From positions 13,508 through 77,507 of the forward strand of contig JACPKW010000001.1 in the NCBI GenBank assembly GCA_016186825.1: a stretch of 64,000 nucleotides of DNA. Direction: 5' to 3'. Under the pieces are notes generated by a model. It ran no database searches, was not told where the DNA came from, and was given only the letters and a program-made list of their open reading frames with translations. Below are positions 1 through 64,000 of the stretch, one piece after another. Origin of the DNA: Candidatus Giovannonibacteria bacterium. GTDB lineage: Bacteria; Patescibacteriota; Minisyncoccia; JACPKW01; UBA11713. Both the position numbers and the translations under genes were made by a program. Within the stretch, counting starts at the first letter, position 1; each line of letters begins with the position of its first letter.

Positions 1-13
1 TTTGTTATGATTG

Positions 14-481
14 TTACTCATATTCTTTCGAAACATTAATACTCCACTTAAAAGTTCTGATAACGCCGCCAACGTCCGCAATTCTAAGCTCAATTGATTT
101 AGGCACAGGCTTAATTGCATTGTAAATCAATGCGCCTTCGCGATGATGTCCGCCCGGCGGAGCGCCCTCCCATTGAATCGCCGCATATTCCTTTCCGCGA
201 TCATCCATGAGCATGGAATTTAAAACCATATCCTGACTAAGTTCAACAATGTGAGTACTCATAGATATGTTAAATTTCCATTTTTCACTTTTCTCTGAAA
301 TATCGACCGGCGTGACAGTTACTGTTACATCTTTTTGTTCATCAGTTTTAGTCTCAAGCTCAATTTTCTCCGAACTTTGGTCGTTAGAAATATTTTCTTT
401 AGATAATGGCGCGCTTTTAAGTATGAAAAATCCAGCCACGATCAACGCAAAGATGAAAATATAAATTTCGATTTTGCTCAT
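14..481 (-). CDS. hypothetical secreted or membrane-anchored protein
   Basis: 155-aa ORF with an N-terminal hydrophobic segment (IYIFIFALIVAGFFIL) and no recognised catalytic motif. Lies next to a CsoR-family repressor. Confidence 0.45.
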   Translation of the reverse strand: MSKIEIYIFIFALIVAGFFILKSAPLSKENISNDQSSEKIELETKTDEQKDVTVTVTPVDISEKSEKWKFNISMSTHIVELSQDMVLNSMLMDDRGKEYAAIQWEGAPPGGHHREGALIYNAIKPVPKSIELRIADVGGVIRTFKWSINVSKEYE

Positions 482-930
482 AAATGTCCCCTAAATCTGA
501 TAATTTTATAACTTATTAAAATAATGCCGAACATATTAAACGCAAGTCCAACCCAAAATAATTCTATTTGATACTGGGTAATGACCGTAAACGCGCCTGC
601 AATGCCGATAATTGGAATGAGATTTGCAAGATAGTGCGCGCAGCAAGAGATCATGGCAATTGTAGAAGTTGTTCCCGTAACAGCGATAGTAGTTTTGGAT
701 ATCTTCTCGCTTTGAAGCCTAACAACTTTCTTTAAATATGAATAAAGGCTGATTTGAATGCCGAAACCAATAGCAAGACTTATTAGATATGGCCAAAATA
801 AAAGAAACTGGTTTATTGCAAATTGAATTCCTGAAATGAAGGATACGAGAGAAAAATATACTGCAAGTATTGTGGCAAATGCAATCAAGCCATTCAGAAA
901 AAAATTAATTTTCTGTTTTAAAGCAAGCAT
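478..930 (-). CDS. polytopic membrane protein of unknown function with a Cys-Cys motif
   Basis: 150 aa with about 4 hydrophobic helices and the motif ISCCAHYL, a possible metal-binding CC pair. Its start overlaps the stop of the upstream gene. Confidence 0.45.
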   Translation of the reverse strand: MLALKQKINFFLNGLIAFATILAVYFSLVSFISGIQFAINQFLLFWPYLISLAIGFGIQISLYSYLKKVVRLQSEKISKTTIAVTGTTSTIAMISCCAHYLANLIPIIGIAGAFTVITQYQIELFWVGLAFNMFGIILISYKIIRFRGHL

Positions 931-942
931 AAAGATTACTAA

Positions 943-1209
943 TTAATTATTCCTGATACTGACGTTATGCATCCAAACTATATACATTCCAAAAATAACC
1001 GAAAAAGTAAAAACGTAAACAGCGCCTAGCGCAATACTTGCCGTATCGCCCCATATGAACCCCGGCAAAGTCTCAAAAAAGGCATGGTGCAAGTCAGTTC
1101 CGCGAGCTGTTCTTAGCGGTAAGTAGCCGCCAATTATGCAGAGAATATAAAGAACTTCTCCGCCGAGCACGCAGAGCGGAACATAAATTTTGTAAGCGAG
1201 CTTTCCCAT
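943..1209 (-). CDS. small membrane protein
   Basis: 88 aa with two hydrophobic segments. It ends at 943 and its start at 1209 abuts the csoR-like gene, which fits operon packing. Confidence 0.4.
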   Translation of the reverse strand: MGKLAYKIYVPLCVLGGEVLYILCIIGGYLPLRTARGTDLHHAFFETLPGFIWGDTASIALGAVYVFTFSVIFGMYIVWMHNVSIRNN

Positions 1210-1481
1210 TATTTTTTTCTTTGAGCTAATTTATAAATTTTGAGGATTTCCTCAATCGACCTTTTTTCTTTACCGCTCTTCATCTGATCAATAACATGGG
1301 TTGAAAGGTGGTTTTCAAGCAAAATATGCTCTACGCCCGAAAGAGCTTCTTTGATAGCGTTTGATTGAGTTATGATATCAACGCAGTAAACATCACTAGC
1401 AACCATTTTCTGAATGCCTCGAATCTGCCCTTCAACTATCTTGAGGCGCCTCAATATCCTTTCTTTGTTTTCCTTTCGCAT
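1209..1481 (-). CDS. CsoR/RcnR/FrmR-family metal-sensing transcriptional repressor
   Basis: 90 aa. The motif RLKIVEGQIRGIQKMV followed by YCVDIITQ and downstream His residues matches the DUF156 CsoR-family core, with Cys and His metal ligands in the expected spacing. Confidence 0.7.
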   Translation of the reverse strand: MRKENKERILRRLKIVEGQIRGIQKMVASDVYCVDIITQSNAIKEALSGVEHILLENHLSTHVIDQMKSGKEKRSIEEILKIYKLAQRKK

Positions 1482-1512
1482 TTATCCATCATACCCCCAT
1501 AGGGTATGGAAG

Positions 1513-2151
1513 TCAAATCTCATATTCTATATTAAGATCAAAAACGTCGAACTTAATTCCTTTGGATTCAAGGATCTTTGCCGGAATTGATTGCGTTGGT
1601 CCAGGGATTTTCAGCATGCCGTCGTGGACTGGAAAACAGATTTTGGGTTTTAAATCTAAGGCATAATCAATTCCATCCGAAAGCCTCATCCACGGACCCG
1701 CCACAGGCAATGCCATAATTTCGATCTTTCGTCCGGGATCAGTGGTCAAAATATCTCCCGGATAAAAAAACTTTTTTGAAATAAAATAACCTGTGTTCCG
1801 CACAAGTGGGATAGAAGAATGAATTACGGCATGATCTTTTCCGTATCCTTCGATCAAAAGCCCGCCGACAGAAAGAAATTGCCCTCCTTCTACAAGATCA
1901 AATTTAATATTTTCCTTTTTAAGAATTACGCCCACTCCCCCATTTGTTATTATTCTTGTTTCAGCATTATTATTTAAAATCTGCTTAAGTGAATTTAAAT
2001 CTAGATGGTCCTGATGTTCATGTGTAATTAGTATAGCGTCAACATTTTTGACATCATTTTGACTCTCGGAATAATTACCCGGGTCGATCAAAACCCTTAC
2101 TCCATTTTCTTCAACAAGCATGCAGGCATGCCCAAACTTCGTAATCTTCAT
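1513..2151 (-). CDS. MBL-fold metallo-hydrolase
   Basis: 212 aa with ITHEHQDHLD, the HxHxDH metallo-beta-lactamase zinc motif, and a downstream His/Asp. Confidence 0.7.
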   Translation of the reverse strand: MKITKFGHACMLVEENGVRVLIDPGNYSESQNDVKNVDAILITHEHQDHLDLNSLKQILNNNAETRIITNGGVGVILKKENIKFDLVEGGQFLSVGGLLIEGYGKDHAVIHSSIPLVRNTGYFISKKFFYPGDILTTDPGRKIEIMALPVAGPWMRLSDGIDYALDLKPKICFPVHDGMLKIPGPTQSIPAKILESKGIKFDVFDLNIEYEI

Positions 2152-2218
2152 GCATTCAATAATAGCATAGAGTAAAATTTTTTTTTGTTACGGTTTGATA
2201 ATCGTGACATTTAGAAAA

Positions 2219-2260
2219 CACGGTACCATCTTGGTGCGATCGCACCAAGATGGTACCGTG
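2219..2260. repeat. perfect 42-bp palindrome CACGGTACCATCTTGGTGCGATCGCACCAAGATGGTACCGTG, a member of the GGTACC/CGATCG palindrome family
   Basis: Read directly: the first 21 nt are the exact reverse complement of the last 21 nt. It sits between the end of the VOC gene and the start of the MBL gene, with a T-run upstream. Confidence 0.85.
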
Positions 2261-2289
2261 ATAGCATTCTCAATTTTTTGAATTTCTAA

Positions 2290-2664
2290 TTAAGCGTTTT
2301 GCCAAAGGCTTAGCACATTATCTTCCGTGTCCCGGAAATATGCGACAAAACCCATCTTGCCTACCGGAGTCTTTTCTTTCAGAACTTCCCCGCCGTTTTC
2401 GCGGATTTTTTCAAGAGTCGAATCAATGTCTCGAACATTTATCGAAAATGAGGGGCCAGCTAAATTTCCTCCACGCAGTGCCATCCCCCCATTTATGGCG
2501 CCGGGCTCTTTCGGCCTCATATTCTCATCCACCTCAACTGTTTGGGCAATGACATAATTCATCTCGGGATAATCGTTCATTTTCCAACCAAAAATACCAG
2601 AGTAAAATTTTTTCGCGCGCGTGAGATCATCCGCAGGCAACTCAAAATGCACAACTTTATTCAT
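2290..2664 (-). CDS. VOC (glyoxalase/bleomycin-resistance) family protein
   Basis: 124 aa. The N-terminus VHFELPADDLTRAKKFYSGIFGW is the typical VOC beta-alpha-beta-beta-beta start. Confidence 0.6.
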   Translation of the reverse strand: MNKVVHFELPADDLTRAKKFYSGIFGWKMNDYPEMNYVIAQTVEVDENMRPKEPGAINGGMALRGGNLAGPSFSINVRDIDSTLEKIRENGGEVLKEKTPVGKMGFVAYFRDTEDNVLSLWQNA

Positions 2665-2736
2665 GTTATTACGTTAGATTAATAATATTTAATACTATGT
2701 TTGCCACTCCTTGGTTACAAAGTTTCCACTATATAA

Positions 2737-3231
2737 TCATCCTATTATTTTGGGTGTTTTATACTCGTATGAGATGCGGTTGAATTCATCTGTTGGATAT
2801 ATTCTGATGCCGTCTTCGAAACAAAGCGCAAATTCTCTAATTCCAGCCTCCAATGCCGCACGGCTGCAAATTGTGCACTTCAGGGCAGTTGCTTTAACTT
2901 TATCTCCGTTTTCATCCACGCAAACAAAGTAAATCGTTGCGCTTTCCATATCATTTCTTTTTTTTATCGCATCCTGAATTGCGCGCTGTTCGGCATGAAT
3001 ACAGCAGGTACGGTCATGCCTGAATCCGGCTGGAATTTCGTATTCATTCAGACAAGTCCTAAGTTCTGGATTATTTTGTGGAGGCGAATTGAAACCTTCG
3101 CCGATTATTTTCCCGTATTTAACTATCACGGCTCCGCATTTCGCGCGCAAACACAACGAATTTGCAGCAACTCTTGCCGTCTCATTAAACCATTTCATTT
3201 CTTTATATTGATCGAGTGGAATCAGCTTCAT
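2737..3231 (-). CDS. dCMP/cytidine deaminase-family zinc enzyme (ComEB-like)
   Basis: 164 aa with CIHAEQRAI (the H-A-E zinc motif) and a downstream CTICSRAA that supplies the PCxxC-like ligands. Confidence 0.55.
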   Translation of the reverse strand: MKLIPLDQYKEMKWFNETARVAANSLCLRAKCGAVIVKYGKIIGEGFNSPPQNNPELRTCLNEYEIPAGFRHDRTCCIHAEQRAIQDAIKKRNDMESATIYFVCVDENGDKVKATALKCTICSRAALEAGIREFALCFEDGIRIYPTDEFNRISYEYKTPKIIG

Positions 3232-3803
3232 GATTTATTAGAAAGTTCCAATAAATTTTCAATAATATCTGGCAATTCGGCGCAGGATTTCTCATCATTT
3301 ATTGGACCCGAAAAATGCCCCATATTGTGTTTCAAAATAGTTTTAGCACCAAGCTCTTTTTTAAATATTTCTGCAAATCGCATATCAACAAAAGGATCAT
3401 TATCTGAATAGACCGAAACAAAACCATTTTTAGATGATGATTTTATCTTAGCAAAGTCGAAAGGACTCCCGAAAAAATTATTAATTTCCTCAAATCCAAT
3501 ATCTTCAGTAAATCCTGCCACAAATAAAACGCCGCCTACTTTTTCATTAACTTTGAGATTTTCCAAATATCGAAGTATTGTTGCACACCCAATACTATGT
3601 CCGATTAAATACAAATCCGCATCAGGAACTCCTATAATCTTTGCCAAAAACGGAACCCAAATATCCTGTCGCGGGTTATTTGTATCGGGAAAAGCTGGAA
3701 CAGATACATTAATGCCGCGTGCTTCGAGTTCTTTTTTTACATATGGATACCAGTAATATTCCGGATTCCCTTCCCAGCAATGGACAATAATTGCTCTTTT
3801 CAT
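3228..3803 (-). CDS. alpha/beta hydrolase, YdeN/RBBP9-like serine hydrolase
   Basis: 191 aa with the GHSIGC nucleophile elbow, DPFVD and a C-terminal HF, matching the YdeN-type esterase pattern. Confidence 0.6.
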   Translation of the reverse strand: MKRAIIVHCWEGNPEYYWYPYVKKELEARGINVSVPAFPDTNNPRQDIWVPFLAKIIGVPDADLYLIGHSIGCATILRYLENLKVNEKVGGVLFVAGFTEDIGFEEINNFFGSPFDFAKIKSSSKNGFVSVYSDNDPFVDMRFAEIFKKELGAKTILKHNMGHFSGPINDEKSCAELPDIIENLLELSNKS

Positions 3804-3826
3804 TTTAAATCACTTGTCATATTTTA

Positions 3827-5698
3827 TTATTTGGTTATTGATCTTTCAATTAAATCGCTATCTTCAATATCATCAACAGCAATTTCCTCTGAAATCTCTT
3901 TCTCTTCCACTGCTGGTTCTGTTTCAGTCAAAAATCCTCCGGCCTGAATTGACCACAGTTTTTTATAAAGCCCCTCTTTTTGAAGAAGTTTTGCATGCGT
4001 TCCTTCGTCTATAATCTTCCCGTTATCAATCACTAGAATCCTATCCATTTTCATAATCGTGGAAAGGCGATGCGCAATGACAACGACAGTTTTCCCCTGC
4101 ATCAATGTTTGCAAAGCATCTTGAATTAAGGCCTCGGACTCGGAATCCAGGCTTGAAGTCGCCTCATCAAGAATCAATATTGGCGAATTTTTTAATATTG
4201 CCCGCGCAATCGCAACTCTTTGGCGTTCACCGCCGGATAATTTAACGCCACGCTCGCCAACATAAGTATTGTAACCGTCAGGAAGAGATCTGATAAATTC
4301 ATCGGCGTGCGCTTTCTTGGCGGCATCAACCACTTCTTCATCTATTGCGTCTCGCTTTCCATAACGGATATTGTCCATGAGAGTCCTATGAAATAATATC
4401 GGTTCCTGCGGAACAAAAGCAATCGAATTTCTCAAGCTTTCCTGTGTAACTCGTGAAATATTTTGCCCGTCAATCTCAATTGAACCGCTTCTAACGTCAT
4501 AAAGGCGAAGTAAAAGTTTTGTTACGGTGGTTTTTCCCGCCCCCGATGGACCGACGAGCGCAACTTTTTCTCCGCCGTCGATTTTCAGATTGAAGTTATT
4601 GAGCACAGGCCGATTTTCGTGAAAGTGAAAATTTATATTTTTTATGTTGATCTCGGCACGATAAGTTTTTATTGTAGGAGCATTAAGAATATCTTGGATT
4701 TCATGCGGAGTTGTTAAAATTTCTACCATTTCGCCCCCATCGGCAAAGGCATCATAGATGCGCCTAAATTCGCGATTGATTCCATCCAAACGGTTAAACG
4801 TGCCCAAAAGATATGTCTGGATCAAAACAAAATCTCCTATCGTAAGAAGTCCTTGCCTCCAAAAAATTATCGCCCCATATAGCATTGTGACGTTAATGAC
4901 AACCGTGAGAAATCCCTGCCCCGCCCAAATCATTTCATCCGCGTTCCATGACCGCATCGTTGCATAAAGCCACCTGGAAACCGCTAGTTTAAATCTCGCG
5001 TATTCATGCTCTAGGCCTGAAAAAAGCGTTACGGTAGTCTGATTTGAAATGGAATCAGCGAGTGCGCCAACCATGCGACTGTCCTCTTCGGAGCGCATAT
5101 TTCTGATGGGCTGGCGCAATCTCGCGACAAAAAACTGGAAAATGATGAAAAATATTACCCAAGCTGCAAGGATTAATCCCAAAGTCTCATTTCTGATAAA
5201 AAGGACAATATCCACACCAACAACAAACAAAAATGTTGGAAAAAAACTCATCATAATCGCATCGAAAAGAGTTTCAAATGCGTGGGTAAATTTACTCACA
5301 CGGCGAGTCAGAGTGCCTGCAAACTGGGAAATAAAGAAGTGATATGAATGCCCAATGAGATAGTCAAAAGCAGTCGAATAAAGATCCGCCATGGCCATAG
5401 CTTCAAGCCTCACAATACTGAATGTAAATGTCCTTCTCGCGATCCATTCAAAAAATAAAACAAACGCGATAATAACAAGAAGCGAAAGAAGTTCTCCGGC
5501 TATTTGGGCGCTTGGGGTCTTTGACGCCAGCAAATTAAAGAAAGTTCTCAAATAAAGCGGGGCCGCGAGGCTCGCCGCCTGAATCCCAATCGTTCCCAAA
5601 ACTACAGCGCTAAAAAGCCATGGATATGCAATGGCATGTTTAAAAAAAATATTTATCACCGCGCCCGCGCGGCTTTTTGAATCAAGATTACTTTGCAT
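3827..5698 (-). CDS. ABC transporter permease/ATPase fusion (MsbA-like exporter)
   Basis: 623 aa. N-terminal 6-TM domain, Walker A GPSGAGKTT, signature LSGGERQRVAIARAIL and Walker B ILILDEATSSLD. Confidence 0.85.
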   Translation of the reverse strand: MQSNLDSKSRAGAVINIFFKHAIAYPWLFSAVVLGTIGIQAASLAAPLYLRTFFNLLASKTPSAQIAGELLSLLVIIAFVLFFEWIARRTFTFSIVRLEAMAMADLYSTAFDYLIGHSYHFFISQFAGTLTRRVSKFTHAFETLFDAIMMSFFPTFLFVVGVDIVLFIRNETLGLILAAWVIFFIIFQFFVARLRQPIRNMRSEEDSRMVGALADSISNQTTVTLFSGLEHEYARFKLAVSRWLYATMRSWNADEMIWAGQGFLTVVINVTMLYGAIIFWRQGLLTIGDFVLIQTYLLGTFNRLDGINREFRRIYDAFADGGEMVEILTTPHEIQDILNAPTIKTYRAEINIKNINFHFHENRPVLNNFNLKIDGGEKVALVGPSGAGKTTVTKLLLRLYDVRSGSIEIDGQNISRVTQESLRNSIAFVPQEPILFHRTLMDNIRYGKRDAIDEEVVDAAKKAHADEFIRSLPDGYNTYVGERGVKLSGGERQRVAIARAILKNSPILILDEATSSLDSESEALIQDALQTLMQGKTVVVIAHRLSTIMKMDRILVIDNGKIIDEGTHAKLLQKEGLYKKLWSIQAGGFLTETEPAVEEKEISEEIAVDDIEDSDLIERSITK

Positions 5699-5808
5699 AA
5701 AAATAATTTAGCATGTCAAGCTAAATTTAAAAACTAGCGGAAATTCAATTTGCAAAGACTTCAATGTGAAAATTTTGATATAATTTTTGATATCTGAAAT
5801 TTCAGTTG

Positions 5809-5879
5809 CTGCCGGGCTTGGACTCGAACCAAGATACTGGGCTTCAAAGGCCCATGTCCTACCGTTAGACGACCCGGCA
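5809..5879 (-). tRNA. tRNA-Gln (anticodon UUG)
   Basis: The reverse complement folds as a cloverleaf. Acceptor stem TGCCGGG/CCCGGCA (U1-A72 as in E. coli tRNA-Gln), U8, anticodon stem TGGGC/GCCCA with loop CTTTGAA (anticodon UUG), T-arm CTTGG-TTCGAGT-CCAAG, discriminator G. CCA is not encoded. Confidence 0.75.
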
Positions 5880-5996
5880 ATACATCCAAACTTACCAAAA
5901 AATGGCCGAATTTTCAATCAAATTTTGATTGCTTTTGTTTTATTGGATGCTAGAATCCAAAAAGCTGAAACTTTACAACAAACCAAAGGAGGATAT

Positions 5997-6236
5997 ATGT
6001 TGCTATTCATCATGTCTTCAATATTGGTGGTTCTTGGAATGGCAGTCGCGCTTTTGTCCCTAATCTGCTGGCAAATTAGCGTTGGCTCTTTTTTAGAACT
6101 CAACTCATTTGACGGCGCAAACAAGGATTCAACGACAAAACAATGGATCGATGAAGCGGGACTGCCTTCAGTAAGGTGGTTTAAAATCTCACTTTTAATT
6201 TTCTTTCTGGGGCTTGTCGGAGTTTTTTACTTCTGA
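5997..6236 (+). CDS. small membrane protein
   Basis: 79 aa with two TM segments. ATG at 5997 is preceded by the strong SD AAAGGAGG at 5984-5991. The longer ORF-track version (starting 5787) overlaps the tRNA and is rejected. Confidence 0.5.
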   Translation: MLLFIMSSILVVLGMAVALLSLICWQISVGSFLELNSFDGANKDSTTKQWIDEAGLPSVRWFKISLLIFFLGLVGVFYF

Positions 6237-6256
6237 TACTGACCGTGAGCTTGCAA

Positions 6257-6297
6257 TTGAGGGCGGCGCAATATGCGACCGCCCTCAAAACGTTTTT
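6257..6297 (+). terminator. intrinsic terminator
   Basis: 10-bp stem TTGAGGGCGG/CCGCCCTCAA with a 12-nt loop, followed by AACGTTTTT. It lies immediately downstream of the 5997-6236 gene. Confidence 0.6.
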
Positions 6298-6348
6298 AGT
6301 CAAGAAAACTTGCTTCAAAAAGCATAGTTAGCACTTAATAGGAAGTTT

Positions 6349-6882
6349 ATGAAAATTTCAGACAAATTTCCTCAATTTAATAACAATAAGACCATGATGA
6401 TCGTGGCGGCAAAGCAGGATGCGAGATTTTTAATCGCTCGAGATGGAATCTTGGAAGAAGCAAAGGTATTCCGGATTGAAAAACGAAGATATTCCGATCG
6501 TGAAGGGCATTTCAAGGTCAGAGGGCACGGCATCGAAGTTTCTTCAGGCGCGGTTTATGAAGAACCAAAAGAAGCGATGCTCCGTGACTTCTTGGCACGA
6601 TTTATTGCAGTAACTAAAGACCTCCTATTAAAATATGATTTCGGGAATGTAATTATATTTATCCCAGAAAACCTGAAAAAACTGGTTATAAACGCCTTGC
6701 CTTCATACTTTCAAAAGAAAATTAGCGCCGTATTTTACGGAAATTACTTTAAATATCATCCATTCAAGCTGCTCGAGAAAATGAAAACCGAGAGCTCAAA
6801 TAAAATTCCGCCTTCAAATTTAAAACCTGAAGCTAAGAAAATCCTTGATCGTCCAAAAAAAACTTCAACAGCTAAAATTTAG
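6349..6882 (+). CDS. hypothetical protein, possibly baeRF/host-attachment (eRF1-like) family
   Basis: 177 aa. The N-terminal MMIVAAKQDARFLIARDG and the later IIFIPENLKKLVINALP resemble the VVADGxxARxF and LVLVAPPRxLGxLRKALP blocks of the Host_attach family, recalled from memory only. Confidence 0.4.
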   Translation: MKISDKFPQFNNNKTMMIVAAKQDARFLIARDGILEEAKVFRIEKRRYSDREGHFKVRGHGIEVSSGAVYEEPKEAMLRDFLARFIAVTKDLLLKYDFGNVIIFIPENLKKLVINALPSYFQKKISAVFYGNYFKYHPFKLLEKMKTESSNKIPPSNLKPEAKKILDRPKKTSTAKI

Positions 6883-6953
6883 CATCCAAATTTTAGGTTA
6901 CACCGACATGATCGCCCCAGGATGCAACGATGAAAAAAATAAACATTGACTGC

Positions 6954-7196
6954 TTACTTTTCCGTATAGCTTGCGAGGCGCATCGAAACAAACGTGATTA
7001 TGAGCGTCAAGATCAGCGCGTAGATGAATTTGGCAATGACATTGTTGGGTGCGTCGCCGAAAATTGATTTAAACAGCGACTGAATCGCATCATTCCACGC
7101 CAAAGCAGCGACTAATCCTAAACCAGCCAACATAAGAGTGATCGTTCTTTCGGTTACAGCTTTTTTAATATCTTTTTTATTGGTGTTTTCGTCCAT
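6954..7196 (-). CDS. small membrane protein
   Basis: 80 aa with two hydrophobic helices. Immediately downstream of dnaX on the same strand. Confidence 0.5.
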   Translation of the reverse strand: MDENTNKKDIKKAVTERTITLMLAGLGLVAALAWNDAIQSLFKSIFGDAPNNVIAKFIYALILTLIITFVSMRLASYTEK

Positions 7197-7200
7197 AAAA

Positions 7201-8289
7201 TTAATTAGTTATTTTTAATACCGCAAGCTCGAGCGCCAGCTGCGGGAGATAAGCAGCTTTCAATAAGTCATAAGATTCATTTAACGCAGACAAAGTTTGC
7301 TCTATTTTATTTGTTTCAGTTTTATCTGAATTTTCCTTCAGAAATGCAAGCTCTTTTTTGGAAATAATTTTTTCAAGCTCTTTTTCGTGTTCAGGAACGA
7401 CTTTTAAATAAAGCATGAATCTGAAATTTCGAATAAGCATCTTAAAAAATGCCTTAATGTCGGTGCCCCCCAAAATACTCTTCTGAACCGTTTGAATGCC
7501 GCTTTTGGTATCGTTAGAAATAAGCGCCAAAATTAATTTTTCGAGAAGCTCGCTTCCCGGAACGCCCAAAAGGAGGCGGACATCTTTCGATTTAATTTCA
7601 CCCTCTGAAAAAGCTAGCGCCTGATCAAGCACGCTTTGTGCATCTCTTAATGAGCCTTCAGCAAGGGCCGCAATTATTCCCAATGCTTCCGGTTCAGCTC
7701 TCAACTTTTCTTTTTTGCAAATCTCTGCCAATGCCCCGACTAGATCTTCTTCAGGAATTCTACGAAACTCAAAATGCTGCACCCGTGAAATTATCGTTTC
7801 AGGAACTTTATCAATTTCTGTTGTCGCAAGAATAAAAACGATATGCAAGGGCGGCTCTTCCAGCGTCTTCAAAAGCGCGTTAAAGGCTTCTTTCGTAAGC
7901 ATATGCACTTCGTCAATAATATAAACTTTGTATTTAGATCTAAACGGAAGCATCTCAACCGCTTCCTTTAAAGCGCGGATCTCGTCAATTCCTCTGGAGG
8001 ATGCCGCATCAATTTCAATTAAATCAAGCGTGGCGCCGGAGACAAATTCTCTACAAATATCGCAATCATTACAAGGGCGCGCCTCGAGCTTTTTCGATTG
8101 ACAGTTTATTGCGCGCGCAAAAATCCGCGCGACAGTTGTTTTTCCGGTCCCGCGAGGTCCTGAAAAAAGATAAGCATGTGAAATGCGATTTTTTATAATA
8201 GCGGCAGTTAAAACTGCGAGCACATGTTTTTGCCCGACGACTTCGTCGAATCTTTGGGGACGGTATTTTCGGTATAAAACTTCCGACAT
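7201..8289 (-). CDS. dnaX: DNA polymerase III subunit gamma/tau (short form)
   Basis: 362 aa. Walker A GPRGTGKTT, zinc module CQSKKLEARPCNDCDICREF, DExx box IIDEVHML and sensor motifs. Confidence 0.85.
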   Translation of the reverse strand: MSEVLYRKYRPQRFDEVVGQKHVLAVLTAAIIKNRISHAYLFSGPRGTGKTTVARIFARAINCQSKKLEARPCNDCDICREFVSGATLDLIEIDAASSRGIDEIRALKEAVEMLPFRSKYKVYIIDEVHMLTKEAFNALLKTLEEPPLHIVFILATTEIDKVPETIISRVQHFEFRRIPEEDLVGALAEICKKEKLRAEPEALGIIAALAEGSLRDAQSVLDQALAFSEGEIKSKDVRLLLGVPGSELLEKLILALISNDTKSGIQTVQKSILGGTDIKAFFKMLIRNFRFMLYLKVVPEHEKELEKIISKKELAFLKENSDKTETNKIEQTLSALNESYDLLKAAYLPQLALELAVLKITN

Positions 8290-8871
8290 TTATTTTCTAA
8301 AGACGAAAAATTTATATCCAAAAAAGTTTGCAAGCAAAGCCACAATTGAACCGAATGCCGCGCCGATATTTGCCCAAAGTTTTGGCTCAATTCCAAATTG
8401 CGGCCGAACGACATTTACAATGAAAGAGGCGACGCCCACAGTCAGCGCCAGAGATACCGCGCTAACGATGAGGAATTTCACGTACTCGCCCGCTTCGACG
8501 TTGCTCTGCATCGAAAAAGTCCAGAATTTGTTCCAGAGATAGCTATTTATGTTAGCGATAATGAAACTTAGAGCGGAAAAAAGCGAGAATCCAAAACCTT
8601 CTGTAATTCCAGTTTGAGCCATTAATAAATTTAAAACACCAAAAAAAACTACAAAATTTAAACCACCTGCCACAAAAAACTTTCCAAATTGAAAAAATCT
8701 TTGCCCAAAGGTTCCGACAAACCATATAAAAAGTCCGGAACCGAGAGGAAGCACGATAAGCAACAATAAGTTTTCAAAAGGGACTTTGAGTTCGATATAG
8801 CGAAGTGTCGGGAAAAGAAATACACCTGCGATTAATCCTGCAATCAGAGCCAAAAGGAAATCTTTTTTCAT
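8290..8871 (-). CDS. GtrA-family membrane protein (polysaccharide synthesis/flippase-associated)
   Basis: 193 aa, 4 TM, with the signature YLWNKFWTFSMQ typical of GtrA-like proteins. Confidence 0.6.
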   Translation of the reverse strand: MKKDFLLALIAGLIAGVFLFPTLRYIELKVPFENLLLLIVLPLGSGLFIWFVGTFGQRFFQFGKFFVAGGLNFVVFFGVLNLLMAQTGITEGFGFSLFSALSFIIANINSYLWNKFWTFSMQSNVEAGEYVKFLIVSAVSLALTVGVASFIVNVVRPQFGIEPKLWANIGAAFGSIVALLANFFGYKFFVFRK

Positions 8872-8920
8872 GTTTTAATAATACACTTAAATTTAACTGA
8901 TATGAAGCTATAATTAAGGC

Positions 8921-10582
8921 ATGGCCGGATATACAAAAATAGCGCTTACGGGTATCATGCTTCTCGCTATTTTTTTTCGGTTCTACGACCTAAAAAATAC
9001 GCCCCCCGGTCTATATGCCGACGAGGCCATGAACGGCAATAATATTCTGGAAGCGCGCGCGATGAATTCCCCGGCCGGAGGCTTGAAAGTTTTTTATAAA
9101 GACAATAACGGGCGTGAAGGCTTATTTATAAATCTGCAAGCTTTGTCGGTGGCGGCGTTTGGGAATAAACCCTGGGCGTTGCGCTTGCCATCTGCAATTT
9201 TCGGGACACTTACAGTTTTAGGCCTTTTTTACCTTTCGAGAATTTTATTTTGGGAGTCAAGATACCGCGATCACATCGCGTTAGCGGCTGCTTTTTTTAT
9301 GGCATCAAGTTTTTGGCACATCCTTTTTTCAAGAATCGGCTTTCGCGCGATCACAGCTCCATTCTTTCTAGTCTGGGGCTTATTTTTTCTCATAAAAATT
9401 TATAAAAATATCGGGTCAAGGCTATCGCAGATATTTTCGGCGATTATCGGCGGCCTTTTATTCGGTCTTGGTTTCCATAGCTATCTTTCATATCGCGTTT
9501 CACCCGCTCTCGCCTTACTTCCGATTATTGCGGGGCTCATTAAACATTGGCGTGACGAAGGCGAATTAAGAAAATTCATAATACTCAACTTTATTTTTAT
9601 TATCTTCGCGCTTGCCGCATTTCTTCCGCTCGGCCTTTATTTCATGGAAAATCCCGGAGACTTCCTTGGACGGACTTCGCAAGTTTCAATTTTTGCCACC
9701 GACTCTCCGCTTCAAAGCTTATCAGAAAATATCGTTAAAACTACAGGTATGTTTTGGGTAGCTGGCGACTTCAACTGGCGACATAATTATTCAGGATCCC
9801 CCCAGCTTTTCTGGCCAGTCGGAATCTTTTTCCTAATCGGCCTCATCCATATTTTTTATTTGATTTTCAAAAAAGGCGCAAAAAGTGAAAGCCGTTTTAA
9901 CGCCTGGTTTTTATTATTTTGGCTCTTGCTTATGCTGCTTCCGGTAATAATTTCATCGGAAGGCCTCCCGCATGCACTGCGGAGCATTATTGTTATTCCC
10001 GCGGCTATGATCATTTCAGCATGGGGCTTAAAAACCGCAATGGCCAGACTATTTAAATGGCTCTCAGGCCAAAAAGAAAGATATGACGAGTATGCCCATC
10101 AAATCAGACGGATCGGCAAAGAAATAAAAATTCTTTTAGCGGCTCTTTTGATCTTTATTGCATGGAATTCATATGATCTTTATTTCAATAACTGGGCGCT
10201 AAATCCGCAAGTATATAGCGCTTTTGACGAGCGAAAAAGCGATATCGCTAATTATCTCAATAAATTCGCGAACGATACCGAAAAAATCGTAGCGATAACG
10301 AGCGAAAGAATTGATTCGAGAATCGTGACAATTTCAAGCCAGCCAATTTTATTTGAAACTGATACATTTCTTATCGAAAAGCGGCGCGAAAAAAACTTTT
10401 ATTATCTTGCGCCTGATGAAGTTAAACAAAAATTGCGGAGTGAGTTTCCAGAAAAAGCAGTCATTGTTTTTTTAAACGATGACCCAGAGGACCAAAAGTT
10501 GATGGGCGATTTGCTGAAAGAATTTAATAAGTTTAAGGTTAGTTTTGGAGGAACCTTCATTGCCTTAGTTGCCGCGCCGTAA
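8921..10582 (+). CDS. GT-C glycosyltransferase, family 39/ArnT-PMT-like
   Basis: 553 aa and polytopic. N-terminal loop motif TPPGLYADEA (the DE catalytic pair) as in ArnT/PMT family GT39/GT83. Confidence 0.7.
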   Translation: MAGYTKIALTGIMLLAIFFRFYDLKNTPPGLYADEAMNGNNILEARAMNSPAGGLKVFYKDNNGREGLFINLQALSVAAFGNKPWALRLPSAIFGTLTVLGLFYLSRILFWESRYRDHIALAAAFFMASSFWHILFSRIGFRAITAPFFLVWGLFFLIKIYKNIGSRLSQIFSAIIGGLLFGLGFHSYLSYRVSPALALLPIIAGLIKHWRDEGELRKFIILNFIFIIFALAAFLPLGLYFMENPGDFLGRTSQVSIFATDSPLQSLSENIVKTTGMFWVAGDFNWRHNYSGSPQLFWPVGIFFLIGLIHIFYLIFKKGAKSESRFNAWFLLFWLLLMLLPVIISSEGLPHALRSIIVIPAAMIISAWGLKTAMARLFKWLSGQKERYDEYAHQIRRIGKEIKILLAALLIFIAWNSYDLYFNNWALNPQVYSAFDERKSDIANYLNKFANDTEKIVAITSERIDSRIVTISSQPILFETDTFLIEKRREKNFYYLAPDEVKQKLRSEFPEKAVIVFLNDDPEDQKLMGDLLKEFNKFKVSFGGTFIALVAAP

Positions 10583-10692
10583 TTTAATGAACGCAAAAAT
10601 ACTGATCGCCAAAATTACGACCAAAAATTCCGGCGGAAATAATATTTTTAAAATTGAAATAAGGGATTGCATTATTATTTTTTTATCTTGTT

Positions 10693-12528
10693 ATGAAAAA
10701 AAGTAACATAATAGCGCTCACAATGCTAGTGGTTATGTTTGTTTTGCTCGTTTCATCGACATTAAACGACACAGCGACCTTCGATGAAATTGCGCATATC
10801 GGCGCGGGGTTTACATATCTTCAGCTAAAAGACTCTCGATTAAATCCTGAACATCCTCCATTGATGAAAGACATTGCGGCGATTGGACTCTTGTTCTTGA
10901 ATCTCAATTATGAACATCCTCAGCCGTTCTGGAATGCGCCAGATGTAAATGAGCGCCAATGGGTTAATGGAAATTACCTTCTTTACGGCTCCGGAAACAA
11001 TCCCGATCAGATTCTAATTTGGTCGCGCCTTCCAATAATGATCCTTGCGATCATTTTCGGATGGCTCCTTTACCTCTGGGTGCAGTCGTTATATGGATCG
11101 CGCGTAAGCATTCTTGTCTTAACTTTTTATGCTTTTTCGCCAACATTTCTAGCACATTCCAGATACGTTACGACTGATCTCGCCGCGGCGTTTGGATTTT
11201 TTATAGGCATCGCAACTTTTCTCCGTTTTCTTGAAAAGCCCTCAATAAAAAGAACGGGAATAGCGGGGCTCGCGCTTGGGATTGCGCTTCTTCTTAAATT
11301 TTCGCTATTCTTATTAATCCCAATTTACGGAGCACTGATAATTCTCTGGACTATTCTCAAAGCCCGCGAAACAGATGACAATCTGCGGCAAAAATTAATT
11401 TACTTCCTCAAGCTGCTTTGGTCTTACATTACAAAAATAATTTTAATCGCAGTTATTGCGCTCGCTGTAATTTGGCTTGTTTATCTTTGGCATGTTTGGA
11501 ATTATCCGCAAACCGAGCAAATTCGGGATGCGCGATCAGTTCTCGGATCCTTCGGGATTAGGCCGCTGGCCGAATTAGATTTCAAACTTATTGAAAACGG
11601 CCTCACGCGTCCCTTCGGCCAATATCTTCTCGGCCTTCTTATGAACATTCAGCGCGCAGCTGGCGGCAATACTGCGTACTTTCTTGGTGAAGTTTCCGCC
11701 GGCGGGTGGATACTATATTTTCCAACAGCTTACCTGCTTAAAGAATCACTTGCCCTGCACATCTTAACTCTGCTCGCCTTGTTTATCGCGCTTGCCAATG
11801 TTTTGAAAGCTAAAAATAAAAGCATCGGTTCAGCATTGGACTGGTTTAGCAATAATTTTGTCTTAACCGCAAGTCTGGTCTTTATAGCATTTTATTGGCT
11901 TTATTCCATGAGAAGCCCGCTCAACATCGGTGTGCGCCATGTCCTGCCAACCTTTCCATTCATTTATCTTCTGGTTTCGAGAGAAGTCGCGCGCTGGATA
12001 TATCGCCCTTCCTTCGAAGAACCAGTTGGTTTTTTGAATTGGCTGCATGCGTTATACGAAAAATTCATCGAACCTATTCCAAGGCTGATATTTTTAAGCT
12101 TGGTTATCTTATGGATGTCGCTTTCCGCGTTTATAACATTCCCCTACTATTTATCTTATTATAACGAGCTTGTGGGGATTGATAACGGATACAAATATAT
12201 AAACGATTCAAACTATGATTGGGGCCAGGACTTGAAGCGTTTGCGTGAAGAAATGGACAGAAGAAATATTGAACATATTTACCTAAATTACTTTGGCGGG
12301 GGGTCTCTCAAGTATTACTTAGGCGAACGGGTGACTAATTGGTGGTCCGCGAAAGGCGCACCGCCATCAGGATCTTACTTTGCCGTTTCAGCAACCATGC
12401 TCGCAGGCGCACAGGGGAAAGCTGTGGGAGATATAAAAATCAAGCCCGAAGACTCCTATTCCTGGCTCAAGGGGCAAGATCCAATAGCACGTGGCGGAAA
12501 ATCAATCCTGATTTTCCGGATTCCGTGA
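10693..12528 (+). CDS. GT-C glycosyltransferase, family 39/PMT-like (second copy)
   Basis: 611 aa and polytopic. TFDEIAHIGAGFTY (DE motif in the first loop). A paralogous architecture to the gene at 8921-10582. Confidence 0.7.
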   Translation: MKKSNIIALTMLVVMFVLLVSSTLNDTATFDEIAHIGAGFTYLQLKDSRLNPEHPPLMKDIAAIGLLFLNLNYEHPQPFWNAPDVNERQWVNGNYLLYGSGNNPDQILIWSRLPIMILAIIFGWLLYLWVQSLYGSRVSILVLTFYAFSPTFLAHSRYVTTDLAAAFGFFIGIATFLRFLEKPSIKRTGIAGLALGIALLLKFSLFLLIPIYGALIILWTILKARETDDNLRQKLIYFLKLLWSYITKIILIAVIALAVIWLVYLWHVWNYPQTEQIRDARSVLGSFGIRPLAELDFKLIENGLTRPFGQYLLGLLMNIQRAAGGNTAYFLGEVSAGGWILYFPTAYLLKESLALHILTLLALFIALANVLKAKNKSIGSALDWFSNNFVLTASLVFIAFYWLYSMRSPLNIGVRHVLPTFPFIYLLVSREVARWIYRPSFEEPVGFLNWLHALYEKFIEPIPRLIFLSLVILWMSLSAFITFPYYLSYYNELVGIDNGYKYINDSNYDWGQDLKRLREEMDRRNIEHIYLNYFGGGSLKYYLGERVTNWWSAKGAPPSGSYFAVSATMLAGAQGKAVGDIKIKPEDSYSWLKGQDPIARGGKSILIFRIP

Positions 12529-12534
12529 AGCGGC

Positions 12535-13332
12535 TTAGTCTTTAAGGCGGTAAAAAACTTTATTTGGAAAACGAAGATCAATGTATTCAATTTGGTCTTT
12601 GAGAATAGCAAGCTCGGAGCTAAGGCTCACCGACAGATTTTCAAGCGCTATCCGCGGGTCCAATTCAAAATCAAATATCAATCTGCGGTCAGATTTTAAA
12701 ATAAGCTCCGCTTCTGAATGTTCTTTAAGCGCGACACTTTCAATATCTTCGTCCAATTTTTCCTCAACCTTTTCAACCAACAAAACTAAATTTTTAAAAT
12801 GGCCGGCAGGAAGAACGTAATTGCCAAAATTATTTTCGCCTCTCTTGTCAAAAATTTTTAAAACCGCGGTTCCGGATAAGAAAGGCGCTTTGGCAAAAAC
12901 AAAACCGCTTCTGTCAACAAGTGAACAGTCATTTTCGCTGCCTTCGCGGCAGACCACTGCCCAGCTTTTGCGTAGCGCAGTTTTAATAACTACAGTGCTT
13001 GGATATTTTTTCTCTACTGCAGGCTGATCAAAACGCGGATCTGATTCCAGCATGGATTTAATCTCGCCAGTCGCTGCTATCAAAATATTATCTTTCGGAA
13101 AAATATAAAAATATTTTTTTGATAAAATGCTCTCCGCATCAGTTTTTATTTTATCCGCTAAATCGCCGGCTACGCCCTCAACGGTTATTGAAGAAATTCG
13201 GAATTTAGGATAATAAAACGCGAAAAGTATAACCAAAAAAAGAACGGCAATTCCTCCCAAAGTGCCGTAAATTTTAAACAGCGCCCTACGCCTTTTTCGC
13301 TTGCGCGATAACTCGAGAAGGTCTTTTGACAT
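12535..13332 (-). CDS. FtsQ/DivIB-like cell-division protein with a POTRA domain
   Basis: 265 aa. Basic N-terminus, single TM (GGIAVLFLVILFAFYY), then a POTRA-like ISSITVEGVAG segment. Confidence 0.45.
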   Translation of the reverse strand: MSKDLLELSRKRKRRRALFKIYGTLGGIAVLFLVILFAFYYPKFRISSITVEGVAGDLADKIKTDAESILSKKYFYIFPKDNILIAATGEIKSMLESDPRFDQPAVEKKYPSTVVIKTALRKSWAVVCREGSENDCSLVDRSGFVFAKAPFLSGTAVLKIFDKRGENNFGNYVLPAGHFKNLVLLVEKVEEKLDEDIESVALKEHSEAELILKSDRRLIFDFELDPRIALENLSVSLSSELAILKDQIEYIDLRFPNKVFYRLKD

Positions 13333-13340
13333 ATCAAAAA

Positions 13341-14615
13341 TTAAGGCTTGTCTTTGGGCAAAATCTTATCAGCGCCCATATATTTTCTCAAGGCTTCGGG
13401 AATTGAAACCGAACCGTCTTCTTGCTGGTGATTTTCCAAAATCGCATTAAAAATTCTTGGAGTTGCAAGCGCGGTATTATTGAGCGAATGCGCAAATAAA
13501 ATTTTCCCATCGCGCGTTTTGTAGCGAATTTTCAATCGCCGTGTTTGGAAATCATGAATGATTGAAGAAGAATGAGTTTCCCGATAGCGCTGCTCCGAAG
13601 GAATCCAGCATTCAATGTCGTACATTTTTACAGCGCCAAAAGGCAAGTCGCCCGATGAATTAATCATCAACCGGTACGGAAGTTCAAGCGCCCTTACTAT
13701 CTCTTCTGAATATCCAGTTAACTCCTCATGCCATTTAACTGATTCCTGATGTTCAGCTTTACATAAAACTATCTGCTCAACTTTCATGAATTCATGAACT
13801 CGAAAGAGCCCCTTTTCATCTTTGCCATATGAGCCAGCCTCTCTTCTGTAACAAGCCGAGAACGCAGCATACTTAATAGGGAGATCATCTTCCGATAAAA
13901 TTTCGTCTTCATGATAGCCCATCATTGGAATTTCCGCAGTCGGTGAGAGCAGTAGTTTGTCTTCCGTGCCATATAGATCCTCTCTAAATAAAGGGAGCTT
14001 GCCAGTTTCAGTAAAAATATTTTCTCGAACCAATGCGGGTGAAATAAAAGGCGTAAATCCCTTTTGGGCCATAGAATCAAGCGCAAGTTGCCAAAGCGCA
14101 AAAGATAACTTCACGCCTTCGTTTTTTAAAAAATAGCCGCGAAAGCCCGAAATTTTTACCCCGCGCTCGAAGTCAGCCAAGTCGAGGCTCGCTAAAAGCT
14201 CAGCACTCGATTTTATCTTAAATGAAAATTGAGGAATGGGGCCGGAGTTCCTAAGTTCCAAATTGTCGGCGTCAGAATAGCCCTCGGGAACAGTCGGGTC
14301 AGGAGTATTAGGTATTTTTAACAAAAGATCATTAAATTCCTTTTCGATTTTATTAAGCTCATCTTCTTTTCTCCCAAGAATGTCTTTAAGGGCGCGCATC
14401 GCGATTAACGCAGCTTCTTTTTCTTTTTCTGAACCATGCACGATATCCTGCGAGGCCTTGTTCTGATTTGCGCGCATATTCTCAACTTCCTGCAGTAAGG
14501 CGCGGCGCATTTCATCGATTTCGAAAAAACGGTTTATGTCAAAATCAAAATGCCGCTTCCTGATCGCTTCGCGCAAGAGCTCTTTATTTTCCCGAATGAA
14601 CTTGAGATCGAGCAT
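13341..14615 (-). CDS. serS: seryl-tRNA synthetase
   Basis: 424 aa. N-terminal coiled-coil arm MLDLKFIREN, then class II motifs (FRVHEF, GDLPFGAVKMYDIECW, ETHSSS). Confidence 0.9.
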   Translation of the reverse strand: MLDLKFIRENKELLREAIRKRHFDFDINRFFEIDEMRRALLQEVENMRANQNKASQDIVHGSEKEKEAALIAMRALKDILGRKEDELNKIEKEFNDLLLKIPNTPDPTVPEGYSDADNLELRNSGPIPQFSFKIKSSAELLASLDLADFERGVKISGFRGYFLKNEGVKLSFALWQLALDSMAQKGFTPFISPALVRENIFTETGKLPLFREDLYGTEDKLLLSPTAEIPMMGYHEDEILSEDDLPIKYAAFSACYRREAGSYGKDEKGLFRVHEFMKVEQIVLCKAEHQESVKWHEELTGYSEEIVRALELPYRLMINSSGDLPFGAVKMYDIECWIPSEQRYRETHSSSIIHDFQTRRLKIRYKTRDGKILFAHSLNNTALATPRIFNAILENHQQEDGSVSIPEALRKYMGADKILPKDKP

Positions 14616-14675
14616 TAATAAAAATTATACATATTATTATACATCACTCTCATTTTTTTTCTAGTTAAGAAACCT

Positions 14676-14706
14676 AAAAACTCCCGAGGCTTGCTCGGGA
14701 GTTTTT
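14676..14706. terminator. bidirectional intrinsic terminator
   Basis: AAAAA-CTCCCGAG-gcttg-CTCGGGAG-TTTTT, read directly. Just downstream of the minus-strand gene ending at 14727. Confidence 0.65.
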
Positions 14707-14726
14707 AAGAAACTTTTTTACGGTGT

Positions 14727-15173
14727 TTAAAATCTGCGCTCGCGAAGAGGAAAGCCTTCAAAAAGCGGATCATGCGCCCAGAAGAAATATGCGTTTTTAA
14801 TTACACGCCGTCCAAAAAAAGCAGCAAGAAGCATGGCGGAAATAATGATCAGCAAGGAATCAATTTCTGTATACCGGAGCGTTGAGACAAAATAATGCGA
14901 TAGGCCTGAAATATTGCCATGCGAGAACTTCAAAAATAAAGTTCTGTTTATGTCTCCAAGATTTACAGCGGAAAGTTCCATGTATAATACGAACAGCGCA
15001 ACTGGCAAAACGCAAATTGCAGGCACGATAACTTTCCTAAGAAACCACGAAACATAAACCCGCCTCATTAAGTGCTCCTTAAAATTTCCGAGCTCCTGGT
15101 CATTCCAGCTTAAACTTCCCGTGATCGGGCTCACATAATCTTCTTTTTCAGTTTGAATTCTAGACATACTCAT
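14727..15173 (-). CDS. membrane protein, candidate anti-sigma factor
   Basis: 148 aa with a 40-aa cytoplasmic N-terminus then TM helices. It sits immediately downstream of an ECF sigma factor gene with a 5-bp gap. The function is inferred from context only. Confidence 0.4.
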   Translation of the reverse strand: MSMSRIQTEKEDYVSPITGSLSWNDQELGNFKEHLMRRVYVSWFLRKVIVPAICVLPVALFVLYMELSAVNLGDINRTLFLKFSHGNISGLSHYFVSTLRYTEIDSLLIIISAMLLAAFFGRRVIKNAYFFWAHDPLFEGFPLRERRF

Positions 15174-15178
15174 ATAAA

Positions 15179-15796
15179 TTATAATATGTGACCTTTAAGC
15201 GCAGATTTTTCTTCTCCACTTTCGAGAAGTTTTCGGAAAAGTTCTCGCGCCCTGAATAATCTCATTTTCAGCGCGGGAATAGTAATATTTTTCTCGCGTG
15301 AAATTTCAGCATAAGATAACTCTTTCAAATAATGCATTTCTAAAAGCTCGCGGAGATCTCTTGGCATTTTCTCAAGAATCTCTTTGACCAGAATATTTGA
15401 ATTCATTTCACCCGCAATATCCTTATCTTTTAACACATCATAAAACATCGTGTCAAGATACTCTGTTTCGCCGGCATGCCTTTTTGTTTTTCGATAATGA
15501 GTGAGCGCCGTATTAAATACTATCCGATAAGCCCAGCTTTTGAATTTCGAATCGTTATCCTGCCTAAGCTGGTCTGAAAACCGGTAGATTTTTAAAAAAG
15601 CCTCCTGCACAGAGTCCTCCGCCGCTTCTTTTGAATTCAAAATGCGCCCGGCCATGCGCAAAAATGGCTTTTGATAGCGCTCTACTAATATTTCAAAGAG
15701 ATCAGGAAATTGCTTCGCGGCCACAAGAATAGCTTCATCGGTCGCTTCCTCCATGGCCTGATTCATATTAAGCTGTGCTTCTTCCAGCATCTCCAA
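15179..15796 (-). CDS. RNA polymerase sigma-70 family, ECF-type sigma factor
   Basis: 205 aa. Region 2 motif VQEAFLKIYRF and region 4 HTH (LRELLEMHYLKELSYAEISREKNITIPALKMRLFRARELF). Confidence 0.7.
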   Translation of the reverse strand: MEMLEEAQLNMNQAMEEATDEAILVAAKQFPDLFEILVERYQKPFLRMAGRILNSKEAAEDSVQEAFLKIYRFSDQLRQDNDSKFKSWAYRIVFNTALTHYRKTKRHAGETEYLDTMFYDVLKDKDIAGEMNSNILVKEILEKMPRDLRELLEMHYLKELSYAEISREKNITIPALKMRLFRARELFRKLLESGEEKSALKGHIL

Positions 15797-16033
15797 ATTA
15801 TACCTAATATTCGGATAAAATCGAACCTTTATTATTAAAACTTTTAATTAAATTAATCAGTTTCAAAACTGTCAATACTTGGGGGTTAATTTCGGATCTT
15901 GCCGTGGAATAAGAATCAATGTGGAGTCAGAGCTTTTGAAACCGAAATATAAACTTCAATGTTTTTTATTTATAGAAGCACAAAGGTCGTAGTTTATCAT
16001 ATAAGAACGATCCCGCAACCTGCGGGGACGAAG

Positions 16034-16066
16034 AACCGGTGCCATGAAGAGGCCGGTTTTTTGTTT
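16034..16066 (+). terminator. intrinsic terminator-like hairpin, candidate attenuator
   Basis: AACCGG-13-nt loop-CCGGTT followed by TTTTTTGTTT, preceded by a second hairpin CCCGCA-acc-TGCGGG at 16012-16027. It lies 35 nt upstream of a plus-strand ORF with no plus-strand gene before it. Confidence 0.45.
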
Positions 16067-16098
16067 ATGCACACGGCATTCAAATATACGCGGTTAGA

Positions 16099-16305
16099 AT
16101 GATATCAATGGCAAATGACGCTCCAAAAATGAAGGGGAAGCGGGCGCGGGACAAAGGCACTGGTCGGCTTAGAAAAAAACGCTCAGATACAAAGGTTAAA
16201 TCAGTCGAGAAAAAATACGGCCGCCTGCTTGGAAAAGACGGACTACAGCTTGGCACTCTTCTGAAAAGACTGCATAAAAAGTCACTGAAAAAACTTCTTA
16301 AATAA
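16099..16305 (+). CDS. very basic small protein (hypothetical)
   Basis: 68 aa, lysine/arginine-rich (KGKRARDKGTGRLRKKR). No clear SD, so uncertain. Confidence 0.3.
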   Translation: MISMANDAPKMKGKRARDKGTGRLRKKRSDTKVKSVEKKYGRLLGKDGLQLGTLLKRLHKKSLKKLLK

Positions 16306-16324
16306 GAAAAGCTTACTCACGCTT

Positions 16325-16720
16325 TCACGCTTTCAGCTTTCGCGATGTCCTTTTTAAAGACTGACACCGAGCCAACCGAGCAAGCTCGATAAATTTAGGC
16401 CAATACCAAGCCATGCTTAACTCCGAATCATCAGTGGGATTGATACCCCAACATCCATCGTCTCTTTTCAAAATATGCGCAATATCATTCCCCCTGCAAA
16501 TCCGGAAAATTCGTTTTTTGGGGTCAAATGTTATCTCGTTTGGCCCCAATTTAAAAGAACGCCGGCTCCCAGCACGCCTTGAAACATTCAGCAGAAATTC
16601 ATAAAAAAACATAGCGCGCGTAGAACGCTTAAAACTCCATGGCCTCATTTTAACCCTCCTCTCGATGTTAAAGAAAAAATTAAAGAAAGCTTTTCTCTGA
16701 TGCGCAATACAATTATTCAA
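16325..16720 (-). CDS. hypothetical protein
   Basis: 131-aa ORF. No recognised motif. The start may be an internal Met (MRPWSF). Confidence 0.4.
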   Translation of the reverse strand: MNNCIAHQRKAFFNFFFNIERRVKMRPWSFKRSTRAMFFYEFLLNVSRRAGSRRSFKLGPNEITFDPKKRIFRICRGNDIAHILKRDDGCWGINPTDDSELSMAWYWPKFIELARLARCQSLKRTSRKLKA

Positions 16721-16722
16721 TA

Positions 16723-17109
16723 CTATTTATTTGCTCCGAGTTTTTCCTTTACTCTCTTTTTTAAATCCTCCAAAGTCCAGCGGTTTTTTACAATATACTC
16801 AAAAACTCCGTTTTCCAAGGCTTCCACCGTCTTTTTCGCATTGCCCTCAATGTTAGTCAAAATTAAGACCGGTGCATTTTTGCCCCATTTGTCTTCGCGA
16901 AGCTTTTTTAACATCTTCATGCCATCCATCTTCGGCATGATCAAATCAAGCAATATCAAATCTGGCTTTTCATTAAACGCAAGCTTTAAACCGGCTTGTC
17001 CATCACTCGCAATGTAAACTTTATAACCCGATTTTGTAAATTCTTCTTTAAGAATTCCTAGAAGCGGCTTCTCATCTTCAACAATGAGAAGCTTGTTCTT
17101 CGTTTTCAT
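16723..17109 (-). CDS. response regulator, stand-alone receiver (CheY-like) domain
   Basis: 128 aa. LLIVEDE acidic pocket, phospho-acceptor Asp in LILLDLIMP, then conserved T and K positions. Confidence 0.75.
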   Translation of the reverse strand: MKTKNKLLIVEDEKPLLGILKEEFTKSGYKVYIASDGQAGLKLAFNEKPDLILLDLIMPKMDGMKMLKKLREDKWGKNAPVLILTNIEGNAKKTVEALENGVFEYIVKNRWTLEDLKKRVKEKLGANK

Positions 17110-17154
17110 GATTTCAGACTATGCTTCATAACAGCTAATGTCAAACTAAAAAAA

Positions 17155-17760
17155 TTATTTTATTGTGAAAAGTCCGTCGCTTGAATCAAACGCACAGCCC
17201 ATTTGAGGTTTTTCCAAACGGCAGCTGACGCCTCCGAGAATTAATACTTGATATTTGCCTGCTTTCAGGCTCTCTGAAACTCTGTAAGAATACGAACCCC
17301 TGTTCTGAATTCCTTTAATGAAAATAGATGACGGAAAAATTTCCTGCCCGCCCGCCATTGAACTTTGGGCGAAAGAAATCGCATTTGGAATTATTTTTGC
17401 AGTCGGGATTAATATTGCATAGAAATTCGCATTGGCCGGAAGTTTCGAACTCCAAGATAAATTATATTGCTTCCCCCTTTGCCAAACTTCTCCGCCATTA
17501 GGGCTAAATAAAGTCACATCGCCGCCAGATTTTGGCTGAGTTTTTTTCTCAAGAACACCTGATGAAGTGGCAACTAAAGGAGAATCTGCATTTTGATTTT
17601 CATCCGAAGAACCCGCACTCAATGTGGGCATCGAGTCATTAGGCTTATCTGCAGATTTTCTTAATACAGCCGCATATATAACTGCTGCTGCCGCGAGAAT
17701 CAGTAAAACGCTTGCCGCAGCAGTTTTATGATTTTCAATAAATTTTGTACCTGCTTCCAT
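17155..17760 (-). CDS. hypothetical secreted protein
   Basis: 201 aa with an N-terminal TM/signal (AAASVLLILAAAAVIYAAV) and a Ser/Pro-rich linker. Confidence 0.5.
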   Translation of the reverse strand: MEAGTKFIENHKTAAASVLLILAAAAVIYAAVLRKSADKPNDSMPTLSAGSSDENQNADSPLVATSSGVLEKKTQPKSGGDVTLFSPNGGEVWQRGKQYNLSWSSKLPANANFYAILIPTAKIIPNAISFAQSSMAGGQEIFPSSIFIKGIQNRGSYSYRVSESLKAGKYQVLILGGVSCRLEKPQMGCAFDSSDGLFTIK

Positions 17761-17816
17761 TTAAAAAAGCTTAATTAACAAATGGAGACGATTGCAATAA
17801 TCTATTTCTTACAGCT

Positions 17817-18116
17817 TTAATTTTTTAAATAAATGCCCTGAATCCTAACCGCTTCGTCTGTGACGACTTCACCTTCATAATCTCCGCTATGGCGTGAAGA
17901 TCCGGAGTAACTTGGCTTTTTTTGATCCAGATGCAGATTTAAAAATAATGTGTTTCCTTCCTCTTTGACATAGCAATGAAAGCGCGGATAGTCTCCACCC
18001 ATCAAACTTTTAACACAGTTGAGCTCGCCCTCAGGCGTCCTGTCAATCGGGACGTAACCGCAATTACGCATAAAATCGAGGAGATTCTTATTGAAATTAT
18101 CAAATCTCAATTTCAT
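17817..18116 (-). CDS. hypothetical protein
   Basis: 99-aa ORF. No recognised motif. Confidence 0.4.
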   Translation of the reverse strand: MKLRFDNFNKNLLDFMRNCGYVPIDRTPEGELNCVKSLMGGDYPRFHCYVKEEGNTLFLNLHLDQKKPSYSGSSRHSGDYEGEVVTDEAVRIQGIYLKN

Positions 18117-18155
18117 AAAATAATACTAGATAAATTAGCACACTATAAAAACCAG

Positions 18156-18836
18156 TCAAAGCATGTTTTTGGAAAACCTGCGCATAAACTGTTCGAGCCG
18201 GTCGCGATAAAAATATGCGAATGCGGCAAAAACCAGCATTAGTGCGAAAAGAATGGCTGATTGGATCACTCTCCCCTGTTTTACTCCGCTTCCCACCACG
18301 CTCAAAACAGCATAACCTGGAAGACGGCCTATTATTGAAATGGACATGAGTGTTCTGATTTTTATTTTGGTAAGCCCTGCAATGTAGCAAATAGCATCGT
18401 CAGGAAATGCCGGAAGTAAAAATATCAAAAATAAAACGAACGTTCCGTTTTCTGAAATCAGATAATCAAACTTGTTAAGAATTTTTTTACTTACGAACCG
18501 CTCGACCAGCGGCCTCCCAAATTTTTTTGCAGCGATAAAAATTAAAAAGAAACCAAAAGCGGCGCCGATTATTCCGTAAACCGTCCCCCAGAAGGCACCG
18601 AAAAGATACCCGCCTACGAATCCTGTAACTTGCCCGGGGATGGGGGCAGCAAGCACTTGCAAAAATTGCAGTAGCATGAAAACCAGAGGTCCCCAAGCGC
18701 CATATCCTCTTATATAAGCTTCAATTCGATCGGGATTTCTAAAAAACTCCCACCCCCAAATGCTTATCCAAATAACAAAAATCGCAATAAAAACAGTTCC
18801 GAGAATCGGTATTGTTAGATTCTTAAGCCTATTCAC
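18156..18836 (-). CDS. DedA/TVP38-TMEM64 (VTT-domain) family membrane protein
   Basis: 226 aa. FLQVLAAPIPGQVTGFVGGYLFG is the VTT-domain core. Confidence 0.7.
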   Translation of the reverse strand: MNRLKNLTIPILGTVFIAIFVIWISIWGWEFFRNPDRIEAYIRGYGAWGPLVFMLLQFLQVLAAPIPGQVTGFVGGYLFGAFWGTVYGIIGAAFGFFLIFIAAKKFGRPLVERFVSKKILNKFDYLISENGTFVLFLIFLLPAFPDDAICYIAGLTKIKIRTLMSISIIGRLPGYAVLSVVGSGVKQGRVIQSAILFALMLVFAAFAYFYRDRLEQFMRRFSKNML

Positions 18837-18851
18837 TCTTTTAAGTTACCA

Positions 18852-19292
18852 TCATTGGCCCTTGAACTGCCACTCAATCTTGTCGCCGTTTTTTAGCTCA
18901 TAAGCGGACGCTCCGATTTCCGCGTATTTTCCGTTTATCAAATACTGCCAGTATTTTCCGTCCGTGCCGTTTTCCTTGCCCTCTATTTTCGTAATTAGTT
19001 TTCCTAGATCTCCGTAGTCCTTAGTCTCAAATTCGAGGCCAGAATTTTTCGCAACTCTTTGGGTAACCGCGAGCAGATTTTCGCCTCTGTTAAATTCTAT
19101 ATTCTCGAATTTTTTGCTTTCATTTTCGTCAAAACTGAAAATTATTGTCGCCTTGTCTTTTAGCTCACTAACTTGCTTAGTTGAATCAAGAGACTTCTCT
19201 GCAATATTCTTTGAAAAATATACCCACGCGCCGACTCCGACAACAATCAAAACAAGAACACCAAATAATAAATTCCTTATATTCTTGGACAT
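18852..19292 (-). CDS. DUF4430-domain secreted protein
   Basis: 146 aa. N-terminal TM, then GENLLAVTQRVAKNSGLEFETKDYGDLGKLITKIEGKENGTDGKYWQYLINGKYAEIGASAYELKNGDKIEWQF, which matches the DUF4430 pattern as I recall it. Confidence 0.55.
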   Translation of the reverse strand: MSKNIRNLLFGVLVLIVVGVGAWVYFSKNIAEKSLDSTKQVSELKDKATIIFSFDENESKKFENIEFNRGENLLAVTQRVAKNSGLEFETKDYGDLGKLITKIEGKENGTDGKYWQYLINGKYAEIGASAYELKNGDKIEWQFKGQ

Positions 19293-19326
19293 AAAATAAT
19301 AATTAGTTAATAAAAATGCAAATCCC

Positions 19327-19344
19327 CGCTCGAGCGCGGGGACA
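19327..19344 (-). terminator. hairpin CCCCGC-tcgagc-GCGGGG at the 3' end of a candidate leader or small RNA
   Basis: Perfect 6-bp GC stem. On the minus strand it is followed by ATTTGCATTTTT. It lies 35 nt upstream of the DUF4430 gene start. Confidence 0.35.
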
Positions 19345-19628
19345 GAAAAATAAAATTGAATACCTTGCTCGAGGAAAAACTATGCAGGATTGGCCTTCGG
19401 ACTTACGCAGTAACCGAGCATATAACGCATTATGTGCTTGGTTATTCCAACGAACACCGTAGCGGCACTGTGCGAGAATCTCACTCGCTTCCCCAACCAA
19501 CGGAACTAAAGAGTCTGCATTTATTTTTTTATTGAACTAATTCCAGCATAATTATTCGCAAATATAATGTCAAACAAAAAACGATCCCGAGACGATACTC
19601 TCAACCTCTTAACTTCAAAGGTCAAATT

Positions 19629-20108
19629 TTAATTATTTACTTTTTTTGATAAAAACAGTTGCGCACTGGATAGTATCAAACTAAAAAAGAGACTGAGAAT
19701 ACTTATCGCAAATCCCATTGCCCAATCCGGAAAACGATACAAAAAATCAAAAGTTCCGAAAGGCATCCAGGTCATAAAACCTATTAAATGATTAAATGCG
19801 CTCGTATTTAGCAATAGCAACGCAAAAAAGCTTCCATAAGCGTTTACAATGAATGCGGCCGAAAATATCGCGAATACCCAGATCGGAATTTCGATAAAAC
19901 GCAGAGCGCCCATCGCTTCCGACCATATGCGTGCAATGTAATTTGCTTCCATGCCCCAATCGCCCTGCACATTTACATTAGTAATATAGAAATCGAGAGA
20001 CATAGCAGCCAAAAAGAAAATATATGAAAAAATGAAATTCCAGCTGATTCTTTGACTTGTGATTTTATTATACAAATCCTGAAAGTCTTTAGAGAATTTT
20101 CTTTTCAC
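19629..20108 (-). CDS. polytopic membrane protein of unknown function
   Basis: 159 aa with 4 hydrophobic helices. Confidence 0.5.
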   Translation of the reverse strand: MKRKFSKDFQDLYNKITSQRISWNFIFSYIFFLAAMSLDFYITNVNVQGDWGMEANYIARIWSEAMGALRFIEIPIWVFAIFSAAFIVNAYGSFFALLLLNTSAFNHLIGFMTWMPFGTFDFLYRFPDWAMGFAISILSLFFSLILSSAQLFLSKKVNN

Positions 20109-20137
20109 CTTAAAATCGCTCCTGATATATTACTAAA

Positions 20138-20728
20138 TTATTTCTTGCGAACTTCCAGCCAATCCGGAACAGGAATAAAAGTAATTTCATTCCAAGCATC
20201 AATTTCTTCTTCTGAAACATTGTAATATGCCTGATAAGCAGTCTCTACACTGCCATGAATAGCATCAGTCCACTCAAGATTTAATTTCTTTGCAATTTCC
20301 TTCAGCGACATTTCATTTTTAGCTTCCAACTCCACGAATGTCGGTATCCACGGCCAAGTATCAATCGTAACCTCGACACCCTCAAAATCCCATCTCTCGC
20401 GTTTTGTCTCCTGATACGACTTATTTTCTAAACCAATTGCCTTTAAAAAATTAGAAATTTTATCGAAGTCTTCAATAATTAATGAAATTTCTTTTGTTCC
20501 TTCCAGGGTTCTGTCAAATAATTGCTTATACGCCAGAGTCACTTTATCACCTTCATCCCTTACTCTTATCCAGCCCCCAATCTTCTCAAGTCTTCGATCT
20601 GGAAAATCAAAATTTTTTCTCCTCATTAACCGTTCCGAGTGAATTAAGACTGCTCCGCTTTTTTTGAGAATATTGCGAAGATCACGAGTGTTGATATTTA
20701 AAAATTTAGCTTCAATCTCAACTTCCAT
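20138..20728 (-). CDS. CYTH-domain protein (CyaB/ThTPase-like triphosphate tunnel metalloenzyme)
   Basis: 196 aa. The N-terminal EIEAKFL matches the CYTH ExExK signature, followed by acidic beta-strand motifs. Confidence 0.6.
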   Translation of the reverse strand: MEVEIEAKFLNINTRDLRNILKKSGAVLIHSERLMRRKNFDFPDRRLEKIGGWIRVRDEGDKVTLAYKQLFDRTLEGTKEISLIIEDFDKISNFLKAIGLENKSYQETKRERWDFEGVEVTIDTWPWIPTFVELEAKNEMSLKEIAKKLNLEWTDAIHGSVETAYQAYYNVSEEEIDAWNEITFIPVPDWLEVRKK

Positions 20729-20774
20729 AATTTTGCGCTCATTTTTAACTCAAGAATATTTCACAAAGCGAGCC

Positions 20775-20873
20775 ATGTGGAGTATTCTGAAAATAGTTCG
20801 AACGCATTTTGCTGCCTGTGGCCGCGAGGAAAGCCCCCCGCGAAATTCCGAAATCACGGCTCCGCTGCGCCAA
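20775..20873 (+). repeat. GC-rich repeat A, copy 1
   Basis: About 99 bp that is roughly 93% identical to the reverse complement of 21889-21987, aligned by eye (ATGTGGAGTATTCTGAAAATAGTTCGAACGCATTTTGCTGCCTGTGGCCGCGAGGAAAGCCCCCCGCGAAATTCCGAAATC...). Confidence 0.8.
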
Positions 20874-20951
20874 TGACAATTTTCCGCAGGAGGCGGATCT
20901 GCCTCCGGCATGACAAGTTTTTTTAGCGGCATTGCTCTTTAAAAATCAAGA

Positions 20952-21812
20952 CTATTTAATCTCTATTTTCCCCTCACCTGATAATGGAATAACAATACTT
21001 ATCGATATGAGCTTCTTTTGCCCCGACATGAGCTCGTCGTGATATAAATTATTAGAGTTAGAATAGGTCTTCTTGGTTTTCTCTTCGGTATAAATGACTA
21101 GGACATCTAGATTTGCATTGTGTTTTGCTGAAACCTCTAGAGTATAAGTTCCTAGTAAAGGATTTAAAATCTCTACCGATTGAGATCCTGGGCTAAAACC
21201 TGCATTTGGTATTTCTTCTACCAAAACGCCATCCTTATGACCCGTACGTCGTCCAGACGGATCAATCACTACCACATCTGACACGAGGGAATCGAGAACA
21301 CTTATACTTAATCCGGTTTGACCAACATCAATTTTTGACTGCAACAAACTTAAACTGCGAATCGTTTTTACTTCGAAAATCTTGCCACCTCTTTTTAAAA
21401 GTAAAGTTACCTCTGTTCCAACGTCTCCTTTTATATGTTTAGTATATTCAGCAACCGTCAATTTGATATACTTTTTATCACTATCTATTACTGCTATGAT
21501 TTCATCACCAGCTTTTATACCACTTTTTTCTGCTGGAGAATTAGAAAGAACAGAATCCACAAAAACTCGGTTATTTTCTGAACTCCGTAATGCCACGCCA
21601 ATTCCTACCTCATTTTTTAATTCAGATTTATTTCCAGTTATTCTTTCATTCTGCTCTGATGGAGGCGGCTGTTGCGATGGCGAGGTATTTGTAGGTTTGA
21701 TTTTATCCTCAGACGCCATCTTTTTGTTCGAATAAAAATACCACGCCGTACTTGCGGTAATAATAACAATTAAAATTACAAAAGCTATATTTATAAATCC
21801 TCTTTGAATCAT
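20952..21812 (-). CDS. secreted PDZ-domain protein
   Basis: 286 aa. N-terminal TM, Pro/Gln-rich linker, then a PDZ-like segment GIGVALRSSENNRVFVDSVLSNSPAEKSGIKAGDEIIAV. Confidence 0.6.
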   Translation of the reverse strand: MIQRGFINIAFVILIVIITASTAWYFYSNKKMASEDKIKPTNTSPSQQPPPSEQNERITGNKSELKNEVGIGVALRSSENNRVFVDSVLSNSPAEKSGIKAGDEIIAVIDSDKKYIKLTVAEYTKHIKGDVGTEVTLLLKRGGKIFEVKTIRSLSLLQSKIDVGQTGLSISVLDSLVSDVVVIDPSGRRTGHKDGVLVEEIPNAGFSPGSQSVEILNPLLGTYTLEVSAKHNANLDVLVIYTEEKTKKTYSNSNNLYHDELMSGQKKLISISIVIPLSGEGKIEIK

Positions 21813-21888
21813 ATGATTAAAAATTTTCTTTTCCCAAAATTAAAATGCAGTTCGAGCCGATATTTTTACAGGTTCTTTGGCAGTTTTT

Positions 21889-21987
21889 ATCGGCGCGGCG
21901 AAGCCGCGATTTCGGAATTTCGCGGGGGGCTTCCTCGCGGCCACAGGCAGCAAAATGCGTTCGAACTATTTTCAGAATACTCCACAT
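21889..21987 (-). repeat. GC-rich repeat A, copy 2 (inverted)
   Basis: Reverse complement matches 20775-20873. Together the two copies bracket the PDZ gene. Confidence 0.8.
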
Positions 21988-21992
21988 TTTAG

Positions 21993-22070
21993 AAAAACAA
22001 ATCCACAGGTTTTCCGCCGCCTTCGGCGGCGGCCAAATCGTATGGTTTTGGGGGCGAAAAAATCCGGCGG
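21993..22070 (+). repeat. GC-rich repeat B, copy 1
   Basis: About 78 bp containing the hairpin CGCCGCC-TTCG-GGCGGCG. It matches the reverse complement of 24137-24215 almost exactly. Confidence 0.8.
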
Positions 22071-22826
22071 CTAGGTCTTTCTAAAGAAAACTGGAATAAT
22101 GCGGGGCGAATCTTCTTTTTTGAAATGGCTATCTAGATTGTAATCGCCATAGATCTCTAAATTCCATTCTACACCAAAATATTCTTTTAGCCTCTCAATC
22201 TCGACATACTGCCCATTTTCAGCGTCTTCGATAGTTTCGCTTTTTCCAGTTTTCTTATCAAAAATTTCATAAACAAATTTTGTCTTTTTCAAGTTGTCAT
22301 CAGTCAGCTCCCAATCTCGGATAACTTTCATTTTGTAATCGTCATTTTCTCCCAAATAAGTTTTATGAAATTTTTGATTATATCTATAAAAATTTGCTTC
22401 GTCTAAAATAACAATTTTCTTAATGTGTGTTTTCTGCCAATCGTAGAAGTTTCTTCTGCCTTCCTCCGAAAAAATATAGGATAAAGTTGACCACATACAA
22501 ATGGCGGCGTTGTATTCTTGATTTATATTTATGGTCTCAAACTGTCCATGAATGACTTTTAAATCGGGATAATTTTTCTTGGCGATCGAAAGTGCTTTTT
22601 CTGACTGGTCGAATAAAGTTACGTCATATCCAGCTTTTAGAAGTAATCCAGAATGAAGGCCAACGCCGCCGCCCAAATCAATTACTTTTTCTATTTTTTC
22701 GGAATATTTTTTGAAAATATCAATGACAAAATTTGTTTCCTCTCTTTCGTGTCCAACTTTTCCAAGAGTTGTTTCGCGCCACAAGGGAAATAATTCAGCC
22801 AAATTTTCATAAATTTTCGTTTTCAT
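22071..22826 (-). CDS. class I SAM-dependent methyltransferase
   Basis: 251 aa. Motif I VIDLGGGVGLHSGLLLKAGYDVTLFD and a post-I acidic residue. Confidence 0.75.
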   Translation of the reverse strand: MKTKIYENLAELFPLWRETTLGKVGHEREETNFVIDIFKKYSEKIEKVIDLGGGVGLHSGLLLKAGYDVTLFDQSEKALSIAKKNYPDLKVIHGQFETININQEYNAAICMWSTLSYIFSEEGRRNFYDWQKTHIKKIVILDEANFYRYNQKFHKTYLGENDDYKMKVIRDWELTDDNLKKTKFVYEIFDKKTGKSETIEDAENGQYVEIERLKEYFGVEWNLEIYGDYNLDSHFKKEDSPRIIPVFFRKT

Positions 22827-22831
22827 AAATT

Positions 22832-23845
22832 TCAGCCAATTTTTGTCAAAACCTCCAACAGCTTCTCTGTATATTGTTTTGATCCGATTGAAATACGCAT
22901 AAATTCTTCGGAAACAAATTTTGAAATCAAAAAATTCATTTTGTCTAATTCTTGTTCCAAAATAGGTTTTGCTGTTTTTTCTACTTTCACTAAAACAAAG
23001 TTTGCTTTTGAATCAAAGGCTTTAAAATTCTTAGATTTGTTGACCTCGGCAACAAAATTTTGCCTATCAGAAATAACCTCACTTGAAAGTTTTTCATAGT
23101 ATTCATCTGATTCAAGTGCGGCAATCGCAATTTCTTCTAAAAGTCGGCTACCGCCCAAGTAAAAATTTTGATAGCGTAAAATCTCTTTCACTTTTTTGCC
23201 GCACAATGCAAATCCAATTCGCAAACCAGCGAGCGCATAAAGTTTAGAAAAACTCCTTAAAATCATTAAATTATCATGTTTTTCCAGCAAAGCTATAAAA
23301 TCTTGCTGATTATATTTTTCGTCAAATCCAAAATAAGCTTCGTCCAAAACAACGAGAGTTGCTTTGTCGGCTTTATTCAATATCTTTTGCAAATCAGCAA
23401 GATTTGTTGAATTTCCTGTCGGATTGTTTGGCGAAGTGATTAAAACCAATTTTGGCTTTAATTCACCAACTTTTCTAAGGCAATCATCAATATCAAAAGT
23501 AAAATCGTTCTGATTTTCTATGAGTCTAAAATTTTCCAACTTTATCTTCTTAAAATCAAGATATTTGTCGTAATAAGTGTAATGAAATTCATGAGTGAGA
23601 ACAATATCATTATCTGGTTTCAAACTGTCAAAAATAGTTCTAAAAATATCTTCTAATCCATAACCAATAATGATTTGATCTTCCGGTAATTGGAAAATTT
23701 TAGACAATTTTGGAATTAAGGTCGAACCAAAATAGCCTTCAAAATACAAAGCTATATGTTCAGAGGAGAAATTTCTTGAAGTCTCCAAAACTTTTGGCGA
23801 TGGCCCTTGTATTACCTCATTTCGATTTAGTAGTTTTTTGTCCAT
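22832..23845 (-). CDS. PLP-dependent aminotransferase class I/II (HisC-like)
   Basis: 337 aa. LVLITSPNNPTGN, VVLDEAYFGF and SFSKLYALAGLRIGF, the PLP-lysine motif. Confidence 0.75.
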   Translation of the reverse strand: MDKKLLNRNEVIQGPSPKVLETSRNFSSEHIALYFEGYFGSTLIPKLSKIFQLPEDQIIIGYGLEDIFRTIFDSLKPDNDIVLTHEFHYTYYDKYLDFKKIKLENFRLIENQNDFTFDIDDCLRKVGELKPKLVLITSPNNPTGNSTNLADLQKILNKADKATLVVLDEAYFGFDEKYNQQDFIALLEKHDNLMILRSFSKLYALAGLRIGFALCGKKVKEILRYQNFYLGGSRLLEEIAIAALESDEYYEKLSSEVISDRQNFVAEVNKSKNFKAFDSKANFVLVKVEKTAKPILEQELDKMNFLISKFVSEEFMRISIGSKQYTEKLLEVLTKIG

Positions 23846-23847
23846 AA

Positions 23848-24069
23848 TTACTTCAGTAATTCATTAGCCGATACGCCCAGCGCATTAGCTATTTTAGCAA
23901 CTGTCGCAAGGGTGGGGTTTTTCTTCCCATTCTCAATATTGCTGATATAGCCCCTATCAACATCTAAAGCTCGCGCAATATCGCCTTGCGACATCTTCTT
24001 TTTAGCTCTAATGCGCTTCATGTTGTTTCCAAATTGTGCAGAGATTTTGTCCATATTTGAGATATTCAC
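23848..24069 (-). CDS. XRE-family helix-turn-helix transcriptional regulator
   Basis: 73 aa. MSQGDIARALDVDRGYISNIENGKKNPTLATVAKIANALGV is a canonical Cro/C1 HTH. Confidence 0.75.
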   Translation of the reverse strand: MNISNMDKISAQFGNNMKRIRAKKKMSQGDIARALDVDRGYISNIENGKKNPTLATVAKIANALGVSANELLK

Positions 24070-24136
24070 ATTTTAACACTTTGTTATATTGTTGGACAAT
24101 GTTATACTAAAATACACTATGGTATTTTTTGATTTT

Positions 24137-24215
24137 GCCGCCGGATTTTTTCGCCCCCAAAACCATACGATTTGGCCGCCGCCGAAGGCGGCGGAAGGCC
24201 TGTGGATTTGTCTTT
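24137..24215 (-). repeat. GC-rich repeat B, copy 2 (inverted)
   Basis: Reverse complement matches 21993-22070. It ends about 10 nt from the 3' end of tRNA-Ala. Confidence 0.8.
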
Positions 24216-24225
24216 TTCTAAAATG

Positions 24226-24296
24226 TGGACCCGGGGAGAATCGAACTCCCGCCTACCGGATGCAAACCGGTCGTTTTGCCACTTAACTACGGGCCC
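24226..24296 (-). tRNA. tRNA-Ala (anticodon UGC)
   Basis: The reverse complement starts GGGCCCG with a G3-U70 wobble pair, the Ala identity element. Anticodon loop TTTGCAT (anticodon UGC), T-arm GGGAG-TTCGATT-CTCCC, discriminator A. Confidence 0.8.
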
Positions 24297-24354
24297 TAAC
24301 CTAATAAGATAAAAGTATAACCTATAATCACTTTTTTTTTAAGTCGCAATTTCT

Positions 24355-24412
24355 CCTCTTGGCGCCATCTTTGGGCGATCGTGAACAAATGACGCCAAGA
24401 TGGTAAATGCTA
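24355..24412. repeat. degenerate member of the GGTACC/CGATCG palindrome family
   Basis: CGCCATCTTTGGGCGATCG...GACGCCAAGATGGTA retains the CCATCTTGG/CCAAGATGG arms and the CGATCG core. Confidence 0.5.
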
Positions 24413-24462
24413 GTATGTAAATGAAAAACTCCCGACAACTCAAGCGGGAGCTTTTCTGAATA

Positions 24463-24747
24463 TCAGAATAATTTTATTTCGCCGTTCTCGTCAATTTTAA
24501 CTTCGAATTCTTCGAGACCAGTTTGGGCGGGGCCTTTCAGTAATTTTCCTGCCGCCTCAAAGCGTGAACCGTGGCATGGACAATCCCATGTCTTTTCGGC
24601 ATCATTCCATTCAACGTCACAGCGCGCGTGCGGGCAGATTGTCGAGAAGACTTTTATTTTTTCCCCGTCGTTATATATAGCTAAAAGTTTTCCATCTATT
24701 TTTACAATCTTCCCATCCCCCTCCGGAATTTCCGAAATTCGTGCCAT
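24463..24747 (-). CDS. Rieske [2Fe-2S] domain protein
   Basis: 94 aa. CPH, then 15 residues, then CPCH. This is the canonical Rieske ligand spacing. Confidence 0.75.
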   Translation of the reverse strand: MARISEIPEGDGKIVKIDGKLLAIYNDGEKIKVFSTICPHARCDVEWNDAEKTWDCPCHGSRFEAAGKLLKGPAQTGLEEFEVKIDENGEIKLF

Positions 24748-24748
24748 G

Positions 24749-25216
24749 CTACTCTACCGTAACCGTTCCTCTTATGCTTGTATTCAAGTGATCGTGGAAT
24801 CCACAGCTATTCTTTTCATTGAATGTGAATGAATAAGTTTCGCCAGGATTGACGCCGCGAAGCGCATCAAATCCCGCGTAGCAAGTATGCGCTGGATGCG
24901 GCCCGGACGCCGGCCAGTGCGGCTTTGAATCTCTGTTCACGAAATTAATTTTCGTTCCCGCTGTTATGTTCACTGTTGACGGTGAAAATCCATTCGACAT
25001 CATTTCAACTGTCATTTCCTCGGACATCATCCCCGTTGTATTTCCAGTCATTCCGCTTGAATTCGTATTTCCAGCATTCTCGCTTGCGTTCGACTTATTA
25101 GATAAATCGGGCTGGCTCGAAATTCCCATGTTTTTCTGACTGGAGTTGGAATATAAATACCATCCTCCGGCAATAATAACAAAGACAACCAAAATGATAA
25201 CTAATATTTTATTCAT
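24749..25216 (-). CDS. secreted cupredoxin-like (type-1 copper fold) protein
   Basis: 155 aa. Signal/TM, then FSPSTVNITAGTKINFVNRDSKPHWPASGPHPAHT...GFHDHL, matching the plastocyanin-like strand pattern with His ligands. Confidence 0.5.
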   Translation of the reverse strand: MNKILVIILVVFVIIAGGWYLYSNSSQKNMGISSQPDLSNKSNASENAGNTNSSGMTGNTTGMMSEEMTVEMMSNGFSPSTVNITAGTKINFVNRDSKPHWPASGPHPAHTCYAGFDALRGVNPGETYSFTFNEKNSCGFHDHLNTSIRGTVTVE

Positions 25217-25276
25217 AACTTTTTAAGTTAATATTAATTTCCTCTTCAAACGCCTCGCGGTCCTCGACTCCGAGAC

Positions 25277-26059
25277 TCAAACTAAGGCGCGCCAATTTTC
25301 TTCGATAATTCGCATTATAAGATTACCCACAAGCAGCGACAACAATAAATAATCGACCTGCTTGGGGCCTTTGAACGCAAAAATTACCGCAAAGGCTCCC
25401 ACAATAATTCCATATAACACCCTGTTCCGGGTTGGGCGAAAAGATGACGTCATGGGTTCAATGAGCATTACGGTAACAAAAAATAAAACTGTCCCATCTA
25501 AAATGATGTTTCGGAATAAAAAAACCGTATTTTCGAAGCTAAATTTTTGGAAATAATTAGAAATCGCAAATAAACCCATATAAGTTAGCAAAAATGCAAT
25601 TGCCGTTTCAAATCGCCTCTGCCTCCACAGTATGAATATTCCACCCGCGAGCATAATCCAAGTTGTAAAGTATGCAAAATTGGCGCCCCACCAAGTGAGA
25701 ACAAATGGACTAAATAAGGAAAGAACGACAAGCGAAAAAGCTGCAGGGTTAAAAATATGTCGCCCATTGAATTTGATTATTTGCTTCGAAAAAACCGCCA
25801 AAAGGGGCAGCAATATAATAAAACGATAATCCTGCGCCAAAGGACCAACTAATGACAAGATTAGACCCGAGATAAGCGAGCTTTCTGGCATATACCAGAT
25901 GCGATCCCGAAAATAAGTCCAGATCAAATCGAAAAATGAATATAAAAGAACTATTGCAATAGCGTTCAAAAAAATCGCCGCATTGCCATGGAATATTGCG
26001 CCCAAAACCAAAAGCACTGCGAGATATAAAACCATGAAATGTTTAATATTGATTTTCAT
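25277..26059 (-). CDS. polytopic membrane protein, weakly NqrB/RnfD-like
   Basis: 260 aa with about 8 TM. GRHIFNPAAF resembles the FNPALVGR block of RnfD/NqrB. The family assignment is tentative. Its start overlaps the stop of the upstream Ddl gene. Confidence 0.55.
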   Translation of the reverse strand: MKINIKHFMVLYLAVLLVLGAIFHGNAAIFLNAIAIVLLYSFFDLIWTYFRDRIWYMPESSLISGLILSLVGPLAQDYRFIILLPLLAVFSKQIIKFNGRHIFNPAAFSLVVLSLFSPFVLTWWGANFAYFTTWIMLAGGIFILWRQRRFETAIAFLLTYMGLFAISNYFQKFSFENTVFLFRNIILDGTVLFFVTVMLIEPMTSSFRPTRNRVLYGIIVGAFAVIFAFKGPKQVDYLLLSLLVGNLIMRIIEENWRALV

Positions 26060-27129
26060 TAAAGCGGCCCTATTTTTTTAGCATGCGCTTCGATGCCAAG
26101 CGCAATTATTTTATCAAGAAAATCCGCGGGGTTCATCCCCACTTCCGCGGCCTGATGGAATACCATTGTTGAAGGAGTTATGCCCGGCAAAGTATTCGGT
26201 TCAAGCACAACAATTTCTCCGTCTTCTTTCACAAACATGTCAATTCTCGGATACCCGATTAAATTTAATTCATCGCATACTTTAATTGCGATTTCCTGCG
26301 CGCGCGCCGTTAACTCCAGAGAAAGCCTTGCAGGCGTGATCATTTCAGCTCCTCCGGGCAAAAATTTATCCTGCAGCGTTAGATATCCCAAATTTTTACT
26401 CCATGGCGTTTCTGTTATCGGGAGAGCAATTCGACTCGCGCGATTGCCTAATACAGAAATAGTAATTTCCATCCCCGTAATTTTTTCCTCGACTAAAATT
26501 CTCCGATCCCAGTGAAAAGCCGCCGAAAATGCCTGCGGGAGATCCTCTGCTTTCGCCACAATCCCAATCGCTGTTGAACACCCCTCGCGTGACGGCTTTA
26601 CAACAACCGGAAAGCCTAGATAGTCCTCAATACGCCTTGCCGCAATTTCCGGACGTTCGCGCCATTCATCTTCAAATAGAGCGAGGTGCTTTGGAGTTTT
26701 AATCCCCGCATTATCCAATATTTTTCTTTGAATATATTTTTCCGAACCAAGTGCGCTTCCTAAAATTCCGGGGCCGTTATAAGGAATTTTCTGAAGCTCG
26801 AGCAGTCCTTGCAGGCATCCATCCTCCATAAATTTTCCATGCCCGATAATAAATGCAAAATCAATCTGTGATTTCAACTCTTCATAAAAAATTCTCTCCC
26901 CTTTGGTTGCAAGCAGCCTTTCGATATCGGAAGTTGTATTTTGCAACAGCAAGAACTCCGGAATTTTCCAAATCCGATGTTTTGAGTCCATGAAAATAGC
27001 GAAAATATCATACTTGGATGTATCGATTTTCTGAAAAACATTGCGTCCGCCTTCGAGCGATACTTCTTTTTCAGAAGATGATCCGCCGAAAATTATCCCG
27101 ACTTTAACTTTTTTTGCCGCATCGGTCAT
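26059..27129 (-). CDS. ddl: D-alanine--D-alanine ligase family (ATP-grasp), paralog 1
   Basis: 356 aa. N-terminal GIIFGGSSSEKEVSL, ATP-grasp core, C-terminal EPNTLPGIT. Confidence 0.8.
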   Translation of the reverse strand: MTDAAKKVKVGIIFGGSSSEKEVSLEGGRNVFQKIDTSKYDIFAIFMDSKHRIWKIPEFLLLQNTTSDIERLLATKGERIFYEELKSQIDFAFIIGHGKFMEDGCLQGLLELQKIPYNGPGILGSALGSEKYIQRKILDNAGIKTPKHLALFEDEWRERPEIAARRIEDYLGFPVVVKPSREGCSTAIGIVAKAEDLPQAFSAAFHWDRRILVEEKITGMEITISVLGNRASRIALPITETPWSKNLGYLTLQDKFLPGGAEMITPARLSLELTARAQEIAIKVCDELNLIGYPRIDMFVKEDGEIVVLEPNTLPGITPSTMVFHQAAEVGMNPADFLDKIIALGIEAHAKKIGPL

Positions 27130-28196
27130 AGCGGTCCTTTTTTACCTTGATGCGCTTCCATGCCTAATTCGATGAGCTTCGTTATGAAATCTTTGGGACC
27201 AAGCCCCGCAAGCGATGCCTGATGAAAAGTCCAAGATGAAGGACCGAGACCTGTGGAAGCGCCGGAATTCGGATCCGTTATCAACACCTCGCCTGAATCC
27301 AAAACAAAGCCGTCTATCCGGGCAAAAGTTTTCGCCTCCAAGGCCTTATACGCGGCTATTGCTTGGCGCTGAATTTCCTTAATTACACTTTCATCAATTT
27401 CCATCGGCGTAACTTTCTCCGATCCGCCCGGCAAATACTTATGGTCATATGTAAAAATTTCGTCGTTATGTATAGTTTCTGTCGGCAAAAATGCGGCCGG
27501 TTCCTTGTTTCCCATTACAACGCAAGAAAACTCCCGCCCCATTAAATACTTTTCAATTAGCGCTGAAGGGTCAAAACGAAAAGCTTCAGCCATTGCGGGA
27601 TCAAAGTCTCCCTTAGCTTTAACAAGTTTCACTCCGAGAGTGGAACCCTCGCGCGAAGGTTTGGTGACAAGCGGGAAACCGAATTTTTTTTCTAGGCTCG
27701 AAGCAATTTCACTTTTCGAACGCTCCCAATCCTCTTTGTAAATAACTTCACCTTCTGGAATATTGATATTATCTGGCGAAAATTTTAAAAGTTTTCTCTG
27801 CATCGGCTTATCCATTCCGAGCGCCGCAGACAAAACACCAGATCCGCTGTAAGGAATACCGAGCAATTCGAGCAGACCCTGAATACATCCATCATCACCA
27901 TATTTGCCATGCGTTGTGAGCAAGGCAAATTCAATTTCTTTGGCAAGGCCTTCATATGAAATAGGGATCGCCGCTTTTGCCTCAAGATTTTCTTCGATTT
28001 CCTTGCATGTATTTCTGATTACAAGCGCTTCCGGAATTTTCCAGAATTTTGCTTCACGCGAAAAATATATCGCCACAGGCTCAAAAAATACTCGATCCAT
28101 GAGCTGATATGCCTGTCTGCCAGAAGCTAAAGAAACTTCCCGCTCTTCAGAAAGACCCCCAAAGATAACTCCAACTTTTAACTTGCTTTTCTCCAT
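27126..28196 (-). CDS. D-alanine--D-alanine ligase family (ATP-grasp), paralog 2
   Basis: 356 aa. VGVIFGGLSEEREVSL...DPNSGAS. Overlaps paralog 1 by 4 nt. Confidence 0.8.
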   Translation of the reverse strand: MEKSKLKVGVIFGGLSEEREVSLASGRQAYQLMDRVFFEPVAIYFSREAKFWKIPEALVIRNTCKEIEENLEAKAAIPISYEGLAKEIEFALLTTHGKYGDDGCIQGLLELLGIPYSGSGVLSAALGMDKPMQRKLLKFSPDNINIPEGEVIYKEDWERSKSEIASSLEKKFGFPLVTKPSREGSTLGVKLVKAKGDFDPAMAEAFRFDPSALIEKYLMGREFSCVVMGNKEPAAFLPTETIHNDEIFTYDHKYLPGGSEKVTPMEIDESVIKEIQRQAIAAYKALEAKTFARIDGFVLDSGEVLITDPNSGASTGLGPSSWTFHQASLAGLGPKDFITKLIELGMEAHQGKKGPL

Positions 28197-28199
28197 TGA

Positions 28200-29126
28200 T
28201 TATTTTCGAGCTTCTGAAATTAAATGCTCCAATAGTCCTTTGAAAGAAAGTCCGGCAACATTCGCCGCCTCCGGATAACAGGCCTCCGGAGTCAATTTCG
28301 GAAGAGCATTCGCTTTGTTAATATAAATCCCGCGTTTTGATAATGTGAATTCTGTGCGCGAATAATGCCTGCACCCCAAAGCCTGATGCGCAACTATTGA
28401 CGATTCTTTAATTTTATCCGTCGTGGCCTTGTCAAAACGTCCCGGACAAATCATCCCTCCTCTTTTCGGATCGCAAATTTCAACAACCGGCAGCGCGTAA
28501 TATTTTTGTCCATGAAAATTTTCAAGCACTCCGCCTGAAGCGACCCTTCCATCCAAGTTTTCTTCAATTAATGCTTCTTTGCAGTCAGGAGTCTCAAATA
28601 TTTTATCCAAAGCTCTAACAATTTCAGGCTCGCTCTTTGCTAAAATTTGCAAGGCTGAATTTGCTTGCGCTGGCTTGATTACCCACCAAGGGAAAAGCGT
28701 CTCGCGCGCCGTTGATACCATTTTTTTTCGATCGCTAAGCCGTGAGACAACCACAGCGTGGGGAACTTTCAAGCCATGGCTTTCAAAAATCTTTCTCGAA
28801 ATTATTTTATTGCCCGCGGCGGCGGCAGAAACCGCATCCGAGCCGGTAACAGGCAGCCCCAGCGTTTTAAAGCTTTGCTCGGCTTTTTTATACCCCTTGA
28901 GTCTGCCATGCAAGGCATTAAAAACAACATCAATTTTATGAGCTAGTTTTTCAGGCGGCAAGGGGAATCCATCCAAATGCCAAATTCCGTCCTTAGTCCA
29001 AAGAATGTCTTTCAATTCATACTTATTACGCGGCAAATATTTCAAAGCATTCGCCCCGGATTGGAGCGAAGCTTCGAATTCCGAATATGGTCCTCCGCGA
29101 AGCACTCCGACCCTTATCTTAGCCAT
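28200..29126 (-). CDS. D-alanine--D-alanine ligase family (ATP-grasp), shorter paralog 3
   Basis: 308 aa. VGVLRGGPYSEFEASL N-terminal domain and ATP-grasp C-terminal half. 4-nt gap to paralog 2. Confidence 0.7.
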   Translation of the reverse strand: MAKIRVGVLRGGPYSEFEASLQSGANALKYLPRNKYELKDILWTKDGIWHLDGFPLPPEKLAHKIDVVFNALHGRLKGYKKAEQSFKTLGLPVTGSDAVSAAAAGNKIISRKIFESHGLKVPHAVVVSRLSDRKKMVSTARETLFPWWVIKPAQANSALQILAKSEPEIVRALDKIFETPDCKEALIEENLDGRVASGGVLENFHGQKYYALPVVEICDPKRGGMICPGRFDKATTDKIKESSIVAHQALGCRHYSRTEFTLSKRGIYINKANALPKLTPEACYPEAANVAGLSFKGLLEHLISEARK

Positions 29127-29194
29127 GATTAATTTTAAAACATTACACCAGCGACATAAAGCGTCCGCGCAAAGTAACTCAAAGTTTATTTAAA

Positions 29195-30178
29195 CTATTC
29201 TGGAAAGTATTTCTTCTTAAGAGAGATCGACATGTAGCCGGCGCCGATCATGAGAAAGCCTGCAATTACAAGGGCAAAGGGCCAGCCCAGACCTTCTGTA
29301 AAATATTCAGCTGTGATCTTCAGAATATAAATCATTAGGAATATAGTTCCAAAGACAAGAAAAGATTTGCTTTCTACGTGAACGCTCGCAAAGAGCGTTG
29401 CGAATATCAGCAAGGGATAAATCATTTCCCAAAAAAAATTTTGCTTAGGTTCCCACCCTCCAAGCGTAAAAGCTGCTCCAAGAAAGCCAAGGATACCGAA
29501 ACTGTAGAGAAACTGTGAGATCGGAGCTTTGTCGGTCTTAGAAAACGCATACCCCAAGAGCAAATAGGTAAACCCCGCAATTAATGCGCGATATTGAAAA
29601 AAATCCCATTCTGCAACGATAGGGTTACTTCCAACAAGAAAATTGGTGAATGCAAAGAAAAACCATGTCGAAAAAATAATACTAAAAAACGCAAAAATAT
29701 TTTTCTTGAAGAGAAAATAGGATAAAAGAAAAACAACAATCAGAACACCAGAAATAAAGCTTTGCGATCCGTCACTTCCCGCATCCAATCCTGCATTGTC
29801 AAAAAACACAACAAGCCCAATTGGTAAAAGCATGGCCGAGAGGAGAAAAAAAGCTGACCCTATTACTTCTATATCCTCCCTTTTTTGAAATACGACCCCG
29901 ACAATGTATGCAGTAATGCCTGATCCAAGCGTTACAAGAATGCGCGTTAGAGGAGAAAGAAAATCCCAATTCTGCCAAACGAGAATTGCGATGCCCAAAA
30001 AAACTATTCCCCCGCCAATATAATATAGAATTTCTGACATTCCGAGTTTATTAGTAAAAACGCGGTCTCGCATTTCACCGCGCCCCTCCTCAAAAGCCGA
30101 AACCAGTTCTTCGCGCGAAACGAGGTTTTCTTTCGAAACATCTCTAATAAATTTCAAAATTTCCGCTTTGTTCGCCAT
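29195..30178 (-). CDS. polytopic membrane protein with a soluble N-terminal domain
   Basis: 327 aa. About 50 cytoplasmic residues, then more than 8 TM helices. Confidence 0.55.
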   Translation of the reverse strand: MANKAEILKFIRDVSKENLVSREELVSAFEEGRGEMRDRVFTNKLGMSEILYYIGGGIVFLGIAILVWQNWDFLSPLTRILVTLGSGITAYIVGVVFQKREDIEVIGSAFFLLSAMLLPIGLVVFFDNAGLDAGSDGSQSFISGVLIVVFLLSYFLFKKNIFAFFSIIFSTWFFFAFTNFLVGSNPIVAEWDFFQYRALIAGFTYLLLGYAFSKTDKAPISQFLYSFGILGFLGAAFTLGGWEPKQNFFWEMIYPLLIFATLFASVHVESKSFLVFGTIFLMIYILKITAEYFTEGLGWPFALVIAGFLMIGAGYMSISLKKKYFPE

Positions 30179-30179
30179 A

Positions 30180-30722
30180 TTATTTTTTTACCCAGCCAAT
30201 AAATTGAAAATCATACGCATAAATGTTTCCAGCCTCCATGTTTAATTTTTTCGCCACGCCATTGCCCTTTAGATATCGATCCCTGCTACTCCTTGGAAAA
30301 AAGGGAAATATTCCATCGCCGCTCGAACCGTAAGAAATCTCGAAACCATCTGGAGACTTATAACTCGATACAAGATTTAACCGCGAGGCTTCGTCAAATG
30401 AAATTTCTCTCGATTTATTTTCTTCTATGCCATAATAATAAATCTTTTCATCGAAAATTGTGCGGGACATGCTCCTTTCTTCAGCGGGCCTTTCCGTTCT
30501 TATTAATTTTTCATTCTCAACTGCATATGTGTATCTGCTAGAGTAACTAGCGCTGCTGATATAGATAAAGTCATATTTAGGCGAGACAAAAAGGCTTGGT
30601 AAATAAATGCTCCCGGCAACAACTAAAATCATGACTAGCGGAATAGTTAATCCAATGATCAGAGTGATATTTTTTTTCATGAATCCGAACATTAAATGCG
30701 ATAAACCAATGCGGAAAGTCAA
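30180..30722 (-). CDS. membrane-anchored hypothetical protein
   Basis: 180 aa. N-terminal TM, then a soluble domain. 2-nt gap to the downstream gene. Confidence 0.5.
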   Translation of the reverse strand: MTFRIGLSHLMFGFMKKNITLIIGLTIPLVMILVVAGSIYLPSLFVSPKYDFIYISSASYSSRYTYAVENEKLIRTERPAEERSMSRTIFDEKIYYYGIEENKSREISFDEASRLNLVSSYKSPDGFEISYGSSGDGIFPFFPRSSRDRYLKGNGVAKKLNMEAGNIYAYDFQFIGWVKK

Positions 30723-30773
30723 AATAATCTAGGCAATCGAGTCGCCATCTGCTATATTAAATAAAATCAAAAT

Positions 30774-30845
30774 GCGAGTATAGTTCAGTGGTAGAACGCT
30801 GTCCTGATAAGACAGAGGTCGAAGGTTCGATTCCTTCTACTCGCA
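30774..30845 (+). tRNA. tRNA-Ile (anticodon GAU)
   Basis: GCGAGTA acceptor stem, D-arm GTTC-AGTGGTA-GAAC, anticodon stem CTGTC/GACAG with loop CTGATAA (anticodon GAU), T-arm GAAGG-TTCGATT-CCTTC, acceptor TACTCGC plus A. Confidence 0.85.
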
Positions 30846-30856
30846 CAATCTACAAA

Positions 30857-31018
30857 CTATTTTTTTGCGCCGGGAAGGATAGAATACATTCCCGTCGAGC
30901 ATTTCGGACAGGAACCTTTCATTGCTTTGCGGCCGTTTTTCATTGTTACCTCCTTCGCCATTGCCATTTCTCGCTTTGCCTTGCACTTGACGCAATATGC
31001 CATTACTTTGTCAGCCAT
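30857..31018 (-). CDS. DUF5679-like small zinc-ribbon protein (not in the ORF track, below 60 aa)
   Basis: 53 aa: MADKVMAYCVKCKAKREMAMAKEVTMKNGRKAMKGSCPKCSTGMYSILPGAKK. The MAYCVKCK...CPKC pattern matches the widespread DUF5679 mini-protein. Confidence 0.6.
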   Translation of the reverse strand: MADKVMAYCVKCKAKREMAMAKEVTMKNGRKAMKGSCPKCSTGMYSILPGAKK

Positions 31019-31122
31019 TTTTTTAAAAAATATTTTACTTTTAATCTCGACCTGAAGGCTAATTAAATAAGCTAAGCTCTGATTTAAGTATAATTAAACA
31101 ATGATTTCAGTCAAAGCAAAAC

Positions 31123-31150
31123 CCCTTTGCACTTTGCAAAGGGGTTTTGC
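31123..31150. terminator. bidirectional intrinsic terminator (CCCCTTTGCA-ctt-TGCAAAGGGG plus T-run)
   Basis: Perfect 10-bp stem with an A-run before and a T-run after. On the minus strand it lies about 175 nt downstream of the 16S 3' end. Confidence 0.7.
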
Positions 31151-31450
31151 CCTCTCTTTTGTCCCGTTCTGCTCGGTACCGCCGAGCCGGAGCCGCCATT
31201 TTAGATTAGCGGCCAAAATCTATTCAACTAATCAACTACTAACTAGTCAACTAATTGACCGGCCTATTAAGGAGTGGCGTTTAAATTTTACCGAAGCAAA
31301 ACTAAACGAAATTTATCCTTAAAAGGAGAAAATCCACGACCAGCTTCCGCTAGCCGTGCCTTGTTACGACTTCGTCCTTGTCACCGAGCTTACCTTCGTC
31401 CGTTAAAAAACGACCTTCGGGTACTCCCGGCTTCCCTGACGTGACGGGCG

Positions 31451-32289
31451 ATTATCTTCTAGAAACTTAGAATTGATGTTCCCACGTAGTGTGCGGATTT
31501 CCCGCGCTACGCGAGCTCTAATGCATTGATGCTTTTATTTTATAGAGCTTAGCTAACCCCTGCTTGTTAAGATGTTGGCCGTTTTTTATCCTCAACATCA
31601 GATCACAGAATATCTCAAAGTCTCTTTTCTTTGATTTAAGCTGCAACTGATGAGTTTTAAAAAACGGAATAATGACATCTTCAAGATCCTTTCTATTGGA
31701 TACTTCATAGCGATAACAATTCTGGTGATTCTTACGTGTATCTTTCTGAAAATACACCTCGCCGCAACCGAAAAATTTTTTTAGCCTAAAGAGAATTTCA
31801 GAGTCTCTCTCAATAAGCTTTAAATAAAATTTCGGTTCAGCTCTAACCCATCTTTTTACATTTTTTGTAAATTCAGGGTTTTTAATGTAGGCGGTAAAAC
31901 TACCCTCGCCATCAACTAGTCCAATAATATATTCGGCATTAAGCATATTTAGAGTGGATCCTTTCCGGTTCTAGCCGGTACTATGATCCAGCTGACTTCT
32001 GACGCTGCGTAAGTTTCATTATATCTTATCTTGCGACAAAATAGCAGCGTCAGATCTCCACAGGTCATTTTATTTTCTATTCCAAGCATCCGAATTGGCC
32101 TTATTATGATCTTCCCTGCCCTCACCGCCAATTGCAGGTCGAACTGCCATTTATATATCGGCTGCTTTTTGCTTCCAGATCCTTCGCTTGCCGCTTCACA
32201 GCGGCAAACTATCTTTCGGCTATGCTCTTTGACGAGAAGAGAAATGGATTTTAACCATTCAGAAAATAAAACTGCTGCGCGCTTTTATT
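31451..32289 (-). mobile_element. intron-like insertion 1 in the 16S gene (near E. coli position 1391) carrying a LAGLIDADG ORF
   Basis: The 16S sequence stops after ...CTTGTACTCAC and resumes CGCCCGTCACG 839 bp later. Conserved rRNA flanks are intact on both sides. Confidence 0.65.
31518..31946 (-). CDS. LAGLIDADG homing endonuclease (single-motif)
   Basis: 142 aa. The N-terminal IIGLVDGEGSF is the LAGLIDADG motif. Encoded inside the 16S insertion on the same strand as the rRNA. Confidence 0.75.
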   Translation of the reverse strand: MLNAEYIIGLVDGEGSFTAYIKNPEFTKNVKRWVRAEPKFYLKLIERDSEILFRLKKFFGCGEVYFQKDTRKNHQNCYRYEVSNRKDLEDVIIPFFKTHQLQLKSKKRDFEIFCDLMLRIKNGQHLNKQGLAKLYKIKASMH

Positions 32290-32714
32290 GTGAGTACAAG
32301 ACTCGAGAACGTATTCACCGCGGCATAGCTGATCCGCGATTACTAGCGATTCCAGCTTCATGAGGTCGAGTTTCAGACCTCAATCCGAACTGAGCTCACC
32401 TTTGATGAGATTGGCTCCGCCTTACGGCATCGCGACCCATTGTAGTGAGCATTGTAGCATGTGTGTAGCCCAGGGCATCAGAGGGTCATGCTGACCTGGC
32501 GTCATCCCCGCCTTCCTCCCCCTATACGGAGGCAGTCTCGTCTGACACTTATAACAGACGATAAGGGTTGCGTTCGTTACCCCACTTAAGGGAACAGCTC
32601 AAGCCACGAACTGACGACGGCCATGCAACACCTGTGTAAGCGTCCTTGTGAGACATTTTTTCTTTCGAAAAAATTTCGCTTACATTTCAAGCCCTGGTGA
32701 GGTTCTTCGTTTAC

Positions 32715-32749
<35 letters not shown>

Positions 32750-32896
32750 AGTCCCCGTCTATTCCTTTGAGTTTTAATCTTGCGATCGTACTTCCCAGGC
32801 GGCAGGCTTAACGCGTTAGCTTACGGCTCCCGAAGGGTCGATACTTCGGATGCCTAGCCTGCATCGTTTAGGGCGTGGACTACAAGGGTATCTACA

Positions 32897-33593
32897 AATT
32901 TGTTGCTAACAACAAATTTGAAATTTTCAATTTTACAATTTCCAATTTTCAAAATGTTGTAGGGCAAGACATTTCTGCTTGTCTCTCTGCATCGCTGCAG
33001 AGTTCAGACTATATCATACGAGCACTTTGAGAAGCGGACGTCGTTAGACATCCGGACTTCAAAGTGCTCGCCTCGGCGTATAGTCGTTGAGGGGAATTAG
33101 ACTGGGATAAAACGACTCACCTCATAAAGGTTTCTGCCAATAACTCGATCTCCGCCAGCTTCGATGTTCTTGATAAATTCAGCCAAATCCGCTTTCGCAA
33201 GATCGTCGGACTCCTGTTCGATGCATTCAACTATGCTGCGGTTCTTGTTTTCTATATCAAGTATAGCGAGATAGTTCATTTTCTACTCCTTTCTTAATTC
33301 TTCCCTGCTGGTTATCCGCACCAAAACATTTTTACTCTTGCAAGTAGTTTTGGATACACCGGACTTTCCAGCATATAGCTCCCGCCTCGGCTCACGCCTC
33401 GACGGGATTCTCAATTTTGCAGCCAACATGCGTTGGGCAAAATTGGAACAAGTTTTTTATCCTCGTCCGCCAGTTAGCGGATTCGAGGGGACTAGTTTTC
33501 CGCCGATACCCTCGGCGGCCACTGCACAGCAGTAAAATCTCCAATTTGAAAATTGAAAATTGTAAATTGAAAATTTCGCTGCCATGCAGCGGG
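32897..33593 (-). mobile_element. intron-like insertion 2 in the 16S gene (within the GGATTA|GATACCC block, near E. coli position 788)
   Basis: About 697 bp interrupt a universally conserved block. The insertion termini carry complementary AT-rich repeats (AAATTTGAAATTTTCAATTTTACAATTTCC at 32921-32950 and GAAAATTGAAAATTGTAAATTGAAAATTTC at 33549-33578) that could pair the intron ends. Confidence 0.55.
33097..33279 (-). CDS. small acidic ORF inside 16S insertion 2, preceded by a strong SD
   Basis: 60 aa. The minus-strand upstream sequence reads GAATTAAGAAAGGAGTAGAAA-ATG, so the SD AAAGGAG lies 6 nt from the start. No recognised motif. Confidence 0.35.
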   Translation of the reverse strand: MNYLAILDIENKNRSIVECIEQESDDLAKADLAEFIKNIEAGGDRVIGRNLYEVSRFIPV

Positions 33594-33920
33594 TTAATCC
33601 TTTTTGATCCCCACGCTTTCGTGTTTCAGGGTCAGGAATGCCCCAGCAAATTGCCTTCGCCTTTGGTGTTCCCCTAGATATCAACGGATTTCACCCCTAC
33701 ACCTAGAGTTCCATTTGCCTCTGGCACCCTCCGAGCTCGGCCGTTTCCCCGCCAGCTTCAGGGTTGAGCCCTGAAATTTAAACGGAGACTAACCGTGCCC
33801 CCTACACACCCTTTACGCCCAATAAATCCGGATAACGCTCGGGCTCCTCGTCTTACCGCGGCTGCTGGCACGAGGTTAGCAAGCCCTTATTCCTGCGGTA
33901 CCGTCAGAGTTAGAGCTGTG

Positions 33921-34148
33921 AAGAGACAAGTTTTTTTCCTTTCTACTTGCCTCGTATTTTCCTTATTGGATAAGGACTATTGAAAATATATTTGGGGTTG
34001 TCATTTTTGATTCTTATGAATCTCCCAGGGACTTCATCTGATGTTGCTTCAAATTCTTTTGTAACTCTTTCCCCGGTTTTTTGATTTACCCCGCGCACTA
34101 TATACAAATAGCGCTGATATTCTCTATTTAACATTTTAAATATCTCCT
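33921..34148 (-). other. insertion of about 228 nt in the loop of the 16S V3 hairpin (helix 17), intervening-sequence-like
   Basis: Complementary stems GAGTTAGAGCTGTG (33907-33920) and CACAGCTCCAACTC (34149-34162) flank about 228 nt where E. coli has about 35 nt. Confidence 0.5.
33943..34134 (-). CDS. small basic ORF (63 aa) inside the 16S V3 insertion, preceded by an SD
   Basis: MLNREYQRYLYIVRGVNQKTGERVTKEFEATSDEVPGRFIRIKNDNPKYIFNSPYPIRKIRGK. The upstream minus-strand sequence is GTGAGGAGATATTT-ATG (GGAG 7 nt from the start). The longer ORF-track version (to 34299) runs into conserved rRNA and is rejected. Confidence 0.35.
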   Translation of the reverse strand: MLNREYQRYLYIVRGVNQKTGERVTKEFEATSDEVPGRFIRIKNDNPKYIFNSPYPIRKIRGK

Positions 34149-34626
34149 CACAGCTCCAACTCTTCTTCTCGCAGAAAAGCGGTTTACGCTCCGAAGAGCT
34201 TCTTCCCGCACGCGGCGTCGCTCGATCAGGCTTTCGCCCATTGTCGAATGTTCTTGACTGCAGCCACCCGTAGGTGTATGGACCGTGTCGCAGTTCCATT
34301 GGTGGGGATCAAGCTCTCACTTCCCCTAGCCGTCATAGCCTTGGTAGGCCATTACCCTACCAACAAGCTGATAGCCCGCAGGCCTTTCCCAGAGCCTATC
34401 GCTAGATTTACTCGGCACCTTCCAAACTTCGTGTAATTCGCTCGACACAAAGTCTCGAAGGTGCCGAGACTATCGGGAATTAGCTAACCTTTCGGCTAGT
34501 TATGCCCGTCTCTGGGGTAAGTTCCTACGTGTTACTACCCCGTCTGCCACTGAACATCTAAATCCGTCGCATTGATATAATCTCAACTCCTTCAAAAGAT
34601 GTTCCGTTCGACTTGCATGCCTTATC

Positions 34627-34666
<40 letters not shown>

Positions 34667-35068
34667 TTTGAATTGCTCACGCATTGCGCGAGCAAATTTT
34701 GAACGGGACAAAAGAGAGTAGTTATAACTTTCTTTTGTCACAAACTTTTCACCCGCTTAAGTATTGTCTTAAACAATTCCTTGCGGGTTGTGTGTCCCGA
34801 TTTTGCTTCTGCAAAGCAGAAATGCAAAATCGAGGATCCCCGATTTTCATTTATGAAAATCGGGACATGTTTTTGATATTCTTTTTTCAACGTTCTGTCG
34901 ATCTGAATATTCTCTGTAAACAAACCCGCAACTGCCTTCACATAAAAACAGTTGCGGACTTGTTTATTTTTCAAATAAATTTTTAGGGCTGTTTACATAA
35001 GTTTTCGAATTAATTCTAAGTCCAATGTCCATTATATGGTTCCTGCAAAGCTTGTCAACCGGCCGATT

Positions 35069-35773
35069 CTATCTCCTGTGAGCATCCCGCCAGAGCGCGA
35101 TTTTTTTATGATCCCCCGAAAGAAGGACTGGCGGAACCTTATACTTCCTTCCATGCCATTTTAGAACTTCAGGCCTTGTGTAATGAGGATATTCCAAGTC
35201 AGTTTTCAGTTGATAGTTTTTAGTTTTTAGTTTGGGGCCAAAACTTTCTTCAGCAAGCGATTCTTCTTTAAGCACCCCAGGAATAAGACGCACAAGCGCG
35301 GAAACAAACACCATAGCCCCGATATCACCGTCAGTCATAATATAGGGCCCGATTGAAATTTCCTCTGCGCGCAAAATTTTTTTGACGCGCTCATCAATTC
35401 CTTCATACCGTCCCGAAATTAAAATGAAGCGATTATATTTTTCAGACCAGTCATACGCAATTTTCTGGTTGAATTGTTTCCCCTTCGCCGAAAACAAAAT
35501 AATTTTTGTACGCAGCCCCACGGATTTTTTTTTTAAAGAAGAAACAGTGCGTAAAATTGGCTCGGCTTGAAGAACCATTCCTGCGCCTCCCCCAAACGGG
35601 CGGTCATCAACCTTTTTATGTTTGTCGCGTGTAAAATCTCGCAAATTCCAAATTTTAATCTCCGTTTTTTTCTTTTCTACCGCGCGCTTAATAATCGATT
35701 CTGAAAAATATGAATCAAAAATTTTCGGAAAAATTGTAATGATATCAAAACGAATTTTTGCCATGAATTTCAT
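35069..35773 (-). CDS. trmD: tRNA (guanine37-N1)-methyltransferase
   Basis: 234 aa. RFDIITIFPKIF, SPOUT-class knot motifs, GGGAGMVL and GRYEGIDER. Confidence 0.9.
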   Translation of the reverse strand: MKFMAKIRFDIITIFPKIFDSYFSESIIKRAVEKKKTEIKIWNLRDFTRDKHKKVDDRPFGGGAGMVLQAEPILRTVSSLKKKSVGLRTKIILFSAKGKQFNQKIAYDWSEKYNRFILISGRYEGIDERVKKILRAEEISIGPYIMTDGDIGAMVFVSALVRLIPGVLKEESLAEESFGPKLKTKNYQLKTDLEYPHYTRPEVLKWHGRKYKVPPVLLSGDHKKIALWRDAHRR

Positions 35774-35825
35774 TATACAGATAACTTTTTTTATTTTAAA
35801 ATTAAATTAAAAGGAGGTGGTTATT

Positions 35826-36062
35826 TTGGCTATTTTGCAAAGATTGCCCAACAGAGCGGACATTCGAAAGGCCAGAAAAAAATTCTGGGTAAGAATCACG
35901 GTTTCTGCTCTGTATCTGATAACGGGCGCGGCCCTCTTCTACTGGTCTCAACGTATCTGGGGTATTGTCGTTGGCATGATCGGTTTTTTGATATTTATCA
36001 GGTCGTTTAGATATTTACTTCGTGCTCTTGACTTCAAAAAACGCCTAATCCAGATCAGATGA
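35826..36062 (+). CDS. small membrane protein (TTG start inferred)
   Basis: ORF track starts at GTG 35817, but the SD AAGGAGGTG ends at 35819. The in-frame TTG at 35826 has proper spacing. Two TM helices. Confidence 0.4.
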   Translation: MAILQRLPNRADIRKARKKFWVRITVSALYLITGAALFYWSQRIWGIVVGMIGFLIFIRSFRYLLRALDFKKRLIQIR

Positions 36063-36086
36063 ATTGGTATTGTCCGCAAAAAAAAC

Positions 36087-36117
36087 AAAGCCGCCCGAGA
36101 AACACCCGGACGGCTTT
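36087..36117. terminator. bidirectional terminator hairpin between convergent genes
   Basis: AAAGCCGCCCG...CGGACGGCTTT with an A-run before and TTTGCTGTCTTT after. Confidence 0.5.
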
Positions 36118-36135
36118 GCTGTCTTTAAATCAAAA

Positions 36136-36453
36136 TTAAAGCTTCAAGTCTTCCATCACGCTGTCCATATTTGAGGATACTCTTGGGCCACGAGTAGAAC
36201 CTTCCGGTTCCTCGATTTTCAAGTTCACGCGCGCATGATTTTTCATGCCAACGACGCGCAAAAGCGTGCGGACGGCTTTCGCTGTGTTGCCGTTACGGCC
36301 GATTATTTTCCCCATGTCAGCCGGATTGATCTTGAGAGTCAAAAGGACTCCCATCTCATCAACCGTTCGGGAAATATTCACGTCCGACGGGTTGTCCACG
36401 AGCGACTTTACGACAAATTCCAGAAATTCCTGGTCACCGTAGTTTTCCGCCAT
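36136..36453 (-). CDS. KH-domain RNA-binding protein (KhpA/YlqC-like)
   Basis: 105 aa. The KH motif GKIIGRNGNTAKAVRTLL (GxxG loop). Standard position downstream of rpsP. Confidence 0.75.
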   Translation of the reverse strand: MAENYGDQEFLEFVVKSLVDNPSDVNISRTVDEMGVLLTLKINPADMGKIIGRNGNTAKAVRTLLRVVGMKNHARVNLKIEEPEGSTRGPRVSSNMDSVMEDLKL

Positions 36454-36563
36454 ACCAATATAATTAAACCTGTAATACTAACGTTTCGAGCAGTATTCGA
36501 CCCGATCATAATTAAACTGCTTTATTAATTATAGCAGATTTATGGGAAAATGCAAGCCTAATC

Positions 36564-36899
36564 CTATGCTTCAATTGCATCAGCTTTAGCAGCGCTTTTT
36601 GTCACGGCTTCGGCCAGTTTAACAGCTGAATTTTGATTTATGGATACGTGAATTTTCGTACCAGAAATAATTTTATTTTTAATCAAAAGGTTGTTTACTG
36701 TTGCGGAAGTTTTTGCACCTTTTGAAATCCAATATTTAATTCTTTCTAAATTAAACTGCTGTTTTTTATTTTTTGAATCATACGCTCCGACAACTTCAAT
36801 AAATTTTCCGGAACGCGGAGCATTTCGGGAATCAGTAATAACGATCCGGAATGAAGGATCGTTTCGCCTGCCCACACGCTGTAAGCGAATCATTAACAT
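36564..36899 (-). CDS. rpsP: 30S ribosomal protein S16
   Basis: The start is moved to the internal Met (MLMIRLQRVGRRNDPSFRIVITDSRNAPRSGKFIEVVGAYD), matching the S16 N-terminus MVxIRLxRxG. The ORF-track start at 36953 adds 18 hydrophobic residues that do not fit. Confidence 0.8.
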   Translation of the reverse strand: MLMIRLQRVGRRNDPSFRIVITDSRNAPRSGKFIEVVGAYDSKNKKQQFNLERIKYWISKGAKTSATVNNLLIKNKIISGTKIHVSINQNSAVKLAEAVTKSAAKADAIEA

Positions 36900-37390
36900 G
36901 AAAAGTATACTACAAGATTCAATATTAAAAATCAACACCGGCGTAAATAGCATTGGGGTTAACTGTGCGGATCATTGTGTACATGATTTAGCGCGGAACT
37001 TCCATAAACCAGTCCAAAAGTCCGTTGAAAGGCCGTCGGAGTTCCATCTTCACTTTCTCGCGCCGCAACGTGCAGGAGTAATAATAGAGGTCCAGATCAA
37101 AAATTATTTCATTCTCATAGAGCCTAATCTCTAGTGATGACCCCGGAGTGATTAGCTGCGAGAGCGCCAGAGCGTCAGGGCTTTCTCTAAACTCTCGGCT
37201 TCGAGCATAAAACCCAAACTAAAACACGTTTGAATTCCAAGCACGAAATCCTCGATGGTATCCTCGAGTCCAAGAGTAATATTTTCGTCGGATCCTCTCG
37301 CCCGAATTTCTAGAAAGATGTCCATGGTCTCTGTCTGCCACCTCAATCATACGCGATCGCGGATTATTGAAGAAATATAAAGTTTACTAA

Positions 37391-37936
37391 TCAAATCTTA
37401 AAGTGTTTCTTCAAATTAGTATCAGGAATAATAGGAGCTTCAATGTAATAAACCGACTCCGCAATATCGAAGAAATTAATGACAAAATTTATCTCATCCC
37501 GGCAAGGATACGGATACACAAAAACACTCTTTTGAAATTCCAGAAAGCCAAGATGCTTCAATTTCCGCCGAAGCGCATCGCGCGTTTTCTTTATTGACTC
37601 GGGAATATCAAAAAGTACAAGCCGCCACTTTCTGTCCCACTTCTTTTTGGGGATAAGTTTCATACTTTTGAATTGGTGTGAGAGAGAAAGAAATCTTCCA
37701 GCGTTGGTAAATTGCACTTTTTCTACTCCATCGCCCCGCTTAATCACTTCTATGGCGCCCCGAAGTTTTAGTCGCCCGAGAATCTGGTACAACTGTTTTC
37801 TATCCATTGAATACCAGACACGGTCGCTTTCTTCAAAAAGCTTTCGTCGTTCTTTTTTACTCTTAACAAAGCCTAAAAGTGTCCCAGCTGCCAGCAATTC
37901 TAAAACCTGTGTCATTAATTTCGCTTCTTGTGCCAT
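37391..37936 (-). CDS. winged-helix plus Cas2-like/PaaX-C-like domain protein (paralog A)
   Basis: 181 aa. N-terminal wHTH-like (QLYQILGRLKLRGAIEV). C-terminal KWDRKWRLVLFDIPESIKKTRDALRRKLKHLGFLEFQKSVFVYPYP...FFDIAESVYYIEA parallels Cas2 (LVLxxYDI...RRLRK...G.RVQNSVFEC...DSIRxY) and the PaaX middle domain. Paralogous to 61356-61898. Confidence 0.55.
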   Translation of the reverse strand: MAQEAKLMTQVLELLAAGTLLGFVKSKKERRKLFEESDRVWYSMDRKQLYQILGRLKLRGAIEVIKRGDGVEKVQFTNAGRFLSLSHQFKSMKLIPKKKWDRKWRLVLFDIPESIKKTRDALRRKLKHLGFLEFQKSVFVYPYPCRDEINFVINFFDIAESVYYIEAPIIPDTNLKKHFKI

Positions 37937-38021
37937 TATTTAAATTATACATCAACTACCTCATAACTGCACGATAGCGTATATTTGAGGAAATAAAAGT
38001 GATAAATAGGCTCTATAAAGA

Positions 38022-40223
38022 TTACGAAACTAGAGCGCCTGCTTCTTCAAACTTCAAAGACAAAAGTTTTGAAATTCCGTCAGAGCCCATCGTTACGCCG
38101 TAAAGCACTCCCGCACACTTCATAGTAGCGCGGTTGTGCGTGATCACGATAAGTTGAGTTGTTTTTGATAAATCTTCGAGCATCATTGCATAACGCTGCG
38201 AGTTCGCCTCATCAAGCGCCGCGTCAGTTTCGTCCAAAACCAAAAATGGCGGGGGATGAACACTAGAGAGCGCAAACAAAAGCGCAATTGACGCAAGCGC
38301 CCGCTCGCCTCCCGAGAGCATATCTAGTGAGCGAATTTTTTTCCGCGGGAGATCAACGTTAATATCAATTCCCTCTTCCTCCTTCGCTAAAACTTCGGGG
38401 GACAAGCCACCTTCTTCGAATTCAGCGCTTTCCTCTGTTTTTTTCTTGCGCATATCTCGAGAAATTATCCTAAGTGACGCCTTACCGCCACCGAACATCG
38501 TCTGGAAAAATTTTTCAAACTCCTTATTAATTTTATGAATCCCATCTTTAAAACTAGCTTCTATTTTTTCCTCTAGTTCTTTCATAACTTCCCGAAGGCT
38601 TTTGGCTGCAGCGCCCAAATCCGAAAGTTCTTTGGATAAATATTCTTGCCGGTTTGATACTTCCTGGAATTCCTTCAAAACCGCGGGATCAATTCCGCCT
38701 GCTTCTTCGAGTTTAATTTTTACCCGCTCAACTTTTTTTCTAAGCGTCTCCGACTCGCCTTCCGAACTGAACTCGAAAACCGCTCTCGGCAATTGAACCG
38801 AAATATAAGGCTTAGCTTCTTCCAATTCGCGCTTGTAATCGTCCGTCAAAATCTTTATCCGTTCCATCTCAAAATCCAACGCGCGCAGCTCGTCCTTTAA
38901 TTTTACGGCCGCGCTTTCGAGCTGATAAATTTTTCTTTCATCCTGCCGCAACTCTTCGGCCATGAAACGTGATTTTTCAAGAAAATTTTCATACTCCTTC
39001 GAAACTTTTCCTTCATCTTTTCTCATTTCATCAAGCCGCTCTTTTACGCGAGCGAGCTCCTTTTTATGCTTTTCCAGATCATTGGCAACTTTTGGCGAAG
39101 CGCCGGAAAAGCTCGAAAGAAAATCTGCAATCAGTTTTTTAATATCAGCGACTTTATCAAAAATCTTTTCAAGCGAAATCTCTTTGTTAAATTCAGAAAG
39201 CTGCTTTGAAATTTCGGAAAAAATTTGTTCAATTTCTCTTCTTGAAACAAGCTCCTTTGCCTCCGTCTTTAAATTCCGCTCTTCAAATGAAATTATCCCT
39301 TCAAGCTTTCCTAAAGCTGCACTGGCCTCGATTCTTGCTTCGCGAAGCTGTGAAAGCTTTCTTTCAAACGCAGTCAGCTCTGCCGGACGCTCGTAAACTT
39401 TCTTGTCTGCATGCTCTACTTTTTTTCGGGCTTCGGATATTTCATTCTCTATTATTTTAAGTTCTTTTTCCGGATCAAATTTCTTCCCTCGAAGTTCTGC
39501 GGTCTTTTTTTCCAGCGTTAGGAATTTTTTTGAAAGATATTCTTCAAGCAATGTTTTTAATTCCTCGCGTAATTTGGATGCGATTTCATATTTCTTTGCC
39601 TGATCGCTCAAAAATTTCAGATGCGGCTGTATCTCGCGCTGAAGAGACTGCACTTGTTTGATATTTTCTTCAGTTGAGTTGAGTTTGCGCTCGGCTTCTG
39701 CGCGCTTTATCTGATAAATTTTTAGTCCAAGCGCATCTTCAATCATCTCCTTTCGCTCTTTAGGCGATGCATACAAAATACGGTCAGCTTCGCCCTGCCC
39801 GATTATATGGTGCTGGCTCGAACCAAGACCTACGTTAGCCAAAAGCTCAATAATATCCCGAAGACGCGCTTGCGAGCCATTTAACAAATATTCATTGGCG
39901 CCGTCCCGATAAACGCGCCTGCCGATCGCAACTTCTGAAAATTCAATGGGGAATTCTTTTTTTGAATTATCAAAAACCAAAGAAACCGATGCTCTAGAAA
40001 GCCTCGGGGCATTTGCAGAACCATTGAAAATTAAATCTTCGCCGCGCTTGCCGCGGAGCGTCTTTATTGATTGCTCGCCTAAAACCCACCGGACAGAATC
40101 CGCTACATTGGATTTGCCGGACCCGTTGGGGCCAACTACTGCAGAAATTGAGTTCGGAAACTCTAATGAAACAGATTTTGCAAAAGATTTAAAACCGCTT
40201 AATTCTAGTCTTTTCAGGCGCAT
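38022..40223 (-). CDS. SMC-family ATPase, short hinge-less form
   Basis: 733 aa. SMC N-terminal head (FKSFA...VVGPNGSGKSNVADSVRWVLGEQS...IIGQG), long coiled coil, C-terminal head LSGGERALASIALLFAL...LVLDETDAALDEAN...LIVITHNRATM...LYGVTM. No glycine-rich hinge segment was seen. Confidence 0.75.
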   Translation of the reverse strand: MRLKRLELSGFKSFAKSVSLEFPNSISAVVGPNGSGKSNVADSVRWVLGEQSIKTLRGKRGEDLIFNGSANAPRLSRASVSLVFDNSKKEFPIEFSEVAIGRRVYRDGANEYLLNGSQARLRDIIELLANVGLGSSQHHIIGQGEADRILYASPKERKEMIEDALGLKIYQIKRAEAERKLNSTEENIKQVQSLQREIQPHLKFLSDQAKKYEIASKLREELKTLLEEYLSKKFLTLEKKTAELRGKKFDPEKELKIIENEISEARKKVEHADKKVYERPAELTAFERKLSQLREARIEASAALGKLEGIISFEERNLKTEAKELVSRREIEQIFSEISKQLSEFNKEISLEKIFDKVADIKKLIADFLSSFSGASPKVANDLEKHKKELARVKERLDEMRKDEGKVSKEYENFLEKSRFMAEELRQDERKIYQLESAAVKLKDELRALDFEMERIKILTDDYKRELEEAKPYISVQLPRAVFEFSSEGESETLRKKVERVKIKLEEAGGIDPAVLKEFQEVSNRQEYLSKELSDLGAAAKSLREVMKELEEKIEASFKDGIHKINKEFEKFFQTMFGGGKASLRIISRDMRKKKTEESAEFEEGGLSPEVLAKEEEGIDINVDLPRKKIRSLDMLSGGERALASIALLFALSSVHPPPFLVLDETDAALDEANSQRYAMMLEDLSKTTQLIVITHNRATMKCAGVLYGVTMGSDGISKLLSLKFEEAGALVS

Positions 40224-40323
40224 AGATAAGCAATTTTAACATTCCGATGAATAGTTAAAAAGATGGGACGAACGAGCGCAAATTTCTCACTGGGAAATTT
40301 GATATCGTGTTTTTCGTATAATT

Positions 40324-42597
40324 TCAGAGTTGTCGAGATCTAATGGCAATCTTTCTGAAAAAGTAATAGAGGAGATAGGCAGGAATTGCTAAGATTGCGC
40401 AAAGAATCCAAATTATGTTTGAGCCGCCGCCGAGTTGATGCCGAATTTTTTTCTTTTCAGAAATTTCATAAGCGAGCAAAGCAGAGCCTAAAATTGCAGT
40501 GAAAATAATCAGAAAAGGCTTGAAATAATCGCCGATTCCAGTATAGGGCACTTGGCTTAAAAAGATATGCGATGCGGGAATCAATTGGCCTTGAAGCGTC
40601 ACATTGCTTGAAGGTAGGATCGGGCCGCCTACGCCACCACCGCCACCTCCTCCGCCACCGCCGCCACCGCCACCTCCTCCGCCGCCATTTCCTCCACCGC
40701 CATTTCCTCCACCGCCATTTCCTCCACCGCCACCGCCACCTTTTTTAGCGTTGGTAAATGTGCAAGTAACGGTTTCACCGAAACTCAAATTTATCTCACT
40801 TGTGGAATTTACGTTGCTGCAATTTGAGCTCTGGTTGTAGTCCGAATTTGAATTTTCTGTCACGGAGTAGACGCCCGGATTAAGCCCCGAAAAAGTTTTG
40901 GAATTTGAGAACGCGTCAGTAGTACTGCCGTTATCATCCAACTGGAAAGTTGTGGTAGCTAGACCAAGCGCTTTTGAGAAGAAATTAAATGTAAAAGCAG
41001 TCGCGTCATCAGGATCCGTATTTTTTATAATCACAAGATTCGCTTTTTTCTTTGTATTCGTGAAAGTGCATGTTACCGTTTCGCGCTCTGAAATTTTGAT
41101 CTCTGAAACCTGGCTTCCATCACTGCAAGATGAAATCGTTTCAAATAATGAATTGGGATCTTCACTGACGGCATAAGTTCCTGGAACCAGATTCACGAAA
41201 GTTTTTGAATTGGAAAATTGATTTGAATTGTTTCCATCATCATCGAGCTGGAAAACACCCGGATTTAAATTATCGGAACGGAAAGTAAATACGGTGCTGT
41301 GATCGGGAACGGTGTCTTTAACAATTACCAGGGAACCGAAAGCAGGCGGGGCTGGAGGTTGAGGCGGTTCTTCTTCATCTGCGGGGTTTTCACCTTCCTC
41401 GCCTTCATCTTCTGCGTCATCTTCACCGACTCCATCATCATCTTCTTCTGCAACCCCGTCGTCATCCTCCTCCGCAACTCCATCATCGTCTTCGCCTGCC
41501 GCGCCATCATCATCTTCCCCCGCGGTGCCGTCATCATCTTCACCTGCTGACCCATCGTCATCGCCCCCTCCGTCATTGTCATTATCACCATCGTCATCAC
41601 CATCGTCATCACTATCGTCATCGCTATCTCCGTCATCATCGCTATCACTGTCTCCATCATCATCACCACCATCTCCATCGCCGTCTCCGTCACCACCATC
41701 TGTGCCATAGTAGCGAAGCTTAAATTCAATTTGATCACTGTTATTGGCACCAATTGTTTTCAAAGGAATCTGGAAAGTATATGTTTTGTGTTCCCATTTT
41801 ACCTTGCTTGTATATTCATAATCGCTTTTGCCCCATTCCGCATGATTGTTGTCGATTTTGAAAAATCGGACACCGCTGTCAGTTTTTATTGCAAGCTCCG
41901 CCCAGTCGCCCTCCGGATCAAGCGTGTTGTCTGAAGTCCAGTCCAGAAACAATCTTAACTTCTCGCCGCTTGTTCTAAAGTATGCATATCTCGTCGCGGC
42001 AGGATGGCTCGATGCAGGTATTGCATCGAATTTATAAACCTTGTTTTGGCCAACCTCGTAATTTAAGTATCCTTTTTCAGGCCATTCATAAGGGACGCCC
42101 TTGTAATCTTCCTCGACTCCCGTAATAAAAAGCGTTCTTCCTTTTTCAATCCACGAAAGCTCAATAGTCTTTGACAACGCATCAACAACATCATAATCGG
42201 CATGCGAAAGTTTCTTCGTTGAAATCAATTTTCCGTCAGATGCGTACTTCGCCTCGGAAGGAATTTTTCCGCCTAGCGAAACTTCATCCAGATGCGCGCT
42301 TTGAGAATTTCCATCATGCCTAATGCGGACCCGATTAGTTTCTCCCGGAAGCAGGATAGTTTTTGATGTATAGCGATCGGGGTAAGGTTGCCCCGGAAAA
42401 TTTTCATCTGCAACAAAAATCCATTCGCCGTTATTGTAAGCTTCAATAATAAATGTTCCCGCTTCTGCGCGCGCATCAAAAACTCCCGATGTGAAAACAG
42501 AATGCAGTATGCGGACCACAAAATATAAAATTACGAAAAACAAAACCGCGTTTATCTTCTTAATTGTTATAATTTTTTTATTTATTTCTTTTTCCAT
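40324..42597 (-). CDS. large cell-surface protein: beta-sandwich repeats, acidic Asp/Gly/Glu tract, poly-Gly tract, VPYTG sorting-like signal
   Basis: The start is moved to MEKEINKK (signal/TM at AVLFFVILYFVV). Two repeated modules end ...GETVTCTFTN. Low-complexity GDGDGD...DDDG...EEDDDG and (GGGGN)n tracts. The C-terminus has QVPYTG, a hydrophobic stretch and a basic patch. A sortase gene lies 1.4 kb upstream. Confidence 0.7.
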   Translation of the reverse strand: MEKEINKKIITIKKINAVLFFVILYFVVRILHSVFTSGVFDARAEAGTFIIEAYNNGEWIFVADENFPGQPYPDRYTSKTILLPGETNRVRIRHDGNSQSAHLDEVSLGGKIPSEAKYASDGKLISTKKLSHADYDVVDALSKTIELSWIEKGRTLFITGVEEDYKGVPYEWPEKGYLNYEVGQNKVYKFDAIPASSHPAATRYAYFRTSGEKLRLFLDWTSDNTLDPEGDWAELAIKTDSGVRFFKIDNNHAEWGKSDYEYTSKVKWEHKTYTFQIPLKTIGANNSDQIEFKLRYYGTDGGDGDGDGDGGDDDGDSDSDDDGDSDDDSDDDGDDDGDNDNDGGGDDDGSAGEDDDGTAGEDDDGAAGEDDDGVAEEDDDGVAEEDDDGVGEDDAEDEGEEGENPADEEEPPQPPAPPAFGSLVIVKDTVPDHSTVFTFRSDNLNPGVFQLDDDGNNSNQFSNSKTFVNLVPGTYAVSEDPNSLFETISSCSDGSQVSEIKISERETVTCTFTNTKKKANLVIIKNTDPDDATAFTFNFFSKALGLATTTFQLDDNGSTTDAFSNSKTFSGLNPGVYSVTENSNSDYNQSSNCSNVNSTSEINLSFGETVTCTFTNAKKGGGGGGGNGGGGNGGGGNGGGGGGGGGGGGGGGGGGVGGPILPSSNVTLQGQLIPASHIFLSQVPYTGIGDYFKPFLIIFTAILGSALLAYEISEKKKIRHQLGGGSNIIWILCAILAIPAYLLYYFFRKIAIRSRQL

Positions 42598-42723
42598 ATG
42601 ATTTTGGATCTGTTGATGCAGACCCTTCTTTGCCCCGAAATTTATTTCGGGATAAAGAAGGATCCGGAAGGAGAGCGCATGCACCCGCATGACTCTTCCT
42701 TCCGGAATTACGCGTCACTCGTT

Positions 42724-43938
42724 TCACTCGTTCGTAGAAAAGTGGAATCGTGAAAATTCTGTCACGACTCCACGTTCGCCCTTCGGCTCCCGAGTTTTGC
42801 CGAAAGGTCTGGACTTTAGTTTCCCTCCGCTCGGGTATCGGAGGATCCCTTTTGGCCCGTAAATTTCAAAAAACATATCATCACGAGCCCAAGACAGCGG
42901 GAACTTTAGTTCGCCCACGCCGTCGCAAACTTCGAGCGAAATAGTATTTGCTTCCGGTCCGAAACCTGAAAGCCTTTCGCGCCTGCCGTTCCGCTCAAAA
43001 ATGGAACCATGAGCGGCGTCAAAATTCGCATTTGTAAACCTCACCAGAAATTTCTGGCAAGGAAGCGAACTTAACTGCGCAATACCCTGCTTCTTTTCTT
43101 CCATGATTTTCTTGCCCAGGTTGTGGCTTTGAAAACCTGGTTTTTCATTAAGCAAGGCAGCAGTCCCGATCGGCTTCCACAAGCGTGGGAGAATACTAAA
43201 CATATCTTCCACACGTGTTGGTTCGACGGTAGACACGCCCGGAGGCGGCGGCGGGACATAGGCCTGCGAAACAGGCGGTTTCGCTGGGAAACACAGCCGC
43301 GACCAGTTGTTACAATCAAATGGATGTACCAGCCGGCAGGTTGTTCCTGCGATTGTTACATCCCACGATTCCTTGGATGCCTCAACGGCCAATTCAACAG
43401 GGACACCTAACTCCATACCGCTCCCCACCATCATCGCATCCAATTTATCGCCTCGAATCAGAGCTCCCGGGGCTCCCTCTTCGGTTTGAACTTTTTTTAG
43501 AAATTCTTTTTGGTAACCGAAGAACGGTGTGCCTTGGGCGAACAGGCATTTGATTGCCTCCTCGCGCGTCCCCTTGTAAGGGTCTCCTCGAAGAGACCTC
43601 CAAGGCTTGCCGCGAGCCACGATTTTACATGGATCCGCAACCCGCGCCTGCGCAGTTTTAACTTTTGGGGGCGGCTTCTTGGTTGCCTTGGCGGGCGGCT
43701 TCTTTACTTTCGCCGCCGCAACTTTTGCCGGCACATCACCTCCCGCACCCATCTCAACTTTTTTTTCAAATTCTTTTTTTGCCTTTTCGGCGGCTTTTAC
43801 CGCCGAGTCAGGCGCAGACTGGATCAACGGCACCTGCATGATTTCCTCCGCTCCCCAAGCGCTTTCCAGCAGCCCGAGAACTACTACCACGACTCCTGCC
43901 GCGAGGGAGGGCCAAAAAACCGAACCTGTCTCTTTCAT
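42724..43938 (-). CDS. secreted protein of unknown function (GC-rich gene)
   Basis: 404 aa. N-terminal signal-like hydrophobic segment, a Lys/Ala/Pro-rich tract (AAKVKKPPAKATKKPPPKVK), then a Cys-containing globular part. The composition is clearly GC-richer than the neighbours. Confidence 0.55.
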   Translation of the reverse strand: MKETGSVFWPSLAAGVVVVVLGLLESAWGAEEIMQVPLIQSAPDSAVKAAEKAKKEFEKKVEMGAGGDVPAKVAAAKVKKPPAKATKKPPPKVKTAQARVADPCKIVARGKPWRSLRGDPYKGTREEAIKCLFAQGTPFFGYQKEFLKKVQTEEGAPGALIRGDKLDAMMVGSGMELGVPVELAVEASKESWDVTIAGTTCRLVHPFDCNNWSRLCFPAKPPVSQAYVPPPPPGVSTVEPTRVEDMFSILPRLWKPIGTAALLNEKPGFQSHNLGKKIMEEKKQGIAQLSSLPCQKFLVRFTNANFDAAHGSIFERNGRRERLSGFGPEANTISLEVCDGVGELKFPLSWARDDMFFEIYGPKGILRYPSGGKLKSRPFGKTREPKGERGVVTEFSRFHFSTNE

Positions 43939-44038
43939 AACACCTCCAAATTTCTTAATTGAACGTTGTTTATTGACGCGTTTTTAGTTTAAAAAGAACT
44001 TCCTCCTTCCTTCCTCATCTCATTTCCAAACTGTTCAA

Positions 44039-44091
44039 TTTGTCAAACATTGTCAAACATCTGATGTCTGACAAATTTAGATGTTGGACAA
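44039..44091. promoter_or_regulatory. array of TTGTC(A/C)(A/G)ACATC half-sites (two direct, two inverted), candidate operator
   Basis: TTGTCAAACAT|TGTCAAACATC t GATGTCTGACAA ...GATGTTGGACAA. A 25-bp near-perfect palindrome with one mismatch, plus flanking half-site copies. It lies about 100 bp upstream of the 42724-43938 gene and just downstream of the sortase gene. Confidence 0.55.
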
Positions 44092-44093
44092 GC

Positions 44094-44870
44094 TTATGAA
44101 GAAGCACCCGCCGAGAGTAGAGTCGCTCCAAACGGATATCTCTTCACAAATTCCGCTTCAACAATGTAGCGTTCCTCATTTGCGCCGAAAATTTTGCAGG
44201 TTGAAAGGGTCAAAATTTTTCTGCCGTCAGTATGAAAATCAATTTCTGCGTCTTCAGCCCGCCTTATCTGCACATTTAAAACCTTGTAGGCATACTCGTA
44301 GCCGTTCGAACGCATGTAAATTGCATCGCCGTATTTCAATTCTTTTAAATTATTAAATACTATTGAATTTTTATTTCTCGGATTAAGCACGCCCGCAGAA
44401 TGCCCAAAGACAAACATGTTTCCAACTTCGCCCGGCATTACAGAGCCCGGGTAATGAACTGGGCCTTTGAGCAAACTCGCCGTTAAGTAATCCCAATCGT
44501 TTTTGATCGGAAAAACTATTTGGCTCTGCACGCCAGCCTTAGGAATTACAAGTTGAACTCCGCCCTCAAAACTTATTCGAGCATTTTCATCTTCTGGAAC
44601 TGTTTCAGATTCAGAAACTGCAGGCGATGCCTCCTCGTTATCACCTTGCGTAAATGACCCGAAAACCCACGCAACCGAATTTAAGAAAACTTCCGAAATT
44701 CCGTCTTTAAGATTGCCGCCAAAAATAGGCGTGAAAAAAATTAATGCAAAAATGCCGAGCAAAATTACAAGCCACAAACCCAAAAAACCCAAACTAAATA
44801 TCCCTTCGCTTTTTGCGCGTAAATCAGCTCGGCATCCATGTTTTTCTAAAATTTCACCTCTTTGATACAT
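44094..44870 (-). CDS. sortase-family transpeptidase
   Basis: 258 aa. N-terminal TM anchor, catalytic His in FVFGHSAG, Cys in ILTLSTCKIFG (TLxTC), downstream Arg. Confidence 0.75.
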   Translation of the reverse strand: MYQRGEILEKHGCRADLRAKSEGIFSLGFLGLWLVILLGIFALIFFTPIFGGNLKDGISEVFLNSVAWVFGSFTQGDNEEASPAVSESETVPEDENARISFEGGVQLVIPKAGVQSQIVFPIKNDWDYLTASLLKGPVHYPGSVMPGEVGNMFVFGHSAGVLNPRNKNSIVFNNLKELKYGDAIYMRSNGYEYAYKVLNVQIRRAEDAEIDFHTDGRKILTLSTCKIFGANEERYIVEAEFVKRYPFGATLLSAGASS

Positions 44871-44995
44871 AAATTCTAGGACCTAATTTATTCAATATTC
44901 ACTACATGATTTTAGGAATGTCGTCAAGGTTGACAGGTATTGACATTTATTTAGATAAATCCTAAAATACGCGAGTTAAAAATTCAATTACAACT

Positions 44996-45991
44996 ATGGA
45001 CCAAAACATAAATGCCAGGACAAATCAGTTTTATACGCGGCTTTTAATAATTCTCGCGATAGTTCTGATTTTAGTTATCACCGCAACCGCGCTCCTTTTT
45101 AAAGGCAGCGACAGATTGCGCCAACTCGGATCGTCTTTCGTTTCCCTGTTCTCGAGAAAAGTTACTGAAAAACAAGAACTGATTCTGAAAGCTGAACCAA
45201 TGCAGGTTAAGTCGGGAGAAAATTTCAGGCTTTCTTACGAACATCGCGGTAAAAAAGAAGACGGCTCTTACACTCTAAGCTTTCAATGCGCCGAAGATCT
45301 TAAATTAATGCTCGACACTGGTGAGCCAGTTTTTTGTTCGCGGCCGCTCGATCTAACTGTTGCGGAGTTGACGCTGAAAGCGTCAAGCACAAAAACAGGA
45401 TTTTCCGAATTGCCGATCAGACTTGAATTTCAAAGCGCTGCAACCTCGACCTCCGACCAGGTGATCGTCAGAATTGAAAGAGAGAGCAACAAGACAACCG
45501 GAGGAACAAATGCTCAAACTGGAACTTCAACTCCTCCGAAACAGACAACCACAAATCCACCGAAAGTGGTAGTCGGTCAGCCGAAGACAATTTATAACAA
45601 CGAACCTATCCGCGATCCGAGTCACGTTGATCTTGATTTAAAAATTATTGATCGCGGAGTTGTAAACCCCACGACTGGCGTATTTACATCAAAATCCACA
45701 GTAGCTTCGGGCGAACGAGCCGCAGTCGTTTTTGATGTTCAAAATAATGGCGGCGTGCCTTCTGGACCTTGGTTTCTTTATGCCCGCCTTCCGATATCCG
45801 ATAAGAATTTCACATCCTCCGTTCAGCCCTCGCTCAAGCCTGGCGACAAAATCAGATTCACGATGGGCTTCGGCGATCTTTTGAATTCCGGCCCGAACGA
45901 CGTTTCATTTAGCGCGAATATTCAGATCAGGCTCCTTGAATCTAATTTCATAAATAATACCGCGACAACTTCTGTAAATCGCGGCTTCTAA
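44996..45991 (+). CDS. secreted protein with a C-terminal CARDB-like beta-sandwich
   Basis: 331 aa. N-terminal TM (LLIILAIVLILVI). The C-terminal segment DLDLKIIDRGVVNP...AAVVFDVQNNGGVPSGPWFLYARL resembles CARDB. Confidence 0.45.
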   Translation: MDQNINARTNQFYTRLLIILAIVLILVITATALLFKGSDRLRQLGSSFVSLFSRKVTEKQELILKAEPMQVKSGENFRLSYEHRGKKEDGSYTLSFQCAEDLKLMLDTGEPVFCSRPLDLTVAELTLKASSTKTGFSELPIRLEFQSAATSTSDQVIVRIERESNKTTGGTNAQTGTSTPPKQTTTNPPKVVVGQPKTIYNNEPIRDPSHVDLDLKIIDRGVVNPTTGVFTSKSTVASGERAAVVFDVQNNGGVPSGPWFLYARLPISDKNFTSSVQPSLKPGDKIRFTMGFGDLLNSGPNDVSFSANIQIRLLESNFINNTATTSVNRGF

Positions 45992-46042
45992 ATTCTCTTC
46001 TTTCAGCTGCGAAAACTATAAACTCCAGACTATAAACTGGCC

Positions 46043-46735
46043 TCACTCCCAGCCCTGCGCTTTTAGGCCGATTTCCGCCGCCTGCTGTTGCGCTTCCTGT
46101 TTGGACGGCCCCTCGCCTTCCCCGATTAACTTTTCTCCAATATAGACGCCCACCACGAAATGTTTGTTGTGATCGGGCCCCCATTCTTTCAGCACCTCAT
46201 ATGTCGGGGTAACGCCCGATATTTCCTGCGCGCGTTCCTGAAACAAGCTTTTTGCGTCACGGAATAATTTTTTTTCTAAGACTTCCTGCATCTTCGTAAG
46301 CAAGCTTTTTTCTATAAAATCCTTGGATACTTCGTAGCCCTGATCAAGATAAATTGCCCCGATTAAAGCCTCGAAAGCATTCGCAAGAATATACTGCCGC
46401 GCGCGCCCGACGTCTTTCGCCTCGCCGCGCGAAAGCAAAATAAAATCATTCATTCCAAGCTCGCGCGCAACTTCAGAAAGCATATTAGCGTTTACCAAGG
46501 CCGCGCGAAAGCTTGTGAGCTCGCCCTCGGGCTTATCGGGGAAAATTTTATAAAGATGCTCGGTCACAATTAATTCTAAAACAGCGTCCCCCAAAAATTC
46601 GAGTCGCTCATTTTGCCCCACATCCCATGACGGATTCTCGTTCAAATACGAACGATGCGTGAATGCCTCTTTCAAAAGCCTCGCATCTTTAAATTTAAAA
46701 TTAATTTTTTCTTCAAACTCCGACAAATCTTTCAT
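46043..46735 (-). CDS. rnc: ribonuclease III
   Basis: 230 aa. The RNase III signature ERLEFLGDAVLELIV, plus a C-terminal dsRBD. Confidence 0.85.
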   Translation of the reverse strand: MKDLSEFEEKINFKFKDARLLKEAFTHRSYLNENPSWDVGQNERLEFLGDAVLELIVTEHLYKIFPDKPEGELTSFRAALVNANMLSEVARELGMNDFILLSRGEAKDVGRARQYILANAFEALIGAIYLDQGYEVSKDFIEKSLLTKMQEVLEKKLFRDAKSLFQERAQEISGVTPTYEVLKEWGPDHNKHFVVGVYIGEKLIGEGEGPSKQEAQQQAAEIGLKAQGWE

Positions 46736-46744
46736 GAATTGATT

Positions 46745-47638
46745 TTAATCATTTATCAGCTTGTGAGCCTTTTTTAAAAGCGGTTTAATATCATCATAAG
46801 TTTTCAAATCATCGAATTCTTCGGGCAAAAACCATCTCGCATCATCAAGGCCGCTATGATCTTCGCCTAAATTTAAATCGCTTTCTTTTGTTTCTGCCAA
46901 AAAATATGTGACTTGCCTGCGAATTTTCCCTTTGGCTGGATCAGATGCAATATATTCGTTTTTTCCGAGTTCTTCTGTCAACACTAAATCTTTCAAGCCA
47001 AGTTCTTCTGCAAGCTCTCTTTTTGCGCCTGCCGATGAATCTTCCTCACCTTCCAAGTGGCCCTTTGAGAGCGTCCAATATCCAAAAACATCGTGGACAA
47101 GCGCAAAAAATATTTTTTTTCCATCGCGCCTGAAAACGACTCCGCCTCCCAATTTTTCAATAGGAAGATCAGCAAGGTCTTTGATAATTTTCTTTTTTGA
47201 AGTTTCATCTTTGCCGGGCTCCCCGATCTCCCGATAAACAGTGCCTAAAACTCCGTTTATGAATTTGCCCGACGAATCAGACCCGAAAGTTTTCGCGATT
47301 TCGATTGCTTCGTTGATCGCAACTTTAGGCGGAACCTCTTCGCGATTGCCAAAAAGAAGCTCGTAAAGGCCGAGACGCAAAACATTACGGTCCACCATCG
47401 CAACCTGTTCTAAGGGCCATTCCGGAGCGGCTTTCTCAATAATCGAGTCTATTTTGTCTCGATTTGCAAGAACGCCGTTCACTAATTCTCGGGCGAATTT
47501 GGGATCATCCATTCCGGGCGCGAATTCTTCTAACATCCCATTTAAAATTTTTTCCACCTGTTCATTTTTCTGCCCGTGAAAATCCCACTCAAAAAGAGTT
47601 TGCATCGCGATACTGCGGGAAAGATGTCTATTTGCCAT
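46745..47638 (-). CDS. NusB-like N-terminal domain fused to a NUDIX hydrolase domain
   Basis: 297 aa. Residues 1-150 are NusB-like (RSIAMQTLFEWDF...LRLGLYELLF...AINEAIEIAKTFGSDSSGKFINGVLG). The C-terminus has a perfect Nudix box GHLEGEEDSSAGAKRELAEELGL (Gx5Ex7REUxEExGU). Confidence 0.75.
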   Translation of the reverse strand: MANRHLSRSIAMQTLFEWDFHGQKNEQVEKILNGMLEEFAPGMDDPKFARELVNGVLANRDKIDSIIEKAAPEWPLEQVAMVDRNVLRLGLYELLFGNREEVPPKVAINEAIEIAKTFGSDSSGKFINGVLGTVYREIGEPGKDETSKKKIIKDLADLPIEKLGGGVVFRRDGKKIFFALVHDVFGYWTLSKGHLEGEEDSSAGAKRELAEELGLKDLVLTEELGKNEYIASDPAKGKIRRQVTYFLAETKESDLNLGEDHSGLDDARWFLPEEFDDLKTYDDIKPLLKKAHKLIND

Positions 47639-47722
47639 ATTTTATTTTGGAGAACCTAAGGAGCCGGTAAAAGAACAATTTTAATTATTTCAAATTATGG
47701 ACTTATTTTTACCTTTATAAAT

Positions 47723-47995
47723 TTATTTCCTTGAAAGTTCTTCGAGGCTGCCCGAACCCTGCTCCTCCTTTGCCCCCTCTAGTTCTTTCTCTTTTTTCTT
47801 TCGCTCTTTTTTATCTAATTTTTTAAGGACATCAATTACCTGTCTGTCGTTATACCAGCCGCAATTCGCACATATTACATGCGGAAGTTTTTCAAAACCG
47901 CAATGGTTGCACTTCGAAAGCCGCCCCACTTTTAAAGCGTGGTGCGATCTCCGGTTATTTCTATGCGATTTTGTATGCCTCATTCGAACTGTCAT
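47723..47995 (-). CDS. rpmF: 50S ribosomal protein L32 with a C-terminal acidic/basic extension
   Basis: 90 aa. MTVRMRHTKSHRNNRRSHHAL plus a CxxC...CxxC zinc ribbon (CNHCG...CANCG). Confidence 0.75.
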   Translation of the reverse strand: MTVRMRHTKSHRNNRRSHHALKVGRLSKCNHCGFEKLPHVICANCGWYNDRQVIDVLKKLDKKERKKKEKELEGAKEEQGSGSLEELSRK

Positions 47996-48094
47996 AAGAA
48001 ATAGCTTAGCAATTCATCGTTTACTTTTCAAGACGTAAAAGAGGGCGAACATATTTCCCGGCCTCTTTTTGGCGTTATTGATTGCTACTGCCAC

Positions 48095-48502
48095 TCATGA
48101 GACCTTGATTTTGGCCTCGGTTGAATCAGCAGAAGCTTCCGCCGCTTTGATACTCCATTTTTTTACCGCATCCTTGATGGAGCTTCGCAAAATATAGAAC
48201 TTCTCTTCAAGCGGGGCTTCTCCAAAACGCGTTAGCAGCTTTTCGGCGAATTCTTTGCCCCACTCCCCAAAAAGAATATCAACCACCCGTCCGCAACATT
48301 CCACCACCCCCTGGTGTCCTAAAAAACCAAAGGTGTGATAACTCAAGTCCGAATCATCACGTTTTGGGTGTTTCGTGCCACAGAGTCCGCACTGGATAGC
48401 GGTATGTGTGCCGTGCATACAATTACCCAGAGTAAATATTTCCGATGGACCTACTGGTTTTTTAAATACGTATCCTCTCCCCTTTCTTTGCTTTTTCTTC
48501 AT
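48095..48502 (-). CDS. Cys-rich hypothetical protein, possibly a divergent YceD/DUF177 positional analogue
   Basis: 135 aa. Cys motifs CMHGTH, CGLCG and ECCGR. It sits upstream of rpmF, where DUF177 usually sits. No confident motif match. Confidence 0.4.
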   Translation of the reverse strand: MKKKQRKGRGYVFKKPVGPSEIFTLGNCMHGTHTAIQCGLCGTKHPKRDDSDLSYHTFGFLGHQGVVECCGRVVDILFGEWGKEFAEKLLTRFGEAPLEEKFYILRSSIKDAVKKWSIKAAEASADSTEAKIKVS

Positions 48503-48607
48503 AAATACCTCCCCGTTTTTGACCGACTTTGAACAACCGTAGAATAAAAAACTTCCAGGCCAATTATCGTACAGCCTATACTTTTTTACAAGCTCCGCTC
48601 AAAACTT

Positions 48608-49288
48608 TCATATGTTGAACATTCGATGTTCAACATTGAGCCTTTCTTCCAGTTTTCGTATGCTTGTCTTTTCAAGCAAATCTCTATACTCGGAGCGGGT
48701 TTCAAATTGATCTAAGATTAAGCTCGGATTTAAAAAATTTGCCCATCGACTTTCATAAACATAATCTTGATAGCTAGACCAAGGATATTGTAATTCTTTT
48801 TTCTTCCACCGTTTTAATTCTCCAGGGTTTAAGTGGATATACGCAGTTAGGTAATGCAAATATTTATCAGTATCTATATGCGCGGATTGAAATTTGCTTC
48901 CAAAAAGATGGCCGGAGCGATTATATCTGGTGTTGAAATATTTCGTATATGCATTTAGCAGACGCTGCATATATTTAGAAATCCCTCCTTCTTTTTCGCT
49001 ACCTACAATCAAGTGGAAGTGATTCGCCATCAAACAAAAACCTACTAGTTCAATATATCTTGACTTTTCAATCTGTCCAAAAATCAAATTGTTGAACATT
49101 CGATGTTCAACCAATGGCACGATGCGCCCAAAAGGATTCAAAACTGCATCACCTTGGAGCGCAAAGAGAAGCGAAAGAAAACGCCAGCGATCTTTATCAT
49201 CAAGAAAGATATTGCGTTTCTCAACCCCTCGGTTGAAAACATGGTAATACTCTCCACCCGCTAATTTTGCCCGAGACATAATCCTCAT
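48608..49288 (-). CDS. IS200-like Y1 (HUH) transposase, REP-associated tyrosine transposase (RAYT)-like
   Basis: The start is taken at the first ATG (MRIMSRAK). The ORF-track start at 49315 is a TTG inside a hairpin. YYHVFNRG (like YHVxxRG) and LMANHFHLIV (the HUH motif) are diagnostic. A C-terminal Tyr-containing helix is present. Confidence 0.7.
   Translation of the reverse strand: MRIMSRAKLAGGEYYHVFNRGVEKRNIFLDDKDRWRFLSLLFALQGDAVLNPFGRIVPLVEHRMFNNLIFGQIEKSRYIELVGFCLMANHFHLIVGSEKEGGISKYMQRLLNAYTKYFNTRYNRSGHLFGSKFQSAHIDTDKYLHYLTAYIHLNPGELKRWKKKELQYPWSSYQDYVYESRWANFLNPSLILDQFETRSEYRDLLEKTSIRKLEERLNVEHRMFNI
48612..48636. repeat. REP-like palindrome ATGTTGAACAT-TCG-ATGTTCAACAT (3' copy, overlaps the last 9 codons of the transposase)
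   Basis: Perfect 11-bp arms, read directly. Confidence 0.85.
49090..49111. repeat. REP-like palindrome TGTTGAACAT-TCG-ATGTTCAACC (internal copy, in-frame inside the transposase gene)
   Basis: 9/10 arm match. It encodes the same VEHRMFN peptide as the 3' copy. Confidence 0.8.
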
Positions 49289-49294
49289 TATAAA

Positions 49295-49317
49295 TGTTGA
49301 ACATCCAATGTTCAACA
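49295..49317. repeat. REP-like palindrome TGTTGAACAT-CCA-ATGTTCAACA (5' copy at the transposase start)
   Basis: Perfect 10-bp arms, immediately upstream of or overlapping the start region. Confidence 0.85.
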
Positions 49318-49331
49318 GTTAGTTCAGGAGG

Positions 49332-49928
49332 TTAGATTAGTTTCGTGCAAAAACTGACGCGGTGAATTTCGGAGAGACCGTTTTTTAAAACCAATTCGCG
49401 GTGGAGTTTCGTCCCATAACCTTTATGCTGGTCAAAATTATAAAGAGGGAATTTTTTTGCGAGGCGCATCATTTTACGATCACGCGTTACTTTTGCAACT
49501 ATGGAAGCCGCAGAAATGACTGAAATCTTTTCATCGCCTTTTATAATCGTTTCCTGCTGATATTCGGAAGGCGCATGAAGAGAACCGTCGAGCAGCAGTT
49601 TAATAGTTGAGTAGTTAAATAGTTTATTTGTTACAAATAACTTTTTGAGACAGCGCTTTATCGCGAGCCTTGTAGCGTATGTAATTCCCTTTTTATCAAT
49701 CACTGCGTTGCTTACGCATGAGACGGAATATCTAAAATTATGATTTTTTTTGATTTTCGAAAACCAGACGTCGCGTTTTTTTGCAGACAGTTTTTTTGAG
49801 TCTCTAATGCCATCAAAAAAATTCGATTTATTAAATTTTGAACCCACTGGCTGAACTAACGCCGCGACCGTAACCGGCCCCGCCAATGGCCCTCTCCCCG
49901 CTTCGTCAATTCCAACAATAAATCTCAT
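49332..49928 (-). CDS. rnhB: ribonuclease HII
   Basis: 198 aa. IVGIDEAGRGPLAGPV is the RNase HII active-site motif. Confidence 0.85.
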   Translation of the reverse strand: MRFIVGIDEAGRGPLAGPVTVAALVQPVGSKFNKSNFFDGIRDSKKLSAKKRDVWFSKIKKNHNFRYSVSCVSNAVIDKKGITYATRLAIKRCLKKLFVTNKLFNYSTIKLLLDGSLHAPSEYQQETIIKGDEKISVISAASIVAKVTRDRKMMRLAKKFPLYNFDQHKGYGTKLHRELVLKNGLSEIHRVSFCTKLI

Positions 49929-50032
49929 GATCTAAGGATAACTTCTTCTTTTACAAAATAAAGGGTAAACTCACTCACAATTAATGTATTGTCAACATAA
50001 CTTATTTTCATAAATTCATTTACAATGTTTGC

Positions 50033-53000
50033 ATGAGCTTCGTGCATCTCCATACCCACAGTCACTATTCCCTGCTCGACGGCTTGGTTAAAATCCCGGA
50101 ACTTGTCAAAGAAGCCGCGAAAATGGGTATGCCCGCGCTTGCGCTGACCGATCACGGAAATCTATACGGGGCCATCGAATTTTATAAAAAAGCCCGCAGC
50201 GCAGGAGTCAAGCCGATTATTGGGCTCGAAGCTTATGTTGCCCTCCGCACAATCCTTGACAAAGAACCTGGAATTGATGATAAGCGTTTTCATCTGATCC
50301 TGCTCGCGGAAAATGACGAGGGATACCACAATTTGATCAAACTCGTAACAATTTCAAACCTTGAAGGTTTTTATTACAAGCCCAGGATTGACAAGGAGCT
50401 TTTACGAAAATATTCCAAGGGTCTGATCTCGCTCTCCGCCTGCCTTGGCGGAGAAATTTCTCGCGCCCTTTTCAGAAGCGACTGGGAAAGCGCGGAAAAA
50501 ATTGTCTCTGAATACAAGGATATTTTTGGCGCGAATAATTTCTATATCGAAATTTCACATCATCCGAATATTCCGAATCATGCAGAAATTCAATCCAAGC
50601 TCCGTGAGCTTGCAAAAAAAACTGGCACACCTCTGGTCGCAACGCAGGACGTTCATTATTTGAAGTCGGAAGATGCTGGAGCACAGGATGTTCTTTTGGC
50701 TGTTCAGACAAACTCAAAACTTGACGATGAAGACCGGCTCACAATGAAAACTGACGATTTTTCTCTAAGGAGTCCCGAAGAAATGAGCAAACTTTTCGCG
50801 GATATTCCTGAAGCAGTCCAAAACACCCTGAAAATCGCCGAACGCTGCAATATTACAATCGAGCTCGGCATTCTCAAATTGCCGGTCTTCGCAGTTCCAG
50901 AAAACGAAACTCCGGAAAGTTTTTTGGAAAAACTCTGCTGGGAAAGAATAAGCAAACGTTATAAAAACTCAACCGATGAGATAAACAAACGCCTCGCCTA
51001 TGAACTCGATGTGATTAAAAAAACAGGCTTCGCATCTTACTTTTTGATCGTGCAGGATTTCGTAAACTGGGCAAAGGACAATGGGATTATCGTTGGCCCC
51101 GGTCGGGGCTCCGCAGCAGGCTCCATCATTTCCTACATTCTTGGAATTACAAATATAGACCCGATTCACTACAATTTAATTTTCGAGCGCTTCATGAACC
51201 CTGACCGAATTTCCCCGCCGGACATCGATCTCGATTTTCCGGACACCGGAAGAGACCGTGTGCTCCAATATGTTGAAAATAAATACGGGCGCGACAAAGT
51301 TGCGCAAATTATCACTTTCGGAACAATGGCCGCGCGTGCCGCGATTCGAGACGCGGGACGCGCGCTCGGAGTCTCTTACGGATTTTGCGACCAGCTTGCA
51401 AAGCTAATTCCTTTCAATCCCACACAAGGAATGAAGGAGGGATGGCTCGATCATTGTCTGAAAGAAATCGAGGAGTTGAAAATTTTTTATGAAAAAGACC
51501 CCGAGGCAAAAAGGGTAATTGACGCGGCATTAAAGTTGGAAGGCGTTGCGCGACATGCATCGGTGCACGCCTGCGGCGTTGTAATCACAAATGACCCGCT
51601 CGAAAATATAGTCCCGCTACAATATGCAACACCGCAAGGAGAGTCAAATGCTCCAAACAACGTAGTAGTGACTCAATATGAAATGCACGCAATTGAGGAT
51701 TTAGGGCTTTTAAAAATGGACTTTCTTGGGCTAAAAAACTTGAGCATCATTGAGGCCGCTACGAACCTAATTAAAGAGAGGCATAATCTCAAACTGGATT
51801 TGGATTCGTTGACCCTCGATGATCCAGCTGTATTTAAAACTCTGGCAGAAGGAAAAACAGTGGGAGTGTTCCAGCTTGAAGGACATGGCATGACGCGTTA
51901 TTTAAAAGAACTCGGCCCAACCAACATTGAGGATATTATCGCGATGATCTCGCTTTATCGCCCGGGACCAATGGAACTTATTCCGTCTTATATCAAGAGA
52001 AAACGCGGAATAGAGCAGGTAATTTATCTTCACCCAAAACTCGAACCAATTTTAAAAAATACCTTTGGAATTGCAGTTTACCAGGAGCAAATGATGCAGA
52101 TCGCACGCGACCTCGCAGGCTTTACTTTGGCTGAAGCGGACACGCTTCGAAAGGCTATCGGCAAGAAAATTAAAAGCTTACTCGCCGAACAGAAGAAAAA
52201 ATTTGTTGAGCGCATGATCCAAAACAAAATTGAAAAATCAGTCGCAAGAAAACTTGGCGACCTTCTTGAACCATTTGCCCGTTATGGCTTTAACCGCTCA
52301 CATGCCGCTTCGTACGCAGTCGTAGCTTACCAAACGGCATATTTGAAAACATACTATCCAATAGAATTTATGACCGCGCTCATGAATGCTGACGAAAAAG
52401 ATATAGAGCGGATCGGTTTTCTAATCAAAGAAACGAAAGAGATCGGGATTGAAGTATTGCCGCCAAATCTAAACTCGTCTTACGACGGCTTTGCTCCCGA
52501 AATATTTTTTGATAACAGCAAAGAAGCGCAGGCGATCCGCTTCGGGCTTCAGGCGATAAAAAACGTCGGATCGAATGCAGTCAAGGCGATCATCGCAGAG
52601 CGCTCTGAAAATGGAATCTTTTCGACCCTTCCGGATTTTCTTGAAAGAATCCCCGCCGAAGATATGAACAAAAAAACGCTTGAGGCGCTTGCGAAATCCG
52701 GCGCACTTGACGCTCTCGGCGAAAGAAATCAGATTCTCGAAAATATGGACACTCTTCTTTCATTTCACCGCGAAGCAAGCGATGCAAAAAATAAAAATCA
52801 AGACTCACTTTTTGGTTCGAGCGATAAAATTTATGCCCCTACGCTCCGCTTGAAAGAGGCCATGCCGGCAAGGCAGGAAGAAAAGCTGCGCTGGGAAAAG
52901 GAACTCCTCGGGCTTTTTGTTTCGGGCCACCCCTTGGAAAAATACCGCGAGGCGCTCGACCGTCATAAGATGAACATCAAAGTCGCAAAATCTTTTAAAG

Positions 53001-53269
53001 AAGGAACGCCCGTCATGCTCGCCGGAATCATCGAGGAATTCAAAAAAGTTTTAACCAAGCAAAATCAGCCAATGCTTTTCTTGAAAATCGCCGATTTTAC
53101 CGATAACATAGAGACAGTCGTTTTTCCTCGCCTGCTCGCCGCAAAAAGCGCGGTTTTCAAGCCCGACGGGTGCATTGCAATCAAAGGCAAAATTTCAATC
53201 AGAAACGGCACTCCGTCTATAATTTGCGAGGAAGCAAAACTATTGGGAGAAACAAACCTGCCCCGTTAG
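50033..53269 (+). CDS. dnaE: DNA polymerase III alpha subunit (compact form)
   Basis: 1078 aa. PHP domain FVHLHTHSHYSLLDG, polymerase core (GPGRGSAAGS, FLGLKNL) and OB-fold region. Confidence 0.9.
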   Translation: MSFVHLHTHSHYSLLDGLVKIPELVKEAAKMGMPALALTDHGNLYGAIEFYKKARSAGVKPIIGLEAYVALRTILDKEPGIDDKRFHLILLAENDEGYHNLIKLVTISNLEGFYYKPRIDKELLRKYSKGLISLSACLGGEISRALFRSDWESAEKIVSEYKDIFGANNFYIEISHHPNIPNHAEIQSKLRELAKKTGTPLVATQDVHYLKSEDAGAQDVLLAVQTNSKLDDEDRLTMKTDDFSLRSPEEMSKLFADIPEAVQNTLKIAERCNITIELGILKLPVFAVPENETPESFLEKLCWERISKRYKNSTDEINKRLAYELDVIKKTGFASYFLIVQDFVNWAKDNGIIVGPGRGSAAGSIISYILGITNIDPIHYNLIFERFMNPDRISPPDIDLDFPDTGRDRVLQYVENKYGRDKVAQIITFGTMAARAAIRDAGRALGVSYGFCDQLAKLIPFNPTQGMKEGWLDHCLKEIEELKIFYEKDPEAKRVIDAALKLEGVARHASVHACGVVITNDPLENIVPLQYATPQGESNAPNNVVVTQYEMHAIEDLGLLKMDFLGLKNLSIIEAATNLIKERHNLKLDLDSLTLDDPAVFKTLAEGKTVGVFQLEGHGMTRYLKELGPTNIEDIIAMISLYRPGPMELIPSYIKRKRGIEQVIYLHPKLEPILKNTFGIAVYQEQMMQIARDLAGFTLAEADTLRKAIGKKIKSLLAEQKKKFVERMIQNKIEKSVARKLGDLLEPFARYGFNRSHAASYAVVAYQTAYLKTYYPIEFMTALMNADEKDIERIGFLIKETKEIGIEVLPPNLNSSYDGFAPEIFFDNSKEAQAIRFGLQAIKNVGSNAVKAIIAERSENGIFSTLPDFLERIPAEDMNKKTLEALAKSGALDALGERNQILENMDTLLSFHREASDAKNKNQDSLFGSSDKIYAPTLRLKEAMPARQEEKLRWEKELLGLFVSGHPLEKYREALDRHKMNIKVAKSFKEGTPVMLAGIIEEFKKVLTKQNQPMLFLKIADFTDNIETVVFPRLLAAKSAVFKPDGCIAIKGKISIRNGTPSIICEEAKLLGETNLPR

Positions 53270-53335
53270 AATTTTATATCTCTGATTGGGGCGAATATTT
53301 TTATTCCCAAGTCTAAAAATAAATAATGAATAGTC

Positions 53336-55111
53336 ATGAAAAATTCTAATGGGGTGCTAAAGCAGAAGAAATCGCACGAATTACTTAATCCTCAAAAAAA
53401 ATTAGGCAATACCCGCCATTCGCTCGCCCATTTGCTTGCGGCTGCGGTCTTAAAAAAATTCCCAAACGCGAAACTTGGAATTGGACCCGCGATCGAGACG
53501 GGTTTTTATTATGATTTCTTACTTCCGCGGCAACTAACTTCGGGAGATCTGAAGGATTTCGAAGAAACAATGCGGACGATGATTTTAGAATGTCTCCGCT
53601 TCACTGGGAAAAAAGTTACGCCGGTTTTGGCAAAAAAACTCTTTAAGGATCAGAAATTCAAGCTTGAGCTTATTTCGGACTTCACGAAAGAAAAAAAACC
53701 GCTCACGGTTTACAGCACTGGGAATATATTTATGGATCTCTGCCGCGGAGGGCATGTTAAAAATACTTCTGAAATAAATCCTGACGCTTTCAGGCTTACG
53801 CACATTGCTGGCGCCTATTGGAAAGGTAATGAAAAAAATCCGCAGTTGACTAGAATTTATGGTGTTGCCTTCGATTCCAAAAAAGAGCTCGAAGACTATT
53901 TAATGAAGCAGGAGGAAGCCAAAAAACGAGATCACAGAAGGCTGGGAAAAGATCTTTCGCTTTTTGCAATCGCAGATGAAATCGGCCCCGGACTTCCGCT
54001 CTTTTATCCCAAAGGAGCGATCTTAAGGCGCACTGTTGAAAATTTCATTCAAGATCTACAGGAAAAAAATGGCTACGAACCTATTTGGATTCCGCATATA
54101 ACTAAAGGCGAGCTATATAAAATTTCTGGGCACCTTGATAAATACGATGCGATGTATCCCCCGATGAAATTGAAGGGCGAGGCGGAATATTATCTAAAAC
54201 CGATGAACTGCCCGCATTTCATGATGCTCTATAGAACACGCGCTCATTCCTACCGCGAGCTTCCGATTCGCTGGACCGCCACAACAACTGTTTACCGGCT
54301 TGAGAAATCCGGCGAGCTTTCGGGCCTGACGCGCGTTCGCTCGCTTACGCAAGACGACTGCCATGTTTTTGCAAAAGCGGACCAAATCGAGAATGAAATA
54401 AATCTAATGCTCGACATGCTTGAGAAAGTTTACGGCGCTTTTGGTTTTAATGACTTTCGAGTTCACATCTCCACTCACGACCCTAAAGATATCAAAAAAT
54501 ATATCGGCGAGCGCAAGATCTGGAAACAATCAGAAAAAATTCTCGAAAATTTGATCCAAAAAAGAAGCTGGAGTTTTGAAATTGTTCCCGGCGAAGCGGC
54601 GTTTTACGGGCCAAAGCTCGACTTTATTTTTAAGGATGTTTTAGGTCGGGAATGGCAGCTTTCGACGATCCAACTCGACATGAATCTTCCGAAACGATTT
54701 GAGCTTGAGTATACTGACGAAAACGGAAAAAGAAAAGAACCGATCGTCATTCATCGCGCAATTTTGGGATCAACAGAGAGATTTCTCGGAATTATTGTCG
54801 AGCATTTTGCAGGTGCATTTCCTTTTTGGTTGGCGCCAGTTCAGGTTTCAATTTTAACTATAAATGAAAAAACTTTTCCGTTTGCAAAAGGGATAGAGCG
54901 AGAGCTTCGAAAAAGTGAAATTAGAGTTGAAATAGACTCAAGAAACGAAACCATCGGCAAAAAAATTCGCGAAGCAGAAATGCAAAAAGTCCCGTTCATC
55001 TTGATAATAGGCGATAAGGAAGTTGCCGCAAATAAAGTTGCCGTGCGCGAAAGAGGCAAAGGCGACCTCGGTCAAAAAACACTCGAAGAATTTCTAAAAA
55101 TTGCGAAATAA
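53336..55111 (+). CDS. thrS: threonyl-tRNA synthetase (lacks the N-terminal TGS domain)
   Basis: 591 aa. Starts in the editing domain (RHSLAHLLAAAV...GPAIETGFYYDF). Class II catalytic motifs (KPMNCPHFMM, FRLE, GAFYGPKLD) and an anticodon-binding domain. Confidence 0.85.
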   Translation: MKNSNGVLKQKKSHELLNPQKKLGNTRHSLAHLLAAAVLKKFPNAKLGIGPAIETGFYYDFLLPRQLTSGDLKDFEETMRTMILECLRFTGKKVTPVLAKKLFKDQKFKLELISDFTKEKKPLTVYSTGNIFMDLCRGGHVKNTSEINPDAFRLTHIAGAYWKGNEKNPQLTRIYGVAFDSKKELEDYLMKQEEAKKRDHRRLGKDLSLFAIADEIGPGLPLFYPKGAILRRTVENFIQDLQEKNGYEPIWIPHITKGELYKISGHLDKYDAMYPPMKLKGEAEYYLKPMNCPHFMMLYRTRAHSYRELPIRWTATTTVYRLEKSGELSGLTRVRSLTQDDCHVFAKADQIENEINLMLDMLEKVYGAFGFNDFRVHISTHDPKDIKKYIGERKIWKQSEKILENLIQKRSWSFEIVPGEAAFYGPKLDFIFKDVLGREWQLSTIQLDMNLPKRFELEYTDENGKRKEPIVIHRAILGSTERFLGIIVEHFAGAFPFWLAPVQVSILTINEKTFPFAKGIERELRKSEIRVEIDSRNETIGKKIREAEMQKVPFILIIGDKEVAANKVAVRERGKGDLGQKTLEEFLKIAK

Positions 55112-56021
55112 TAAGGCCGCCCACGGGAAAAAAGGCAAACTGATCGTCATTCTCGGCCCAACCGCCTCGGGAAAATCTGAATTTGCAGTCAAACTTGCCA
55201 AAAAATTGAAAGGCGAGATTATTTCGGCCGATTCAAGACAAGTTTATAAAGGGCTAGATATCGGAACTGCCAAAGTTAAGGGTGAGTGGGTAGGCGGAAG
55301 ATTTATTTTCAAAGGTATCCCTCATTATTGCATTGACTTTGTATCGCCAAAGAAAGTTTTCAGTGTTCGCGACTTCATAAAATTCGCAGAGGAAGCAATC
55401 ACTTCGATATATCGAAGTGGAAAAATTCCATTTGTTGTCGGCGGAACTGCTTTTTATATCAGTGCTTTTGTGGATGGCATAATCTTGCCAGAAGTTCCAC
55501 CTAACGTAAAACTGCGAAAGAAATTATCAAACTATTCAACTAATCAACTATTTAACTATTTGACAAAATTAGATCCTGAACGCGCCAAAACAATTGACCA
55601 AAAAAATAAACGCCGCTTAATCCGCGCGCTTGAAATTGTGGCAGCCATCGAGAAAGTCCCCCCTCTATCGACATCGGATGTCGATAGGAGGAAAAAATAT
55701 ACCAGTAATTTTATCGGATTAAAAACGGCGCCAGAAAAATTAAAAAAAAGAATCAAAAAACGCACTCGAGATATGATTAGACGCGGACTGACCCGAGAAG
55801 TTTCGAGCTTACATCGTTCCGGTTTGAGTTGGAAGCGCATTTATGAGTTCGGATTTGAATATAAATACCCCGCGCTCTACTTGCAAAAGAAAATTTCAAA
55901 AACAGAAATGATTTCATCAATAAATAAAGAATCAATTGACTACACGCGCCGCCAAATGCTCTGGTGGAAGAATGATAAACGAATTCACTGGATAAGCACG
56001 GCGCCAGTTTCTCGAAACTAG
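55101..56021 (+). CDS. miaA: tRNA dimethylallyltransferase
   Basis: 306 aa. P-loop ILGPTASGKSEFAVKLAKKL, ISADSRQVYKGLDIGTAK. Confidence 0.85.
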   Translation: MRNNKAAHGKKGKLIVILGPTASGKSEFAVKLAKKLKGEIISADSRQVYKGLDIGTAKVKGEWVGGRFIFKGIPHYCIDFVSPKKVFSVRDFIKFAEEAITSIYRSGKIPFVVGGTAFYISAFVDGIILPEVPPNVKLRKKLSNYSTNQLFNYLTKLDPERAKTIDQKNKRRLIRALEIVAAIEKVPPLSTSDVDRRKKYTSNFIGLKTAPEKLKKRIKKRTRDMIRRGLTREVSSLHRSGLSWKRIYEFGFEYKYPALYLQKKISKTEMISSINKESIDYTRRQMLWWKNDKRIHWISTAPVSRN

Positions 56022-56164
56022 CTAATTGAGTATAATAATGGCTGCAGTTAACGCGAGCAGCTCCAAACTGGGGAGGATAATTTTACATACGTGATTCGAA
56101 TCCTCGCATTTTTATATTTAAAAAAAGAGAGCTCTCCGGAGAGAGCCCCCTTAGTTTCCGGCTT

Positions 56165-56524
56165 TCAAGTCTCGCCAAACCTCTTGACCGCAACATTGCT
56201 CGGAAGTTGCGTGATGGAAATGTCATCTCGTTCTTTTACGATCTCAAAAAAACCTGAAAGCGGGGAATCGGACTCGACTGCGTATATTGCGCCTTGGCCA
56301 CCATTTGCGAAAGCAAGACGCCGCCCCCGCCACACGCAAGAAACAATCACCTCGTAAATTCCGAGCGGCAAATGGCTGACGCCAGTTAAACTTGAAACTG
56401 CAAACTTTTTCCTCCAAAATTTGTCTTTCAGGAACCAAGCTGTTCCAGTGCATGCCACACCCACAGTAAATCCGATCAATAAATCCAGCCAATTCCAAAT
56501 AGACATAAAAAAAGCAGCATCCAT
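56165..56524 (-). CDS. hypothetical membrane-anchored protein (the coding strand is uncertain; a plus-strand ORF at 56091-56357 overlaps)
   Basis: 119 aa with an N-terminal TM. Neither overlapping ORF has a recognisable motif. Confidence 0.3.
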   Translation of the reverse strand: MDAAFFMSIWNWLDLLIGFTVGVACTGTAWFLKDKFWRKKFAVSSLTGVSHLPLGIYEVIVSCVWRGRRLAFANGGQGAIYAVESDSPLSGFFEIVKERDDISITQLPSNVAVKRFGET

Positions 56525-56575
56525 TTTTACGCCCTCCTTTTTAAGATATAACGAACAATAATAAGTTTGGTATTC

Positions 56576-58066
56576 TTACTTCGAAATTTTCTGGAATATT
56601 TCTTTCAAAATTTGCGGGTTTGCGCCGATTTTTTGATTTTTTGCTTCTCGCATCGCTTGCCCGATCAAAAATTGAAGTGAAGCTTCCTTCCCCTTTTTAT
56701 AATCCTCTAGCGCCTTGGGATTTGCATCTATTACCCTTTTTACAATTCCTTCGAGGCTTCCCGTCTCGCTAGTCTGCAATTGCCCTTCTTGTATTGCGAT
56801 TTCAGTTGGATCACCCCCCCTTTCTGTCATAATTCTCAAAATATCCTTCGCACCGCGCGAGGAAATTTCACCGAGCGCTGACATTTTAATAAGCTCTCCA
56901 AAATTTTCAGGACTCATTTCCAAATTTTCAATCGAAAGCGCCAATTCTTTAAGAAGCCCTACCAAATCAGAAGTGATATAGTTTACGGCAAGTGAGATAA
57001 TTTTTTCTTTGGGAACTTTGTCGATCCAGCGCTCCGCTTCTGAAACGACAGACTCAAAAAATTCAGAAAGTTTTTTATCATGAATAAAGATTTCAAGCTT
57101 CTCGCCTTCCACGCCGTACTCTTCGCGAAAACGCTCGCGCTTTGCCAAAGGCAATTCCGGAAGCTCCGCCTTCAAAATCTCCGGCGCAAACTCCGGCACT
57201 TCGCTCAATTTCAAAGGCGGCAAATCCGGCTCTGGGAAATAGCGGTAATCATGCGCTTCTTCTTTCGAGCGCTGGGAAACAGTTTTTTGATGCGCATCAT
57301 CCCATCCGCGGGTCTCCTGTTTTATTTTCTCCCCCCTCCCGATAGCTTCGGCTTGACGGTTTATTTCAAAATCAATAGCGCGCCCTACGGCCCGAAATGA
57401 ATTTATATTTTTTACTTCTACCTTCGTCCCTAACTTCGAAAACCCGTTTCCAAGTTCATCCGCAGGAGCGATAGAAACATTCGCTTCAACGCGCATCTGC
57501 CCTTTTTCCATATCGGCATCCGAAATTCCAAGATATCTCAAAATCAACTGGAGCTCCTCCGCGAACTCAACAGCTTCAGCGGCTGATTTCATATCCGGCT
57601 CCGTAACCAGTTCCATCAACGGAACACCCGCGCGATTAAAATCCACGAGCGTCGCTTTGGAATCATTATCATGCACATTCCGCGCAGCATCTTCTTCTAA
57701 ATGCACGCGCGTGATTCTAACCTCCTTTCCTGACGGCAATTTTAAAACTCCCGCGCTTACAAGCGGGTGCAAATACTGGGAAATCTGATATCCCTTCGGC
57801 AAGTCAGGATAAAAATAATTTTTTCGGTCGAAACGCGAATCGTCCGCAAGTTTCGCGCCTAAAGCCGCGCCCAACGTCAAAACAAGCCTCACAGCTTCTT
57901 TATTCATCAGGGGAAGCGTTCCGGGATGCCCCAAACAGATTGGGCACAAATTCAAATTCGGACGCTTTTCCAATGGATCATTCAAGCACTCACAAAACAT
58001 TTTCGTTTTGGTTTTCAGCTCGGCGTGAATTTCTAATCCTATGGTTGGCTCAAATTTCATGACCAA
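56576..58066 (-). CDS. gatB: Asp-tRNA(Asn)/Glu-tRNA(Gln) amidotransferase subunit B
   Basis: 496 aa. The N-terminal FEPTIGLEIHAEL and the C-terminal GatB/YqeY domain. Confidence 0.9.
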   Translation of the reverse strand: MVMKFEPTIGLEIHAELKTKTKMFCECLNDPLEKRPNLNLCPICLGHPGTLPLMNKEAVRLVLTLGAALGAKLADDSRFDRKNYFYPDLPKGYQISQYLHPLVSAGVLKLPSGKEVRITRVHLEEDAARNVHDNDSKATLVDFNRAGVPLMELVTEPDMKSAAEAVEFAEELQLILRYLGISDADMEKGQMRVEANVSIAPADELGNGFSKLGTKVEVKNINSFRAVGRAIDFEINRQAEAIGRGEKIKQETRGWDDAHQKTVSQRSKEEAHDYRYFPEPDLPPLKLSEVPEFAPEILKAELPELPLAKRERFREEYGVEGEKLEIFIHDKKLSEFFESVVSEAERWIDKVPKEKIISLAVNYITSDLVGLLKELALSIENLEMSPENFGELIKMSALGEISSRGAKDILRIMTERGGDPTEIAIQEGQLQTSETGSLEGIVKRVIDANPKALEDYKKGKEASLQFLIGQAMREAKNQKIGANPQILKEIFQKISK

Positions 58067-58232
58067 ATTTTAGCAGTTTTTAACAAAAAATTCGAATAAT
58101 TGCTGTCCGTGCGATTGCCTATTTGCATTATGAAACCAAATTATCCTAGAATAGAAAATCCTCGCGCAAGAATTTATTTAAAAAACTTTTGCTAGATTAA
58201 AATTACAAACTAATAACTATCGACATTAAGCT

Positions 58233-58802
58233 ATGTTAAGCTATACCGATCTAACCCCCGGGACTCAATTTATCCTCGACGGCGAGCCGTACGAAGTTTT
58301 GGATTATCAATTCATCCGGATGCAGCAAAGAAAACCCTCCGTTCAAACCAAAATAAAAAATTTGATTTCGGGGAAAATTGTTGCAAAAACTTTCCAGCCG
58401 TCCGATGTTGTGAAAGAGGCAGACATTGAGCGCGAAACCATCAAATTCATTTACGCTCATCGTGGCGAGTATATTTTTCAAAAACCGGACAATCCAAAGG
58501 AAAGATTCTCGCTTCTGGAAAGTCTTCTCGGCAACTCGGCAAAATATTTAAAGCCCGACCTTGAAGTTACGGCATACAAATTCAATGAAAAAATAATTAA
58601 TATCGAACTTCCCGTAAAAATCGACTACAAAGTTAAAGACGCGCCGCCAGGATTCAAAGGCGACACTGCAACGGGAGGAAATAAATTAGTCACGCTGGAA
58701 AACGATCTTCAAATCAACGTTCCGCTCTTCATCGAAACTGGCGACGTTGTTAGAATCAACACGGAATCCGGCGAATACACCGAGAGGATCAACAAAGCCT
58801 AG
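58233..58802 (+). CDS. efp: elongation factor P
   Basis: 189 aa. Three OB/KOW-like domains and a conserved loop K in PSVQTKIKNLISGK. Confidence 0.85.
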   Translation: MLSYTDLTPGTQFILDGEPYEVLDYQFIRMQQRKPSVQTKIKNLISGKIVAKTFQPSDVVKEADIERETIKFIYAHRGEYIFQKPDNPKERFSLLESLLGNSAKYLKPDLEVTAYKFNEKIINIELPVKIDYKVKDAPPGFKGDTATGGNKLVTLENDLQINVPLFIETGDVVRINTESGEYTERINKA

Positions 58803-58803
58803 C

Positions 58804-59019
58804 TTAGAAAAGGATCACTAAAAGCGCGGCGAGCGCCGAAACAGAGCCCGAGAGCACTAAACTTGTCGTAAACGGAAAATAAAATTTGAAATTGTTTTTT
58901 GTAACGAGCATGTCTCCAGGCAGCCTCCCTAAATTTGAATTTTGAAAAATGATCGTAAAAATTCCCGCGACGACCAAGAGAACAGAAAGAAAAATTGCAA
59001 CTTTTCCTAAGCTTGGCAT
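58804..59019 (-). CDS. DUF2905-like small membrane protein
   Basis: 71 aa. The LPGDMLV...FYFPFTTSLVLS pattern with two TM. Confidence 0.5.
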   Translation of the reverse strand: MPSLGKVAIFLSVLLVVAGIFTIIFQNSNLGRLPGDMLVTKNNFKFYFPFTTSLVLSGSVSALAALLVILF

Positions 59020-59022
59020 TTA

Positions 59023-59313
59023 CTAATATTTAATGCTGAAATCATTAAAATTTTCTGGCAGACTGATTTTCTCAATTAAATGCCGCTCAACTCTCGCAAA
59101 AATAGGCCCGTGCTTCGCCCATTCGAATAGTTCGAGTACTTTTTCATGCCCCCCTTTTGCGATTATTTCCACAGAACCGTCAGGCAAATTTTTTACATAA
59201 CCCGCAAGTCCCATCTTTCGAGCCCTTCGGCAGGCTGAATCTCGAAAAAGAACCATCTGCACCCGTCCGTAAACGAGCATGCGATCGTATAGAGTTAAAT
59301 TTTCTTCCGGCAT
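59023..59313 (-). CDS. acyP: acylphosphatase
   Basis: 96 aa. YGRVQMVLFR (VxGxVQGVxFR-like) and GYVKNLPDGSVE. Confidence 0.7.
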   Translation of the reverse strand: MPEENLTLYDRMLVYGRVQMVLFRDSACRRARKMGLAGYVKNLPDGSVEIIAKGGHEKVLELFEWAKHGPIFARVERHLIEKISLPENFNDFSIKY

Positions 59314-59365
59314 TATTTAAATTTTCTTAATTTTAGTATATACTAGATAGACGTTCACTTAAATC

Positions 59366-60052
59366 ATGAAGTTACAACACGTTGCGATTATTCCGGACGG
59401 AAACCGCAGATGGGCAAAAGCGCGCGGCCTTACGACTTTTAAAGGGCACGAGCAAGGGATGAAAACGATTGAAGATATAGCCCGCGAAGCCAAAAAACAA
59501 GGAATTAAATATTTAACAGCTTGGGGGTGCTCCCGCGATAATGTAACCAAAAGGAGCCCTGGCGAAGTAAGGTATTTATACAAGCTGTTCAAAGAACATC
59601 TCGAGCGCATGCTCAATGATAAAGATCTTCACAAGGATAAAGTGAGGGTTCGAGTTATTGGCGAATGGATGAAATTTTTTCCGAGCCCGCTCAAAACTGT
59701 CGCTAAAAAAATCGAGGAAGAAACAAAAAATTACGGCAACTATAATTTTACGCTCTTAATGGCATATGATGGAAAACGCGAAATGGCCGAGGCTTTTGAA
59801 AATGCGCAAAAAAAAGGGGCGAAGATCAAAGAATCGAATTTAAAAAATTATCTCTGGACAAAAGATCTGCCGCCCGTGGATCTCGTCATCCGCACCGGCG
59901 GAAGCCCGCACTGGTCTTCCGGATTTCTAATGTGGCATACGGCCGACTCTGAATTTTATTTTACAAAGACCTTTTGGCCCGCTTTTAACGTAAAGGAGTT
60001 CCGAAAAGCCATTGCTGAATACTACAAGGCGCTTCGAAACCACGGAAAATAA
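59366..60052 (+). CDS. uppS: isoprenyl transferase (undecaprenyl diphosphate synthase)
   Basis: 228 aa. HVAIIPDGNRRWAKARG and a C-terminal RTGGSPHWSSGFLMW. Confidence 0.85.
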   Translation: MKLQHVAIIPDGNRRWAKARGLTTFKGHEQGMKTIEDIAREAKKQGIKYLTAWGCSRDNVTKRSPGEVRYLYKLFKEHLERMLNDKDLHKDKVRVRVIGEWMKFFPSPLKTVAKKIEEETKNYGNYNFTLLMAYDGKREMAEAFENAQKKGAKIKESNLKNYLWTKDLPPVDLVIRTGGSPHWSSGFLMWHTADSEFYFTKTFWPAFNVKEFRKAIAEYYKALRNHGK

Positions 60053-60107
60053 CGTTGTCAAAAAAACCTCGAATTTAAGGGGTTTTTTTGTTAATTATGC
60101 AATAAGC

Positions 60108-60136
60108 TTGACTTTCCAGCCAGTCTAATATATAAT
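60108..60136 (+). promoter_or_regulatory. sigma-70 consensus promoter (TTGACT, 17 bp, TATAAT)
   Basis: TTGACT at 60108-60113, a 17-nt spacer, TATAAT at 60131-60136. About 60 nt upstream of the SD and ATG of the 60199 gene. Confidence 0.6.
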
Positions 60137-60198
60137 TAATTCTTAATGGCTGGCTTATTCGCATGGCCGGCTAAAAAACAAAAAAGGAGGAAAGGAAA

Positions 60199-60810
60199 AT
60201 GCGAAAATTTCTGTTCTTAAACATTGTGGCAATATTGGTGGTTTTCGCGGCTTCTGCCGTGAGAGCTGAAAAAGAGGTTTTTGTCTCAAAAAACTTGTCA
60301 GTTAACGACAGCCGCCTCGGGCAGATTGGCTGTCTTTCAGCTTCTAGCTATCTGTTTGCGGCAGACAGCTGGGGGCGCCACAACAAGGATAAACAAACTT
60401 ATTCTGGAGGGTATCTGAGCACGTTTGTTCATGACAGGTGCTCAGGATATGTCATCCTCGACTCAGGAGTAAGTCTGTGGTTCGATGATCAAGCCTTGAT
60501 AGTGGACAAAAGGCTCAAAAAGGCAACCTTGGTTTATGAGGGCTGGATTTATGATTACTACCAGGGTTGGGTTTACATCGACGTCGACATGGCCTGGTAT
60601 CAAACTGCCGACGAGGTAACAAAGGGCAATTCATTTTGGGTGACCAGAAAGCCCTCGGAAATAGTCAAATCCCGTTTCAAGGGGGAAGCCCGGAGCGCCA
60701 ACTCGATTGGTGTCATCATTGTGAACGGAATTGACTTTGCGGCTGGGGACCCTGACGAGGACGCTTATATCTCGAAAGGAAATAACGTTCTCACGATCAT
60801 CCGACGCTGA
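60199..60810 (+). CDS. secreted hypothetical protein
   Basis: 203 aa. Strong SD AAAAGGAGGAAAGG. Signal peptide MRKFLFLNIVAILVVFAASAVRA. Confidence 0.55.
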   Translation: MRKFLFLNIVAILVVFAASAVRAEKEVFVSKNLSVNDSRLGQIGCLSASSYLFAADSWGRHNKDKQTYSGGYLSTFVHDRCSGYVILDSGVSLWFDDQALIVDKRLKKATLVYEGWIYDYYQGWVYIDVDMAWYQTADEVTKGNSFWVTRKPSEIVKSRFKGEARSANSIGVIIVNGIDFAAGDPDEDAYISKGNNVLTIIRR

Positions 60811-60870
60811 CGCCACAGAACCGGACAGGAGGCGGAGTGCGAAAGCATTCCCCTCCTTCCACAATTTAAA

Positions 60871-60892
60871 CTCCGCAAAGCGGAGATTTTTT
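60871..60892 (+). terminator. intrinsic terminator CTCCGC-aaa-GCGGAG plus T-run
   Basis: Read directly. 60 nt after the stop of the 60199-60810 gene. Confidence 0.65.
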
Positions 60893-60915
60893 ATATTTGA
60901 GACAAAATCGGATAT

Positions 60916-60944
60916 TTGACAAACGCGCCTTGTCGTAGTATAAT
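60916..60944 (+). promoter_or_regulatory. perfect sigma-70 consensus promoter (TTGACA, 17 bp, TATAAT)
   Basis: TTGACA at 60916-60921, a 17-nt spacer, TATAAT at 60939-60944. Followed by GGAGG and ATG. Confidence 0.65.
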
Positions 60945-60968
60945 GAACAAAACTGCACTGGAGGCTAA

Positions 60969-61130
60969 ATGAAAATTTCAACAGCCCTAATGCTCCTGAT
61001 CGGAGTCCTGGGCTTTCTGTACCTATTCCTCTGGCGGCCACTGCTCCCCGTGCTGGAGCGTAAGGCCGCCGATTACCGGACACCGTCCCGCTCGGAGCTC
61101 GCAGAGCTCGAGCGGCTTGAAAAACGTTGA
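60969..61130 (+). CDS. small hydrophobic peptide (53 aa; below the ORF-track cutoff), GC-rich
   Basis: MKISTALMLLIGVLGFLYLFLWRPLLPVLERKAADYRTPSRSELAELERLEKR. SD GGAGG 4 nt upstream. One TM, then an amphipathic charged tail. Confidence 0.45.
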   Translation: MKISTALMLLIGVLGFLYLFLWRPLLPVLERKAADYRTPSRSELAELERLEKR

Positions 61131-61307
61131 ACTTTCGATCCGCAGGGGGTGCTCATTTCCTCCTACCCCTGCGGAGTAACCTCCGGGAGCTGACTGAAAA
61201 GTTGCCCGATCAGCCAGCTCTCGGAGCACACAATTTTCCCTGACACGTTCGGGGAATTTTCTTTTGTCGTTAATTACTGTTTGAATCCAAAACACCTCAA
61301 TACCTAA

Positions 61308-61350
61308 AATGGTACCATCTCCCCACGATCGCCCCAAGATGGTACCATTA
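61308..61350. repeat. palindrome AATGGTACCATCT-CCCCACGATCGCCCCA-AGATGGTACCATT immediately upstream of the 61356 gene
   Basis: 13-bp perfect inverted arms around a CGATCG core. It ends 5 nt before the start codon. Confidence 0.85.
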
Positions 61351-61355
61351 TAACA

Positions 61356-61898
61356 ATGAAAGGATACGGGAAAATTTCAGGAAAAATCCTAATGCTCCTT
61401 GCAAACGGAGTCGTTTTGGGATCAACAAAAGACAAAAAGGAGCGCGAAAAAATTTTGAGAGACTCTGATCGAATCTGGATGAGTTTTGACGCAAAAGTCC
61501 TAAATAGAATACTTAGACGTTTTCAAAAAAGTGGGCTGGCGGTTCAGAGAAATGAGAATGGCCGGCATTTATTTGCAGTCACAGAAACCGGCCGCAGAAA
61601 AGCTTTAGCATATTCACTCAATGATTTAAAAATTAAAATCCCTCGGAAATGGGATAAAAGGTGGAGAATGGTACTTTTCGACATCCCTGAACCTAAGAGA
61701 AAAAAGCGCGATGCTTTAAGGGACAAAATAAAACAACTGGGTTTTCTCGAGTTTCAGAAAAGCGTTTTTGTTTTCCCATACCCCTGCGATGATGAAATTA
61801 ATTCCATTATTAATTTTTTTGATATTGCGGAGAATGTCTATTGTATTGAGGCGTCAATCAACCCAGATGCTGAGCTTAGAAAACATTTCAAAATTTGA
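61356..61898 (+). CDS. winged-helix plus Cas2-like/PaaX-C-like domain protein (paralog B)
   Basis: 180 aa. KWDKRWRMVLFDIPEPKRKKRDALRDKIKQLGFLEFQKSVFVFPYPCDDEINSIINFFDIAENVYCIEA. Co-linear with 37391-37936, and both end KHFKI. Confidence 0.55.
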   Translation: MKGYGKISGKILMLLANGVVLGSTKDKKEREKILRDSDRIWMSFDAKVLNRILRRFQKSGLAVQRNENGRHLFAVTETGRRKALAYSLNDLKIKIPRKWDKRWRMVLFDIPEPKRKKRDALRDKIKQLGFLEFQKSVFVFPYPCDDEINSIINFFDIAENVYCIEASINPDAELRKHFKI

Positions 61899-61916
61899 TG
61901 CACAGACATTGCTCCG

Positions 61917-61954
61917 AGGTACCATCTTGGGGCGATCGCACCAAGATGGTACCT
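61917..61954. repeat. palindrome AGGTACCATCTTGG-GGCGATCGCA-CCAAGATGGTACCT, 19 nt downstream of the 61356-61898 gene
   Basis: 14-bp inverted arms around CGATCG, with one mismatch in the spacer. Confidence 0.85.
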
Positions 61955-61989
61955 ATGACTTAAATAGCAGTCTAAATGAAGCAGAATGG

Positions 61990-63501
61990 TTAATATTCCT
62001 CAAGTAGGCGGGTAAGGAGGCGCACCGGAGCGCCGGAGGCGCCCTTGGCAAGAAAATCTCCCTCCGTAGTCGTCATACGCGATGCGATATCTAGATGAAC
62101 CCACGGATAGGCTTCTTCCCCCTCTTTTGAATCTTTCACGAATTGCCACAAAAAGACTGCCGCCGTAATCGCACCGCCCCAGCGGAATTTTCCGATATTC
62201 GCCCAATCACCAAATGTTCCTTTGATATCATCCTCATAATCTTTTGAAAGCGGGAGCGGCCACACCAAATCTCCGGTTTCATCGCCAAGCCGCCGAAACT
62301 CCGCTTCTAATTTTTTATCTGACGTAAAAAGTCCGGTAAAGCGCGGGCCGACTGCAACTGCGGCGGCTCCGGTCAAAGTCGCAACGTCGACAACAAGGCG
62401 CGGATCATATTTTTTTGCATAGTGCAATGCGTCCGCCAAAATTATTCTTCCCTCGGCATCAGTATTCAACACCTCGATTGAAAGCCCCGACATGCTTCGT
62501 AACACATCACCTGGATGATAGCTCGATCCGGAAGGCATATTTTCAACGGCGGGAATCAGACCCACTATATTTTTCTTTAATTTTAAACGCGCAGCCGCGC
62601 AAATTGCATGAATTACGGCAGCGCCGCCCGACATATCCATATGCATTTCATAAATTGCGGTCTCTGGTTTTAAATTTAGTCCGCCCGTATCAAAAGTAAC
62701 ACCCTTCCCGACCAAGACAATCGGCTTTTGGCTTTTTGGGCCGTTAAAATATTCGAGCACGATAAATCTGGGCCGTTCCGCAGATCCCTTCGATACTCCG
62801 AGAACTCCTCCCATTTTTAATTCACGAATTTGTTTTTCTTCAAAGACTGTTATTTTTATTCCGACGCTTTTGGCATCCTTTCGGGCGTGTTCGGCAAGTA
62901 TTTGCGGCGTCATATCGCCGCCCGGAGTATTTGCAAGATAACGCGTATTATTGACCTCTTCTCCAATAATCGATCCCCGCTCAAAGCCCTTTTGAACATC
63001 CCTATCCACACTAGTATAAATTCCCTGAATTTCTTCCAAAAAGCTGAAGCCGTTTGCGGGCTCACTTTTGTATTTCGAAAATTCAAAATTAGCCATGAAG
63101 GCATTGGCGCTAATAACTTCATAAAAATCGCGAGTTTTCTCTTTGCTCCTCACGGGAGAAGCCCAAAATGCAAATTGTTTGATTCGCTCTTTTTTTGCCG
63201 TAATCACGGCAATACGCGTTGCGAGAGCCGCCTTTGGCGATGAAAACTTTTCACGTCTCGAAAGCCCCACTAAAATAATTTTTCGACCCAAGTCGCTTCC
63301 CTCCGAAGGAAGAATCAAGACCTTAGATTCTTTTTCCTTCAAAACAATATTTTTTGAAATGCCCCTTAGGTATTCCTTTTCGGGCAGATCGAGATATTTA
63401 AAAAGCGGCTGGGATGCAATTTCATCCCCCTCAAACATGAAAAAAACAAGAGGAATATGCCTAGGCTTAGGCTCCTTAAAGGCCCTAAAAACGATATTCA
63501 T
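61990..63501 (-). CDS. pepA: leucyl aminopeptidase (M17 family)
   Basis: 503 aa. The M17 signature NTDAEGRIILADAL, with Lys/Asp metal ligands upstream. Confidence 0.85.
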   Translation of the reverse strand: MNIVFRAFKEPKPRHIPLVFFMFEGDEIASQPLFKYLDLPEKEYLRGISKNIVLKEKESKVLILPSEGSDLGRKIILVGLSRREKFSSPKAALATRIAVITAKKERIKQFAFWASPVRSKEKTRDFYEVISANAFMANFEFSKYKSEPANGFSFLEEIQGIYTSVDRDVQKGFERGSIIGEEVNNTRYLANTPGGDMTPQILAEHARKDAKSVGIKITVFEEKQIRELKMGGVLGVSKGSAERPRFIVLEYFNGPKSQKPIVLVGKGVTFDTGGLNLKPETAIYEMHMDMSGGAAVIHAICAAARLKLKKNIVGLIPAVENMPSGSSYHPGDVLRSMSGLSIEVLNTDAEGRIILADALHYAKKYDPRLVVDVATLTGAAAVAVGPRFTGLFTSDKKLEAEFRRLGDETGDLVWPLPLSKDYEDDIKGTFGDWANIGKFRWGGAITAAVFLWQFVKDSKEGEEAYPWVHLDIASRMTTTEGDFLAKGASGAPVRLLTRLLEEY

Positions 63502-63570
63502 ATGGAAAAAATAATAACAGGCTTTTCAAATAATTAAAAGCCGCTCGGAAATTCCAATCAAAAAGAATGG

Positions 63571-63969
63571 CTATGAGATTACGCCGATCACGGGAATACG
63601 CGAGAACCAATTTTGAAGCCCCAAAATTTTTCCTGCTTGCACAGAGGCCAGAAAAAGAAGAGCGGCAGCATATATTATATGCTCATCGACAATATAAGAG
63701 TGCTCGCCAACAATTGGAAACTCCAAAATAGGCAGATAATAAAGGAACATTAAAATTACACCTAGACTTGCGGACAATCTGACTCCGATTCCGAGAATCA
63801 ACGAGACGCCAAGAAGCGCCAAACCCCATTCATTAACTAAATTTACCCAGCCGATGTTTTGGGCCTGCGAAAACCAATTAAAAAGTTCGGGCAATGTTTT
63901 TGCGCCTTTCATATAACTCTCGGCAGTCCAACTCGGATTTAATATCTTTGTGACGCCGGCGTAAAGCAT
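63571..63969 (-). CDS. DoxX-like membrane protein (N-terminus may extend beyond the window)
   Basis: 132 aa, about 4 TM, with a DoxX-like hydrophobic pattern. The ORF opens near the window edge. Confidence 0.45.
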   Translation of the reverse strand: MLYAGVTKILNPSWTAESYMKGAKTLPELFNWFSQAQNIGWVNLVNEWGLALLGVSLILGIGVRLSASLGVILMFLYYLPILEFPIVGEHSYIVDEHIIYAAALLFLASVQAGKILGLQNWFSRIPVIGVIS

Positions 63970-64000
63970 TAACCATCCGAGCGAAACTCTCAGGAAAAAA

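What the first reader, a model, noticed from the sequence alone, without database searches (positions are those of the whole stretch)
2219..2260. Perfect 42-bp intergenic palindrome, REP-like family member acting as a likely bidirectional terminator or operator
CACGGTACCATCTTGGTGCGATCGCACCAAGATGGTACCGTG is an exact 21+21 inverted repeat. It lies between the 3' end of the VOC gene and 68 bp upstream of the MBL-hydrolase start. A degenerate relative at 24355-24412 lies between the Rieske gene's 3' end and the tRNA-Ala promoter region. A perfect 21-bp-stem hairpin in an AT-rich genome is unlikely by chance. Together with the copies at 61308 and 61917 it defines a dispersed palindrome family that may serve as transcription terminators and/or binding sites for the wHTH-Cas2-like proteins.
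Basis: seen in the sequence. Interest (0 to 1): 0.5.

Follow-up and report, generated by a model that had tools for sequence, protein, structure and literature searches.

The report
Binding-site palindrome of a mini-PaaX protein
The perfect 42-bp palindrome is real. It is one copy of a short DNA site, conserved across many ultra-small (CPR) bacteria, that always brackets the gene of a small DNA-binding protein (winged helix + Cas2-like fold) and has also been inserted elsewhere, even in frame inside housekeeping genes.

Summary
Positions 2219-2260 are an exact 21+21 palindrome, with relatives at 61305-61352, 61917-61954 and, degenerate, 24355-24412.

The family is not a classical REP and not, as a family, a terminator. 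Its conserved core is TACCATCTT-N4-CGATCG-N4-AAGATGGTA. A loose scan found it in 118 metagenome contigs, mostly low-GC CPR-type, with conserved flanks the pattern did not specify. The inner spacer is mostly not complementary, so sequence blocks are conserved rather than a full hairpin.

Two window copies bracket a 180-aa winged-helix + Cas2-fold gene ("mini-PaaX", 61356-61898). The same palindrome-gene-palindrome layout appears in 18 of 19 homologous loci examined. Distant homologues carry different, lineage-specific palindromes.

Solo copies lie next to unrelated housekeeping genes. Some sit in frame inside genes, including a 30-nt insertion in pyrF that is absent from close orthologues.

Best reading: the palindrome is a solo copy of the mini-PaaX protein's cognate site. 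The gene-proximal copy overlaps the gene's own promoter. At 2219 the hairpin plus UUUUCU could also terminate the VOC transcript, on the minus strand only.

Protein binding and any mobility mechanism are inferred, not shown. I found no description of this system in the searched literature.

The parts
2219..2260 (.). Solo copy 1: perfect 42-bp palindrome (conserved core 2224-2255, TACCATCTTGGTGCGATCGCACCAAGATGGTA). It lies in the 138-bp spacer between the VOC gene's 3' end and the MBL gene's start.
   Evidence: RNA hairpin about -38 kcal/mol, z -8. On the minus strand a 19-bp stem is followed by UUUUCU.
61305..61352 (.). Gene-proximal copy (core 61313-61344), ending 11 nt before the mini-PaaX ATG. 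The outer arms are conserved. The left inner 5-mer is CCCCA where palindromy would need TGGGG.
   Evidence: A promoter-like TTGAAT-18-TAAAAT at 61281-61310 places the transcription start inside the site.
61356..61898 (+). Mini-PaaX gene W1: 180 aa, N-terminal winged helix plus C-terminal Cas2-fold (PaaX_M) domain. Proposed cognate binder of the palindrome family.
   Evidence: Pfam PF20803 1.6e-23. AF2 model pLDDT 85. Foldseek top hit is E. coli PaaX 8a39, then Cas2/VapD. NCBI record HYW53_00435, Candidatus Giovannonibacteria.
61917..61954 (.). Copy directly 3' of the mini-PaaX gene (core 61920-61951), 19+19 nt with one mismatch. It lies between the gene's stop and the convergent M17 aminopeptidase gene.
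   Evidence: No U-tract on either strand.
24355..24412 (.). Degenerate copy with about 11 nt inserted between centre and right arm. It lies between a short GC-rich hairpin 3' of the Rieske gene (about 24428-24455, seen by eye) and the promoter-like site of tRNA-Ala.
   Evidence: RNA fold z -4.3.
28714..28734 (+). Possible decayed half-site (GATACCATTTTTTTTCGATCG) inside a D-Ala-D-Ala-ligase-like gene. It encodes ..LSDRKKMVS.., the same peptide signature as the in-frame pyrF insert.
   Evidence: Position-weight-matrix score 22.1 bits against a maximum of 20.6 in 60 simulated windows.. Weak; no clear second arm.
37391..37936 (-). Paralogous mini-PaaX gene W2 (181 aa, 53% identical to W1). It belongs to the same kind of module but has its own palindromes.
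   Evidence: phmmer 1e-59.
37343..37370 (.). Palindrome 3' of W2 (TCAATCATACGCGATCGCGGATTATTGA on the plus strand). Same architecture and same CGATCG centre, but different arms.
   Evidence: (I8).
37959..37990 (.). Imperfect palindrome 5' of W2 (CCTCAAATATACGCTATCGTGCAGTTATGAGG on the minus strand). Together with a few bases 5' of it (to about 37995), it matches 19 of 24 positions of the 3' flank in direct orientation.
2290..2664 (-). VOC/glyoxalase-family gene whose transcript would run into the palindrome (context).
1513..2151 (-). MBL-fold hydrolase gene downstream of the palindrome. It is the first gene of a minus-strand run that includes a CsoR-family repressor gene at 1209-1481 (context).

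Best explanation
The 42-bp palindrome is a solo copy of the cognate DNA site of a small DNA-binding protein, here called 'mini-PaaX' (winged helix + Cas2-fold dimerisation domain). That protein is encoded at 61356-61898.

The functional core is three sequence blocks: TACCATCTT - N4 - CGATCG - N4 - AAGATGGTA. A dimer most likely places its two winged helices on the outer half-sites, whose centres are 23 bp apart.

The gene is bracketed by two copies of the site. The upstream copy lies over the gene's own promoter and transcription start, so it should give autorepression. Further copies have been seeded elsewhere by insertion or duplication of the roughly 30-bp site.

At 2219-2260 the site lies between two co-directional genes. 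There the bound protein could act as a roadblock, insulator or regulator of the MBL-CsoR gene run. This copy happens to be a perfect hairpin followed by UUUUCU on the coding strand, so it can also end VOC transcripts.

Shown: the sequence family, its conservation across CPR lineages, the bracket architecture, protein/palindrome co-variation, and the in-frame insertion polymorphism.

Inferred: actual binding, dimer geometry, repression, termination, and the mechanism of spread.
For: (1) Two of the four or five window copies flank the mini-PaaX gene.

(2) A metagenome scan for CCATCT-N5-CGATCG-N5-AGATGG gave 118 loci.
- Positions the pattern did not specify are strongly conserved: A at position 0 in 172/182, T at -1 in 151/182, T at +7 in 156/182.
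- In 13-14 of these loci a PaaX_M gene is immediately adjacent.
- Wherever both flanks are on the contig, a second copy sits on the other side of the gene.

(3) More distant homologues are bracketed by different palindromes:
- TTAACAT..CGATAG
- GCATATAC..CCATGG
- GGGTCCCTAT..GCGATCGC
- GTTCTTA..CACGATCGTG
- CATCAT..CGCTATAGCG
The site therefore co-varies with the protein. The best 24-nt match between a gene's upstream and downstream flanks averages 20.2, against 17.0 for cross-locus controls.

(4) Across 87 unique sites, three of the four variable inner position pairs show no complementarity above shuffles. Sequence blocks are conserved, not a full stem.

(5) The protein is wHTH + Cas2 fold, and its closest structure is the repressor PaaX. 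PaaX itself binds widely spaced inverted hexamers, TGATTC-N27-GAATCA (PMC9493321).

(6) The W1 unit reads terminator-like hairpin, then promoter-like TTGAAT-18-TAAAAT, then site, then ATG, all within 120 bp.

(7) Copy 2219 is scored terminator-like on the minus strand.
Against: - No binding data exist.
- The copy at 2219 lies about 70-90 nt upstream of the MBL start, and no predicted core promoter overlaps it. A classical repressor-operator role is therefore not evident for this copy.
- A conserved copy at the 3' end of the gene, often overlapping the stop codon, is not needed for simple autoregulation.
- Solo copies sit beside functionally unrelated genes, in convergent as well as divergent spacers, and inside ORFs. 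That does not look like a coherent regulon.
- The three conserved blocks were imposed by the search pattern. Their conservation is independent evidence only through the unspecified flanks and the gene association.
Confidence: 0.6

Rival explanations
1. Selfish mobile module, analogous to a REPtron or IS200/IS605. The palindromes would be the ends or non-autonomous copies of an element whose only gene is mini-PaaX. The protein would recognise the palindromes and take part in, or be required for, their excision, insertion or maintenance. The 2219 copy would be a transposed solo element, or a scar left when recombination between the two flanking repeats excised a cassette. This overlaps with the best explanation, because binding is common to both. 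The difference is that spread, not regulation, would be the reason the system exists.
For: - The bracket architecture is universal. It mirrors the RAYT-like gene in the same window, which is bracketed by its own palindrome.
- The two flanking copies are mostly in direct orientation.
- In Roizmanbacteria pyrF, an exact 30-nt in-frame insertion consisting of the motif is present in some orthologues and absent in others that are 67-93% identical.
- DHFR has an extra loop of about 8-10 aa that is encoded by the motif.
- Solo copies lie next to unrelated genes and in convergent spacers.
- Copies within one genome share lineage-specific inner and flanking bases, for example GGTACC...TGGKG in the window.
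- In L134 the whole unit is flanked by a 31-nt direct repeat.
Against: - The protein has no recognisable transposase or recombinase chemistry: no HUH, Tyr, Ser or DDE motifs. The invariant residues are those of the PaaX_M/Cas2 fold.
- Copy number is low. Contigs of 126-270 kb carry a single exact-pattern site each.
- The same core sequence is conserved between proteins only about 30% identical, which is more typical of a conserved regulator.
- No target-site duplication could be resolved.
- The pyrF loop also accepts unrelated insertions, so it is an indel hot spot.
Confidence: 0.25
2. The family acts mainly at the RNA level, as an intrinsic terminator or 3' stabilising hairpin. Its association with mini-PaaX genes would be incidental.
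For: - Copy 2219 is a 19-bp stem plus UUUUCU on the strand of the upstream gene, with a very stable fold.
- Copies 2219 and 61917 lie just 3' of genes.
Against: - Only one strand of one copy has a U-tract.
- The family flanks are TTTA...TAAA.
- Inner positions are not kept complementary.
- Copies occur 5' of genes and inside ORFs.
- At 24355 a separate short GC-rich hairpin lies beside the copy by eye, although the scan did not score it as a terminator.
- The genome's usual terminator-type hairpins are short and GC-rich with A/T tracts on both sides, for example 14675-14707.
Confidence: 0.08
3. The sites are att/dif-like targets of a host site-specific recombinase. The mini-PaaX gene would be a cassette that integrates and excises by recombination at the CGATCG centre, like an integron cassette or a pdif module.
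For: - Full sites flank the gene, mostly as direct repeats.
- The architecture of two inverted arms around a central region resembles lox/FRT/dif-type sites (from general knowledge).
Against: - The arms differ completely between lineages, which a conserved host recombinase would not tolerate.
- No integrase lies next to the modules in the window. About 60 ORFs were annotated and none is a tyrosine or serine recombinase.
- In-frame 30-nt solo insertions are not explained by this model.
Confidence: 0.05
4. The 2219 copy is the operator of the CsoR-family metal-sensing repressor encoded in the downstream gene run (1209-1481).
For: A CsoR-family gene lies two genes downstream on the same strand. 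From memory, CsoR operators are also TACC...GGTA-type inverted repeats.
Against: - The identical site brackets mini-PaaX genes here and in a dozen other lineages.
- It occurs in contexts with no CsoR gene called next to it.
- There is no G/C-tract typical of CsoR boxes.
Confidence: 0.02

Closest known systems
PaaX repressor and its operators (E. coli / Pseudomonas phenylacetate regulon)
   Same: The protein shares the wHTH + Cas2-like (PaaX_M) domains, and PaaX (PDB 8a39) is its best structural match. PaaX also recognises two inverted half-sites that lie far apart, TGATTC-N27-GAATCA (PMC9493321). It also represses promoters by overlapping them.
   Different: - The protein is 180 aa instead of about 305. 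The C-terminal phenylacetyl-CoA-sensing domain is absent.
- It scores 35.7 bits against TIGR02277, far below the 264.55 cut-off.
- There are no paa genes nearby.
- The site sequence and spacing differ.
- The gene is bracketed by sites on both sides, and sites are scattered, including inside ORFs.
REP elements with RAYT genes (REPtrons / REPINs)
   Same: - Short palindromes, 30-42 bp.
- Dispersed copies.
- The cognate gene is bracketed by copies.
- The palindrome sequence is specific to the protein lineage.
- A bona fide example sits in the same window (48608-49315, with ATGTTGAACAT-N3-ATGTTCAACAT).
   Different: - The bracketed gene is not a Y1/HUH transposase.
- There is no GTAG/CGTC tag (PMC3733652).
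- Copy number is far below the >100 per genome typical of REPs (PMC2817692).
- Some copies are intragenic.
- The flanking copies are mostly direct rather than inverted.
Rickettsia palindromic elements (RPEs); from general knowledge
   Same: Palindromic repeats are found inserted in frame in protein-coding genes, adding a surface loop. Here this is seen in pyrF and DHFR.
   Different: RPEs are about 100-150 bp and have no associated protein gene. The element here is about 30 bp and has a dedicated bracketed gene.
CIRCE / HrcA (9-N9-9 inverted repeat); from general knowledge
   Same: The site is an inverted repeat of about 9 bp around a fixed spacer. It is conserved over very wide phylogenetic distances and lies in front of the regulator's own gene. 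It is able to act both as DNA operator and as an mRNA element.
   Different: CIRCE controls a coherent chaperone regulon. It has no 3' copy bracketing hrcA and is not inserted in ORFs. The protein family is unrelated.
CRISPR repeats with Cas2
   Same: Partly palindromic direct repeats of about 32 bp flank a piece of DNA, and the protein fold involved is that of Cas2.
   Different: - There is no array: only two repeats, separated by a roughly 570-bp gene.
- No cas1 or other cas genes were found in the window.
- The Cas2-like domain is the PaaX_M subtype, fused to a wHTH.

Membership tests
REP / REPIN-RAYT system | Short (20-40 bp) imperfect palindrome repeated in the genome | tested here: met
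   Four or five copies in 64 kb.
REP / REPIN-RAYT system | Conserved GTAG or CGTC tetranucleotide at one end (PMC3733652) | tested here: not met
   The family consensus ttTACCATCTT...AAGATGGTAaa has neither tag. The window copies start CACGGTACC, AGGTACC and TGGTACC.
REP / REPIN-RAYT system | Cognate RAYT (Y1/HUH transposase) gene flanked by the REPs | tested here: not met
   The only Y1_Tnp gene in the window (48608-49315) is flanked by a different palindrome. The 2219 family flanks a PaaX_M gene instead.
REP / REPIN-RAYT system | High copy number (>100 per genome) and extragenic location (PMC2817692) | tested here: inconclusive
   The whole genome is not available. Contigs of 126-270 kb carry one exact-pattern site each, and intragenic copies exist. 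Both point to 'not met'.
PaaX-family repressor/operator pair | Protein with N-terminal wHTH and central Cas2-like PaaX_M domain | tested here: met
   PF20803 1.6e-23; AF2 model; Foldseek hit to 8a39 at 4.4e-06.
PaaX-family repressor/operator pair | C-terminal effector (phenylacetyl-CoA) domain; equivalog-level match to TIGR02277 | tested here: not met
   The protein is 180 aa and ends after the Cas2-like domain. It scores 35.7 bits against a cut-off of 264.55.
PaaX-family repressor/operator pair | Operator made of two inverted half-sites overlapping a target promoter | tested here: met
   Two 9-bp inverted half-sites separated by 14 bp. The copy at 61313-61344 starts 3 nt after the predicted -10 hexamer at 61305-61310. 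For PaaX compare TGATTC-N27-GAATCA.
PaaX-family repressor/operator pair | Physical binding of the protein to the site | not testable with these tools
   Needs EMSA, footprinting or DAP-seq.
Intrinsic (rho-independent) terminator | GC-rich stem-loop immediately followed by a U-tract on the transcribed strand | tested here: inconclusive
   Met for copy 2219 on the minus strand only. Not met on its plus strand or at 61305 and 61917. The family flanks have the opposite polarity.
Intrinsic (rho-independent) terminator | Stem maintained by compensatory change | tested here: not met
   Inner pairs 8/21, 10/19 and 11/18 are no more complementary than shuffles. Only pair 9/20 co-varies.
CRISPR array / Cas2 | Array of three or more regularly spaced repeats with about 30-40-bp spacers, plus cas1 | tested here: not met
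   There are only two repeats, about 607 bp apart around a gene. No cas genes appear among the annotated ORFs.
MITE / IS-derived element | Terminal inverted repeats with a target-site duplication and a cognate transposase | tested here: inconclusive
   The net gain in pyrF is exactly 30 nt, but the boundaries and any TA duplication cannot be resolved. No cognate transposase was identified.

The most novel reading that the evidence does not exclude
Mini-PaaX modules would be a previously unrecognised class of small selfish elements in CPR bacteria. A wHTH + Cas2-fold protein would recognise 30-45-bp palindromes that bracket its own gene, and would itself promote, or recruit host factors for, their copying into new sites, including in-frame insertion into essential genes. 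This would be a functional analogue of REP/RAYT built on a Cas2 fold instead of an HUH transposase.
Probability: 0.2. Interest if true: 0.85.

Novelty: new variant of a known kind. Interest (0 to 1): 0.6.

Why it matters
CPR/Patescibacteria have tiny genomes and almost no characterised regulators or repeat elements.

This work gives three things:
- A large protein family: 3,477 clusters at 50% identity with E<=1e-10.
- A predicted DNA target for that family.
- A conserved, unusual gene architecture in which the protein's own site lies on both sides of its gene.

That makes a concrete, cheap experiment possible: purified protein plus a 42-mer.

If the sites are only operators, this may be a widely conserved transcription factor-motif pair for CPR. 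If the protein also drives their spread, it would be a new way to build a palindromic mobile element. It would also be a new activity for the Cas2 fold, with possible relevance to how Cas2 was recruited into CRISPR adaptation.

The in-frame insertions also matter for annotation. They show that short loops in CPR housekeeping enzymes can be repeat-derived.

Tried and rejected
- **Half-site scan of species-representative genomes.** The strict half-site scan (GGTACCATCTYSSBRCGATCG) over 185,579 genomes gave only 4 hits, all in unrelated high-GC taxa. Neither this species nor a close relative carrying this exact variant was found in that collection, so no whole-genome census was possible.
- **Viral contigs.** The scan gave no matches, so there is no sign of a phage origin.
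- **HIP1-type oligonucleotide bias.** GCGATCGC occurs 3 times against 1.56 expected. It is not enriched as such, and all three occurrences are centres of mini-PaaX-linked palindromes.
- **Full conserved hairpin.** Rejected by the covariation test.
- **Sequence search against PDB.** The single protein gave nothing. The profile hit only generic wHTH and Cas2 chains. Homology to PaaX needed Pfam and a fold search.
- **CsoR operator idea for copy 2219.** Rejected because the same site brackets mini-PaaX genes in many lineages.
- **RAYT as the mobiliser.** Rejected because the window's RAYT-like gene has its own unrelated palindromes.
- **Solo copies of the W2-type palindrome in the window.** None found beyond chance.
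- **Nucleotide-level boundaries and target-site duplication of the pyrF insertion.** Not resolvable with the orthologues at hand.
- **L006 (homologue P0019).** An upstream ACGCTATCGCGT palindrome is present but no clear 3' copy. This is the one locus of 19 without a bracket.

Full report
**1. The observation**

Positions 2219-2260 are an exact palindrome with 21-nt arms and no spacer. Both neighbouring genes are on the minus strand. They are a VOC/glyoxalase-family gene (2290-2664) and an MBL-fold hydrolase gene (1513-2151). The palindrome therefore sits 29 nt after the VOC stop and 67 nt before the MBL start.

The arm sequence recurs at 61329, 61918 and 61936, against 0 matches in shuffles. 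The copy at 24355-24412 is a degenerate relative with about 11 nt inserted between centre and right arm.

The organism is a Candidatus Giovannonibacteria (CPR) bacterium. The protein at 61356-61898 is 100% identical to NCBI HYW53_00435. The 16S rRNA gene carries insertions, as is common in CPR (that commonness is general knowledge; the gene itself is).

**2. What surrounds the copies**

The two copies at 61305-61352 and 61917-61954 bracket a 180-aa gene (61356-61898, plus strand).
- Its product matches Pfam PaaX_M, "PaaX central Cas2-like domain" (1.6e-23).
- An AlphaFold model (pLDDT 85) shows an N-terminal winged helix followed by a beta-alpha-beta-beta-alpha-beta Cas2 fold.
- The best structural match is the E. 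coli repressor PaaX (8a39), followed by Rv0674, VapD and many Cas2 chains.
- A family profile hits PadR/MarR-type winged helices with its N-terminal half and Cas2 with its C-terminal half.
- The protein lacks PaaX's C-terminal effector domain and is far below the PaaX equivalog cut-off. I therefore call it "mini-PaaX".

A paralogue (37391-37936, minus strand; 53% identical) is bracketed in the same way. Its palindromes also have a CGATCG-type centre but have different arms.

**3. The family outside this genome**

A strict half-site scan of one genome per species found only chance hits.

A looser scan of metagenome contigs for CCATCT-N5-CGATCG-N5-AGATGG returned 118 loci; viral contigs returned none. 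Most hits are low-GC contigs whose genes are annotated as Roizmanbacteria or Patescibacteria.

Positions the pattern did not specify are strongly conserved. The consensus is ttTA-CCATCTT-nnnA-CGATCG-Tnnn-AAGATGG-TAaa.

Across 87 unique sites, three of the four variable inner position pairs are no more complementary than shuffled controls. Only pair 9/20 co-varies. What is conserved is three sequence blocks, not a full-length stem. That points to recognition by a protein. The perfect 21+21 palindrome in the window is an extreme case of the family.

**4. Link to the protein**

In 13-14 of the 118 loci a PaaX_M gene is directly adjacent to the site. It is the largest cluster among flanking proteins. 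Wherever both ends of the gene are on the contig, a second copy lies on the other side. The upstream copy ends 4-50 nt before the start codon. The downstream copy overlaps or closely follows the stop codon.

Homologues retrieved independently through the protein, not through the motif, are also bracketed, but by lineage-specific palindromes:
- TTAACAT-N7-CGATAG (L128, three copies)
- ACGCTATCGCGT-type (L129)
- GCATATAC..CCATGG (L130)
- GGGTCCCTAT..GCGATCGC (L131, three copies)
- GTTCTTA..CACGATCGTG (L135, a 47-nt direct repeat)
- CATCAT..CGCTATAGCG (L134)

In total, 18 of 19 loci examined show the bracket. The best match between a gene's upstream and downstream flanks averages 20.2 of 24, against 17.0 for cross-locus controls. 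Because the palindrome changes with the protein lineage, the simplest reading is that the bracketed gene encodes the binder.

E. coli PaaX is reported to bind widely spaced inverted hexamers, TGATTC-N27-GAATCA (PMC9493321). A 9-N14-9 site therefore fits the family.

In the window, the W1 unit reads as follows:
- terminator-like hairpin (61236-61266)
- promoter-like TTGAAT-18-TAAAAT (61281-61310)
- site (61313-61344)
- ATG (61356)

This is an arrangement expected for autorepression.

**5. Behaviour of solo copies**

Solo sites lie next to unrelated housekeeping genes: NYN, RadC, YceG, a Na/H exchanger, a DUF4143 ATPase and others. With crude gene calls they occur in tandem, convergent and divergent spacers.

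Several sit inside ORFs, in frame.
- In a DHFR, the motif encodes an extra 8-10-aa loop relative to solved DHFRs.
- In a Roizmanbacteria pyrF, it encodes SIPSLHDRAKMVR, where solved homologues have a 10-residue gap.
- Among 120 orthologues 67-93% identical to that pyrF, most lack the segment and a subset carries it.
- At the DNA level the difference from an insert-free orthologue is exactly 30 nt.

The site has therefore been inserted into new places. The same pyrF loop also carries unrelated insertions in other lineages, so it is an indel-tolerant spot. I could not resolve insertion boundaries or a target duplication.

Copy number appears low. Contigs of 126-270 kb contain a single exact-pattern site.

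**6. The terminator idea**

The 2219 copy folds into a hairpin of about -38 kcal/mol (z about -8) on either strand. On the minus strand, which is the VOC coding strand, it is followed by UUUUCU and is scored terminator-like. No gene converges on it from the plus strand, and the plus-strand tail has no U-tract, so "bidirectional" is not supported.

The other copies lack U-tracts, and the family's flanks have the opposite polarity. By eye, the 24355 copy lies beside a separate short GC-rich hairpin, although the consensus scan did not score that hairpin as a terminator. Termination is therefore a plausible local by-product at 2219, not the function of the family.

**7. REP membership**

The window contains a Y1_Tnp / weakly RAYT-like gene (48608-49315). 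It is bracketed by its own palindrome, ATGTTGAACAT-N3-ATGTTCAACAT, in three copies. This is a classical REPtron-like unit and a useful internal comparison. The architecture is the same but the palindrome is unrelated.

The 2219 family lacks GTAG/CGTC tags and appears to lack high copy number (whole genome unavailable). It includes intragenic copies and has no RAYT association, so it should not be filed as a REP.

**8. Verdict**

The palindrome is best explained as a solo copy of the cognate site of a mini-PaaX protein (confidence about 0.6).

The main rival overlaps with this and has confidence about 0.25. In it, the palindrome-gene-palindrome unit is a selfish, mobile module in which the protein serves spread rather than regulation.

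Binding, repression, termination and the mechanism of insertion are all inferred.

The mini-PaaX family is large: 3,477 clusters at 50% identity with E<=1e-10, and the best 150 are all short forms. The literature searches returned no paper that links PaaX-like proteins with Cas2 or with CPR. I rate this a new variant of a known kind, with moderately high interest.

Noticed in passing
window 48608-49315 (-), with 48612-48636, 49089-49113, 49294-49318: An IS200-like Y1 transposase / weakly RAYT-like gene (Pfam Y1_Tnp 8.5e-10; NCBIfam REP_Tyr_transpos 35.6 bits, below cut-off) is bracketed by three copies of its own palindrome, ATGTTGAACAT-N3-ATGTTCAACAT. No further copies occur in the window. 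The Pfam match starts at residue 78 and one palindrome lies inside the long ORF, so the real gene is probably shorter.
   Followed up: partly
window 37343-37370, 37391-37936 (-), 37959-37990: A second mini-PaaX paralogue has its own, different flanking palindromes with a CGATCG / CTATCG centre. No solo copies of this type were found in the window.
   Followed up: partly
window 28714-28734, inside ORF 28200-29126 (-): A strong half-site match (GATACCATTTTTTTTCGATCG) lies inside a D-Ala-D-Ala-ligase-like gene. It encodes LSDRKKMVS, the same peptide signature as the motif inserted in pyrF elsewhere. There is no clear second arm, so it may be a decayed intragenic copy or chance.
   Followed up: partly
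window 61321-61325 versus 61332-61336: In the gene-proximal copy the left inner 5-mer is CCCCA, identical to the right inner 5-mer, where palindromy requires TGGGG. It looks like a 5-nt inversion within an otherwise symmetric site.
   Followed up: no
window 2148-2210 (-): A 20-codon ORF starts 8 nt after the palindrome on the minus strand. It ends with a TGA that overlaps the MBL gene's ATG (ATGA). It could be a coupled leader peptide or chance.
   Followed up: no
window 32243-34672 (-) and 31518-31946 (-): The 16S rRNA gene spans 2,430 bp for a 1,533-nt model, so it carries large insertions. A LAGLIDADG endonuclease ORF lies about 300 bp beyond its 3' end. No 23S rRNA hit was found in the window.
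   Followed up: no
L134 904-934 and 1641-1671: The whole palindrome-gene-palindrome unit of the closest homologue (P0002) is itself flanked by a 31-nt direct repeat (90% identical). The repeat looks like a promoter (TTGGCATAATC). The second copy sits 6 nt before the next gene. It may be a duplicated target.
   Followed up: no
L133 10001-10822 and pyrF orthologues P0098-P0217: The pyrF loop after FQ(D/N)L is an indel hot spot in Roizmanbacteria. Besides the 30-nt motif insert, there is a (GAATTCA)x3-type insert and inserts of 6-28 aa in other lineages.
   Followed up: partly
L102, L104, L106 and related loci (e.g. L104 5773-6420): In several metagenome loci the motif ends 6-7 nt before the start of a NYN-domain gene. 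This is the same tight spacing seen in front of mini-PaaX genes. The loci may be near-duplicates of one species.
   Followed up: no
L005 (Logan contig SRR12113418_936156): The short-read contig carrying the identical gene starts 41 nt before the ATG, which is inside the upstream palindrome. This is consistent with assembly breaking at the repeat.
   Followed up: no

What the first reader, a model, noticed from the sequence alone, without database searches (positions are those of the whole stretch)
20775..24296. Two families of about 80-100-bp GC-rich inverted repeats delimit a PDZ-gene segment and an XRE/aminotransferase/methyltransferase cassette abutting tRNA-Ala
Repeat A (20775-20873) and its inverted copy (21889-21987) bracket the PDZ protein gene. 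Repeat B (21993-22070), which lies immediately adjacent to the A copy, and its inverted copy (24137-24215) bracket a three-gene, translationally coupled cassette (XRE HTH 23848-24069, HisC-like aminotransferase, class I SAM methyltransferase). The distal B copy ends about 10 nt from the 3' end of tRNA-Ala, a classical integration hotspot. Both repeats are much more GC-rich than the surrounding DNA and contain strong internal hairpins (for example CGCCGCC-TTCG-GGCGGCG). The layout A, gene, A', B, cassette, B', tRNA resembles non-autonomous elements with long terminal inverted repeats carrying cargo. It could also be invertible segments: A/A' recombination would flip the PDZ gene and B/B' would flip the cassette. 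No integrase or transposase lies inside. The candidate recombinases are the Y1 transposase at 48608 or an enzyme encoded elsewhere.
Basis: seen in the sequence. Interest (0 to 1): 0.7.

Follow-up and report, generated by a model that had tools for sequence, protein, structure and literature searches.

The report
Recombinase-less integrated element beside tRNA-Ala
The two repeat families are halves of one roughly 190-base recombination site, a fossil of the 3' end of a large serine recombinase gene, and its three copies mark a 3.45-kb two-module insertion next to tRNA-Ala in a candidate-phyla-radiation bacterium that no longer carries the enzyme.

Summary
The repeats are real: A/A' are about 105 nt and B/B' about 91-93 nt. 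Independent assemblies break at them or reproduce copy-specific variants. B is longer than reported. A and B overlap in a 7-nt junction, ATGTGGA/TCCACAT, at 20775, 21981 and 24223. The last copy includes the final 4 nt of tRNA-Ala.

Read across that junction, B-heptamer-A' is collinear with the 3' end of a large serine recombinase (LSR) gene beside a homologous aminotransferase cassette in another genome (score 37 against 11.0±1.9 in shuffles). The heptamer falls where flanks change in three other lineages.

The window therefore holds one intact site and two hybrid sites (CYTH flank-site, site-tRNA). This is the attP × attB → attL + attR pattern. Relatives have tRNA-Ala 79 nt, or two genes, upstream of CYTH.

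My reading is a 3.45-kb integrated LSR element that has lost its recombinase. It carries two modules, each bounded by inverted half-sites. Aminotransferase cassettes with long inverted arms recur in at least four other CPR lineages.

I found no inversion, excision or empty-site variant, and no recombinase in the window. There was no Rfam match, no target-site duplication and no MITE signature. I rate it a new variant of a known kind, of moderate interest.

The parts
20138..20728 (-). CYTH-domain gene, the conserved left flank of the insertion
   Evidence: Pfam CYTH, E 1e-11. In relatives at 77-78% identity, tRNA-Ala lies 79 nt (L169) or two small genes (L166) upstream of this gene.
20775..20781 (+). 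Junction heptamer ATGTGGA, site 1. A hybrid site: CYTH-side flank, core, A arm (attL/attR-like).
   Evidence: A/A' identity stops exactly here.
20775..20879 (+). Repeat A. The heptamer-proximal part resembles the last 15 codons of the recombinase gene (X2). The rest is GC-rich.
   Evidence: Weaker similarity to the outer ends of the arms in L010 and the P0008 lineage.
20889..20906 (.). GGAGGC-GGATCT-GCCTCC hairpin between the PDZ stop codon and A
   Evidence: Read from the sequence. Present in the folds.
20952..21812 (-). PDZ-domain membrane protein gene, the cargo of module 1. An orphan at sequence level.
   Evidence: Pfam PDZ_2/PDZ. No homologue at E<=1e-10 other than itself. Promoter-like site at 21837-21808 inside the module.
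21884..21987 (-). Repeat A', the inverted copy of A
21981..21987 (-). Junction heptamer (TCCACAT on the + strand), site 2. The intact site, B-core-A' (attP-like).
   Evidence: It aligns on the point where flanks change in L172, the P0008 lineage and L010.
21981..22071 (+). Repeat B, a fossil of about the last 38 codons of a large serine recombinase gene upstream of the crossover (X1). Includes the CCGCCGCC-TTCG-GGCGGCGG hairpin.
   Evidence: score 37 against 11.0±1.9, 0 of 2000 shuffles.
22071..22826 (-). Class I SAM methyltransferase gene (cargo of module 2). Its stop codon overlaps the inner end of B by 1 nt.
   Evidence: Pfam Methyltransf_25. 84% identical to the L004 protein.
22832..23845 (-). 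HisC-like class I/II aminotransferase gene (cargo of module 2)
   Evidence: Pfam Aminotran_1_2, E 2e-41. Below the NCBIfam hisC cut-off. Homologues at 57-80% identity are flanked by long inverted repeats in L004, L010, L172 and L174-L181.
23848..24069 (-). Small XRE/HTH_3 regulator resembling restriction-modification control (C) proteins
   Evidence: Pfam HTH_3, E 1e-18. PADLOC Control_protein, 69.5 bits.
24070..24099 (-). Promoter-like site (TTGTCC, 18 nt, TG-TAAAAT) between B' and the regulator gene
   Evidence: A consensus match only.
24137..24229 (-). Repeat B', the inverted copy of B. Copy-specific variants: an AG insertion, and CC where B has TT.
   Evidence: Linked to tRNA-Ala in all Logan contigs read.
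24223..24229 (+). Junction heptamer ATGTGGA, site 3. A hybrid site: B'-core-tRNA-Ala. It contains the last 4 nt of the tRNA.
24225..24296 (-). tRNA-Ala(UGC), the right flank and target of the insertion
   Evidence: ARAGORN. Rfam tRNA, 68 bits.

Best explanation
Positions 20775-24229 are a 3.45-kb horizontally acquired element. It was integrated by conservative site-specific recombination at the 3' end of tRNA-Ala(UGC), between that tRNA and the CYTH gene.

Its recombination site is the roughly 190-nt unit B-heptamer-A'. This unit descends from the 3' end of a large serine recombinase (LSR) gene, and the crossover core (ATGTGGA) lies about 15 codons before the stop codon.

The element carried two inverted copies of this site.
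- One copy is intact (21884-22071).
- The other recombined with the tRNA-Ala/CYTH junction and is now split. Its halves are CYTH flank-core-A (20775) and B'-core-tRNA (24229).

As a result, each of the two cargo segments is bounded by inverted copies of one half of the site. The segments are the PDZ gene and the regulator-aminotransferase-methyltransferase operon.

The recombinase gene itself is gone from this copy, so the element is non-autonomous and probably fixed. If a matching recombinase were supplied, the geometry would allow either segment to be inverted and the whole element to be excised.

Status of each step:
- Shown: the repeats, the shared core, the homology to an LSR gene end, the coincidence of junction points, the recurrence of arm-flanked cassettes, and tRNA-Ala lying next to CYTH in relatives.
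- Inferred: the circular intermediate, the order of events, loss of the recombinase, and any present activity.
For: 1. A' and B overlap by 7 nt. The same heptamer bounds A and B' and includes the tRNA's last 4 nt.

2. B-heptamer-A' aligns with the LSR gene's 3' end in L172 across the junction. The score is 37 against 11.0±1.9, with 0 of 2000 shuffles reaching it. The B' side alone scores 34 against 10.0±1.8. The reverse strand gives nothing.

3. The L172 flank gene is an LSR. It matches Pfam Recombinase and Zn_ribbon_recom above their cut-offs and phrog_95 integrase at E 5e-37. Its last roughly 47 nt lie inside the inverted arm.

4. L010 has a Resolvase N-terminal domain gene beside its 203-nt arms.

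5. In the P0008 lineage, two different flanks (F1, F2) and the L172 LSR gene all diverge at TGG|TGTCTC. L010's arms end within 3 nt of the same point. The window heptamer aligns on it.

6. The junction inventory fits attP × attB → attL + attR. There is one intact X1-J-X2 site, one flank-J-X2 site and one X1-J-tRNA site.

7. In relatives, tRNA-Ala sits 79 nt upstream of CYTH (L169-L171), or with two other genes in between (L166). The tRNA-CYTH interval is therefore variable, and here it holds 3.45 kb.

8. The PDZ gene has no homologue. The aminotransferase and methyltransferase DNA is 82.6% identical to that of a MAG labelled Magasanikbacteria.

9. Across 1.55 Mb of fetched loci, long high-identity inverted repeats around 1-3-kb segments occur only at these aminotransferase cassettes.
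Against: - No recombinase gene was found in the window among about 30 ORFs scanned, nor by tblastn with the LSR fragments.
- The identity shared with the tRNA is only 7 nt. There is no dyad symmetry around the core above background.
- No empty site, circle junction or inverted form was seen in 6 contigs from the CYTH side and 7 from the tRNA side.
- The 'empty site' relatives are only 77-78% identical in CYTH. One of them uses a different tRNA-Ala isoacceptor (CGC).
- An element carrying two inverted copies of its own attachment site is unusual for LSR elements.
- Relative to the crossover, the aminotransferase cassette sits on the opposite side from its position in L172, the P0008 lineage and L010. 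This requires extra rearrangement steps that I cannot reconstruct.
- The homology of the A part to the other arms is weaker (13-18 against 8-9±1.6; 2-9 of 1000 shuffles).
Confidence: 0.5

Rival explanations
1. The two segments are active invertible (phase-variable) segments. A recombinase encoded elsewhere flips the PDZ segment (sites 1 and 2) and the cassette (sites 2 and 3). The long arms are kept alike by repeated flipping and gene conversion.
For: - The core copies alternate in orientation.
- In L172 and L010 a serine recombinase gene sits just outside the arms, as gin and cin do.
- Arms are 91-100% identical within each element but diverged between lineages. L172 and P0008-lineage arms are 78-88% identical while each pair is 100% identical. 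This implies concerted evolution.
- In the P0008 lineage the aminotransferase start is joined to two different outer flanks in different samples.
Against: - All seven contigs from the tRNA side (four distinct places examined) link the tRNA to the B'-type variant, with no branch.
- The P0008-lineage observation is not decisive. The repeat (367 nt) exceeds the assembler's k, so the joins may be graph ambiguity.
- Both modules have promoter-like sites inside the repeats, so orientation would not obviously change expression.
- There is no recombinase in the window.
- A/A' and B/B' here are less alike (88-97%) than arms elsewhere, which suggests decay.
Confidence: 0.2
2. This is neutral structural debris. 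The inverted repeats arose by inverted duplication or microhomology-mediated rearrangement of a decayed recombinase gene end. They persist through RecA gene conversion, with no site-specific event at the tRNA.
For: - A 7-nt identity is within the range of microhomology.
- No recombinase is present.
- There is no dyad symmetry at the core.
- The arms are partly degenerate.
Against: - Both reciprocal junctions are retained, each with a precise copy of the core. The breakpoint coincides with the flank-switch point of three other lineages. Random breakage would not repeat this.
- Arm-flanked cassettes recur in at least four other lineages.
Confidence: 0.15
3. The function is at the RNA level. In read-through transcripts the arms pair into long stems. 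These would be RNase III processing or insulation signals around each operon, or each repeat would be a structured RNA.
For: - All genes are co-oriented downstream of tRNA-Ala.
- An RNase III gene lies in the window (46043-46735).
- GC-rich hairpins sit at equivalent positions in the arms of all lineages. Their stems differ while a G-rich loop is conserved in four lineages.
Against: - No Rfam family matches, at gathering threshold or at E<=10.
- Single-copy folds are no better than shuffles (z = -1.4 to +0.2).
- The B/B' differences give C·A mismatches in the sense transcript.
- A promoter-like site lies between B' and the operon, so the main transcript would lack the 5' arm.
- The arms are explained by homology to a coding sequence.
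Confidence: 0.08
4. These are two members each of dispersed MITE/REP-like repeat families that happen to lie near each other, or composite transposons bounded by such repeats. Alternatively, it is an assembly artefact.
For: - The repeats are short, GC-rich and intergenic.
- Another palindromic repeat family is present in the window.
- A Y1_Tnp-like gene lies at 48608-49315.
Against: - There are only two copies of each repeat in 64 kb.
- The copies have no inverted termini of their own, and there are no target-site duplications.
- The precise 7-nt overlap and the link to an LSR gene end are not explained.
- Independent assemblies reproduce the junctions and the copy-specific variants.
Confidence: 0.05

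Closest known systems
Integrative elements of large serine recombinases (SCCmec/Ccr, Tn4451/TnpX, XisF- and SpoIVCA-type excision elements, phiC31-type prophages)
   Same: - Conservative recombination with only a short identical core at the junctions.
- The integrase gene lies next to, or overlaps, the attachment site in the relatives L172 and L010.
- Hybrid left and right sites flank the insert.
- The LSR fragment matches phrog_95 integrase and, partially, XisF/CcrB/CcrC models.
   Different: - This copy has no recombinase.
- The element keeps a second, inverted, intact copy of the site.
- The repeats around the core are 90-370 nt, not about 50 nt.
- No imperfect dyad was found at the core.
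- The target is a tRNA 3' end, with 7 nt of identity.
Acinetobacter dif (pdif) modules (XerC/XerD); PMC13141974, PMC6449649
   Same: - Gene modules without their own recombinase, bounded by inversely oriented recombination sites.
- Neighbouring modules share one site, so site orientation alternates.
- The same module is found in different contexts.
   Different: - dif modules use 28-bp XerC-spacer-XerD sites and tyrosine recombinases on plasmids.
- Here the shared site is a 7-nt core within 90-105-nt arms derived from a serine recombinase gene end, and it is chromosomal.
- No Xer-like dyad is present.
Invertible segments with an adjacent serine invertase (Mu G/Gin, P1 C/Cin with 0.6-kb inverted repeats, e14 P/Pin, PinQ; PMC12529663)
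   Same: - A segment of 1-3 kb is flanked by inverted repeats.
- A serine recombinase gene lies just outside them (L172, L010).
- The crossover site lies inside a coding sequence.
   Different: - The enzyme is a large serine recombinase, not a roughly 190-aa invertase.
- The gene crossed by the site is the recombinase's own.
- The cargo is metabolic or regulatory, not tail-fibre variants.
- Inversion has not been observed here.
Yeast 2-micron plasmid (FLP/FRT)
   Same: The inferred circular form has two long inverted repeats. These divide the circle into two unique segments, and recombination sites lie inside the repeats.
   Different: - This is an architectural analogy only, recalled from general knowledge.
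- The 2-micron plasmid uses a tyrosine recombinase, is eukaryotic and is a replicating plasmid.
MITE- or IS-bounded composite transposons
   Same: Two inverted copies of a non-coding repeat flank cargo that lacks a transposase.
   Different: - The repeat copies have no inverted termini of their own.
- There are no target-site duplications.
- No dispersed copies occur in 64 kb.

Membership tests
Site-specific integrative element at a tRNA 3' end | An insert lies between a tRNA gene and a neighbour that is adjacent to the tRNA in related genomes | tested here: met
   L169-L171 have tRNA-Ala(CGC) 79 nt upstream of CYTH. L166 has tRNA-Ala(UGC), two genes, then CYTH. The relatives are only 77-78% identical in CYTH.
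Site-specific integrative element at a tRNA 3' end | A direct repeat of the tRNA 3' end at the far border | tested here: met
   ATGTGGA occurs at 20775-20781 and 24223-24229. It is only 7 nt long, and 4 of these lie in the tRNA.
Site-specific integrative element at a tRNA 3' end | An integrase gene inside the element | tested here: not met
   The four genes inside are PDZ, XRE, aminotransferase and methyltransferase. tblastn with the LSR fragments finds nothing in the window.
Site-specific integrative element at a tRNA 3' end | Excised circle or empty site present in the population | tested here: inconclusive
   6 contigs from the CYTH side and 7 from the tRNA side all show the occupied state. 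Raw reads cannot be searched with these tools.
Large serine recombinase attachment site | The site is contiguous with, or overlaps, an LSR gene, and flanks switch at a fixed short core | tested here: met
   Met by homology. B-heptamer-A' is collinear with the L172 LSR 3' end. Flank-switch points coincide in L172, the P0008 lineage and L010.
Large serine recombinase attachment site | A site of about 40-50 bp with imperfect dyad symmetry around a central dinucleotide | tested here: not met
   The best dyad at site 2 is 10 of 20 matches, equal to the background mean of 10.4±1.4.
Large serine recombinase attachment site | Recombination by the cognate enzyme | not testable with these tools
   Needs an in vivo or in vitro assay.
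Invertible DNA segment (inverton, Gin/Hin type) | Inverted repeats flank the segment | tested here: met
Invertible DNA segment (inverton, Gin/Hin type) | Both orientations coexist | tested here: inconclusive
   Only one linkage is seen in the window's organism. The two flanks seen in the P0008 lineage are ambiguous, because the repeat is longer than the assembler's k.
Invertible DNA segment (inverton, Gin/Hin type) | Orientation changes expression (promoter or gene part outside the segment) | tested here: not met
   Promoter-like sites lie inside both segments. These are consensus matches only.
Invertible DNA segment (inverton, Gin/Hin type) | Recombinase gene adjacent to the segment | tested here: not met
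   Not present in the window. Present in L172 and L010.
dif/pdif modules | 28-bp XerC-spacer-XerD sites at the module borders | tested here: not met
   No dyad at the shared junction. No tyrosine recombinase among the ORFs scanned.
dif/pdif modules | Alternating site orientation, with neighbouring modules sharing a site | tested here: met
   The three core copies are oriented +, -, +.
MITE / composite transposon | Target-site duplication and terminal inverted repeats on each repeat copy | tested here: not met
   The flanks differ: GAGCC|A...A'|TTTAG, and L010 has AAATT|...|CAGAT. The ends of A and of B are not inverted copies of each other.
MITE / composite transposon | Many dispersed copies | tested here: inconclusive
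   Two copies of each repeat in 64 kb. The rest of the genome could not be reached.
Known structured RNA (Rfam 15) | A covariance-model match | tested here: not met
   No hit on A or B at gathering threshold or at E<=10. No hit on L004, L010 or L172.

The most novel reading that the evidence does not exclude
A family of small elements exists in candidate-phyla-radiation bacteria with three linked properties.
- The crossover site of a large serine recombinase lies inside the recombinase's own 3' end.
- Long inverted arms, each carrying the gene's last roughly 15 codons, flank a cargo cassette.
- The cassette can therefore be flipped, exchanged or carried to new sites without destroying the enzyme.

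This would be a serine-recombinase counterpart of the Xer-dependent dif-module system. The window would then show an array of two such modules captured at a tRNA gene.
Probability: 0.3. Interest if true: 0.75.

Novelty: new variant of a known kind. Interest (0 to 1): 0.55.

Why it matters
Mobile DNA of candidate-phyla-radiation (CPR) bacteria is poorly charted, because their genomes are small, uncultured and assembled from short reads that break at repeats.

This locus and its relatives show a recognisable, searchable signature: a cassette between long inverted arms that end in a recombinase gene's last codons. This signature explains why many homologous contigs stop at about 2 kb. It also links a metabolic aminotransferase-methyltransferase cassette to horizontal movement between CPR lineages.

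If the recombinase and its roughly 190-nt site are active, two things follow. They would describe a module-shuffling mechanism not previously reported for serine recombinases. They would also provide a compact new integrase and site pair.

If the locus is only a fossil, it is still a clean example of how an integrated element decays into 'mysterious' inverted repeats.

Tried and rejected
- **Rfam.** I scanned the window at gathering threshold and at E<=10, and also three related loci. Only tRNAs and 16S rRNA were found.
- **Single-copy folds of A and B.** They are no better than shuffles.
- **blastn of the 3.6-kb region against plasmid and phage collections.** No match.
- **GTDB genome scan.** It gave L010 but not the source genome.
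- **Viral-contig scans.**
  - The conserved arm loop motif gave 7 unrelated high-GC phage hits, at about chance level.
  - The LSR fragment gave none.
- **Test for dyad symmetry at the heptamer.** At background level.
- **Heptamer enrichment in the window.** None.
- **Search for target-site duplications and for inverted termini within each repeat.** None found.
- **Test for inversion using copy-specific variants in independent contigs.** Only one state was seen.
- **Apparent two-orientation evidence in the P0008 lineage.** I rejected this as proof, because the 367-nt perfect repeat exceeds the assembler's k.
- **PADLOC.** The cassette is not a known defence system. Only the regulator resembles restriction-modification control proteins.
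- **Y1_Tnp protein at 48608-49315.** I considered it as the enzyme and set it aside. It is a weak match (E 8.5e-10), and the layout does not fit that family, whose known members (from general knowledge) use same-strand subterminal hairpins at their ends rather than inverted arms around a shared core.
- **Last aminotransferase look-up (P0027).** It gave a locus without repeats.

Full report
**1. The observation**

The window comes from a candidate-phyla-radiation (CPR) bacterium.
- Its 16S rRNA is 2.4 kb long with large insertions.
- The aminotransferase is identical to a protein of a 'Candidatus Giovannonibacteria' MAG on a 107,893-bp NCBI contig.

- A (20775-20879) and A' (21884-21987) are inverted copies.
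- B and B' are inverted copies, 96% identical.
- They are GC-rich islands of 0.49-0.60 in DNA of 0.25-0.40.
- Only two copies of each exist in the 64 kb.

They are not assembly artefacts.
- Independent Logan (k = 31) contigs of the same organism end exactly 30 nt into each identical stretch.
- Contigs from the tRNA side carry the B'-specific variants.

The gene calls hold: PDZ protein, XRE regulator, class I/II aminotransferase and class I methyltransferase.

**2. Corrections that change the picture**

Gapped alignment extends B outward to 21981 and B' to 24229. Three things follow.
- B' overlaps the last 4 nt of tRNA-Ala, rather than ending 10 nt away.
- A' and B overlap by seven bases, TCCACAT (21981-21987).
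- The complementary ATGTGGA is the first seven bases of A (20775-20781) and the last seven of B' (24223-24229).

The heptamer is not enriched in the window (4 found, 4.9 expected). Its meaning lies in its position. Two independent repeat boundaries overlapping by 7 nt has a chance of roughly 4^-7.

There are thus three copies of a short core in alternating orientation (+, -, +).
- Site 1 has the CYTH flank on one side and the A arm on the other.
- Site 2 has the A arm and the B arm.
- Site 3 has the B arm and the tRNA.

**3. Relatives of the flanks**

CYTH homologues at 77-78% identity sit just downstream of a tRNA-Ala gene.
- In L169-L171 the gap from tRNA-Ala(CGC) to the CYTH start codon is 79 nt.
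- In L166 the order is D-Ala-D-Ala ligase, tRNA-Ala(UGC), two small genes, CYTH.

The window has the same ligase-to-tRNA-Ala-to-CYTH order, but with 3.45 kb between tRNA and CYTH. The interval is therefore variable, and the window's content looks inserted.

The PDZ protein has no homologue at E<=1e-10 among 5.8 billion proteins.

**4. Relatives of the cassette**

The aminotransferase has many homologues at 57-80% identity, and a striking number lie on contigs of about 2 kb. Where flanks could be read, the cassette is again bracketed by long inverted repeats.

| Locus | Source | Cassette | Inverted repeat |
|---|---|---|---|
| L004 | MAG labelled Magasanikbacteria | AT 80%, MT 84% identical | at least 63 nt, 98%, cut by the contig end |
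| L010 | GTDB MAG | XRE + AT | 203 nt, 91% |
| L172 | JGI contig | AT-HAD-MT | at least 121 nt, 100% |
| L174-L181 (P0008 lineage) | eight samples | AT-HAD-MT | 367 nt, 100% |

In 1.55 Mb of fetched loci, such repeats occur only at these cassettes.

The arms of L010, L172 and the P0008 lineage are clearly homologous to each other (scores 41-58 against 12±2). Within an element the two arms are 91-100% identical. Between lineages they have diverged: L172 against P0008-lineage arms is 78-88% identical where the cassette is 91%. The arms therefore evolve in concert.

Each arm carries a GC-rich hairpin at an equivalent position. Four lineages have different stems but a conserved G-rich loop. The window has an 8-pair stem with a TTCG loop.

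The aminotransferase and methyltransferase DNA is 82.6% identical between the window and L004. That identity stops at the first and last codons.

**5. The recombinase**

- In L172 the gene abutting the arm is the C-terminal part of a large serine recombinase (LSR). It matches Pfam Recombinase and Zn_ribbon_recom above their cut-offs, phrog_95 integrase at E 5e-37, and XisF/Ccr models in part.
- Its last roughly 47 nt, including the stop codon, lie inside the arm.
- The same 15-17 codons sit at the outer end of both arms in the P0008 lineage. There the outer flanks (F1, F2) are not recombinase.
- In L010 the ORF next to the arms is a Resolvase N-terminal domain, cut by the contig start.
- F1, F2 and the L172 recombinase gene all diverge from the arm at TGG|TGTCTC. 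L010's arms end within 3 nt of the homologous point.

**6. The link to the window**

I read the window from the methyltransferase stop codon outward (B, heptamer, A'). This sequence is collinear with the L172 recombinase gene's 3' end, read in its sense strand across that junction.
- The local score is 37 against 11.0±1.9 in 2000 dinucleotide shuffles, and none reached it.
- B' plus heptamer alone scores 34 against 10.0±1.8.
- The opposite strand gives nothing.

The parts map as follows.
- B corresponds to about 38 codons upstream of the junction. Its translation, RIFSPPKPYDLAAAEGGGKPVDLFF*, compares with LIFSPKIPYDLVAERSEANQRNLTFPHW.
- The heptamer falls on the junction.
- The heptamer-proximal part of A corresponds, more weakly, to the last 15 codons.

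A and B are therefore two halves of one site, a fossil of a recombinase gene end that contains the crossover point.

**7. Mechanism**

Call the halves X1 (B side) and X2 (A side), and the core J.
- The window holds X1-J-X2 (site 2, intact), CYTH flank-J-X2 (site 1) and X1-J-tRNA (site 3).
- L172 holds X1-J-X2 within a live gene.
- The P0008 lineage and L010 hold flank-J-X2.

This is the inventory expected from conservative recombination of an attP-like site with an attB-like site at the tRNA-Ala/CYTH junction.

Sites 1 and 3 are direct repeats. The only single-step precursor is therefore a 3.45-kb circle carrying two inverted copies of the site, which separate the PDZ segment from the cassette. 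That step is inferred.

The recombinase gene is absent.
- About 30 ORFs were scanned.
- tblastn with the recombinase fragments was negative.

So the copy is non-autonomous and probably fixed. All contigs recovered from both sides show the occupied state, in a single orientation.

**8. Points that do not fit neatly**

- There is no dyad symmetry at the core.
- The identity with the tRNA is short.
- Relative to J, the aminotransferase cassette lies on the X1 side here but on the X2 side in L172, the P0008 lineage and L010. In the window the PDZ module occupies the position geometrically equivalent to their cassette. Further rearrangements must have occurred.
- I cannot say why the arms are so long. 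Keeping the recombinase reading frame intact in either orientation would explain only the outer roughly 50 nt.

**9. Rivals**

- **Active inversion is possible but unsupported.** Promoter-like sites lie inside both segments. The two-flank observation in the P0008 lineage can be a de Bruijn-graph ambiguity.
- **RNA-level roles lack support.** There is no Rfam hit and no excess folding stability. The differences between arms are uncompensated, giving C·A mismatches in the sense transcript.
- **MITE or composite-transposon readings fail.** There are no duplications, no inverted termini and too few copies.

**10. Comparison and verdict**

The closest known things are integrative elements of large serine recombinases and, in architecture, Acinetobacter dif modules and Gin/Cin invertible segments.

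The locus fails at least one defining test for each.
- It has no integrase inside.
- It has no Xer-type site.
- It shows no observed inversion.

I therefore file it as a new variant of a known kind rather than a member of any of these. Interest is moderate. This instance is likely a fossil, but it exposes a recurrent and previously undescribed arm-flanked cassette architecture tied to a serine recombinase in CPR bacteria.

Noticed in passing
window 2222-2257, 61311-61346, 61918-61953; degenerate copy about 24355-24405: A palindromic repeat family, GGTACCATCTTGG.GCGATCGC.CCAAGATGGTACC (36-43 nt, 86-97% alike), occurs in intergenic DNA. An interrupted, degenerate copy lies between the Rieske gene and tRNA-Ala. 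It looks REP-like and is unrelated to A and B.
   Followed up: partly
window 48608-49315 (-): A 235-aa ORF gives a weak Y1_Tnp (IS200-like) match covering residues 78-161 only (E 8.5e-10). It sits next to RNase HII. It could be a REP-associated (RAYT-like) enzyme linked to the palindromic repeats rather than an IS.
   Followed up: no
window 32243-34672 (-), 31518-31946 (-): The 16S rRNA gene is 2,430 nt long, with insertions of 243 nt, 37 nt and others. A LAGLIDADG endonuclease ORF lies just downstream. No 23S rRNA was detected in the window.
   Followed up: no
window 26059-29126 (-): Three tandem D-Ala-D-Ala ligase paralogues (356, 356 and 308 aa).
   Followed up: no
window 40616-40750 within ORF 40324-42690 (-): A GC-rich 9-15-nt periodic repeat (CCACCGCCGCCACC...) encodes a Gly-rich tract in a 788-aa protein.
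   Followed up: no
L010 455-506, L172 44-98, L174 731-789, L004 2150-2204: The arms of related cassettes carry a hairpin. Its 10-13-pair GC stem differs between lineages, while its 17-21-nt loop (GGAGGGGTCTGGGGAGGAA or GGGGGGTGTGGGGGG) is conserved. In L004 the loop has the opposite polarity. Its function is unknown. The loop's G-runs suggest, from inspection only, possible G-quadruplex formation.
   Followed up: partly
L004 2694-11358; L010 2160-6549: In two other genomes the arm-flanked cassette lies beside defence-type genes. L004 has AAA_14/DUF4143, an SNF2 helicase and N6_Mtase/Eco57I-like genes. L010 has DUF5655 and a 1,122-aa ORF that I read, from its sequence alone, as a type IIG-like restriction-modification protein (not checked against Pfam). 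These are variable-island contexts.
   Followed up: no
L174 465-500 and L172 2975-3015: The outer end of the arm, on the strand antisense to the recombinase's last codons, carries a near-consensus outward-facing promoter-like sequence, TTGAAA-16 nt-TGgTACAAT. This could be coincidence or could drive transcription into the flank.
   Followed up: no
L172, L174-L181; L173: The cassette content varies around the aminotransferase. It is AT-HAD phosphatase-MT in the 75-76% identity group. In L173 it is AT + amino-acid permease + SAM synthetase, without repeats. This hints at a SAM-linked small-molecule pathway rather than histidine biosynthesis.
   Followed up: no
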